Positions 1-64,000 of a stretch of 64,000 nucleotides of DNA are shown in pieces; within the stretch, counting starts at the first letter, position 1; each line of letters starts with the position of its first letter. The stretch covers positions 5,270,001-5,334,000 of the forward strand of contig OZ059899.1 in the NCBI GenBank assembly GCA_964057225.1. The letters run 5' to 3'. The position numbers and the translations under genes were made by a program. The DNA comes from Auanema rhodensis. Lineage: Eukaryota > Animalia > Nematoda. Below the pieces are notes generated by a model. It saw nothing but the letters and a program-made list of their open reading frames with translations, made no database searches and was not told where the DNA came from.

Positions 1-1435
1 TGAGTGAACGGTTTAACAAATGTGAGCAACTAAATGGATATACGCATGAAAAAATTCTACGAATCTTAGTATTCAAAACAAAAAAAATGCAAAACATGAT
101 TTAACTTATGGTATTGCGGACATGAGAGGTCTTCAGTTTTTTTAGTTTTGTTGTTTAAAAGGAGAGACATGGAACAAGTGATATGAAAGAAGGGAGGGAG
201 AAGTTCATGTTATAGGATAAGCTAGATAAACTAAATGCAATAGATGACAACTGAAATAGAATTGGTTATAATAGAGAGAGATGAAGGAGCGGGAAGATAG
301 AGTATTTGGTAGATGCAGTAAATGGAATTGTTGAAAGAGAAGTCAATCGAGCACATCCGGTCGATTGCCATTTTTTCAGCTTAAAAGCATTTTCAGCGTA
401 TAATTAGTTGTGACAGATTTAAAAATGAATTATTTTGTATTATTCTTTTTTAATGTTTCTAATTTTCTATGTCAGCAGTAAAATAATAAATTAAACAAAA
501 GTTTTAGAAGAATGAAGAAGGTTACCACAGAAAATCGAAAAAGTAACATGAAGACAAAGAGCAAAAGATGAATTTGAAAAAATGAAAAAGAAAGAACATT
601 TTCAGCCAAGTTGAGTTCACATTCTACATGTATGTACGGGTGTAAGCATCTGTGTGTGTCAAATGTGGCCAAGATTCTTGAAGATGACAGCAGCTACTGA
701 AAATCAAAGCGAACAAATGCAATCAGATGGAAATTGAATCAAACGGAAGAGGCCGTCTGAGCGCACTAGTAGACGAAGACGATGGTTATTGGTGAACGAA
801 GAAAGGATTAGAAGTCGAGAGGGCTTTTGCAATGATCATTTTCTATATAATCTTACATGCCGTTGTCTTCAACAACTTTTCATGAATATAAGGGATAAAA
901 ATCAAAGATACGTTATGTCAAAAAAATAACTGCTTAAAAGTAGCAGATACACGCAACATGAAAGACAGAGGTGAAAAGTTCCACGAAAATGATGAACATT
1001 TATGAAATCAAATGGACTCTGTTTGCGCTAAAGAACGAAACCGAATAAGTGAATCGCCATTCAGGCTGTCGGTGGCAGGCCTACTTTAAGCATAAAAGTG
1101 TCATTGACAGATACATTAAAGCTGCTAGTGTGAGAGAAGATAGCAAGCAAGCCAACTCGATTAAGTTACAAGAGAGGATTCGTCGTCCCCCTTCCCATTT
1201 TCGAAGCAAGATATAAAACTCACTTCCTTGCTTGTTCTGTGAAGAAAAATAACTCAAAACCACTATTCACTTTCATTCTTTCAACCAATCAAAGAGATCT
1301 GCGCTAATAACAAAGTTGCTGATAAACAGGGCTACAAAAAGGGTTCAAATCATGATTAACAATAGCTTAGCGGAAAACAAAGTTAACAACATGAAATAGT
1401 GGCAACAAAGATAAATTTTATGATAACAATGTAAT

Positions 1436-5377
<3,942 letters not shown>

Positions 5378-5792
5378 CCCTAGTTATTTCTAAAAACTTG
5401 CTTTTACACAATTTTATTCTTCTTTGAAAATTATTGTGAAGTATGTATATGAATTTTGGAGATTTTACAACAGCAGAATAATGATGAAAATGTTACTATA
5501 TCAGAAAAAACGAACATAAATAGTCAAACAAGTTATGGTTAAATACAATCAAATTTTTATACAAAATACATCAAAAAAGCTTTAGTTTTGATAGTTGACT
5601 GTCTTTCAGATTTCAAATTCGAAATAAATTTGAACGTTAATTTAGAAAATATTTAAGCACGGTCTTTGCGCCAATTACCACCGCTGACACAAAAACAATC
5701 TGACGTGTCATCTTTGCAGTATAACGTCAAGTTCCTCAATAATTTGAATATATTACCTTTTGAAGCTTATTCTCAACATTATAGATATTTCT
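5378..5792. promoter_or_regulatory. Short divergent intergenic region, probable bidirectional promoter
   Basis: Only 415 bp separate the outward-facing ATGs of eftu-2 and the Sly1 gene. Confidence 0.65.
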
Positions 5793-8700
5793 ATGAGTTT
5801 TCAGCAAGAATCTCAACAATTGGAAACCATCCGAACACGGCAAATAGGTATGTGCATGCTCTAGGATATATCGAGTTTGATGTTTTGCAGTTGCACTTAG
5901 AAATGTAATTAATCTAAATGCCCCTGTTGGCAATACAATGATAAATGAGCCAGTATGGAAAATTCTTGTAATGGATAAATTTGGACAAGATATCATATCT
6001 CCTTTGTTATCTGTTCAACAACTTCGAGAGCTGGGGGTTACTCTTCACTTATTACTGAGTTCGAGGAGGGAACAGCTAACTGATGTTCCAGCTGTATACT
6101 TGGTTTCCCCAACAGATGAAAACATTGAGCTAATATCCGAAGACTTGAGGAAATGTATGTACGATGGCTTCTATTTTAATTTCATTTCACCACTACCTCG
6201 TACGAAATTAGAAGTCTTAGCAGAGTCAGCAGTTCAGGGTGGTTCCATCCAACAAGTACAAAAGGTTTTTTTTATTTTAGAAAAAGCGTTGTAGATATAT
6301 TGTTTAGGTTTTTGACCAATATTTAAGTTTTATTTCTCTCGAGGATGATTTGTTTGTTTTAAGACGTTACAGTGAGAACAGCGGTCTCTCTTATTATAGT
6401 TAGTTAAAAATTATACAAGTTTTAACCGGTATTCATTTAAAGCTCTGAATGATCCATCCACATCTGATAACCGTATGGCTGGCTTGATAGAAACTGTAGC
6501 CGATAGTTTGTTTGCTGTATGTGCTACTATGGGGGTAGTGCCCATTATTCGTTGCCCGAAAGCAAATGCTGCTGAGCAAGTAGCCAAGGTTTAACCAAAA
6601 ATGTTGGCTAAGTTTAACTTTGAATGCTTTAGAGATTGGAACAAAAATTAAGAGATAACTTGAGAGATGCTAGAAATAATTTGTTTGCTGTAGAGAGTGT
6701 GAGGACCGGTCAATTAAATGGAAGTAGACCTGTATTGCTTATTGCTGATAGGTATTCTTATTTATTTACTTTTTTCTCCTTTATACAATATTTTCAGAAC
6801 AGCAGATTTGGCTACTATGTTGCATCATACATGGACATATCAAGCACTCATTCATGATGTTCTTGTAAGATATATCTTTTGATTTACATAATTTTTACAT
6901 TTCCGTAGGATTTCGAACAAAACAAAGTAATGATGACTGATTCTACTGGGAAAAAACGGGAATACGTAATGAACAGTGGAGCATCAGATAAATTATGGAC
7001 AAATCATAAGGTAATTTAAGTTTGGACTTTGGAAATCAATTTTCTTGTATTTTTAAAATTCAGTGTTCATTTACATTTTTATAATTTTCGTAGCAGAGTT
7101 TAAATAATTATAACAGCAAAAAATACTTGAAATCCTTCATATATTCTGAGTATACATATCACTTATTCAGTTTTAATTTATTTTTGTTATAATATTATCT
7201 TTTTTTTCATATATTAAACTTAGGGTAGTGCCTTCCCGCTAGTAGCTGAAGCAGTTCAAGAGGATTTGGAAGCTTACAGAAGCAGCGAAGAAGAAATCAA
7301 ACGTCTAAAGCATGCCATGGTTTCTTTAAATAATGATATATCTTAAATGGTTTCGTTTTTTAGGGAGTAGACGGGGCCGATGTTGATGCTGCTATGACAT
7401 CTCTCATATCAGATGCAACAGCTAAATTAGGATCTACTGTAACTTCACTGCCTCAGGTTTGTTTTTCTCCAATGTGAATATTCTCATCTTTTTACTTTTT
7501 AGTTATTGGAGCAAAAAAGATTGATTGATCTTCACACTAATGTAGCTACTACATTGCTTGACATAATTAAAAAACGAAAATTGGATGTTTTATTCGAATT
7601 GGAACAGAAACTTCTTCAACATTCACCTTTGGGTAATTTATATTCTCATGGGCTCTTAGATTTTTGAATTATTTTTTCAGAAAAGTCAATCATCGATCTT
7701 CTCTCTGAGTTTTCAGAGCCTGATGATATAGTTCGTGTTAGCTTAATTTATTACCTCTGCGCTGAAAGTTTGAGCAAAGTTAGTTTCTAGCTGGATTATA
7801 TATATATATATATTATTTTGAAATGTAGAACGAGTTTTCTTCTCTTCAAAACTTCCTCAGGGAGAGAGGGATAGATGATTCTGCCCTCTGTTTTGTCCAA
7901 AAAATGCGGTAAGTTCAGAATTGAAAAGTAAAGCAGGAGTTAATATGTTAAGCTCTGTTTCGCAACTTGGACGTGGATTAAACTCTGAAGAGCATCAAGG
8001 AGCCGGCACTAAAACAATCAGCATGTTTAACAAGCTTTTGAGTACGAGTTCAAGATTTGTAATGGAAGGAGTTAAAAATTTGGTACCTCGAAAGCACAAT
8101 CTCCCGTTAACCAGAGTAAGTTGTTCATTAAAAAAAGTGAAAAAAGTAATATGTCCCCAACAACTGTGGGATTGTTAGCTTTTTAATGAGACTGAGTAGA
8201 CCTAGATACATACTACGATATTGCATACATTTGAGCTTGTGGTATTAGTGTGGCTTTTAGCGTGCGGTATTTTCTTAAATCTTGACAAATGATCCTTCAC
8301 TTTATATTTGACGGCAAAGAGTAAATTCTTTCCAGTTGATAATGGTTTGAGAAATCCCAGTGAAATGACCGGCTGTGACGCCAAGAAGAAAACTTTTCAA
8401 TGTTTCGTTAGATTAAGATTCATTCAGGGTTTAATATAGCTCTACTTCACATATAAGTCTAATAAGCTGAGTGGTAGTAAAAACATTATGCTCATTAATG
8501 ATAATTTGAGTTAATTAAAACTTCAGATTGAAGATGATGATCATTTGCAATCTTAATAATTAGTGAGATAAATAGTTTTCTGTTTTTAATGCTTTAAACC
8601 ATATTTATCTTTTCAGATGGTTGACTCTCTGGTTAGTGTCCCTTCTTCGTCAAGTGTAGGCATTAACCAGATGATGGGAGCTAGTCAGACAAGCGAGGCG

Positions 8701-9860
8701 GATGAGCTCTGTTACTTTGATCCTAAGATGATGCAAGGAATGGCTAAAGAGTTAGTTAAATACTATTTATAAATTTTTGATATTACCCCATCCTTTGTTG
8801 AATCTTGTCCTATAGTCTACTTTTAGCTTTCATAATAATAAACCTATTTATATATCTATTGCAGTGCTGCTTCTTTAAGAGCTCGACAAGCCCCACCTCA
8901 AGATGTAATTCTTTTTGTAATCGGTGGAGGAAATTATGTGGAGTACCAGAACTTAATCGACTATGGAAAATCCAAAAACTTACAACGGGTCACATATGGT
9001 TGTACAGAATTAGTGAATCCTAATCAATTTACTGATCAGGTTTGGCATTCTCTCGAATTTTTAGATTTTAAAAAGTAGTGTATTGGTAATCTTGAGACCT
9101 AGTAATATGATCTGAGTTAGTATATTCCTTCATATTTAAAAATATGCTCGAAGAGAAATGTGTGAAATTGTGGGAGCGACAGCTGCCTAAAATGTATACG
9201 TCTTCAAGCAAGTTGATTAGTTTTGAAGTTAGTAATTAAGTCATGCAGAAAAAAGCGAGAAAAAATTATAGTTTTGATCGATTACAGTATTAATTACATT
9301 TTCTTTTTTACCCATGTCATGGTTACCTAGTTAGAGAAACGTATACGACCATCAACAATACTGAGCACATAAAGAGCTACACAATGAAATTTGCAAGGCT
9401 CAAGAAAAAGGGATGGATACGTTGTCTTTATTTTGACCGCCTATGGCGAAATATGGGACTTCTCCAAAACTTCATACTGTTTGCTCATTCGTTATTGCTT
9501 TAACCAATTCGGAAAAAAAATTAATCACACGGGTTCTTGAGAATTTGATATTCAGCTAAAATAAGAAAGGTATTTGCAAGTTCTTGAAATCCAGTGTTTT
9601 GGGTTAACTAAAGTATTCAGTTGAGATTGAAGAAAATTTTTAATGTGGCAAGTTCTTTATATGATTCTCAAAAGTAAATAACCTTATTGTGCACTTTACT
9701 GTTTTCTCTCAACCTTCATTTTTCTTCATTTTTTCATGTTTTGAATGCTTGAAACTTATAATTTTTCTTTTTTTTTTTGAATTTTATCTCGTATTTTCAT
9801 TATATGCTTGGCAAAAATAATTCATTTCAGCTAACCCGCCTTGGCCGTGCTGTTCCATAA
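5793..9860 (+). CDS. SCFD1: Sec1/Munc18-family protein Sly1/SCFD1 (ER-Golgi SM protein), multi-exon
   Basis: MSFQQESQQLETIRTRQI|VALRNVINLN...EPVWKILVMDKFGQDIISPLLSVQQLRELGVTLHL; KLRDNLRDARN; DLATMLHHTWTYQALIHDVL; QDVILFVIGGGNYVEYQNL. Last exon 9831-9860 (LTRLGRAVP*) follows a TTTCAG acceptor. Confidence 0.94.
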
Positions 9861-12800
9861 TGTTGTTCTGAAGTATGTTAGTAATTGGATTTCTAAGTAA
9901 TTTTTCTGGATTCCACATTTGCTCTCCTATCTTCTTAATTACTGATATAGTACAACAACTATTAGGTGTGTACATGTCTAAAACTTCTTAAACGACCTAA
10001 AGAGATAGTTTTTTTCCTGTGTTTTATCTCATTCCTTGTGCTGAGAACTCATTTACACTCCTATTGTAGAAAAATAGTTGAGATAGCTTTTTGTGAACTT
10101 GGGCTTCCATTTTATCTTTTTTTTCTTACTCAAATACAAACTGTTCTTCTGGTATCACACTATTTACTTTTTTAAATTGTGGATATATTGTTAGAAGAAA
10201 AAAAATTAGATTAATTGAACTAGATACCGTAGATAATTGGAGAGTATATTGCTCGCCTCGTTTGCAGTTTTTTTCTTACTCCTGTTTTTTTTCTTTATAT
10301 CACTATTTCCATCAAATCTTGAGATATTATAGCATATCCATCTCGCCGGTTCCAAGTTTAACCTTTTACAAATTAATTTATTTACAATGTCTGTTTAAAA
10401 TGCTCGGATTTGTAGATGTGATTATTCCATTTGGGTGCTTGACATAGTTTCGTCTTTAATTTATTATTTATTATTAATGTATGGTGTATAATATGCTCAT
10501 AAATGACCTAAAACCTACTTGTTTTAATAGATAATAGTTGAAAATGTTTCATAGTGAGCTAAGGTAGTTTGCTCAATTCTCTGTCCAGACTTGTTTTCAA
10601 TTGCCAATCTTGGATTGAATTTCTGTTCATTCTCATTTTGTTACGCTCTTGGCATTATATATGTTAAGTTGAAGAAAAAGAAGCAGAGTAGGAAGAAACA
10701 ATAGACATTTAAATTTGAAGTCAATGTTCTGTGACTGACAAATTTGAAGACAACATGGCACATTAAGATTATTCTGTTGTGTGGAATTGCTATATCTGCA
10801 GTTCATGAGACAAGCATATTTGCTAATCAGCTCATTTCACAATGTTGTGCGCACGATTCCTGAGAAAGGAACAGCAACAAAGCTTAGTTTAGAATTTCAG
10901 AACCTGCCTGCTGTAATATTGAGGTGATATAGCCTTGAATACTTTCCAGAACAGCCTCTTGCTGTTGAAATTCTACACGACATGATGCAAAAGCAAGATG
11001 ATACTTGTACTTATTCTTCACCAGATTTAGGAAGATGCAACGTTGAACTAATTGAGTTTGATGAAAATACACTTCTGCAGTGAAATACCTCTTCATTTCC
11101 CCCAATACGCATGTCTTAATATTGCACATACTCTCATACACTTGCTCCCCTCTCTATCATCCTTTCTCAGTTTTTTCTTCCTTAATACGGATAGAATGAA
11201 AGAGATGTAGAAAAGATAGATAGATAGAGAGATAGAGAGAGAAAGAGAGAGAAAGAGGGGGATATATATATATAGAGAGAGAGAGGGAGAGAATGAATGA
11301 ATTTAAGTGAATCGGTCTCCCGCTCGATCCGGCCACTAGCATGTTAAGGAGGTCTTATATGGAGCCTCTGTTTCCACGTTTTTTAAAAGAATAATCGGCG
11401 AAGAATGAAGACGTACAACAAGCTCAAACAAGGAAATGAAAGTTGAAATACTAAGTTTTGAAACTGACATTGACATGAACTAAAGACAATCACACATGCT
11501 TTTCTATATAAGAATGTTGACAGTTGCACTCATAAGAATCGACACATGTCCAAAAGCTTGATGAATCGGAAAGATTTGATTCTAATCTATGTTTTAAACG
11601 TTTTTATACATTAAAGGTTTATCAGGTGATTGACCAGTCTTAGTGCACATGAACAGTAATTTTTTTGTTTGTTTGTCAATAACTAGTATATGACAAAGGT
11701 CTGCGTTCCATATGAGGTCTGCTTAACATAGTATATCCTTTGCCCATCTGCATACTATGCTCCTCCCATTTCAAGGTTTTTCAGCTTCATCCAGCTTCAT
11801 CCAGCTAAACTCAGATGGCTCCTTCTCTATCGCGGCAGCCGTCTTGCTGTTCATCCACAGCAATAGCGTTTTCGGGTAGATTTCGATCACAAAGTCTTAT
11901 CTTCGGATGTAGCGTTTAACAACGTGAATTTGTCTCGAAGTCTTTCTGAAGTATTTTCCCTTTTCTTTTTGTTTTTGTTCTTGCATATGCTACTAACCTC
12001 TTCTATGTGATATCTCTGAATTTGAATTTTCAAAGATTTGAAAATGAATGAGGTAATGTATAGATTTATGAGAGATGAGATGGAGAAAGTACGAAACGAG
12101 AAACTTTTTGTTGTCAGAGATCTAAGAAATCTGGTGGTTAAATCATATTCAAAGATAGAATGCTGTCCAAATCATCATCCTACAATTTCTGAAAGATATG
12201 TCGTCAAACTGATCACGTTTCCTGTCAGTTTGTCTTGTTCAAGTCAATCAAAATGTTCTTCTTGACAAGCATTGTTATCAACCGTGTAGAACATCAATTT
12301 CTGCGCTATATCTTAACGTTCAGCAGAAATATGAAAGAAATGTAAATTGAGAAAAAGAGATTATATGTATATGAAAACAGGAGAAGAAACTACCATACAA
12401 ACTGCCAAAACCTCCTCCCGCGTCTTGTCATCGTGATCGTTGTCTCATTTTAGCCTTAGAACCCCCTAGTTCTCAAAAAACATTTACAACTCATTGTGTA
12501 CTTGAAGGATTGCACAAGCACATCATCAATCACACTATAGACTTAGCCCCTCATAGTGCATAACATCAAAGGACATCTATTAGCATAATATTACTTGAAT
12601 AAGTCAATTTAATTTTCTTAAAGAAAATAATTTTTTATTGTTTTGTTTATATGCTTTTAAAATTTGATTTTCGTCTTCTTTTTTCACTTTGAAATCGAAA
12701 AGAAAAAAGTTTTTGAACTCCCTATTTTCGCTGTTGAGATCGAAAATTGGGTGAAAAATCAAACTATTGAAGCACATATTCAAAACATCACCCATCCTTC

Positions 12801-15800
12801 AGTACGATGGAAATAGTGGCCCATAACTCATTTATGCTACAATTGGATATAATATTTAAATATATTCTTTATTTTCTATAAGTAATTTACCTCATTTGTT
12901 TTGAAAATCGTTGAAAGGAAAAAAGAGACCGATAAGTAGTTAGTTAACGGAATGACTGACAAGTATAGCATAGTTAACAGGCGTAATTTATGTCCTTTAA
13001 GCTTGTTTATATCGTAGAAAGATTCATTTTCCTTTGTATACTAGTAGATATAGTTAATGGTTTTCTTTTTCACTTAAGATATATTTAAGAAAACACATTT
13101 ATAGTCAATCATCTTAATATGGCACACCAGCTTTATTTTTAAAATTAAGTTATTATTTTTATATCTTAAAATAGATAAACTTTAGAAATAAACTTAGTTA
13201 ATCACTTTGTTACTATAAGTAAAATTTACTTAACTTCCTGATTTTCTATTTCCCAATTAAGCTGTCAGATTCATATGCTGCAAGGATTCCACGTGAATTT
13301 TGGTACATAGCAAAATTTCTGAATTTATATACTACGGTTGCTATTTTAAATTAGTATATAAATAAACTTTAATTTTATTTATAAGCAAAGCTTAACATAA
13401 TAATTTGAAACTATAATTATAATACTATAAATATTATATTATATCATATAATTTGTACTTATTAATATATTTATAAATATTGTTTAGATGGTTAATATCA
13501 AATAATATGATTCGAATTATTATTTTTTTCTATTTTTCTTTTTAAATATAAAACTGTGTGTTGCTGTATTAACCGTAATGAATTCCTTTTTCTTCATTTT
13601 TCTATTTTGTGTCTTATGACATAGCTATATAGTATTTCACTAATTTTTCCTCACAAACTATTTAGTATATTTAGTTAAATTTTCATTTTATATAAATCAC
13701 TTTTTTTTTGGAACGTGTGAAAGAATTGAAAATAGTGTAAGGATTAAAGAGAATATATAGATAGAAAACCATAGAAACAACTCACAAGAGAGAATGAGAG
13801 TGGTGAAAGAAGGAAAATGACAGAAAAAGGATGAGTGTGGATTGAAAACGCAAGCCTCATCATCATCATCATCAACTTTATGCTTATACTTCGCAGCAGT
13901 CCGTTAGTGTTCATCGAAGACATTTGCAGCTGTCTGAGAATCGTTGTCTAGTGGGAATAAAGAAATGCTCGTTTCGATTCATCTGAAATCATACATGAAA
14001 TACTGAAACTGAGTCTATTGAATCATTCAACTTCTTCCTTACACTTGCTTCTTCTTTCTTCTTTTTTTTTCATTTTTGTATAAATACTGTTAAGATACTG
14101 TAATATCAACTATAATCTATAGTTCATCTATAATTTAATCTTTTGATTATTTTTTTCTTTTTATATTAAGTATATGTTATAAATACATATAGTTTATTTT
14201 CTTTTCCAATTATGTGTTTTAATATATTTTAAAATAAAAACAAAAATCCTAAATGTGAATTGATGAACCAACTCACCAACAACTTATTTTCCTATGTTTG
14301 TACTCACATGTTTTTATCCTTGATCTTTAAGTTTTAACCCTATATAAGTTCTCTTCAATATTTTTCTAAAAAAAGAGTTAAGTTAAGCTTACATTGAGAT
14401 CCATGAGATTTGAACCTCATCATTCGAAGCACGTGTGTTTGCTATGGGCTTTCCAGTTTAAAGCATTTGGACGATGGAAAGACAATGCGGTGTTGTAACT
14501 CAACAAGACGAATTTAGTGTGTAGATAGTGAAACTTGCACACAGAAGATCAGTGATGAATGAGCAATCGTTTGAGAGTTGCGTGAATAAAGTTGCTCTCC
14601 TTTTGACAATAAGTAGTCAGAAAAGGATTTAAAGGCTAAAGCAGAACCTTAGAACTAGATAAAAGAAGACGAAATTCCTGATGGCTTACAGAGAAAGAGA
14701 ATGAAAGGGTTTTGGAGATGTTGACCAAAAGCCGTAATCGTTGCGTTGGCTTGATGAAGTAAACGGGCGACGACGAAACATACGTGAGGAAGATGCAAAA
14801 GTATAAGAGAACTAGAGGGGAATGAAGTAAAGGCGGGTTTCAAGAAAGTAAAAGATGGGACACAGAATGTGAAACAAAGAGAGAGAAAGATGAGCAAAGA
14901 GAGAGGAGAGAAAATAGAAGAACAACTAGCAATGGCCGGTAAAACGAAGAAACAATTGGATGACGAATAAATGGCCTACGGCTATTCCGGGCGGCATATC
15001 GGACAAAGGGAAGAGGGGCAGCAGTAGGAGGTATTCGACTCAATAGAGGGTGGGAATGAAAGAATTAGAGAATATGAGTTGAGAAGAGTGTACTAGAGGT
15101 GTAGAGATGAGGGAAACAAGGAAGAAATGAAGAGAAAGAGAGAGAGAGAGAATGAGAGAGAAAGAGTTGGAAGAGAAGTATGAGCTGTAGCTAGATTTAG
15201 AGGGTTCAGAACAAGCTGCAACTGATTCAACTCTTGAGGATTAAGTCTTCATCCAACGTCATTAAAATGCACTGCCTCTTATTCTTTCTCAATCTTTTCC
15301 GCCTATAAAGCAATCATTATCTCTTTTTTTCATCCCCCTCTCTCTCTCTCCCTCTATCCCCTTACCCTTCTCTATACTTCCTTTAGATTCTCTTATAGAA
15401 AACTTTTCTAATATTTTATGAAAATTTCCTCTTCTTAAAGTCTTTTTTCAATAGTATCAAAACGAAAAATAGAGTACCCGAAACGGAACTGAACAAGTTT
15501 GAAAAAGAGTTTCAAACAATTCTAAGAGAGAACGATTCGTAGTAGAAGTATTAGTTGTTGTAGTTGTAGTAGTAAGGTGTAATTGGAAAGAGTATTAATA
15601 CAACATTAAATATAAAAAAAACAATTGTTTTTCTTTTTAATTGCGTCTCGGCTTAAGATTTCAAACCTATCGTTGTTATGTTATCGTTTAGATAACTACT
15701 CTTTTCCTTCCACGTTTTTCCTTTTTTGGTTTCTTAGTCAAGTAAGCTCTAATTTTTCATCATCTAATTTGATTTTTATCTAATTTTCTATTCAAACATT

Positions 15801-16432
15801 TTCTTTTTTTCTCATTCAAAATGCTTGTGTTTTTTGCTTCAGAACTCTGTAGCTTCGAATATATTGTCAGGAACGTCCTTCACACTAGAAGGCTTAGCTT
15901 TGCTTCTTCTCTTTCACTCTTTTCCTTTCTACTCATTTACTCTCTTTTTCTTCTATATATTTTCTTTCTTTTTTTTCTTCTCGTTCTATAAGGATTCAAC
16001 GTTAAACTTTTAAAATAAGCTTAGAAAGATCTCTTTGTTTCACCTTTTTTTTTTTAAATTATATTTTTTTTGTTCTCAAAATTATTAATTCGCTTGAATA
16101 ACCTGTAAAATTGCTTATGGAAATGATCATTTCCTAAACTCCTTTTCAAGTTCCTGCATCAAACTTGGACCACAACCATTCCAGATACTCAAAAATTGAA
16201 ATTAAATCTAATGTTGTTGTTAAGTATATTTTATTTTATTCTTATAATATTTGTCTTCGTAAAGCTAGTATTAGATATTTTTTTCAGTTCCTCCTTATTT
16301 CTAGTTCAAGATTTTCCCAATTTGTCGTTCCTCAGTTTTTTTTTGCCACCCAAAATGCTGCTGCAAGCTTATGATGCGAATTAAAAATAAAATCAGAAGC
16401 TCTTGGAACAGGGTTAATGGCAGCCACATCCC

Positions 16433-16437
<5 letters not shown>

Positions 16438-16490
<53 letters not shown>
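16438..16490. repeat. (CT)n microsatellite
   Basis: Uninterrupted CT run; explains the spurious SLSLSL/ERERER ORFs here. Confidence 0.95.
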
Positions 16491-16506
<16 letters not shown>

Positions 16507-18177
16507 GAGAGAAGAAAAGGAAGAAGACAGAGAAAAAAAAAGTTTTTTTTCGTGTCTTTTTCCGGAGAGCTTGAAGTAGTTTTTATTGTTATTTGCAAGA
16601 ATATATCTGATTTTCATGTTGACATACAAACCAATATCTATATCTGCTACTTCATTAATTTAAAAAAATGTTTCTATAGAATAATCAAACTTTGCGCTTT
16701 TTATTTCTCATTATTTTTTCTTTCATTTCCATGTAGTATGTTTATAGTTTATAAGAATTTTTTATTTAAAAATCAAAAACGTTATTTATAATTTTTTTTG
16801 TTATTTTTCAATTCTTTTAAAACAAAAAGAGTTAATGAATTTTTGTTAAGAAAGGTTAAAAATTAAGAAATCTAACACTATTTACCAAAGAACACATAAT
16901 AATCTTTGAAATTTTTTATTTAAAAAAATTGAATATAACATCTTGTCCTCATAAACATTTAATGTAAAATTCTAACAGTTCTATAAGATATCTGCTTCTT
17001 CGTAAAATTTTGTTAAAAAAATCGTAAAAATTGAGTGCTGCTAGCGATGTCATAGCTTTATATCTTATATATTATATAATTAAATGAATATATTATAAAT
17101 TTTAATAAAAAAAAAGAAAAAATTTGATTTTATATAGTATAGTAATATGACTGTTGATGTTTATTGTTATTCGTTCAATATTATATAATTAGCTCATGAA
17201 CCTTGATGTATTTCATTTTTTATTTCCGCTTTTTTAAATTTTTTAATTATAAAAAAAGCTTTCTTTCAATTTTTGAATTTAATATTTTAAGAATTAAATA
17301 TCTGAATTAAACGAAAAAAAAAGAAAGAATATAATATATTATATATAAGTTATATGACATATAGTATACTATATATAGAAATGCTGGACATCCTACAACA
17401 GTTAGAATGCTTATACATCAACTATACTTGTCGTTCACACTTCACTTTCTTCGTCTCTTTCAAAACAATGTAATGCAATGGCTTTTCATGTTCATTCACA
17501 GCCAGAAACACACACGTGTTTGACATAGCTAATTATGATAATAAGACAAAGAGAAAGTGAAGAGAGAAAGAGAGAAAACGAATTTCCTCTGATGTTAGAA
17601 GAGAGAATTAGCCGTCGTCTTCGTCACCTTCAATAGGTTAGGCTGCTGATCTTCGAGCACATCATTCATTCATTGTCTTTTCTCTGTTGTATGGCCGGGA
17701 TTTCCGTTTTTTGACTCTCAATTGCTTGAAGCATGACATCAGATTTATGTATATTGGATATAAAAATAATTTTTTTTCTGTTTTTCTTTCTTTTCTTTAT
17801 TTTCCTACTAACAATAATGTTAGTACTAAACTATTATTATATTTTATAAATCAACTATATATGTAAATATACGAAATGTATTAGTTATTAGAATAAGTTT
17901 TCTAAATATGAGATTAGAAACTAAGTAGATTGAAGTAAATAACACGTTTTTTTTGTCATTTTCATAAACAATTAGCATAAATAACTTAGAATATATATAA
18001 ATATAATATATACTATGAACTTACAGCTTCAAAAATAAAAATTGTTTATAGAAAATCTTGAATGTTTCCATTTTTGCAATGAAGTACAACTTGTAAGTCA
18101 CAAGTGAATCTTATCTTACATTACTGAATGTGAGCTGAATATAACTAACTAGATATACTATACGTATAGCATTTTAC

Positions 18178-18181
<4 letters not shown>

Positions 18182-18226
<45 letters not shown>

Positions 18227-18247
18227 CTCTCTCTCTCTCTCTCTCTC
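18182..18247. repeat. (CT)n microsatellite, imperfect
   Basis: CT run directly upstream of a GC-rich island. Confidence 0.9.
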
Positions 18248-18299
18248 TTCCATATGTATATTATGCATGTGTGTTTCTATGTGTGAGTTGTTCTGATCA

Positions 18300-18485
18300 G
18301 TCTGGTCCCCTCTTTACTTTAGCATCCCCATACTGCTCACCATCAGCTTCACCAGCACCACAGCAGCACCATCACATAGCCCCCCACACCAGCCCTCCCC
18401 CGGCAATCGTGTTCGCTCCGCCCACCCCCCTCACAGACAGTTGGCTGGGGTCTGATCTGGCCTCGACTTCAGCGGCCATCCGTCG
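18300..18485 (+). promoter_or_regulatory. GC-rich island, candidate unc-49 promoter/enhancer
   Basis: C-rich tract with a CCGCCC box in strongly AT-rich DNA, ~830 bp upstream of the unc-49 ATG. A TTTTCAG (possible trans-splice acceptor) lies at 18893-18899. Confidence 0.35.
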
Positions 18486-19311
18486 TATGTGTATGTGTAC
18501 GTGTATGTATAAGTTTGTTTCATTAGATGCTTAAACAACATCTTCATATAGCTCAATAATTTTTCTAGATAATATTTCTTGAGGCTATATATCAAATTTC
18601 CAATGAATATCTTCATTTGATTTGTTTTTTCCTATCTGTTTCTTCTAAAAATGTTTCGAATTATGTTTTGAAAGATATCTCTTTCTAATTCTTCACATAT
18701 TCTCTTATACGTTCATTTCTTGTCTTTACATGAAATTTCAATTATTTCTCAACGTTTTCCTAAATGATATGTGTGTGATTTAAAACTTTTTTTATATTTG
18801 AAAAGAAATTTTTCTACATTCTTTTTTCAATTCTTCTTTTCCGTTTTTATGATTTTATGTGTCCATCATTCATCATACTCAATTCGCTGTCATTTTCAGG
18901 ATTCTAATAGACGTGACGTGTCATCTCAATTCATCTATTACAATCATTCTATTAGGACAGATTATCATCATCTTTTACAAATAACATTGTCATCTGAAGC
19001 TACAGAAGTATCAGCTCTAACTTCTCCATCTTTGTATTATCATCAGCATCATCGTTTTACTATATATATATAAACATATATTAATATATCGGACAACAAT
19101 TATATTCTGTACAGCCAGATTAATTATCATTAGTTTTCGTAAGCACAAGCTACAGATGATGTGAGATGAGCATGCGAGACGACGTACACTTGAAGTCTTG
19201 TGCCTAGGTTTATATCTTTCTAACTTGACTTCATATAACATAACAAGCAGCTTTAAAGCAGTATTCAAGCTTGTAACCTTATTATTCAACTATTAAAAGT
19301 CACGGTATCTG

Positions 19312-20132
19312 ATGACCGTTTGCAATATTCAGCAGATCTATGTTCTGCTCAGAGCCCTGAGCTTCTTATGGCTATTCAGTAAATCGTCAGCACAGTTCAT
19401 GGAAAGCGAGTAAGTTCTTATTTTTTTATAGATTTATATAATATAATAATTATATATTCATATAATATATATATATATATATATATACATTTTATAATAA
19501 TTCTTTATAAATTGAAAAAACATTATTCTGCTTATTCTGTTATGTTTTGAATTTCCATCTTATTTTTTACAGCTTTCTTTAGCAAAAAGCCTCATTTTCC
19601 TTATTCCATAACACATTTTTAAATTAATATTTCCATTTTCTACTGTCTAACTATAGACTTTATATTATCAAAGCAACATGAAAATGAAAATTTATATAAA
19701 ACAAATATGAAAAACAAAAAATTTTCATCTTCATCTTATAAGAAGAATAATTTTTTCGATTATTTTGAAGAAAATTTTGAATAGATAGCATATTACATAT
19801 TCAATTCTGTCTTGAACCATTTCTCTCTCTCTCCCTGTTCCTCACCATTTCCTTCACTCTCTTTATGTTATTCTTGTTATTCTTCTTCTTCAATTAGATA
19901 GATCCACCTCAGAAACTTCTAATTGAACCATCTTGAATTTCTTTCCGGTGATATCTGTTGTCTATTAACTCCTAAAGATATTATTTTTCCGAATCTATGT
20001 AGGAATTCGTATTGAAAATGTTTTATTCTCAACAGACTCAAGAAACGTTCTGCAATGTTTTAATGACACAAGATATAACGGTTTTCTTGATGGAGCTCGT
20101 TTTAACCAGTTGAAGCTTCTCATCTCTCTCTC

Positions 20133-20181
<49 letters not shown>

Positions 20182-22558
20182 TATCTTCTTCCATCATACG
20201 TAGTTCTTGTATCTTCACTTCCGATAGTTCGTTCGATGTTTGATGATCACCATGTGCATATGGAAAAGCTCAATAGCTCAAGAAGATGTATCATCCAATG
20301 TTCACAATTCGATTTTTGTTTTTCTAACAATTGGCGTTGAAGATCTGTATATCATCGAATACACTACAGGATAAAGCTTATTGAATCTGGTTTCAATTAA
20401 GATTATGACCCTCCGCAATTTTCTACCTCGGTTTACATTGCTGTTTGAGAAGAGCTAAGACAGTTTTTTGACCTTTTTTTTTCTTTCATGGCTATGGACA
20501 ATTGAATTTTTGCAATTTGTACCCCAAAATCATATAGATTATGCATTTGTATGGGGGATGACGGAATGCATATTCACATCTACTCTCTCTCAATCTCTCC
20601 CGTTTGCTTCATCACAAGCCACACACACACGCACACACGACGTTGAGGAAGAAGTTCCGTTTGCAACATTCAGCATGCCGTTTAACAGATTTTGCGTGAA
20701 CAAGACTTAAGACCAATTCCGGAGCTGTGGCCAGATTCCAAAAAAGGTCGAAATGAGATGACAAGCAGACGTCGTCAAACTGACGTTGACGACAGCACGA
20801 AGATGAAAGAAAGCAGTAATTTGCATATTTCCGTCACTAACGTCGGCCATGTAGTGTTGGACGTTGCTCTCAGCCAACAGTCGTCTCTTTTCCTTCATTG
20901 GCAAAGAACACGTGATGTAAATCAAGTGTATAGCCAATGATTCAGTATTTGAAGAAATTTTGAAAGACAAAGAAGTAGAATATGGTTAGATGTTACCATT
21001 TCTATATGATAATATCATGATTGATTAAGCTTTATAGGTTTTATAAAGAATCTATCAACTTATATTCAATACTTATAGTTGTTGAGTTGAGTGAGAAAAG
21101 AAGGAATGGAAGATGATGTGAAGTTCAAACGAAATATATCCATAAGTAAATTGGAAATCTATCTTATACATAGAAAGTGAGAAAAAAAGATGATGATGTA
21201 TCAAATTTGTTTTTCCATTCACCGTTCTTTTCGTATTTCTCTCACACATACACATATAGCGTATATTTCACTCTCTTCCTCCCTCCCTCTCTCTCTCTCT
21301 CCCTCCTTTTCTCTCTCTATTTTTCATTTTATTTTCCTTTAAGTCTTTGTTTACCTTTATAATCTATAACTCTCATTCTTTTTACGCTTGTATCTTGAAG
21401 TCTCTCTACCTAACATCCTTCTCCTTTTTCCTCAAAATTCTCAAATATCGTTATCGTCTTCTTCATATCCTCTACTGTGTTACTTTTCCAACTAATATTA
21501 CTCAATGTCCTAGCCAAAGGATTCCGCTTATACTACCCTCCCTTCTCAACCCTTTTCTCCATAGTCATCCGTGGGGGGTAAATTGTTCACACAGACCTAC
21601 ACATACGATATCAGCTGTCGTTTTTGTCTGGAACGGCAAAGTCAAATAGTAAATGGAAAATAAAAAGAATATTCTTCTTCTTGTTTGTCGTTTCCTTAAT
21701 CTATCTTTACGCATTTTTCTTCCTATTCGTATTATCAAGAGAATATACATGGGTTAGAGTATTTGCTACATGTGCTATCTCATATATGGATAAACTAGCA
21801 TGATGTCCTTGAGATCACTAGCTGTGATTCAACTTTCTGCACATGATTGTTGATGATCATACTCTGATATTGGTGGATTGTGTTAGCTTTGTTCCATCTG
21901 CCACTCACGATATCACCAGAGATGCGGCTGCAGATTCGGTGAGATGTGTGAGCTTCCAACAACATGATCGCAGCAAGGCTAGAGACTAGAACGGCATCGG
22001 GAACAAAAGCTATGCTATTGGAATTTGTTAATCGATCATTCGTTTTTCTGTTCTTTTCATCCACCAATAGATTCACCTTTGGGTAGGGAGAAGTGATAAA
22101 GAGGATAAGAAGTGTGACTAGCAAGATGAGAATGTTTAAGTAACGACAGAGGAACAGAGAGATAGAGAGGGGAGAAGAGGGATTGGATGAGGGAAGTTGA
22201 AATTGGTTACGAACCTGTTTCTTGTATTCTTGGATAAAGGGGGAGGGAGCAAAAGCTAAGCCAAAAGAACATATGTCATTGTGGCGATTGACTACTGACT
22301 ACAGCTTTTACATCTTTTGCCCTCTCCGTTATGCTTTAACTCGCTTTTGAATCTCTCTTTCTTGATTTCTTATTTTCTCTTTTCCCTCTTCCTCCTTCTC
22401 TGTGGTCTAACTGTTCTTTTCGGGATAAACTAAGCCTACCAACAGCAGTTGGATACAAAGAAACATGTTCGAAAACTGAGAGTGGACGATTAAAATGGAG
22501 AGTTTTGACAACCAGAGAATAACGAGAAGACCACTACTAAATAGAAATGTGCACCACT

Positions 22559-22656
<98 letters not shown>

Positions 22657-24555
22657 GAGAAGGGAAAGAGTAGGTGGGGTTCATGAAGAAATCATTTTGT
22701 CAAATGGTTTATTCGTTTAATATTGGCTGAACGAACATACAAATTCAATAAGGAATTACAATCTGTAATCGCGCAGGGTCAGTTTCAAAAAATTTGGTGA
22801 AAACGCCCTCATCAGGATGATAAATGATCTGAAGAAAATAAAAAAAAATGGAAATTTAAGTAGTGAAGAACCACAAATGCTATTGAGATCAGTAAAAGCT
22901 GATGATAGGATGAAAGAAAATGGTCGTCAAATCTGTTCATCATCATCATACGTTGTTCATCTGTTTCTTCCGAAGCTATTCTATCACTTCAGTTTCATTA
23001 TAATGAGCTAAGGAGGTATTACGACAAGGAATTAAACAGACAAGACGGTGATAACTGCTTCTCGTAAGGTGAGAAAGATAATGAAAGAAATGAAGATTCA
23101 GATTTTCATTATTCATCTGAAATAAATTTGAATAATAGTTAGTTTTCATTCATAAGTTACTTGAAAAATGTATTGGATAAAGAAAGCTCTTTATAAGTTT
23201 CTGAATGAAAGACATGAATTAAGCTAGAAGGAAGTACTTCTAACAATCATCATCATCATCCTCATCATTATAACTTGTACATTCTTGCTAAGCAAAATCT
23301 AGCAAATCTAAGAAAAGTGAGAGGAAAAGCAAATTTGTTTAAAAAAAAAAGAAAAAGAAAATGAAAGTGAACGAAAGATGTTCCTAATGAATATCAGACA
23401 AGATGTTAGATCAAGCGTATAAGCCACTCAAAAAATGAATTTTAAGTGATTTCATTTGGAATCCTTACTGGAGTCGTTTGTTGAAATTTAAAATTACAAG
23501 AAAAATGATGTAAAGCTGTCTAAATTTAATAAATTCCCAGCTCTACACATTGCTCCCAACCTCTCCCCTTATCCTTCCAAAACTCTTGCGGCTCTTTATA
23601 TGGACTAATGGAAAAAGTGCTCACTTATAGAACTAGTACTAGACCACAGGGTCTTCTTCTTCTTATTCGATTTCTTTCCTATTTCATCTTCAGTAGGGGA
23701 CTTTCCTCAAAAAGCTGAATATGCATAAAGCAACAAAGTATTTTCATTAAAATCTTGAAATACATTGAGCATTACCAAGAATAAAGCTATAATCCAACAT
23801 TTTTCTGAAAATTACAGCATTTTCCAACAATGAAACTTTTTTCTTCTTTCAGCTATGTCGATACTACAGTCTTATCCCAAGTATTGGATCGTTTAACAAA
23901 TCGAACGATATATGACAAACGGTTACGGCCACGGTATGTTCAATTATTTTCTTTCAAAAATCAAATTTAAACGAATTTTTCTTCATTTTAAATAAAAAAT
24001 TAAATGAAAAACAGAAAATATCTTGGAAATTACCAATATTGTTGCTATATTGAGTTTGATGTTTGATTAGAAGTGCTAAGTCAGAGGAAGGGCACTACAA
24101 ACATAATGTTGAAAACAAATCGAATAGAAGTTGTGTATCATGAGTTAAAAACCAAATATGTCAAAATCTCAGAAAATATTTCAAAAAACGCTTCTTTGCA
24201 ATCTGTTCCACATAATATAGATAGAGTGAAGTATTGGGGCGAAGACCATGACTTGTTTGTTGCTGAACATCTGAGTTGTAGATCTGATTCATTGTTTTCA
24301 TGTCTAATTTAAGCTACTTATACAATCTTAAAGCTACATCTTTCATGAAATAAGCCTAAGAATGAGAAAATGATAAGCACATAAGGTTCATGAAGACAGA
24401 AAGTACAATTGAACTTAATGCTACTGCTGCTAAGAATTTATGAGATTTATTTTGAAAAATAGAAGAAGAAACGAGAACAAAAGATTGGAAGAAGCATTTT
24501 TGAGTTAAAGATAGTGAGAAGTGATGAGAGAGAGATAGATATTAGATGATTTGAG

Positions 24556-24615
<60 letters not shown>

Positions 24616-26263
24616 AAGGCGGAATATTTGTAAATGGGGAAGTTGCTTATCACATTCGCTTTTGGAACATAACTTTCTTTTCTCCATAAAAAAAAACTTG
24701 GTCCAGTTTTAATAGCTCCATCGGGAACCTAGTTATGAATACAACTTTGTGATGTTCAGCAAAAAAAAGAAGGTATAATGATGTAAGCAACAAGATTTAG
24801 TTTTTTTTTTTTTAAATATTTTCATTTCAATATGTTATTTTGAAATAAAACAAAAGTATTATTCAATTTTATCAATCTTATGAAGTTGAAATAATATTGA
24901 AATAAGGCAGAATATGCCATTGCAAGACAACTAACAGCTACGAGGTCAACGAACCCCAAGTGGCCGAGAAAAAAGGAAGGCTGTCATCTTAAGCTTGAAC
25001 GAACTAAGATTCTTCAAAAAAGGTTCAAGTCAAACTAAAGTGAATTTGAGCTCTATTTTCAGTTTAACATACATATATGCATAGGAAAAAGATCTTATTC
25101 CATTAGGAAATTGTTATAAATCGTTAGAAAAAATGGGAAAAGTGAAAAATATGCTTAAAATATTTTATATATATACTTATAAAGTATATCTTTAACTATA
25201 TTAACTATATTATTTAATAAAATTGATTTTAGATACGGTGATAAGCCTGTAGATGTTGGAATTACCATTCATGTCTCATCTATTAGTGCTGTATCTGAAG
25301 TAGATATGGTAGGTGTTCAAACATTTTATTTTTACTTTAAAATATTTTTAAATAATAATAATCATTATTTTCTTTAAAAAATATATTTTTTTGAAATTTT
25401 TATGAAAGAAGAAATATTTTTGAGAAAAGTTTTGTTTTTGTTTATCTGTAAGAATATACCTTTACAGCTTATAATCAAAGATGAAAATCTCTCCCTCTCT
25501 CCCTCTCTCTCTCTCTCTCTCTCTTTTTCTTTCTCTCTCTCTCTCTCTGCCTCTTACTTCCATTCATTCTTTATCACTTTGTTAGGTTCATTTTGACAAG
25601 AGGTCAGATGATACCTGTGTGTGTTCGAGCTTTCAAACTGATCTTGTTCAAGCTGACAGCTGAAAATCGAACAAAAAGGTGGAAAAGAGGGATAAAGATT
25701 GAGTACGCGATTAAATAAGAACATGTGTCATACATGACGTTTTTTGTATTTTTTAATTTGAAAAAAAAACTATAAAATGTATTGATTTCACATTAAATTA
25801 ATATATGAACTATGAACTTAAAGTATACAAATTTTAATAAAAAATTACAGGATTTTACTTTGGATTTCTATATGAGACAGACATGGCAAGATCCTCGATT
25901 AGCTTTCGGTGATTTACGGATAGGTTCCAGCGATAAACCAATTACATCACTTACTGTTAGTACAATAATATTTATTTAATTAAATAATTATATATAGGTT
26001 GGTGTTGATTATTTGGATAAATTATGGAAACCTGATACATTTTTTCCAAATGAAAAGAAGTCATTCTTTCATGTTGCTACAACACATAATTCATTTTTAC
26101 GTATAGATGCTGATGGTACTGTGTATACAAGTCAAAGGTTAGTAAAATATTTATATAATTTATATAATATATTTATATAGATTAACAGTAACAGCTACAT
26201 GTCCGATGAAATTACAACTATTTCCAATGGATTCACAACGCTGTAAGCTGGAAATAGAAAGCT
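19312..26263 (+). CDS. unc-49: unc-49 shared N-terminal exons (signal peptide and extracellular domain through the Cys-loop)
   Basis: Exons 19312-19409 ([32 protein letters not shown], signal-peptide-like, phase matches the next exon), 23853-23933 ([18 protein letters not shown]), 25233-25308 ([25 protein letters not shown]), 25851-25955 ([17 protein letters not shown]), 25998-26137 ([17 protein letters not shown]) and 26181-26263 (Cys-loop [15 protein letters not shown], ends in phase 1). Exon 1 is less certain than the rest. Confidence 0.93.
22561..22659. repeat. (GA)n microsatellite in unc-49 intron 1
   Basis: ~100-bp GA run. Confidence 0.95.
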
Positions 26264-26449
26264 GTAAGTCAATATTCATATCTTAAAATATAATATATTT
26301 TTTCTAAAAACTAAATTAAATCCAAATTTTTTTATAAAAAAAAAAGTTTTTTTCTTTAAATCTTTGTGTGATAATAGATGTAGACGTAGACATATAGAGT
26401 AGAATGTGTTGTATGTAGACATCACAGTTTCAAACAAAAAAATTAAAAT

Positions 26450-26489
26450 AAATCTGAGAAAATAAAAAAAAAGAGTTGCACCAGGTCTC
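26450..26489 (+). promoter_or_regulatory. Putative intronic RNA docking site for unc-49 module choice
   Basis: AAAAGAGTTGCACCAGGTCTC (26469-26489) plus AAATCTG (26450-26456). GC-rich in a very AT-rich intron and complementary to 30308-30337 and 32647-32660. The function is inferred. Confidence 0.7.
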
Positions 26490-27080
26490 CAAAAATTATT
26501 AAAAAAAAAAGTGTATATACATATTAATATTAAAATAATTTAAAATAATATTATATAAACTTCTCTCATCATTATTTCCTCTTTTAACTATTTTTTTATA
26601 AATATATTGTAAGTATTATATTATAATTTATTTTTATTTTTATTATAATTATTATTGTATTTTTTTAATTTTATTCATTGTTGTTATTTTATTTGCTATA
26701 TTTGTTGTTATTTTTTTCATTATAAATAATGAAGAAAAGATTACGGTATGAAGAAATACGGTAAGAAAAATTATATTAAATATTTATTATTATTATTATA
26801 ATAAATAATAATAAAAATTAGAGAATTATGAACAATTGTTCAAAATCTCTTGGTTTTTTCATTTTCCTTAAAACCTTTTCAGCATTTATTTAAATATAAA
26901 ATCATATCATCTACAACTCAATATTCAACAAAATGCTTAAATTCTCATGTTATCAGGTAAATAATAATTTATATTTCTTTAAATAATTTTTGAATAATTA
27001 ATATACTAAAAATCTTTATTTATAAAATTAAAAAAATAATTTAATTGAATATAAATAACATTATACTATATAGTTAGAAT

Positions 27081-27134
27081 TGCATGATTGTTTTAGAAGT
27101 TTTTCTGTGTTTCTTGCATGTTCTAGATAGCATG
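27081..27134 (+). promoter_or_regulatory. Cluster of RBFOX (ASD-1/FOX-1)-type UGCAUG motifs upstream of the module A acceptor
   Basis: TGCATG at 27081 and 27115, GCATG at 27130; the module A acceptor AG ends at 27247. Confidence 0.5.
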
Positions 27135-27247
27135 ATGATATATTTTAATAATTTAAATAGATCTTTTCTTCTAATTTTCTATCATTTTCAATTATTTTAA
27201 ATTTTCTTCTCAATGAATGATTAGAACGTTGCTGGAAATCCTTCCAG

Positions 27248-30054
27248 ATGGCTACAGTATTCTCGATATCATATACATTTTTGGTCAAGAAGGTGTTGGA
27301 CGAGCAGAGTTTGAGTTGCCCCAATTTGTTTTGGTTGACGTGAAAAATACCAACATAACTGAAAAACTTAGTTCAGGTTGGTTTTTGAGATTTACTCAGA
27401 ATAGTGTTGTCTAAGCCCATCTGCCAAATGCTATGGGCTTCAGCATTAAGCTCAACATTATGCTCTGATTGAGGATTGATTTGAATGATTTTTAGGAGAA
27501 TATTCTCGTCTTGTGAGTTATTTCTTTTTCAAACGCAATATTGGCTTCTATCTGATACAAATCTATTTACCATCGATCCTAATCGTTGTCATCTCTTGGG
27601 TACGTACGTCTATACTTTGATGTTATTGTGTTCTCAAATATATTTATATACTATATGATATAGTATTTAATTGAACAAAAAAAAATGTTATAGGTATCAT
27701 TCTGGTTATCACGTGATGCAACACCAGCACGTGTAGCTCTAGGCGTAACGACAGTTTTAACGATGACAACTTTGATGACGACAACAAATGTAAGGTTCAT
27801 CTGTTCATAACATCATCATATAACATGAAACAAACATTTTTGTAATCATTAAATGAGGGAAAATCAATTTAATTTTATTAAAATATTTTTATAATTTAAA
27901 TAATAATTATAATTATATATTTCAGTCATCAATGCCAAAAGTATCATATGTTAAAAGTATTGATATATTTCTTGGTATGTTTTAATTTATTTTATAAAAT
28001 AATTTAATTATTAGATAATCATATGTATATTTTACATTTCAAATTGAATGTGAGGGATAGATAAGAAAGTGAAATTGAGATGATTGGCAATTTGTCACTA
28101 AGTTTCGTGATTAATTCATTTCTTGTTGTATATCTCTATCTCTTTTGCTGTATATATACACCTACATATACACATGAAGTTCATCACTTGGCAAATTGCG
28201 GTTGATCATCAGAAAACAATTGGCCGACGTCCTCGGATAGGTTGGACAGGCGTGGATGCGCGGAGCCGTACCTAGCAAGGTCCTATAGCTATTCTATCTA
28301 TCCCTTGCTATCCTTTTCTCTCTCTCTCTCTAATTAACCGACTTCCTCTGCTGTCTTGTGAGAGAATTTGTAATATGTTTTATGTTAGGTGCGATGTAAG
28401 CTGAATTAGTTGCAACATACACGCAGTTTTAGCATGTTGAACAGATAAGAGATACTGAGAAATGTATATGAAATAAGAGAGTACAAGAGATGTAGAAAGA
28501 GAAATAGTCAGATGATCTAAATAAATTTCTTCTCTTCTCTAAGCATCTTCCTTATGTGTGATATTTCATATAAAAGTTTCAAAAATCTTTCATCCACATC
28601 TTGATAACTAATGACAAACAGTCGCTTCTGGCGACAAATTGCTGAATGATTACCATACTTCAATCTCTCAACGCCTAATATTTCATTACAAAAAAATTTT
28701 CTTTAGGGACTAGTTATCACAAACAGTTTTAACATCAAAAACATGAAAGATATATTAACAAACTTAAGTTAAAAACAAATTATTTATACAAGAAAACAAA
28801 CCATAGCTTGAACGGGAAGTTTTTTTGTTTTGTTTTTTCTCTTCTAGAGATGAGATTTAAAAAAAAAAGAAATGTTTCTTTAACAATGTTATCATCTTCA
28901 AAAACTTTTTTTTTCTTCAAAAAAGTTATATCGTTTATGAACTACTTGGCATAGTTGAGCAATTAATCCAATTCGAGTGGACTACTGACTAAGACAACTG
29001 TCGTTGATAAAATGAAGAAGAAGAAGATAAAATCATTACGTAATTGTGGATAGATGAACAGGAAGATGGATGAAGAAGAAAAAGCATTTTTGAACAGCTT
29101 CATCACATATAGATATAATGAAAATCTTCTGGAAATCATATAAAAGTTTGAGAGAGTGAACGAAGGGAGGGTCGGGCAGAGTGGGATGATGATGCAAGCA
29201 ATGAAGGTGTGGCAAATTACAATTGAAATTTTAAAAAATGTTGGGAAAAATCTTGCAAAATGAGTAGGATGTGAAAATGCTGTTTGATCACTTTAGGTGT
29301 ATGTTTCATGATGGTTTTCTGTACTTTATTGGAATATGCAGCTGTTGGTTATATCTCCAAACGTATGAAACTAGTTGAAAGCCGTAAGAACTCAAGGTTT
29401 GTTGAGTTAAAATAATATTTTCACAATATTCAATCAATATAAAATATAAAATTGAGATGTTTTAATCGAAAAAGAGTTATAGAGCTCCATTATTGGGAAG
29501 TTCTCCAGAAGATGACGAAGAAGCTAATATAGGTCGATCATCTGTTTCTTTTTTTAACAGTGGGTATCGACCATTTTATTCTTCAACTGATCAATCAAGT
29601 CATCTATTTCTTCCGGAACCTCCACGACAGATTATGGTAATGCTCTCATCTATGCTCGAATCTCATTGTCTTCTTCCTATTACAGGACTCAGATTGTTTA
29701 TGTGTTTTACCTAAATCTGATTCTGCTAGGCCATCAAGGTAATATTTAAAGAATTACAGATTATAATGAAACTTAAACTTATTCTAGAGTTTCATTTATA
29801 ACTGTTAATTCTATGAGACGTGGTTGGTATATACCAATTATGGAACGAATAAAGCCATCAAGCATAGACAAATATTCTCGTGCAATATTTCCAACTGTAA
29901 GAAAATTGTTTTGTTTTTTGGAAATATTTTTATAGAAATTATCAAATAATTTAATAATTTATTTCTTCAGGTTTTCGTCCTTTTTAATGTAATTTATTGG
30001 AGTTATTACATACGTATAAGTCATGCTGATGATCTCTTGAATATAGATGAATAA
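27248..30054 (+). CDS. unc-49: unc-49 C-terminal module A (UNC-49A: loop C, M1-M4)
   Basis: Phase-1 acceptor gives [10 protein letters not shown]...ELPQF; then [72 protein letters not shown] and [10 protein letters not shown]. Stop 30052-30054. Frame is intact across all exons. Confidence 0.93.
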
Positions 30055-30307
30055 CCTGAATAATCATCAATTATTTCTACAAATTTTTTAAAAAATTTAA
30101 CTTCATTTCTACATTCACTTAAATATCTATTTATAATCTTTTTTATATTTGAATAATATAAAAATATATAAGAAAATAATAATAAAATTCCTTTTCTTCC
30201 TTTTAATTTAAATATTTTTTTCTATTAATTATATGAAAATAATATTATTATATATATATAAATATACAAAATATATAACAAATCATATTTGAATAGCATC
30301 CTTGAGT

Positions 30308-30337
30308 GAGACCTGGATGCAAACTCTTTTCAGATTT
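30308..30337 (+). promoter_or_regulatory. Putative selector sequence for module B
   Basis: GAGACCTGG-a-TGCAA-a-CTCTTTT-CAGATTT forms 21 bp (two single-A bulges) plus 7 bp with the docking site, ending 51 nt before the module B exon. Confidence 0.7.
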
Positions 30338-30388
30338 CCAAATAACTTTTAATTTTAATTTTTATAAATAAAAAAAAGAATATTTTAG

Positions 30389-32084
30389 ATGGATATACAA
30401 CAGCAGATATTGACTATTTTTGGGGACATAAGAAGAATGAAGATCAGAAAAAAGCTGTAGCTTTTGATAAATTTATGTTACCTCAATTTCGACATAGTGG
30501 TTATAGTGTCAATATAACTAAAGCTGTTACTTCATCAGGTATTTCATTTGATTTATGAAAATCTTTTTTTGATATACAAACTTTCTACAGGGGAATATGT
30601 TCGACTTTACTTTGAAGTATTATTAGTACGTAATATGGGTTTTTATTCAATGAATATTGTTATTCCTTCAATGCTTATTGTCACAATATCATGGGTAAAA
30701 CATATTTTTTGTAAAAAAAAAATTAATTTTTTCAATTTTTAGGTATCTTTCTGGCTTAATCGTGAAGCTTCCCCTGCTCGTGTCAGTCTTGGTGTAACTA
30801 CTGTCCTTACAATGACTACTTTGATTACTACAACTAATAATTCAATGCCTAAAGTTAGTTATATCAAAGGATTGGATGTTTTTCTTAATTTTTGGTAAAT
30901 TTTTATATATATTTTTTTATATAAATTTCTTTAATTATTATAGTTTCGTCATGGTTTTTGCATCATTAGTAGAATATGCTGTTGTATCATATATGAATAA
31001 AAGAATAGTTTTAAGAAGAGAAAAAAGACGAAAACAGGTTTGATTTATAATTTTAATATTTAAATTATATTTTAAATAATATTATACAGTATACATATAA
31101 TTTAACTTATTTATTATATTTTTTAAGGCTGAGCAACAACAGCGAACGGAAGTTCCAATGTTTAGTAACAACTTATCACCTAAACAACCAAATAACAATG
31201 TAAGTTTTTAATCTTTATCTAATATCCATATAATTAATATTAATATATTTTAATATAATATTAATCTTTGCTTTTTCTTTGTTATATTAACTAAATTTAG
31301 TCGTATGAAATGGAAATGCTCTCACAAAATTCAACACCAGCTAAAAGTAATCATCATGTATGTTTTCATATTAACTTTGAATGTTTAATATTTACTAATA
31401 ATTGAATATTATATAAATAATATATTAAATATTTCATTAATTATTTGTTTTTTTTTTCAGACTGATCTCTATTTTGGACAAAATAACTCGTCAATGGTAA
31501 GTAAAATTTAAAAAAAAAATAATATTATAGCTAACTATATATTCTTATGTTTGTGTTGAATTTTTTTTATTTAATTCTTTTCAGCATCAGCTTATGGAAA
31601 TTCCAGTAGATTGTGATTGTAGGACGATACCTTTAATACAACATCCACGACTTGTAGCAGATAATGCTCATACGTTGTGGCCAGCACCATTTGCACGACC
31701 TAAAAAGGTAAGTTCCAGTAGTTATCTACTACATAACTTTATCAGAAAAAATAATAATTAATTAACAAACTATTTAATTAATACTTTAAATTATAATTAA
31801 AGTTTTTTTTAATATATTTAAATCTTAAGGCATCAAGAACATGTCGCAATGTAACACCAGCTAAAATTGACAAATGTAGTCGTTATCTGTTTCCACTTCT
31901 ATTTTTCGGCTTTAATGGTATGTTTTTATTATTATTGTTATGCTGCAAATATAAATAAAATATCCTAAAACTTGATTAAAAACTTTTATTTTCAGTTGGA
32001 TACTGGACAATTCTGACAGTTCTGAGTTCAGTTTCAGAAAATATGAGTAAAGATGAATGGACTGCAATCGACATCGACGAATAA
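30389..32084 (+). CDS. unc-49: unc-49 C-terminal module B (UNC-49B)
   Basis: [116 protein letters not shown]. Stop 32082-32084. Confidence 0.95.
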
Positions 32085-32646
32085 TGGCTACAATTCAACT
32101 TCATATGATATGAGCTTTCTTCCCTTCTTCGTATTTCTTCATTCTCTCCCTCTAACGCTCTCCCAAACTCTCTTTCGTTCTCTCTCTCTGTCTATCTCTA
32201 TATTTCCCTACCTATTCTCTTACAGTAAACTCTTTTCTTTCAATATTACTCCTTTGCCAGTGCTTGCAAAATCATATCTGGGCCCAAAGCTGTAATTCTC
32301 CTTCTCTTTCACTTCAATTAATGTTTTTTTTTTGGAAGAAACAAAAAGAAGCTTATATGGATTACCATTATAGCTCATGTTGATGATTATATGTTTGTTT
32401 ATCAACAAATATATAAACATTCACAAATAATATGGCCTTTTCTTTGTGTCAATCTCCGGTTAAAATCTGTTATTCTTTTTATATTAATTAAGATTTCTAT
32501 TAAGTAATAACAGTAATATAACATATATCTTTATATCATCTTTACTATAAGATGAAGAAAAAAGAAATTCAAAACAAGCAAAATAATTTGTTGTTGTTTA
32601 TTTAAAATGTGTATGTACTATATGAATTGAATAATCATGTACATAC

Positions 32647-32660
32647 CCTGGTGCAACTCT
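32647..32660 (+). promoter_or_regulatory. Putative selector sequence for module C
   Basis: CCTGGTGCAACTCT is the exact 14-nt reverse complement of 26472-26485 and lies between the module B stop and the module C acceptor. Confidence 0.7.
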
Positions 32661-33231
32661 ATCATTTCCGGTGTTTTTCATTTAAAAAGGAAATTTATAA
32701 AAATAAAAATCAAATGTTGAAAATAATGATAATGATAATATTAATAAATATTAATTATTATAATATATAATAATATATATATTATATATTATTATATTGA
32801 TGAAAAATTTCTGAGAACAAAATAAAAAATATCATTAAATATTTAAAAATATATAAATATTTTATATTTATATATTTTAAAATTTTATAGTTATTATTAT
32901 AAAGATTAGAAATATTAGTTTTTAGATTCATATCATTTTAAAGAATTAAAATTCTTTTTGATATCATTGACGCTTCTTATTATCATTATCATTATGTTCA
33001 ACTTGATTAAAAACTTTTTTTTATCCAGCTTAAGTTGTTTCAATACACCTTTATGCTTGTATTCAAATACAATATGTTTTTGAATAATTCATATTCGTAT
33101 CTTGATGATTATACTATTTCCAAATTGATGACTCTCAATCATGTCTTTACATTTATATTTTTGTGTTTTTTCTATCCTCAAATCTCATCATCTGTTTCCT
33201 TTTTAACTTCACAATGTTTTTTTAAATTATA

Positions 33232-33279
<48 letters not shown>

Positions 33280-33590
33280 TTTCATTATATATGAAAACTT
33301 TCAAAATACCATTCTCATTTTTGAGAATATACATATGTATACTGAAAAAAACATTAATTATATTCTATGTGTATATATTGCTTTCAACATTTCTTTTTCC
33401 GACTTTTTTTTTTGTTTTATTTCATTGCACTTAGGTGTCTGATTTTTATTATTGTGGGTACACAAAGATTTAAATGAATTTCTTTACTAATTCTCATTTA
33501 ATATTATTTTTAAATATATTATATACTATATACATATAATCAAATATAATTTGTTTTTTTAAAGAATTTGATAATAAAAAAAAAATTTAG

Positions 33591-35104
33591 ATGCATACAC
33601 AACGGATACAATCTCTTATCAATGGTGCTCTGCTGAGGATCCTAATTGCGCTAATGCTGTTCAGACAAATCAAATTGAGCTACCATCTTACAGATTCTCA
33701 GATGTTTGTGTCAATCGTACAATGGCTACTACATCTTCAGGTATATTCTAAATTATTATATATTTATCTCAGAATACTAACTAAATCTTTATGTTTAACA
33801 ATCATTTACAATGATATTCTTAAGTTGTTTTACCGGAAAAAGCCATATATTGTAGATCATAAGGTCTGAATTCAATATCTTAGCTTCAATACTTCAAATT
33901 TTTTTCCATTTCATGTTATAATAATTTTATAATTAAAGCTTATAACATAAGAATAAGCTTAAATTTCAATATTTTATTAACATTTTCAGGACATACTCAT
34001 CAAATTAATATTTTAAAAGGTTTTTAAAACAATCAATTAAAAGTTCTTGTAAAGTGTTTTGTAATATAACATCATCATTACTAAAGCTTTAGCTTCTTAT
34101 TGCTTCATTCTTTCTTGTTTTTGTCCTGTTGTCCAAGCAAAAGCTTCTATATTATATATTTAATAATATTATATATAATATATAATACTATACATATATT
34201 ATTTTAATATTTTAGGATCATATTCAAGATTATGGGTTATGTTCATATTTGATCGTGAAAGTGGGTTTTATATGTTACAAATATTTGTTCCTGCTGCTCT
34301 TGTTGTTGTTATTTCATGGGTTTGTTTTACAGTATTCTAGAATATTTATCAAATCCTAATACTTGAAGGTTTCATTTTGGATCTCACGTGATTCAGCCCC
34401 ATCGCGTACTGTTATTGGTGTTATGACTGTACTTACTGAAACTCATCTGATGACAGGAACTAATAGGTAGCTTATCTGAGTATTCTGAAAGTTTTGATTA
34501 ATTTTAGACGACTTCCCCCGGTTGCATATGTTAAAGCTGTGGATGTCTATTTAGGTTTCTGTTATTTATTGGTTGTATTAGCTTTAATTGAATATGCTGG
34601 GGTTGCATATTCTAAGGTAATAACAACATTTATAATATTATTATTATATAGCTATATTATATTTTCAGAAAAAGAATGAAGATAGACGACGTCGAGAAAA
34701 GAAAACGGAAGTTAAGCCAGCAGCTCCTACACCTGATCTCCTACATGGTTCGTTTAAGATTGGTTTTCTATTGTTATAACCTAAATATGTAATTCAGATG
34801 TTCGATTAGCTCAATGTACATGTAATACAGCTGGAACTTCAATTATAGCCGTTATCAAACAGCCGAATCAACAGTTCTGTGTTAAGCATAGTCACATCGA
34901 TATTGCTAGCCGAATAATCTTCCCTAGTAGTGTAAGTTGGATTGAAAGTTATTCTTATCAAAATATAATTCATACTTATAGTTTCTTGTTTTTAACATCG
35001 TTTTCTGGGTCGTCTTGCTTGCTAAAGCTGATCGCTTGCCATACTTTTCAGAGATGGAAGCAGCACATCGTTGCCCTACTGACTTACAACTGAAAAATCC
35101 ATAA
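33591..35104 (+). CDS. unc-49: unc-49 C-terminal module C (UNC-49C)
   Basis: YAYTTDTISYQWCSAEDPNC, GSYSRL, RDSAPSRTVIGVMTVLTETHLMTGTNRRLPPVAYVKAVDVYLGFCY, KKNEDRRRREKK, HSHIDIASRIIFP. Stop 35102-35104. Confidence 0.95.
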
Positions 35105-35781
35105 AACAATTCGAACTTTCTATATCAAAAATAAAAACTATTTTAATCAGAATAAATTATTTATTTTATCTTTTAATTGAATGATTTCATTAATAAAACA
35201 TATGATTATCTTGAATTCCGTAAGCTTTCTTGTACCACTATGCTCAATTTTATTTTAAATTTATTGTTTCCTCATGTTTGTATATCTTGAAAATTTAAAG
35301 TAAAACTTTTTATTATATTCTCGTACTAACAAGAGTAATTATCTTAAATTAATTGGAAAATTGTTAAAATTAAGTCAGATTTTATTAACTATGTATTTGT
35401 TTGTTCGAATCGAGTTTATCATTTACCCGAACATGCATTTCTAAAATCAAATTGGGTGTTAAGCTCTTCAACACAACCCCAAAATTCGAAAAGAAAAGAA
35501 GAAAAAAAATATTCCACAGAAAAATACTTCAAGACAAAAAAGTAGAAATGCCATTGAGATAAGAGATAGAAAGAATTATCTACCGAGTATTATTGAAGAG
35601 GCCGAAATGAGATAGTAAGATAGTTATTAGAAATGGGGATGGGTGAAGAGCAATCATGAAAAGGGTTACCGGGATTGCAAAATATTTGGATGAGAATTAG
35701 ATAACATGAAACGTAAAGCACATCAAATTATAGATCTATTTTCGAACACTAATTGAATACAAGAAAACGAAACAAGAAGGC

Positions 35782-38190
35782 TTATACAACCTTGTGTTCA
35801 TCTCTCGGTTGATGCTCATATTCATAATCTGTATGTACAAATGCCCTCTCAACCTAAAAATAAAGCTATTTTGATAAGAAAAACCGATAACTTACATCTG
35901 GTAAGCTTTCGATATTAATCTGTAATGATTCACTTATATCGTGAGCAACTTTCAAAGTCATATTCTCGTCCAGAACAATATGAACTTCTACCAAAAACTT
36001 TGTTCCATAATGGTAAACGTATACAGTATCAAGATGAGATATACGAGGATCGTGATCAATACAAACCTAATGAAATAAAAAAAAATAATTTTTATTTTAT
36101 ATTTCAAATTACCTTTATGATTCTATTGATAAACTCTGGCTCAGCAGTTTTACCACTAAGTTTAGATAAATGTTCTTTACCAGTTTTCACCCAAGTTAAC
36201 AGAATATAACATGAAACTACGATAGCTCCAATGGGATCTAGATAATACCAATATCTGAAAATTCATGTTTAGTTCATTAAAAAGAGGAAAATATGTTTAT
36301 CAACCTCTTAGCAAGGAAAGCGCAGAGCAGAGCAACAGAATTAGAGAGGCAATCATTACGATGATCCATTGCCAAAACTTCTATGGAAGGATCGGATTTA
36401 TATCTGAAAAATATATGTTACGTTGAAATAAGTGAATTATGACGTCATACTTTTGACAAACTAAGAACAAGATACATTTGACGAATATTGTTGAAACCAT
36501 AATGCCACAAGTTTCAATGTTCATTTCCAATGTTGGGGTTTCTCCATGACCACTATTTTGGAAGTTGTAAGCTTTGAAAATTCTTTGAACGGCATCATAA
36601 ATGAGCTGACAACTGGCTACCCCCATGACTACACTGATAATCATCTAAATAAAATATGTTTTATGATATTATTTCTTTTGATGAATCTGCTCACCAAAGC
36701 CAAAGGCTCCAGGCGCGTACGACCCCGAGGATATAGATAAGGATCTCGCTTGCGGATCATACGTGATGACATAGAAATGACAAGCCCTTAAAATAAAAAT
36801 TGTAAAATGAAGAGTATCTTGTAGATACCTGAAGTGATGTCTACACAAGAATCAACTAATGAAGAGATGATAGATAAGGATCCTGATAAATAAGAAGCTA
36901 AAGCCTAAATAAGTGATAACAATGTACCATTAATTCTAAAAGAATCTAGAATACCTTAGCGAACATTAAAGAAATATTTACGAGCAAAGTAATCCTAGCT
37001 AAACGATCAGCTGCTTTGAAATGATCAGCAGCTCTTTCTTGTTGAGCCGAATGTTTAGCACTAAAATCAAAGTATTAAGTCAAAAAATATTATAAAAAAT
37101 ATTTTATACATTAAAGAATCATGAGATCTTGATATTACAGATGATTTCTGTGCGACCGATAAATTATTAGTGGAAACATGAGCTTCAATCACTTCTAAAT
37201 CTTGATCTCCTTCCTTAAAAGGCAAAAAAATTAGATTTCAAAAAGTCTGTCTTACTGTATTTTTTAAGAGAGGTGCTTTTGATAAAATTCCACTCCCACT
37301 GTTTTTGTCATCAAAATCTCCGGGCTCTTCACTTGTCGAGGATTGTAAACGCTGTCTGGTTCTAGTTTTCAAGAAAACCTTTAAACATATCTTTTAAACT
37401 TTGGGCATTCTGACATAAAAACCTGAATTTGTTCACTATCGTTCTTATAATTTTCCAATAGTTCGTTTTGCTTCTTGTAATAGTCAGAAACCACTTTTTT
37501 CGGTTTTTTAGCCTATAAAAGTGATAAGTAAGTGCTTAATTAACCTTTTTTTTATTGAAATTCACCTCATTCATCCCAGCTAAAATGGCACGTGACGAGG
37601 CTTCTACATCATTTAGGTTTCCATTAGTTGGTGGGCAATTCAATTGGCCAGAACTATTACCCCTGAAAACGGATAAAGCATATATTGGATAGAGAATATA
37701 CGATAACGATATAATAAGAAAACAAGATCATAATAGTTTATAGTTTTATCATTTCAAACGCAGAATGCACGCAAGAAAATTTAAGAATTTTTATTTCACC
37801 CGGTTGTACCAACTGTGCTATTATGATATTCAAATTAAGAATTTTCTATAAATTTTTTTTATTAGCAAAACTAATATTTTTTCGTAATTCAACTGCTTTT
37901 TCGGTATATAGATATAAACAGCATGTAAACTTAGTAACTTACTTCGAAGAACAAGCATATGTATCATCTTCATTTTCATTTTCATTTGGCAGCAAGTTAC
38001 CGTCTTCTTGCTCATATAATCCGAATTGCGGCTCAAAACCTACGAAAAGAGAAATAAGAAACACTGTGATTGAGCCGGAAAGCAAACTTGTTGACTCAGT
38101 TGCTATTATTGGGGCATTTTGGGCCGGTGCAACATCATCATTAGATTGGCCAGTTGTATCATCCAGCTCATTTAGCAGAACGGTTTTCAT
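35782..38190 (-). CDS. Cation diffusion facilitator (SLC30/MTP-like), probably the Mn-CDF subgroup
   Basis: SGSLSIISSLVDSCVDITSG (TM2 DxxxD), YPRGRTRLEPL, AMDHRNDCLSN (TM5 DxxxD) and C-terminal VERAFVHTDYEYEHQPRDEHKVV*. ATG at 38190 follows a TTTTAG acceptor and the N-terminal exon phases are consistent; the 5' exons are less certain. Confidence 0.88.
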
Positions 38191-40105
38191 ACCTAAAACC
38201 GGTAAGTAAGAGAAAGTTATGAAATATAAAATAAAAAACATAAGATAAGAACCGAATATGCAGAAAAATGTATATAATGGAATCAATGACGATGTTTTAA
38301 ATGGGCAGTAGAACAAACAAGACGGCTGAGTTTCTTAGTTAAGAATATAAACAGATTAAATTATGATTGATTGTATTAAAGAGTTCAAAGAAACAATAAA
38401 GAAACTCAACTATGGTAGTAGATGAAAGCAATATCACAATAATATAAATCTAAATATATTCTATTATACTTATAAGAATAATAGTTTTTTAAATACTATT
38501 TCAAATTTAATGATGAAAAAAATAAAGTCTTTGGGAACTGGAAACGAATAGCACTAGGGACAACGAGGTTCCTATATATTTTGACAATGAATAAAGTACA
38601 TTGGGTGACTGCGAAAGAGATTAAAAAGATTCAGTGAAGTAACTAGAAAAATTGTACCGGGGAATGTGAAGATACACAAGTTCAGATGCCAAAAATTTTG
38701 AATAGCTAACCATAATAGATTTTCCGACTGGCCTAGTTTACTGGAATATGGCACGGTCGAAGTAAATTTGGATTGCTAGATGTGAGAAAGAAACGAATAA
38801 ACAATTAAAAAGGTGATACAAAAATAATCATGAAATAGTCAACATGCGATGAAAGCTTGTGGTCAAGAAGAAGTGTTAAAAATATAATAAAGATAGTTTG
38901 GTAAACAGAAAATCTCATTAATCATGTAGACTACTCCAAAACCCGAATTGAAATAAATTGAATAAGAATAAATGGAGAAGACATGAAAAAAACTCTTTGC
39001 CAATAATGAGATACTCAAGTATAAAGTCGCAGTGGCAAAGAAAAGTAAACAGAGAAAATAAACCTATTAGTCAAACTATTCACTTAAAAAATGAGAAAAA
39101 TTGTTGCCTGAAATTGAATATCAATGATCACATTCAACGACATTTTGTATCAATCTTATGGCCGGGCCTGTACGCGTATGTCTATTTCATATTGCTACCA
39201 TATTAGATGATACGAATTGAACATCAAAAAAAGTTGAAAACCACCTTTATTTGAGGTGCAGCTTGATCGATAAGCTGTTTAAAAACTTCCAATCAACTGA
39301 ATTCGCAATATGTATGTCAATGCTATTTCTTTTACCTAGAATTTTTCAATCAGCGAGTTATTAGTGAATAAAGGCACACATTTATACTTTTCCGGAAAAA
39401 AAACTAAATGCCACAGAAAATATTACAGGATATGGGTGACATAAGAACTGTTTACATTGCTTATTGACAAAAAATGACTCATCTATCAAAGTATCAACAG
39501 TTCCCAAGTAGCTACTTATTAAGAGTATATAAAAAAGGAGAATTTGAGAAGAAAAGACACGATGAAAACTAGTTTGATTGCCTACAGCAGAGGTCATAAA
39601 GGGTCGACCAGACACAGTTGCAACAGAATTTTGATTTTGGTTAACGTCTCTATGTCGGCTTCTATATGCTTCCTGTATCGCTTCTTTATTTTTATTCAGT
39701 ATTCTTTCTCATTCATTGCTTATCAAAATAGTTGCTTTTTGAAGTTTCCTATCTTGCTAGTATACATGATTTATCAGTATTGTAAGTCAAACCATAACTG
39801 TATTCGTGACCGCTTATCAACTTTTTGAAGAGTCCTTTTTATAAAGCACGTAGATCACATAGTGGAAAATAAATTTTCCAATATTGGTATTAAAAATGGC
39901 GGAAAATGGTTTTTTTCCATTCGAATAAAAACCCGATTTGGATTACAATAACAATTGTTGATACGAAAAGAATAGTATTAAAGAAAAAAAGACATTAATT
40001 ACTTAAAAGTCATATGATTATGGATGTTGTTCTTATGTCTTCTACTTCGTATGAATTAATATTAGAATTATTTGAAATGGATACCAGTTCAATATACTTA
40101 CAGAC

Positions 40106-40688
40106 ATGTCAAACAAATTTTCACTCATTCTTATATGCTTTTTCGGCTCTGTTTCTCACGCTCTTTTTACTCAATCTGCTGGAGTAAAAGGAGTTCTCAT
40201 GTGCGGAGACAAACCATTAGCAGGAGCAAAAATTAAACTTTATGATGATGATACTGGTAAGTCAACATTATAATGCTTAAATAAAGTTTCAATCAATATA
40301 TCAGGACCAGATCTTGATGATCTTCTTGCCGAAGGAATGACTGATTCACTTGGACAATTTCTTCTTTACGGTTCAACCTCAGAAATCATGACGATAGACC
40401 CAAAACTTAATATCTATCACGATTGCGATGATGGAATTACGGTGAGAACAAATAATATGATAGAGAATACCAAGAAAGGGAAACTAAGAAGACAAAGAAA
40501 ACTAAGAGACATACAATCCTATTAAACTATGTCTCGTATTTCAGCCTTGCCAACGTAAGGTTTCATTCTTCATCCCCAAGGACTTTGTTTCATCTGGAGA
40601 ACATCCCAAAACATTTTTCAATATTGGAACTGTAAATATGCAAATTCAATTCGCCTCAGAAGAAAGAGATTGTATTCATCGGGCATGA
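40106..40688 (+). CDS. Nematode transthyretin-like (TTR-52 family) secreted protein, 3 exons
   Basis: Signal peptide, then QSAGVKGVLMCGDKPLAGAKIKLYDDDTGPDLDDLL...IDPKLNIYHDCDDGITPCQRK...FNIGTVNMQ...ERDC. Confidence 0.93.
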
Positions 40689-41512
40689 TTTGATAAAATT
40701 AAGCAAATTTCGAAACATCTGATTTAGAACACTTGCCATATTTTTTCTTGTGTTTGAACAAGAAATAATGAAATTGTATAATCCATTTCCTCATGTTCTA
40801 ACAGCTCATTTCAGATATACATATAGTATATTATATTGTCTGCTCATATGTTATATGATTTCTCAAGAAAACTATTTCAAAACTTTCATGTTATCACTTT
40901 TAACAAAGCTTAGAAATTAGCAGCAAGAGTTTCACGATGGAAGAAAACAAATGAAAACACCAAAGAGCAGCTAAGCTCGCAAGAACTTAGCGCATGTTAC
41001 TAGCTGATGATATAAAAGTTTTAACTTGCCAAACTTTAAATATTTTCCCCCCAAGATGGAAAAAGAGCACAAAAAGATGTACATAAAGCCTTTAAAAAAT
41101 AACTAAAGTTGAAAGGTTGAACAGGAACCAGGAAGCTAATCAAAATAGAAAAATAATTAATAATCTCGGGACTTTATACTGAAAGCCTACAAGCTTACAA
41201 ACAAATTCATCTAATTAATTAAGTACAATATAATAATTTTGCTATATACATTATCGTTAAAGGAAAAATAAGAGAAACGAACAGAAGACATACGGTCACA
41301 AAAGTCTTATCAGAAAGCAAATGATGAGCGAAGAAAACTATATTTCTTTCGTTCATGTTCGCTACGCAATTACGTATTTTTTTAATTTTCAAGCTGACGA
41401 GAATTAAGTTTAATAGAAATTTGTTAAAGCTTTTTTATTTGATAAAATTATAATATATTTAGTAACTTATTAACTTAAAAAAAAGTTATTTAAAGTTTAT
41501 GTATTGAAGGTG

Positions 41513-42664
<1,152 letters not shown>

Positions 42665-42850
42665 TATAATATGTTGAATAGCTGTTTTCAATTTTGTTAT
42701 TAGATTCTAATTTTTCAAAAAATAACACTAAATAGATTTTTAGATATTTTACAGTTTTTGGTCTCATGTTTTCAGTTATTACTGTTTTGATACTTCTATT
42801 TATTTGTTGTTTTTTGAAATTAATTTTATTTATTCTATTTAAATTTTAGG
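42665..42850 (+). promoter_or_regulatory. Operon-like intercistronic region with a trans-splice acceptor
   Basis: 186 bp from stop to start, U-rich, TTTTAG one base before the downstream ATG. Confidence 0.65.
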
Positions 42851-44308
42851 ATGGCTAGCCTTACTAACTCTCGTTTACCGCTTTCTCTTTTTAGAATGTT
42901 TTCAACTAGTTCGTCATGTAGAGTGCGGTATGCTTTAATATCTATTTCTATTAATCAAGCTTTTACGTTAGCTGATAGTTTTTAGTTCAAAATTTAGTTA
43001 GGTTACCCGTAGGAATGATTTACAGGTTTCCTTATAGTTCTAACTCGAATATCAAAGAGATTGGTTCATTTGTCACTCACCCAACAGAAAAATCTTTCGA
43101 ACCTGGTCAGGTATGTTAGCTTAACATATTTTCTATGTATGTTGTATGTTTAAATTTCAGTTATTCATTCATCGAACATTTGCTTATAAAGGTGTAGTTG
43201 TGTGCTCATTCAATTGCCGTTTTCATGAAAAGAAAGAAGGGGGGACGTACGTTTTCTGCTTTCTAAGGATTCTAATCAAAGGTTTTAGAGAAAAAACTAC
43301 AATAACTCGTGATTACTATCAAGTCCTCGTCCATAGACCTGATTGGGCTTACATGATGTTTCCAGTTGATTTAACATCATATCTTCAAGATGGAAGTAGT
43401 AAAGGAGAAAAACTGCTGGCTATGATTAAGTATTTTACTTGTACTCGCCATTTAAAATTCTTATATATTTTTTTTCAGTGGTATGGACTGTGTTTCACAT
43501 TCTGATATCATGCCGTTTACTACAATTGAGAAAAATCCTATTGATCATGATTTGTTTGACAGAATTTTCACAAAAGAAGATGGTTCAGATGGTAAGAGTT
43601 TATAAATGTAAAAAAACTTTATTCAATTGAAGGAGTCAAAGTTTCTATGCGCCCTGCTTTATTAGAGAATTACATGGCTTCCCAAAGAACTTGGCTTGCT
43701 CCTCGTGATGTTTATCGGTACATTTATAAATATTCTTCCTGTATTTAATTAATATTTTTTGAAGAGAAGTTACAGAGGGTGTTGAAGTCACCGTAATGAC
43801 GTTCTACTTAGGGTCTAACTTCGTTGCTGGACAACAAAGACACACATGGAGATATGTAATTAGGTATTACTTCATTCCTAATTTGAATCTTATTATGTAC
43901 GTATGCAGAATCGAAAACCATGCTCCTCAAAACCCTGTAATCTTACGAGAAAGATCTTTGAAAATATATTCCTTGAACAATATGAATCAAGTAAATGGCC
44001 ATGGAGTTATCGGAAAAGTATGCGGTTATATTAATTTTCCTTCATTTCATTTTATTTTCAGCAGCCTGAACTGAATATGCAATCTCCAGCTTTTCAATTC
44101 AGCAGCACAATTGAGCTTCCACATTCAAAGGGAGGTCATATGTGGTTTGTAAATTTGTTTGTTTTCATATATTTTTATATCAAAATATAGGGGCACATTT
44201 AAAATGGAACGGGATAATGGCTCAACGTTCAATGTAACTATTCCCACAGTTGTATTGGAATCATTAGAAGAGAAAGCTGTTGAGGTCGTAGATTCAATCA
44301 ATGAATAA
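42851..44308 (+). CDS. POLDIP2: POLDIP2/PDIP38 homolog (YccV-like plus ApaG/DUF525 domains)
   Basis: Presequence-like N-terminus, GQLFIHRTFAYKGVV, YYQVLVH, GMDCVSHSDIMPF, YREVTEGVEVTVMTFYLG, WRYVIRIEN, V.GHGVIGKQPEL, PAFQFSS, GGHMWGTFKMER. Stop 44306-44308. Confidence 0.9.
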
Positions 44309-47300
44309 GAAGAATTGATATAAGCTTTATGTTGAAATACCAATATTAGCGGGTTGTATTTCCATTATCATGTTGTATCGTATAGGTTAGCGAAAAACTG
44401 TTTAATTTACAAAACGTGCTGACTATCCGAATATTGATGCTTGTTTGGAGCACATTAATTTATTAGCAATAATGTAGATTACGTGTTATATTATTATTTG
44501 TATTTGAAAATAATGTCTATAGGCCTGAAAGTTTTTTTTTTCAAAGGAAAAATGAATTTATCTGTAATTTTGTATTTTGAAAATTTTGTGAATTCTTTTT
44601 TTGGAAAAGGTTGCTTTGATTTCTTAGAGAACTTTTGACTTTAATATCATATCTTTCCATTATTCGTTCTAAAATGGAATTGTGAAAATCCTGATAAATC
44701 TAGAGATCAGATTAATAGAAAAAATATTCTTGAGATCGTTCTCACACTCAACATACAAATTTGAATATTCTAGGGGAATTGAGAGTTTTGGTAAATTTCT
44801 CAAAAATAAATTTAAAACAAAAACAGCTTATTCCTGAATTTAAAAAAATTAAAAACTGTGTGCTTGAAATTTTATTTTACATTTTGTTCGATAGAAGTGT
44901 GGAATTATTGCTGTACAACCAATGTTTTTTTGTTAATTTTGAAAGCTTCGGAGGTGAAAATTTGAAAAAAAAAGAAAAGAGTTTTATTTGATTTGTTGAA
45001 ATCGAGAATATTGATGATATAGTTCGATTAAAAACATATAATATACATAAAGTCAATTGATTAGTCAAGATGAAAATGAAATAGCCTGATGGTAAGTAGC
45101 CCATAAAAGTTAGAATCTGCTATATGGCTGAGTTACGAGACATAGAATGCGAGTAAAAGATATGTGATTGCTCAGACCGGAGACATAAGAATTTATTTGC
45201 TCGATTTATCGGATCATGAAATGGAGCAGAAAACATTTGGTCGTCTTTGAAGTTACTTATGTCTCCTGTGAGTAGTCGGTTGACTAGTCATCTCAGACAA
45301 TCCAGTGATTTTAATTTTGCTCATATTAGCACATAGTTACTGTCATCATAACGGATATCTTATATAACCTCTATAGTAATAGTATCCAAATAAATTCAGA
45401 AATCTGTTACCTTAAACTATTATTTCTGATAACTTAATCTGTATATTCTATTATAACTGATAATATTACCTAAGATTATGGTATGTTTTTAACATATTTA
45501 TTTATAATATTTATAGTTGTCCATGATTTTTATTATTTGAAATAGAACAAAAAAACTTTTTTTTTTTTGAAAGAAAACATTAAATTGCATGTATTAATTC
45601 CATTAAATTCAATTGAAATTACTTAGATATATACGATGACATAGTCTTTTAATCATAATTTTTATGATAAATTGACTGTTCGTCGTCCTATTTCAAATCG
45701 AAATGTTCGTTTTGATAGAAAGTAGTGACCGTAATCCTGTTGTAATGATTTGATATCAACATTCATGACAATGGTCTTGCTTTTCATTATCATCTACATC
45801 TTTTCTTTCATGTAGTTGTCATTCATTGATGACAGTAGTCTAGTTGCTGTCTATCGTTCTATCACTAACCTGGATTCTGATTTTCTTTTTAAAAGATTCA
45901 ATGTAAAGAGAGGAAGAGAGAGAGATTAATGTGGAAACAAGGTGAGAGAGAGAGAGAGAGAGATGAGAGAGTGAGTAAGTGAAACATGGAATGGTTGTGA
46001 ATACTGTAGTTGATTGATAACGAACTGAATCTCGACTAGTTTGCCGTTCCTTTCATTTCAATTGAAGACAAATAAAATAACTTTGTCGATAGAAATAAGA
46101 AATTTCAATTCTTTCAGTCCTCTGAACTGCATGAAAATTCTTTAAAAAATGGTTTTTTGCTTGTTTTGAATGTAATATACAGTAATAGTGATTAAATGAA
46201 GACAAAGATAGTAAAGGAGAACGTTTGTCGAAATAGCTTTGAAATCAAATGAAAATGAAAATTATTATCTATTAAGATAATATTCCGTTAATTTATAATA
46301 AATTTATAAAATTACTGTTAATTATTATATTTTTCTTTATTTTCATCAAGTCAAATAGATAATCTTTTTCAACAAAAACTAATATATATTATGTTTTTCA
46401 ACCCTATGTATAATTAATTTTATAATATAATTATAAGTTTGAGAAATTTATTTTATTTCATTTGCCTTTTATATTTTCCTTATTCCCTTATTTTCTTTTT
46501 TTTCAATCTATTCCTCTTTCTTTTTCTCTCTATCTTTTTCTCTTTCTCTCTCTCTCTCTCTCTTTCTCTCTTCATATATATATTTAAGTTTATGATCTTC
46601 GTCGGACTTCTTTGAGCTCACACTAGTCTTCTCTTTCGGATCCTATGATTCTCTGAGTTCTCTTGAATATAAAAACTATTTCTTTAATATTCCTATATAC
46701 ACCCTTCTGTTTCTCCGATTTGCCTTCAAAACTAGCAGACGTTGGCGTTTTGTCCTTCACTTTATGGCTTCAATTTTTGAAGATGACGAAGAAGAAGAGA
46801 AGTGAGGATTACGGTAGTTCTATCCTATCATAACCGATGTGTATTTCACATCTGTCATCAGAAGTTGTCAAATTGACAAATTGAATTTTGTACTGTCTTA
46901 CTGTATAATGTAAATTCTTCCTGAAAAGTACAAATTAGAAGAGAAAAAGTGTATATTTTGCAGAATATTTTACTATATTGAGAAATTTATATAATATATC
47001 TTGTAAACATCTTCATTTTCTTATTATTTCTAAAAAGAAAAAGATGTTGTTATTTCATTGAAATCAAAAAAAAAATTCATTTTGGTTCAAAGATGAAAAA
47101 AAAAACTTTTTTCTTCTCATACAGAACTATTCACTGATGTTAAGGTAGGAAGATATTTTGTCGGAAAAAAAATAAAAAAAAGTTCCGGAACTGAGTCAGC
47201 CGGAACCTCAAAAAAGTGTAATAAAAATAAAAAAAAAAGGACAATATTTTAAAAATAAAAATACAAATGAACTCTTTAGAATATTTCTTGCGATTTCACA

Positions 47301-48288
47301 TATGTTCTTCAGTTTTATGAAAATGACAATGCCTTTCATCTAAACCGATTTTGCAATTTTATGATGGAAACAGATGTCATTAAGTTAGTTACAAGGGACA
47401 GATATATTGATGCTGACCATCAGGGTTGTTGCTCAAACATCGTATACTTCATCTGTAAGTGAAACACGACAGGAGATACAACACACGTTTCTCATTTAGA
47501 ATGACGTGACAGCATCATTGGAGAATTTCGAATGATTACTCCATGTTGCTGTAGTCAATATGGTTAGCATGTTCTGCGTAAATCTCAATTTATTGAATCA
47601 AATTTGTATTTCAATTTGTCTAAATGATATGTAGCAGATGAAACAGATGGTTCTTCTGAATAGTATCTATGTTTTAGGACGAAATTTGTGAAATTTTGTC
47701 CTCAAATTAGACAATTATCCTGTTCGAAACGTTTACAACAGCCACGACATGGTAGAACAACGTGACCAATGAATGAACAATTGTGATTGTGATATAAGAT
47801 ATTTTGAATTAAATCATAGCATATATACTTAAAAATGCTATTTGAATTTAGATGCTATTAGATTATAAATTATTTATTCAAAGAATAATATCTTAATAAT
47901 ATAATTTATACATATTGCATATGATGTGCTCTAATTGAAACTACAGTATACCATTCAATTACGGTCTCAAATACTATGAGCATACTGTAGAAGCATCGAA
48001 TATCGTTTGTCACTCAAGATTATCTATTCTATGGCAGTCTGTTAATCAATCGTCAGTCCCTCATTGACGAAACAACATCTTTATTATGAACCTTCTTTTC
48101 TTCTTTCATCTCCCCCCTTCTCTCTCTTTCTCTCTCTTTCTCTTTCTCATACACACATATTTCCTCTCATCTGATTCTCTCTATATCACAATTTCTCAAA
48201 CTTCGCGGTTTACGTGTTCCTGCTGTCATCATCGTCACTATCCTTCTTCTTTTTTTCTTTTCTTCCTCTTATGAAAACTATAGACAAT

Positions 48289-48329
<41 letters not shown>

Positions 48330-48708
48330 TTCTATCTCTATCGCCGAACTTCACACACGTTTCTCAGCAATCGTCTGACATCGTAGTGTTTTATCATATT
48401 GTGCTGTCTCTTCTTTATAACTCCATACGTGTGCCAAATGAGTGTGTGGTCTTCATCGTCTCACTTCTCCTCATTTCCTCATATTCGTCATCGATGTCAT
48501 AGTGTCCTCCTTGGCAGATGTCATCTTTACGACCAGCCCCATCACTTTCTTTTTTGCCGACGGACAGCACAACAAGTATCTTCACAGTCATTTTAGTCTA
48601 TCTCTCTCATCGTGAGCATGGCACAACTTCTATATAGACGTCAACAAGTCATATCTCGAGTCGTCATCTGGTATGGACCACACCGGCTACCGTATATAGC
48701 TTTTTGAA

Positions 48709-48819
48709 ATGACCGCAACTAGCTCGTCGTCATGTTTTCCGCCTTCAGAAGTTATTGAACCGATCGACCTTAATAACCTTATATGGACTGGGAATAAACT
48801 CTCAGTTTACAATCCTGAC
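48709..48819 (+). other. Candidate first coding exon of an unidentified long-intron gene
   Basis: ATG-initiated MTATSSSSCFPPSEVIEPIDLNNLIWTGNKLSVYNPD followed by a possible donor GTTTAG, with TTTTAG upstream at 48591. No partner exon or homology recognised. Confidence 0.25.
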
Positions 48820-51800
48820 GTTTAGTTCATTAAACTATATTAACTATACGTATTGTATTGATATATCTAGATATACGTATATACATATATAGCTTGACAA
48901 CATAGCTTCAACTAGATTATGAGTCTCATGATGGAAAAAAAATTGATTGAATGTTAGGATAATGGGTATCATAGAAAGTTTATAAAAAATAATTTTTATT
49001 CTTAAAGGAAAAGATGAAAGAGAAATAGAAACAATTATAGAAATACAAAGGTTCGATGATTCAAAGAGAAATACAGAAATAAAACCAAAAAATGACAATT
49101 TCAGATGAGAAAATGACTATCATAAGCAGATTATTTGGGAATTCTCTTACTATTTAAGGATATATCATTATATAATATTTAGTGGGAGATATTGAAAAGC
49201 CGTAAGAGATATAGAGAAGGTGAGAAACATTAGTAGAAAAGACATGCATATGATGTATGTAGATAGATGATCCTGACAAAGATGACTATTAAGACATCGG
49301 ATTACGGTAATGAAATCAAAAAATACAATAAGATTGAGATTATCTCAAAAGGTTCTTTTGTTTTTTATAATAATTTAACTTATATAATAGATTAGTAAAG
49401 ACAAATTAATATAAATAAAATTAGCATAAATCAATTTATATCTTATAAGAATGATTTTTGTAATTTTCTTAATTTTTCTTTATCTTATAGATATTAACAG
49501 TAGTATATCATGGGAATTTGTATATTATTCTATAATAAATTGGATTTTATATATCCTAAAAGGTATCAGATTCAAGAAATTTATATTTATGAAATATAAA
49601 AATTATATTTTAATAGCTGTTCATGGATAAATCTCTATCTATACATATCTTCTTATAATTCCCTCTCTCTCTTTTATTTTAAAACTATTTCATAAAATAG
49701 TTAAATTAAATTAATAAAATAAAATAAAAACTAAAAATATATTGAATATACTATATATATATATAATATACAATATAATATTATATATAATTTCTAAATT
49801 CACATGTTACTCCTTCTAAGTAGAAAATCCTTTTTATTACTGTCATCTGAATGAAAATGTTTCATTGGGCTGTAAACTATACAAACCATTTTCAAGTTTT
49901 ATATATAAAATATTTATTTTTTTCGTGAAAATAGCCCATTATGAGTTTTAGAGATGATTTCATTCAAGAACTGTCTTCCGAGGTTTATGGACTCTATTGA
50001 CCGTCGTTTATGAGTTTCATGTGAATGTAAACTCCAATACTTCATCTTTGAAATTCAGTTGCCTAACACATTCTTCAGTTGTAGTTCTTCCAAAAAAATA
50101 TTTTTTTTTCCTTTTCTTCGTCAAACATAAGAAAATTATTTCAAATTTTTCTGATTATCTTAAGAAACCTCTCATAACCTTTCAAAACCAATTATAATAT
50201 AAAAAAATCTTTTTTTTTCAGATAGATAAGTGAATTCTAACTGTTGATATGCTTGTGCTTCCTTCTTCATCATATAACTGTATTAGCTTCAACAGCTAAT
50301 ACCACTACTGTTCATTGGAACATTCATGATTTTCACTGTTATTTACAGCATGTTATGAACTTGCCCAAGTTGGATTAAACATCTAAGGTAATGTTTTATT
50401 TTAATTATTATATTTATTAATGAATTAACTGTATTCAATTGTTTCATTTTCCTATGCAATCTACCGATATTCTACCGTAATACTAATCTAGAATCATACA
50501 TGTCTTACATAATTTTCGTCAGCACCACACAGTTTATATTAGAAAAAGGAAAAGAGAAAACTGACAGTAAAAAAGAAAAAGATAAAGATAGATAGATAGA
50601 AAGAAGAAAAGACAGTGAATTCCTTTTCAAGCAGAAAAAAACCAAAGAAGTCCCTGAAAGGGGGGATCATTTACAGGGAACATGTGTCTGTACATTAAGG
50701 TGTTATAATCCCCATTCAAGCGGTGGTCATCAATTGCTTTGAATAATAATCATATTTCTTCGTTTTTCTCGTTATAGATGTGACTATGTTATCAGTACTA
50801 CACTTCACCCCCCCCCCCTTACCTACCTACACATGTATAAGCCGTCAGCAGCGGCGGCTTCTTCTTCTTCTTCCGTTCTCTCTACATTCTCTCATTCTTT
50901 TTCTCAATCACTACTGATTTCTCTCTTTATCTCTTACTATATACTTCTTCATCTTCTTTCTCTATGTCTTGTACATTTTGTCTGATAACAAGGGAGGCAA
51001 CAGAGACACACGATGTTTTACCAGCCTAAATTTTCTTTCATCTTGCCGACTTGCTTTCAAACTCAATTACTGATGATCAATCGTGCAATAGCAATTTTTC
51101 GTTTTTCAACCCATGCTACATCTCCTTCGGACTAAATGAAAATGATTGATTGAATTGTCATTATGAGATTCAACTTTTGTCTTCTTAAGGTATGTCTGAT
51201 GAATAATGAGAATTCAGAATTGATCTTATAGAAGTGAATCATAACTGATACTTACATCTTTGACATATTTTGGAAAATACAGTTCCAAATACAGATCTGT
51301 ATTCAAGTTTGAATTTAAAGCTTAATACCAGAAACTTTCATCATTTACTGTATACCATTTTCATCATAATACAGATATGTATATGTATGATCCAGACGTT
51401 TTAAACAATCACCTCTGGAGTTTCTTATCGATATTATACAGCATTATGACATCATTTATAATAAGAGTTTACTATTTATCTTTTCAACTTATCCTTCTTC
51501 ATTATAATATCCAGATTGGAATATTTTCTGGCTGTGATGGTAAACCTCAAGAAAAAGAAAAAATAAATTGCTAAAAAAGTATTCATTATCTTTCTAGACA
51601 AGTAGATAGAAGACTGACGCCAGCGGTTCGCTTTGAGCAAGCTTCTGGTCTCTCCTACCTCATACATCGCTTCCACATTCCTTCTTCAAATGATATTCTT
51701 CTTCCTGTTATATTCCTCTTTCTCCCTCCTTCTCTCTCTCTTTTTCTGTACCCTTTTTACCTTCTATTCTATACAACCTGCAATGTTGCTAACGTCGTCA

Positions 51801-53770
51801 TCTACTGTCCTTCTGATTATCAATCTTCCAGCTTCTGACTATATTTGGCTATTGGCGGCGCCCTTTCATCATTAACTCCCACAATGTTTTAAAATGATAT
51901 CATCGATTTCTAATTTTTGAACAATTTTTTTGAAAAATTGAAAAATTTAATGTTTTCTTCAATTACACGTCATCTGTGAAGGCGTATTTGCCTAGCAGCA
52001 GTACCAACCTTCTCAGTCTCCTTGAAACCGTTACAAAAAAATTATCATCCATCCATTTATTACTTATTTATAAGATCATACAACTAATTTTTATTCTAAT
52101 CCAAAAAAACATTATGAATTATGTATTTTTCTAAGTCATATTCCGATTGGGACCCATTTTCCTTTGAAAAACAAGTTTTATCACTTCAAATTTCAGTAGA
52201 AAACTTTTTCACTTTTTCTATATATTTCAATTTAGTTTTTGTTGAAAAAAAATTTAAAAATTTCAAATGTTTATAATACTTTTTTAAATTTTTTAATTAA
52301 TTTCTTTATAATTATTATTACAAAGTAAAGTAACGATCAGTTTTTCTTTGAATATAAAAAGAGATAGGTTATCCCCTAATTTTATTTATACCAAACATAT
52401 GTAATTATATAATTTAGTATCCTAAAATCCTTTTATTTTATTTAAAAAGAAAGAAGTTTTTTGATATTATTTACTTAAAAGATTAACCTTAATCTATTTA
52501 ACCTTGTTAACACCTTACCCTATGAATCCAAGTTAGCTCAATGGCCTTTTACCGAAAAGAAGATTCATACATTATAGTTGAAAGAAGACCGCCCGGCTAC
52601 TACTTTGAGACAACTGATCATCATAATCCGCTAATATTTCTTTATATATATACATATATAAATAGATGATCCGAAAAAATCTTATAACTATTTCTTGTTG
52701 TTTATTGGATAGATTACGGATTAAAGTTTGAATGTGGATGAGCCATAGGCATATAAGGATGATTCATCGGATTCTTTTTTCCCTATAATGCTGCGACATC
52801 TAAGTTTCATGCTAAATCATAAAGCTGATATCAGTTTATATTCAAGTTGAACTTGAATATATGTAAAAATCTTAGCCCCTTCCATATTCTCTCTTTCAAA
52901 ATGTATGCTTATTGAACATATTATGAGCAGAAAAAACAGTACATAAGATGTATGTGTGATGATGGATGAACATGACAGGTCATGACATCATGTTACGAAT
53001 CATCGTCGGCTTATTAACAAGTAAAGAAAGATTGATATGGAGAGAAAAAGAAGGTAATAGATCTAACTGATATGAAAGTTGATGAAGTTATTACTTTTCC
53101 TTCTTATATCACCTTTACTAGTATATATAGAAGAGAAGGTCAATCAACATCGGGCTCTTTGAAATAGCTCCGATCAGTACAAGATACATCACATCATTCA
53201 TCATGTTCGCGTGTCCTCACGTACAATTTGGAAAAAGTTCTGTTAACGCCTGTCACACATACATACTGTCGGCACGTGCTTCAGAACATTAGTTCTTTGA
53301 CAGAAATAAAATATTTCAGGACAAAAAGAAATGCCGACGATTGAGATTCTAAGAGAAAAGCTGAATATTTTTTATATTTTTCTTAATTTAATACTTGTTA
53401 ACCATATAATATATTTAAGAGAAAACAAGTAATTGAGGTTGAACATGCTATCGATTTGCTGTAGTCAATTTAAACTTGAAAAATCAATGATTAATCAGGT
53501 ATTATGGTACATGTACATGTATTGTTTAACTAGTTAGCTATATGATATAGTTAACATAACAAAGTTATATAATCAAAGAAATATTTTACAATCTTACTAT
53601 ATAGATAGATAGATATACATAGGTGATGATTATAACCTAACCAAACCCTTTCCATTAACCATATTACCGCCTGTGTCTGTGATATGACTCTTTGACTCGT
53701 CTATATACCGTAACATCACAACTTAATACTTAATTTTGAAAACATTTTTTACCAAGAAGCTTAGTTAAGT

Positions 53771-53859
<89 letters not shown>
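53771..53859. repeat. (CT)n microsatellite
   Basis: ~90-bp CT run. Confidence 0.95.
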
Positions 53860-53861
<2 letters not shown>

Positions 53862-56800
53862 GTTGTTCTTTTTCGCTTACAAATGATAATCGATTTCGTA
53901 GTTCATTTTCTCTTGAATTTTGGCAGAAATTGAAATTATGTGTTCTTCGTCATCTTTCTGAAAAAAAATATATGCATAAGTATTGATCATTGATAGAACT
54001 GAAACTACTAAAACATAACAATAATACTATATTTAGTATTTTCATTTATTAAAATTAAAAATTTTCTTAGAATATTCTATTTTCATTCTTTATAATTTCA
54101 ATTATTTCTTATCAAATTAATTGATTTTTTCATTTATTTATCCGATTAATAGGTGTTAAGACAATAAGATTACATGCGTAAGCTCTTGATAAGCCTAAGT
54201 TCAACATAGGTCAGCATGGCGGTAGGGCACTTACTCATTTCTTCTGGTCTCTCCGCTCATATGACCTGCTACTTCACTAAAAATCAAAAAAATCTTTTTA
54301 TCATAGAATAAGATAAAGAATAAAAGTTTAGTTTTGAAATAAAAAAATTCTGCAAGTTTCGTAAAACTTTTCTTTTTCATTCTATTACCGACTGCGTGTC
54401 CCTATTTCTAATTTTTCTATCATAGCAAAGTTTATATAGGAATCACTATCAATATTATTTGTATTCTGAGCTCAATAGACCATTTGACGCTAGTTGGTCC
54501 AAGGTCGATTCTGAAGTCTTTTTAGACGTCTACTCGTCGATGTCATCGCTTTACAGTTATCATTCGTAGACGTTGATGTTAGATGTTGTCCTTCCCAATA
54601 CTTCATGACGACAGCAAGTAGATATGACAACAACTATGAATGTTCTACGTAAAATAGTAAAATGACGGGGGGAAGAGGGAAAAAGAGAGTTTTGAATGGG
54701 GGGGGGGTTGATGAGAGTGGAAAGGGCTATGATGAACTTGTGGTTGGTGTTCGAATTGAATTACCGTACTACATCGACTATAGTATCTAAGAAATAATTA
54801 ATAAAGAAATAGAAAAATAGAAATCTTATATTAATTTTATTATTAAAAAAGTATTATATGATATATAATATTTAATAAAATATAAATAATTATTTTATCA
54901 TAACTTTAAAAAAAAAGTTAAAATATATAATATTTTAATATATAAATTGTATTTATGAATTACTTATTCATATAATTAATTTCTAATATTATAATAGTTT
55001 TATTGCTTTTTTTTATAAATTATTAACACTTCATTCCCTTGTTATATTTCATATTCTATTCTTTCATATCTTCTATATTAGGAATCATCACAGCTTCATT
55101 CTCATCTCTTCTTATGGGGTGCTACTCAAACATAAATGTTATGATAGAGACAACTGATAATAAATCTTCTTTGTCGTTTTCTTCTGTCACAATGAGCTCA
55201 TTTTCTTTCTCTTTTTCTCTTTATTCAATTGCTCTCTTGTACTATTTCTATCTATCTTTCTCTCTCACAAACTTTCTATCCAAAGGAGAAGCTCTAAGAG
55301 ACATTCTGTCGTTCCCTCCATTTTGATCTTTTCTTCTTTCCTTTCCATACTTTCTTATCAATACTAAAAAGAGCAACATATAAGAGATTTAGACATGATA
55401 GAAAATGAACGATCATGAGAATTCTTTAAGATTGAGCTTTTCACCTAAGGGTGTACGGTAAGACCCAATAACTGATGTACTTTCTTTCCTCCCATTTTTC
55501 GGTAAACTGTTCTCCTACTATTTCTTTAAGTATTCGTTCCTTATTCATATTTCCTTGATAATAATTAAATAAAACAATTTTCTAATAATTTTTGATATTA
55601 GATTATACTGTATAACTTGTGGGTTTTATAAAATATTTTTGGGATAATCGAACTAGATCCTCTTAATTCTCATTACCAAATTCCATCCCCCCTTTCATTG
55701 TTTTTGAAGACAATTCTTTTTCAATTGTTTTCGTCGGTAAGGTGTCAAAGCATATGAACCTTAACTGAGAAGATGCCGAAAGTCATCTTCATGTGCCAGA
55801 AGCATGGTTGTGACAGGTTGCTGAAACAGATGATCTTGCTCGTGGCATTATCGGCATCGTGTCACAAGCTCTTTGAGCCGGTTACTCCAGTCCCTGTCTG
55901 ATATATCATCCATCATGCGGCCATGGAAGGTTAGATGAGCTGGTAGATGTGCTCTACGAATTGTTTTAGCTGACGACACATGTCATGTCGGTTTGCTTTT
56001 ACCTGAAAGTTCATCTAGACTTTGGCCTTTGCCGACAACATTGAATTACATTGAGTGAAGCCTTTAAATCTTGAAGTGCATACAATGCATTTGAATTTCA
56101 ATCTATTTCGTACGTTCAAATCAATTTTTAAATATTTTTATCTGATCCGACCATCCCTCTCTCTTTCACTTCTTTTGGAGTTTGGGAAAAAAGCTAAATG
56201 AAACAGCTGCGAGAAGCAAAAGCTTGCAGCCTCATCAGACTTTGGAATGAATAGCTTTGGTGGTACATGTTAGGATATAGGAAAAAGGGACATAGAAAGA
56301 TTGTCATTAGTTGTGTGGGGTCGTCCATTGCCATCCATGTAATTAATCCGAAACAAGAAGTATGTGTTTGCTCGTATATAGAAATGACAGACGTTGAGCA
56401 TTACATGTTCATCCATGAACATGAAAGCAAGTGAACTAAAGATTTGCAGAAAAAAAAGTCTAATCCTTTCTATTTGATCAAACATATTTTATATTGATTT
56501 CACATGATTTTCGAGTCATGCCTCAGGCGGTAACTATGAAACCAAGGAGGACCAAATGAAGTAAGGGAAGTCATTTGATGGCAAACAAATGACGTTGCAG
56601 GGGTACTGTAGTCCCTTGTTAAAGATGAAAGAAATGTAGAGAATTAGAGATAGAAAAAGATAATTGAAGAGTATATGAATACGAGAGAGTCAAACTAAGG
56701 AGTCATATAGTTGTACTCTCTCTCTCTCTTCTTCTTTCCCTTTCTATGCTTACCTAATGATGTTAGAGGCAGATACATCGTCACTTCATCATCACAGCTT

Positions 56801-59800
56801 TTCGAACGCAAAGAATATGCTCCAGCTATAAGGAAGATGAGAGAATGAACAGTTGTTTAACAAACCTTGTAGGATTTAAGTTTTTATTTGAAATGAAATA
56901 AGAATAAGAAGTAAAATATTACAATATAGTATAGTTGTTGTGTTTATTTTAGTTAATTTAATGTATATATCTTCTAATTATATGTATTTACTATATCTCT
57001 CATCCAATATTTTCCCTCTTTCACTGTTAACTATGTTCATCAGTAGTTTATATTTAACAGTTTGTAAGTTAAGAAAGAAAGCTTCACAAAGTTTGTGTAT
57101 GTATGTGTATTGATGGAAAATAAAAAGAGGAAGAGGGTAAAGAGAAGAGTATCGTAATGATTACAAGATGACAAAAGATGCTTTAGACCTTCAACGCTTT
57201 CTCCAAGTTTTACAGCAAGTTTTCCCCCAACCAAAAATCTTTTTTCCCACATATTGTCTTCATCAAACCGTTAGATAGGCAATCCATTAAATAGTGAATT
57301 TGAAGTTTGATGATAGAACATATGTGGTAGAATGGAAGTTAAAGTAAGCTGAAGTTTGATATGAAAAACATTTCACAAACATATTTCATAGCAATGCTTT
57401 AAGATGAATTGATATAAGGTAGTAATCTTTTAAAAAAAGATTTGTTTATTCTGGTTCTTAGATAGTTAATCTTCTTAATTCATCAATTGCATTCTAAATA
57501 AGTTGTATATGTATGAAACTATCAGTTTTTAAAGTTTTGTTCTTATTCTCCCTCATCTCGATCTGCCATTAGGCTTCGTCCGATACGGTGTCAATTCAGT
57601 TCAGATGTCATTGACGACGACAACGTCGACAATGATGATGTGAAAAAGAGAGAACGAAGGATAATAACGAAATAAGAGAGAAAAGAGAAGTAGTGACTAG
57701 ATGATGACAGTCAATTATCCAAAACTTCATCATTTTGACAAATGCTATGTGTTAGAAATTGTAAATCCAAGTGATATATGACTGAGCAACCTGACTTTGC
57801 CGAGCATTTTTGAGTTTTTAAAATGAATCAACTCAAATGAGTATGATTTACGTTCATTTGATGAGCATTTAAATTGAAAAAAATGAGGGAAAATGGGATG
57901 AGAAAATGATTTTATATGAAAACAATTTATCAAAAGAATTGTTTAATATATAAAATTATAATAAAATCTTAAAATTCTAACTTATAGTTAATTAATATAA
58001 TAATATATTTATATTTACACATATTTAGAATATTTATAATAATTTGTGTTTCTATAGTGTTAGCCTATTCTGTAAGTTATGCTCCATGATATGACCCTAA
58101 TATGGTCACATGTTTTATGGTTGTCTTTGGCTGATTTAGATATAATTTATATCTTTTTTCTCTACTTTCCTCACCTCATCTCTCTCCCTCTCTTTATTTC
58201 ATTCTTACTATCTCTCTCATTCTCTCTATTTCTCTTGTATTACCTTCTTTAATTCTTTTAACCTCTTATTCATTCTTGATCTCTCTTCTTATTTCTTTTA
58301 CTCTCTATATCTTCTAAGACCTTGGATGTCATAACAATCTTAAAAGGAGTTTGTGCAAAGTCTGATGAGGATGATGGAAGGTGTCTATATACGTGTGTAT
58401 GCGTGTTTGGAAGGATATCTATGAATGTAGATGATGTATTCATCTAATCCTATTCAAAACGAAGTATTAGATTCAAGTAATTATCGTTCGTTCATCATCT
58501 TTAAATCAGATCATGAAGATGATGTACATGAATGAGAATAAGAGTAAGAACGTTGGTAGCAAGTTGGTAAGATGATGATCCCGGGTGGCAACAGACATTC
58601 ATTTCTTTTTCATAAAGAAAAGGATCACTTTTCGTCTCTTACATGTCTACGATATTCAATCTACACATTGGAGGACATGCCCTCCGGCCCAAATTTTATG
58701 TTCAATTCAAGTATCTTGTATATGTGGAGTTTTTCTCCTCATTCATCTTCTTTCCTCTCTTTTCCTACAAAACTGCTATAGATGTTGTCCTTCAAATCAT
58801 ATATCGGTCGTTTCATTGGAATACTCGGACTCAGACAAGCCTTAGCTGAGTTCGGTTGCCTTCTCATTCTATTCTTTTTCTTCTTCTTTTCTAGGTTACC
58901 ATGAATGAAGCATACAAGCAGAGCAGAGAAACAATAGCTTTATCTAACGGTGTTCCTAGATTAGCCTTCTGAATCATCTACATTCATGTCATCTGAGTTC
59001 AACGTAAAGTAATAGAAGAAGAAAAGACAGTATGACATCTGTGTATTCAATCCTTAGTCATTGCGAATGGCGTGCGCCGTCAAACTATTATCATTCCATT
59101 ACATCTTCGTTTTGCTCCATGTTCGCTCACTTGTCGGCAAGTGAGCTCTTCTCTAGAGAGTAACTCAACAGCTCTCTCTCTCTCTCTCTCTAGCTTTGAC
59201 ACTCTCTGTCATTACCCTTGTTCTATCATATGCTATCCTTGTATCATTTCATCTTGATCGCATCTTTGCTGACATCGTACTTACTAGGCACGTGTCGACG
59301 GCACCTACCTGTCAACATGCCGCTTTTGCCCATTTTTTGTCCAAAAATCTCTTTAATTTTTTTAAAGAAAATCATGATAAAACTCTAAAGAATAATAATG
59401 TCTATCAATCATCTAATCAGCTCTGTTTTCTTTATTTCACAACTAAACCAATTTTTTTCTATTGAAACCCAAACGTTCCTCGTATCTGATTTTAAAAGTT
59501 TTCAAAAACAATATTTCAAATCTAAGTGTGTCAACTTATTTTGAATCAAAAGTCAATTTATAATGTTCTAAATGTAAATAAAGATTAAAAAATATAAATT
59601 AAAATGATGAAGGATTAATGATGTGCTTGAAAAAAGGTATTAATTCATGTCATTTTTAATTAATTACCAATTATACTATAACCATAAAACAATAGTTATA
59701 TGGTCTTTTTCTATTCTATACATATATGTACATCACATTCAACTATTTGTAGTTTTCTTAACAATCAAATAAGCTTAATTCTTTTAATTATATTATATAT

Positions 59801-60404
59801 ATACTATACTATACCATATAATCTATAATTTTTTTTTTCATTCTCAATCTAACAATTTCTTTAAAATTAATTTAACTGTCACTAAATTTGCAGACTAATT
59901 TACTAGTCTGTTTCCAGAATAAAATCATTAGAAATAAGATTTATTTACGATTTATTGACATTGCTTTTGGAAATATTATACATTTACATCAATATTTCAA
60001 TTAATTTAGCTCAGTATATACGTATAGTATATGACTAAATATATATTCATATAGTTAAGATTGAGATATATTTTATAATAAACTTTTGACACTTATTATC
60101 TATGTTAATTGATAAAATATATTTTATGTACTTATTATATTACAAAGCAATTTTGTCTACCTGATTTCTTCTTCTACGTTGTGAGAAGATGCCTCCGCCT
60201 TCAACCCCCTGAACGTATTTCCTATTCCAACTCTTCTTTTTCAATCATCCCCCCTTCTTTTTGTCATCTTTTTCCATCTCTCTCTCTCTCTTTCTCTTCT
60301 TTATATATCTCTCTCTATCTTTGTCTTCCCTTCTCTCATAGTTTAGCCTTACAATTTTCGTTCATCTCATTCTATTATACATATATACACATAGCGCTTC
60401 CACG

Positions 60405-60540
60405 CTCTCCTATTGGCTGGCTTCCGGTAGTGGGCGGGGCTTCAGCAGTGTATGTAGGCGGAGCCAGCCGAGACTGGTTGTGGGGGGCTAGGGCCTCTCC
60501 CCTGGCTGTGGCCTGTAGAGAGGTGGGGTTAGACTACTAT
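60405..60540. promoter_or_regulatory. GC-rich promoter/enhancer-like island
   Basis: ATTGG (reverse CCAAT), CTTCCGG (ETS-like), GGGCGGGG and GGCGGAG (GC boxes) within ~60 bp, in AT-rich surroundings. Confidence 0.4.
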
Positions 60541-63500
60541 GGACCATAAGAAGATGAAGTAGACTGTTAGACAGTTTATCATCATCAGCATTTGAGCTCA
60601 TGAGCTTATATGTATGTGCATGTATGGTTTAGCTCTTTACCCATTATACTGTCGTTTTATCTTTCTTCATCTCATAATTATATAAGAATATAATATAATG
60701 TTAGTTATAACTAATGTTTAAACTATTTAATGGATTTATTTTATTCTTTTTTTCAAATATAATCTTAATTATAAGTCCATTAATCATATCTTCTTTTTAA
60801 GATTCTTTTACGTAAACTTTTTCTTTTTTTTTCAAAGATAAGGAATATAATTTTAAATTTATATTATATAATTAAGTTAAATACTATTAAAACAGAACAA
60901 AACTTGCTTCACTATTTCTCAATCATTGCTATATGTCTTACTACTTACAGAAAACGATTGTGTTGATTTAAAAACATTACTTTTAACGTTTTGTATGTTT
61001 TTGTCAATTTTATAACATTAAAATTTAAACTTAACTTTAAAACTTTATAAGTTCAAAATATACAACTAGTAGTTAACTATATAAGAATTATATGATTTAT
61101 GAAAGATTCCATATAAATTCATTATATTTATATTTTTGTATCACAATCATCTTTTTTACTCTCTCTCTTTCTCTCTCTCTCTCTCTTTCTCTCGCTCTTA
61201 CAAACTATTTATCTTTCTCAATTTTTTTATATTTCATTTTCACTATGGTTATAAAACTTATTTCTATTTGATATCACACCTCATTAGTCTTTTAAACACA
61301 TTGATATTAGTTTTATCACTAATTTATATATTATTTTAGTATAAATATAAATTATTTCTTATAAAACGGAAATAAATTTTATTTTTATATATTATTTAGA
61401 ATATATATATAGATATAGTTAATATCATATAGTTAGATAGATTATATATACATATAATCAAACAAAAATCGAAAAAATATATTTTGCCTTGTAGTTCCGG
61501 AAACGCTTTTGCTATTGTTACATTAAACAGATGATAAGACTATAAAAAGTCGAGAAGGGTAGGGGGGAGGGCGCTAATTAATTAAGTTTTTACCCTGAGG
61601 GCCTATTTTCATTTCTTTATTATACTGTCATCAAGCCTATTGTTGTTGTCATCTTTCTCTTTCTGTCTATCCTCTATCTTTTCAAGTCTCTCTCAATACT
61701 TCTCTATTCAATAGCTTTTTCACCTCTCTTCCTTTCGCCTTATATAACTTTCTCTTTAAATTTGGTTAACAGAGAATGATTAAAGAGGCTAAGAAAAAGT
61801 TAAAAAAAGATAAAGAGGAAAAGGATGTTATAACAAAGAAGACAAAAACTCTTCGTTGTTGTTCTTTTAGCATCAGATGATCATGATGTGAAACATGAAG
61901 GTAAATAGTCAAGACATGTTGATGTCATCTATTTGGATTTCATCGTCATCGCCATCTCAGCTTCAGCTAACTCTCGTTTCATTGGCTGCTTTCATCTTTT
62001 CCGCTTCTCTTCTGCTATTCGTTCAATAGCTGTCCTTGATGTGTGCTTCTTTTCCGATGAAACAGGAAAAAAACTGTCATTCTCGTCTTCACAAGCTCAC
62101 GTCTGTTTCCAATTTCAGAAAATGATTCAAAATTTTCGTTGAAACAATGAAAAATGACAATTGGGTGTATCATGAAAGTTTAGAATCAAATTTTAATATA
62201 ATTCTATTATATTCATATGACGTTCACAAATAAATGACAGCTAATTCAGAACAGCCTTCCGATGATACTCGATATCATCCGAATTCTACCTTATATGGTA
62301 AGACAGCAAAGTATTCTGTTCTGATAGCATATCAGTGTCATAATTTCTTTTGATTAGTATCCGCTTTTATGTTCGGAAACAAGCTTTGAACTCTCATCTA
62401 GCAGTGAAAACCATTTTTTCGTCTGTCGATTGTCTCTGTCTGTTTCATGTAACAATCAATTGAACAGAAAAAAATCTTAAAAAACTTCATAGGTGTAGTC
62501 TTGTATTCATGTACCTCTATCGTACCCTTAACTCATCAGAATATAGTGATAAGTCGTAGGAGGGTGATGAGTAACGTCACCATGAAGTCTGCATACAAGC
62601 TGAGGACAGCGTTTGACAGTTTGAAAAATTTAGGTACAAACATCAGATAATGTCTAGATAGAGAGAATCGTCTTATCTTAAAGTATTTAATTATATATTA
62701 TAACCATTAAGATATATTTATAGCTTTATACATCCACACCTTATGTTGTATGTTTCTGAGATATTTGAAATACTCCACATACATTCCTAGTTAACCAACT
62801 TGCCATATATACACGCATATCATATATCTTTATCTTTATAAAAATAATAATAAAAAAAAGATTTTTTGAATGAATAACGGAAGGTTATGAAGAGCCAGAT
62901 GCTCCAATACCATCACCTGTCTTTTCTGTAGCTCTTTCATTCAGTCAGTCAGTCAGCTCCTCCCCTTACTAGCCCATTCCTACTTTCTTTCTATCTCATA
63001 CACTCCTCATCATCCTCTCTCTCTCTCTAGGTCTACTCCCTGCCTTCCTTAACGTCTTATCGTTCAATTTTCTTTGCCAATAAGCAAAGTCACACGAGTG
63101 TTCTTCCTTTACAACGTTCTATGTTGTTCTCTCTCTCTCCCTCTCTCTTTCTCTATTTCCCTCTATACCTCCCTTCATCAGCTATTCCCTTCCTTCAAAA
63201 TCCAATTCATATATCTTGTATATTTCATTTAATGTTTTTGAATAATTAAATAACTTCACCCTATACTTCTCTATTCGTTTCAAATTCACTGTATGTCTCA
63301 TAAAGCAGTATATGGCTTACGACCACACTGTGCGCAGATCATCAACAGTTAGTTATGTATCTATGCTGTCCAATGTTGATGTTTGAAATTGATTTTTCGA
63401 CTTTTTTTTCTCTTCTTCTTCATATTTTACAGTCTTTTCCATTAATCTCCTCGTTTTTTCTCTTCGATTTTCATACATTGTGTTCCTGTGCAGTCTTTAT

Positions 63501-64000
63501 GTTTCTATATATCTTCACATTCATTCTTCTATTTTGATCAAATTCTCAGATATCTTTTATCCAACTTTTCTAATGAAATTAATATTTCTTTGAAGAACAA
63601 TTAGTTATTAATTTTTTAAAGAAATTTTATTAATTTCTTACCTATTCTTCCTTTCCTTTCCTTTATTTCTTCTTCTTCATCTTTTAAATAATAAATTTTT
63701 GTTTGTATATGGTATTCAATATCCATGATTTATACATATTTCTTTTAGTATTTTTCACAGATTCTCTTAAGTTTTTCAGCTTTTTTTGTTGACAAGCTTT
63801 TAAATTAAAAATGCTACGTGTCATTGATTGTGGTCAGTGCCATCTCTATCCATATACACAACACACGTAAAACGACCAGAAAAGGCAAAGTAGTCTTTGA
63901 ATTCACAATATTCATTGTCTTTTGTCTTCATCATCTTTATCTTCATTTTTTAAATTTTATTTTTTATTAAAAATATTTTATTATTTATATTTAGATGAAT

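Follow-up and report, generated by a model that had tools for sequence, protein, structure and literature searches.

A conserved intronic docking sequence probably helps to choose the subunit made from nematode unc-49

Introduction

How does a pre-mRNA come to skip the nearest of three alternative 3′ modules and to divide itself between the other two? The question is raised by unc-49, the textbook example of a single locus that encodes several subunits of the same receptor. In nematodes, the inhibitory receptor of body-wall muscle is UNC-49B/C, which is also of interest for pharmacology in parasites, among them Haemonchus. The papers that can be searched describe the alternative splicing of unc-49 without a cis-acting mechanism for module choice, and offer no explanation for how the proximal module A is skipped and the pre-mRNA divided between modules B and C. 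Here, we analyzed a 64-kb stretch of Auanema rhodensis DNA that carries the gene (hereafter, the window) and compared it with other nematode genomes. The conserved competing long-range helices described below are a concrete candidate for the cis-acting mechanism of unc-49 module choice.

Results and Discussion

Organization of the unc-49 locus

The locus is the orthologue of the GABA-A receptor gene unc-49, with a shared N-terminal part and modules A, B and C. tblastn searches with UNC-49A, B and C proteins from Auanema, Haemonchus and C. elegans identified five shared exons and the three modules in the window (Table 1). A shared Cys-loop ligand-binding block precedes three tandem blocks, each of which contains the remaining part of the binding domain and TM1-TM4. 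The exons of the window are 94-100% identical in amino acids to the UNC-49A and B products of Auanema JU1783. Beside tblastn, synteny with Sec1/unc-18 backs orthology to C. elegans unc-49, and orthologous unc-49 gene models carry PF02931 and PF02932. The gene plan is identical to that of C. elegans, where the A, B and C blocks come after five shared exons (Bamber et al. 1999 as summarised in PMC6920096). The start of module A given in Table 1 corrects that of the original prediction, which had been made from the letters of the window. In addition, (U)GCAUG motifs are found upstream of module A and may contribute to repression of this proximal module.

Table 1 Position of the unc-49 modules and of the putative docking and selector elements
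Feature	Sequence or boundary	Position	Strand	Remark
Last shared unc-49 exon	Cys-loop end, ...CKLEIES	26180..26263	+	donor GT at 26264-26265
Outer helix arm	AAATCTG	26450..26456	+	pairs with 30331-30337; particular to the window species
Docking site	AAAAGAGTTGCACCAGGTCTC	26469..26489	+	205 nt downstream of the last shared donor
Docking core, 14 nt	GTTGCACCAGGTCT	26475-26488	+	identical in Auanema JU1783 and H. contortus
Three (U)GCAUG motifs		27081..27135	+	110-165 nt upstream of the module A acceptor
Module A (UNC-49A-specific exons)	acceptor AG 27246-47; stop 30052-54	27248..30054	+	AATAAA at 30181
Selector B and outer arm	GAGACCTGG-a-TGCAA-a-CTCTTTT; outer arm CAGATTT	30308-30330 and 30331-30337	+	complementarity to the docking site
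Module B (UNC-49B-specific exons)	acceptor AG 30387-88; stop 32082-84	30389..32084	+	
Selector C	CCTGGTGCAACTCT	32647..32660	+	perfect 14-nt complement of 26472-26485
Module C (UNC-49C-specific exons)	acceptor AG 33589-90	33591..35100	+	end approximate
C. elegans dock-C	GGGTCGATTGCAC	BX284603.4 (chromosome III) 10,524,445-10,524,457		
C. elegans selC	GTGCAATCGGCC	BX284603.4 10,530,067-10,530,078		
C. elegans candidate dock-B box		BX284603.4 10,524,384-10,524,407		
C. elegans candidate pre-B site		BX284603.4 10,527,883-10,527,914		

Two selectors are complementary to the same docking site

The original prediction had proposed a docking site in the intron that follows the last shared exon, with one pairing partner before module B and another before module C. 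All the letters given for the docking site, selector B, the outer arms and selector C were verified at the coordinates of Table 1. Selector B is positioned 52-81 nt upstream of the B acceptor, about 255 nt past the A stop codon. Selector C is found 565 nt past the B stop. It had been thought to lie beside its acceptor, but with the start of module C at 33591, it is 931 nt ahead of the C exon.

According to RNAduplex, docking site and selector B form a helix of 22 bp with two 1-nt bulges (dock:selB, -31.6 kcal/mol), which reaches -36 to -38 kcal/mol when the outer AAATCTG/CAGATTT helix is included. Docking site and selector C form 14 perfect bp (dock:selC, -27.7 kcal/mol). The docking bases engaged are 26468-26491 with selector B and 26471-26486 with selector C. 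Because both predicted helices occupy the same docking bases, the two pairings would be mutually exclusive. A partner upstream of module A was searched for and not found, so that there is, as anticipated, one partner per distal module and none ahead of module A. No Rfam family matches the docking/selector region.

In order to compare the pairings with background, the conserved core +/-6 nt was kept as a fixed query and run against the 6.35 kb of the window that separate the acceptors of modules A and C. Selectors B and C are the two best partners of this query (z -6.5 and -4.7, respectively), and block-wise dinucleotide shuffles never reached them (0/60 for each). With the core as fixed query in JU1783, the two best partners are again a pre-B site (z -5.4, 0/60) and a pre-C site (z -2.7, 1/60). 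In Haemonchus, the best two partners are B-104 (z -3.2, 0/40) and C-644; the latter ranks second in 23.5 kb but is not above background by energy (z -0.8, 7/40).

On the other hand, an unbiased scan for ungapped stems between the whole intron and the pre-B and pre-C spacers of the window gave best stems that were matched by 87/500 and 50/500 shuffles, respectively. By species, this test was significant only for P. mayeri, Haemonchus and the pre-C side of JU1783. Since the unbiased scan is not significant in the A/T-rich window, the statistical case rests on a docking site defined by conservation, independently of complementarity. With the site defined in this way, the complementarity in the window exceeds that of shuffles. 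RNAduplex runs of the whole intron against 200-nt windows were uninformative, being dominated by long A/T-rich chains with interior loops, and the predicted local accessibility of the docking site was not consistently high. Complementarity of species-specific flanks was rejected as a covariation signal, as these extensions beat chance only at selector B of the window (p=0.006; 0.09-0.47 for the others). Finally, a 16-bp A/T-rich match within the window (26355-26370 with 33459-33474) has no conserved counterpart and is not claimed here.

The docking/selector layout recurs in Rhabditina

The same layout was observed in six other rhabditine species, with a docking site 55-215 nt past the donor (205 nt in the window). 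Apart from trivial matches, GTTGCACCAGGTCT is the sole substring of at least 9 nt that this intron has in common between the window species, JU1783 and H. contortus. It corresponds to 14 invariant columns, the rest of the intron being unalignable. In each of the three species, the pre-B and pre-C sites are the two best downstream partners of the core, located 14 and 23 kb from the docking site in Haemonchus. The docking sequence of P. mayeri, at donor+180-220, is a different one, and its pre-B and pre-C partners overlap: a 19-bp match upstream of B and a 17-bp perfect match upstream of C share 9 nt on the docking side. Selectors are found ahead of both B and C in the window, JU1783, Haemonchus and P. 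mayeri, and the docking intervals of B and C overlap in these four species. The stronger helix is that of B in two species and that of C in two, and the proposal that helix strength sets the B:C ratio is not supported. Outside Rhabditina, searches in S. ratti and B. pahangi yielded A-like genes that stand alone.

These comparisons bear on whether the complementarity arose by chance in an A/T-rich, repeat-rich locus. The non-significant unbiased scan of intron 1 against the spacers of the window, as well as the many low-complexity inverted repeats within the locus, would fit with this view. However, the 14-mer is unique in the 64-kb window, as is its reverse complement, the two best partners of the conserved core fall at homologous places in three species, and P. 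mayeri and Caenorhabditis (see below) reach the same layout with independent sequences. Chance is disfavoured, and we regard it as very improbable.

Within the helices, selector substitutions are mostly transitions that yield G-U pairs, except for the pre-C selector of Haemonchus, where a 1-nt bulge takes up an A-to-C change. Because the core is invariant in the group formed by the window species, Auanema JU1783 and Haemonchus, there is no classical double-sided covariation within this group, and support from sequence change comes only via the comparison between clades. Of the conserved islands with compensatory changes that had been proposed as a check, we thus retrieve the islands, G-U-compatible changes and clade-specific complementary sequences, but no double-sided covariation in the core.

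A core kept as sequence in the window, JU1783 and Haemonchus is also what would be expected if the three elements were copies of a double-stranded DNA motif or of a protein-binding RNA motif (e.g. an intronic enhancer), with a single copy in one orientation and two in the opposite one, complementarity being a by-product; an inverted DNA motif would give the same pattern. However, unrelated yet complementary sequences are found at the same three places in P. mayeri and Caenorhabditis, and the departures from perfect complementarity are mostly G-U-compatible transitions or single-base bulges that would damage a DNA motif. As for the orientation, with the docking site one way and both selectors the opposite way, it is constant in every species. 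Copies of a motif are accordingly an improbable explanation, and the comparison between species supports a docking/selector reading.

A possible mechanism for module choice

The five shared exons are joined through a single donor (26264) to module A, B or C. We propose that the docking sequence in the pre-mRNA can pair with selector B or with selector C, never with both. Each helix would loop out 3.8 or 6.2 kb, that is the earlier module or modules including their acceptors and 3′ ends, and would draw the shared donor near the distal acceptor. Looping would offset the kinetic advantage that module A, itself without selector, has as the proximal one. Such helices, if formed in vivo, may activate the B and C acceptors, and their competition may influence the B:C ratio. 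As related species including C. elegans share the layout, the conserved docking sequence probably helps to choose the UNC-49 subunit, and we consider competition between dock:selB and dock:selC as the best explanation of module choice, with a probability of roughly 0.7. One point against it is the distance of selector C from its acceptor, 325-930 nt across species, which is far for simple approximation.

The location of the selectors also suggests a variant compatible with this explanation, in which the pairings are real but mainly control 3′-end formation rather than acceptor activation. By sequestering or looping out the cleavage/polyadenylation region of the preceding module, pairing would let transcription and splicing reach the next module. 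Indeed, each selector follows closely on a stop codon: in all species mapped, selector B is found 83-255 nt past that of module A, and selector C about 80-565 nt past that of module B. Downstream of the B stop of the window, the first canonical AATAAA (32702) is 42 nt beyond selector C. Moreover, coupling of such pairings to polyadenylation is discussed in the PGRP-LC paper (PMC6191721). However, selector B is merely 56-136 nt from the B acceptor, a position that acceptor activation fits equally well. A main role in 3′-end formation is rather unlikely.

Going back to competition between the two helices, the wider proposal is that of a switch common to Rhabditina (Auanema, Strongylida, Diplogastridae, Caenorhabditis) that would decide the muscle GABA-A subunit, selectors of the 3′-UTR region coupling suppression of the upstream 3′ end to activation of the next acceptor. 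We see the chances of this proposal as evenly balanced. If true, this switch would be the first system of its kind in nematodes.

Comparison with known docking/selector systems

Judged by its sequence layout, the unc-49 case joins the known class of competing RNA pairings at a 3′ variable region, of the Drosophila PGRP-LC type. In both genes, a single constitutive donor is joined to any one of several 3′ cassettes, which are arranged in tandem, contain more than one exon and have 3′ ends of their own. The docking element is located in the intron past the constitutive exon, selectors, in unc-49 those of B and C, are found upstream of cassettes, and the pairings, which span several kb, would compete for the docking element. 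Unlike PGRP-LC, the proposed unc-49 case concerns a Cys-loop receptor gene of nematodes. Its proximal cassette A has no selector, and the selectors of the other two are positioned in or beside the 3′ UTR region of the cassette before. Up to about 0.9 kb separate selector C from its acceptor. Caenorhabditis has distinct candidate docking boxes for B and C, and no alternative 5′ splice site is masked.

A docking site/selector system is also described in Drosophila Dscam1 exon 6, with related 14-3-3zeta, Mhc, srp and MRP clusters (PMC4691838, PMC8791459). As in these systems, one selector at a time would occupy the unc-49 docking site, and conserved islands stand amid diverged introns. In contrast, Dscam1-type clusters contain single internal mutually exclusive exons that are spliced onward, and a repressor (hrp36) is needed on the unselected exons, whereas unc-49 picks whole terminal modules and its exclusivity would also come from 3′-end formation. 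In the searchable literature, no paper links unc-49 with RNA pairing and no docking/selector elements are reported in nematodes, in agreement with the view that this system had not been described. The reach of docking/selector control, with arthropods and the few cases in mammals, would then include nematodes.

Adjacent candidate docking boxes in Caenorhabditis

In three Caenorhabditis species including C. elegans, we observed another docking box, GGGTCGATTGCAC, which is invariant among them. It pairs with GTGCAATCGG, about 449-499 nt upstream of module C. GTGCAATCGG is the top-ranked partner in 3/3 species (z -5.0 in C. elegans), with dock:selC energies no better than those of shuffles in C. 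brenneri and C. nigoni (z about 0). A candidate pre-B pairing (GGGGTAGGCG... with CGCCTAACC...) is at background (z about 0) and has a consistent position, 56-67 nt upstream of the B acceptor in the three species. The candidate B and C docking boxes adjoin without overlap. Hence, competition of the B and C partners for one docking core, as originally predicted, fits the four species where the docking intervals overlap, and is not supported in Caenorhabditis, with its adjacent boxes and a B pairing at background. Lineages with one shared docking site and Caenorhabditis with two adjacent docking boxes offer a natural comparison of how one function would be served. C. elegans permits a direct test, as the candidate elements are short, unique and now located on the chromosome (Table 1).

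A second candidate pair was seen in Haemonchus (ATCGATTGCATGTGTCGA with 46991-47010). It resembles the dock-C/selC pair of Caenorhabditis, but its partner lies within the last intron of module B (z -1.6).

Anatomy of the locus and its predicted pairings

The region is the nematode unc-49 locus, with an exon map obtained by tblastn with UNC-49 proteins and strongly A/T-rich introns (11-20% G+C). In the nearest relative found, Auanema sp. JU1783, per-exon amino-acid identity is 94-100% and the gene order (Sec1, unc-49 A/B/C, cation-efflux gene) matches that of the window.

Features of the unc-49 locus, in window coordinates
Feature	Position	Details
(GA)n tract	24546-24619	shared intron
(CT)n tract	25494-25567	next intron
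Last of five shared exons	26180-26263	ends ...CKLEIES; tblastn
Shared donor GT	26264-65	tblastn
Arm of 16-bp complement	26355-26370	
GU/GUAG-rich stretch	26370-26425	immediately 5' of docking site
Docking site	26469-26489	
Three (U)GCAUG motifs	27081-27135	110-165 nt upstream of A acceptor
Module A	first exon from 27248	stop 30052-54; tblastn
selB, candidate selector	30308-30337	before module B
Module B	first exon from 30389	stop 32082-84; tblastn
(CT)n tract	32132-32220	just past B stop
selC, candidate selector	32647-32660	before module C
First canonical AATAAA after B stop	32702	42 nt 3' of selC
(CT)n tract	33235-33284	upstream of module C
Block shared with JU1783	33432-33480	110-160 nt before C acceptor
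Arm of 16-bp complement	33459-33474	within that block
Module C	first exon from 33591	tblastn

The original prediction, a docking site able to pair with either selB or selC, is confirmed as an observation, and all of its strings are present where it placed them. RNAduplex gives a dock:selB helix of 22 bp with two single-base bulges (-31.6 kcal/mol), reaching -36 to -38 kcal/mol once the outer AAATCTG/CAGATTT helix is added, and a perfect dock:selC helix of 14 bp (-27.7 kcal/mol). The two helices occupy overlapping docking bases. The 14-mer CCTGGTGCAACTCT and its reverse complement are each found once in the 64 kb. Upstream of module A, the search from the docking site onward gave no comparable partner, in line with the original prediction.

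Conservation defines the docking site independently of pairing

Complementarity in one species is insufficient, since low-complexity DNA yields equally good stems fairly often. An unbiased search set the initial 600 nt of the intron against each spacer, pre-B and pre-C, and took the best ungapped stem; shuffled sequences equalled that of the window in 87/500 and 50/500 cases. The docking site can, on the other hand, be defined by conservation, independently of pairing. GTTGCACCAGGTCT is the sole non-trivial substring of at least 9 nt common to this intron in the window species, JU1783 and Haemonchus contortus; it provides 14 invariant columns in a three-way alignment where the rest of the intron is unalignable. 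The selector cores are also conserved islands (CCTGGTGCA.CTC before module C, AGACCTGGTGT before module B).

The docking core ±6 nt was then used as a fixed query against the region from the A acceptor through the C acceptor, with shuffles for z. In the window, the two best partners precede the B acceptor by 58 nt (z -6.5) and the C acceptor by 929 nt (z -4.7), each matched by 0/60 shuffles. The two best in JU1783 are C-823 (z -5.4, 0/60) and B-77 (z -2.7, 1/60), named likewise by distance to the acceptor. Over 23.5 kb of Haemonchus, the best partner is B-104 (z -3.2, 0/40) and the second best C-644, whose energy is at background (z -0.8, 7/40). Immediately 5' of the docking site, the GU/GUAG-rich stretch is semi-conserved in JU1783 and Haemonchus and has the invariant box TAGTCGTGGGGTAGGCGTG as its counterpart in Caenorhabditis; this stretch may bind a protein or serve as a second docking site.

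Layout in other Rhabditina

The comparison set comprised seven species, all of them Rhabditina. In Pristionchus mayeri, an unrelated docking sequence is located 180-220 nt past the shared donor. Two stretches of it have partners: 12189-12205 is perfectly complementary, over 17 nt, to 17599-17615, which precedes module C by about 330 nt, and 12197-12215 forms 19 bp with 15322-15340, which precedes module B by about 136 nt; the two docking intervals share 9 nt. The pairings gave z values of -4.4 and -2.1, and 2/500 shuffles were as good in the unbiased pre-B stem test.

The intron of C. elegans, C. brenneri and C. nigoni contains a small number of invariant boxes. One of these, GGGTCGATTGCAC, 106-120 nt past the donor, pairs with GTGCAATCGG, 449-499 nt upstream of module C and its highest-ranked partner in 3/3 species. 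The energy is significant in C. elegans only (z -5.0, 0/60), two G-U pairs lowering it to background in the other two. A second box, TAGTCGTGGGGTAGGCGTGCCGTT...CCAGAGA, could pair 56-67 nt upstream of the B acceptor in 3/3 species; with z about 0 and a G/U-rich query that pairs promiscuously, this is a candidate lead only. A pair resembling the Caenorhabditis pre-C pairing was seen in Haemonchus, between 24224-24243 (GATCGATTGCATGTGTCGA) and 46991-47010 (TCGACAAGTGCAGTCGG) (17 bp, -25.1 kcal/mol, z -1.6), with its downstream arm within the last module B intron, not after module B.

Across the seven species, where a helix falls short of full complementarity, the cause is for the most part a transition that still permits a G-U pair, or a single bulge, and an A-to-C change in the Haemonchus pre-C selector is taken up by a 1-nt bulge. 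This pattern fits constraint at the RNA level better than a DNA motif. Double-sided covariation is absent inside the invariant docking core.

Proposed mechanism

These sequence comparisons support a docking/selector reading of unc-49. From the observed anatomy, statistics and conservation of the elements, we infer that helices form, most likely on the nascent transcript, and affect splicing or polyadenylation. A helix would put module A, alone or together with module B, into a loop and place the shared donor beside the chosen distal acceptor. Because they use common docking bases, the selB and selC helices would compete; module A, transcribed first, has no selector. A B:C ratio governed by helix strength so far finds no support, the B helix being stronger in the window and Haemonchus and the C helix in JU1783 and P. 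mayeri.

In the species compared, selB lies 56-136 nt upstream of the B acceptor and 83-255 nt past the A stop codon, and selC precedes the C acceptor by 325-930 nt and follows the B stop codon by roughly 80-565 nt. These distances, and that to AATAAA in the window, place the selectors within or beside the 3'-UTR/poly(A) region of the preceding module, which suggests that the helices may additionally block use of its 3' end. In C. elegans, the 170 nt from the UNC-49A stop to the B acceptor (9833-10003 of the locus sequence) hold no canonical AATAAA.

The (U)GCAUG motifs upstream of module A are Fox-1/ASD-1-type sites; JU1783 carries AGCATG, TGCATG and TGCATG upstream of its own A acceptor. Caenorhabditis has instead an invariant block of about 45 nt reaching into the A acceptor (GTGGTGGGTGACGTGTCGCTTTGCGTGCTTTCAG). 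The (GA)n tract is complementary to the three (CT)n tracts (50-74 nt, 82-92%). In JU1783, C. elegans and P. mayeri, the spacer between modules B and C is likewise full of CT-rich tracts; such tracts may be microsatellite noise only, or may mark polypyrimidine-binding sites. The block of about 50 nt before module C (about 19025-19075 in JU1783) contains one arm of the 16-bp complement, a pairing for which no conserved counterpart was found.

Relation to known systems and phylogenetic reach

As in Drosophila PGRP-LC, one donor faces tandem terminal cassettes, with a docking element and upstream selectors. Unlike PGRP-LC, this case is in a nematode, its proximal cassette (A) lacks a selector, selectors adjoin the 3' end of the previous cassette, selC is distant from its own acceptor, and the candidate docking boxes are separate in Caenorhabditis. 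In searchable full text, no paper was found that reports docking/selector pairing for unc-49 or for another gene of nematodes; conservation within the intron may have drawn an early remark. Reviews on unc-49 cover alternative splicing itself and nothing further. The docking/selector reading would account for a classic locus, and C. elegans allows an immediate test.

In S. ratti (clade IV) and B. pahangi (clade III), the gene for the A-like subunit stands alone and is not followed by B or C modules; the three-module locus may thus not be universal among nematodes. In B. pahangi, a B/C-type gene is found nearby on the opposite strand.
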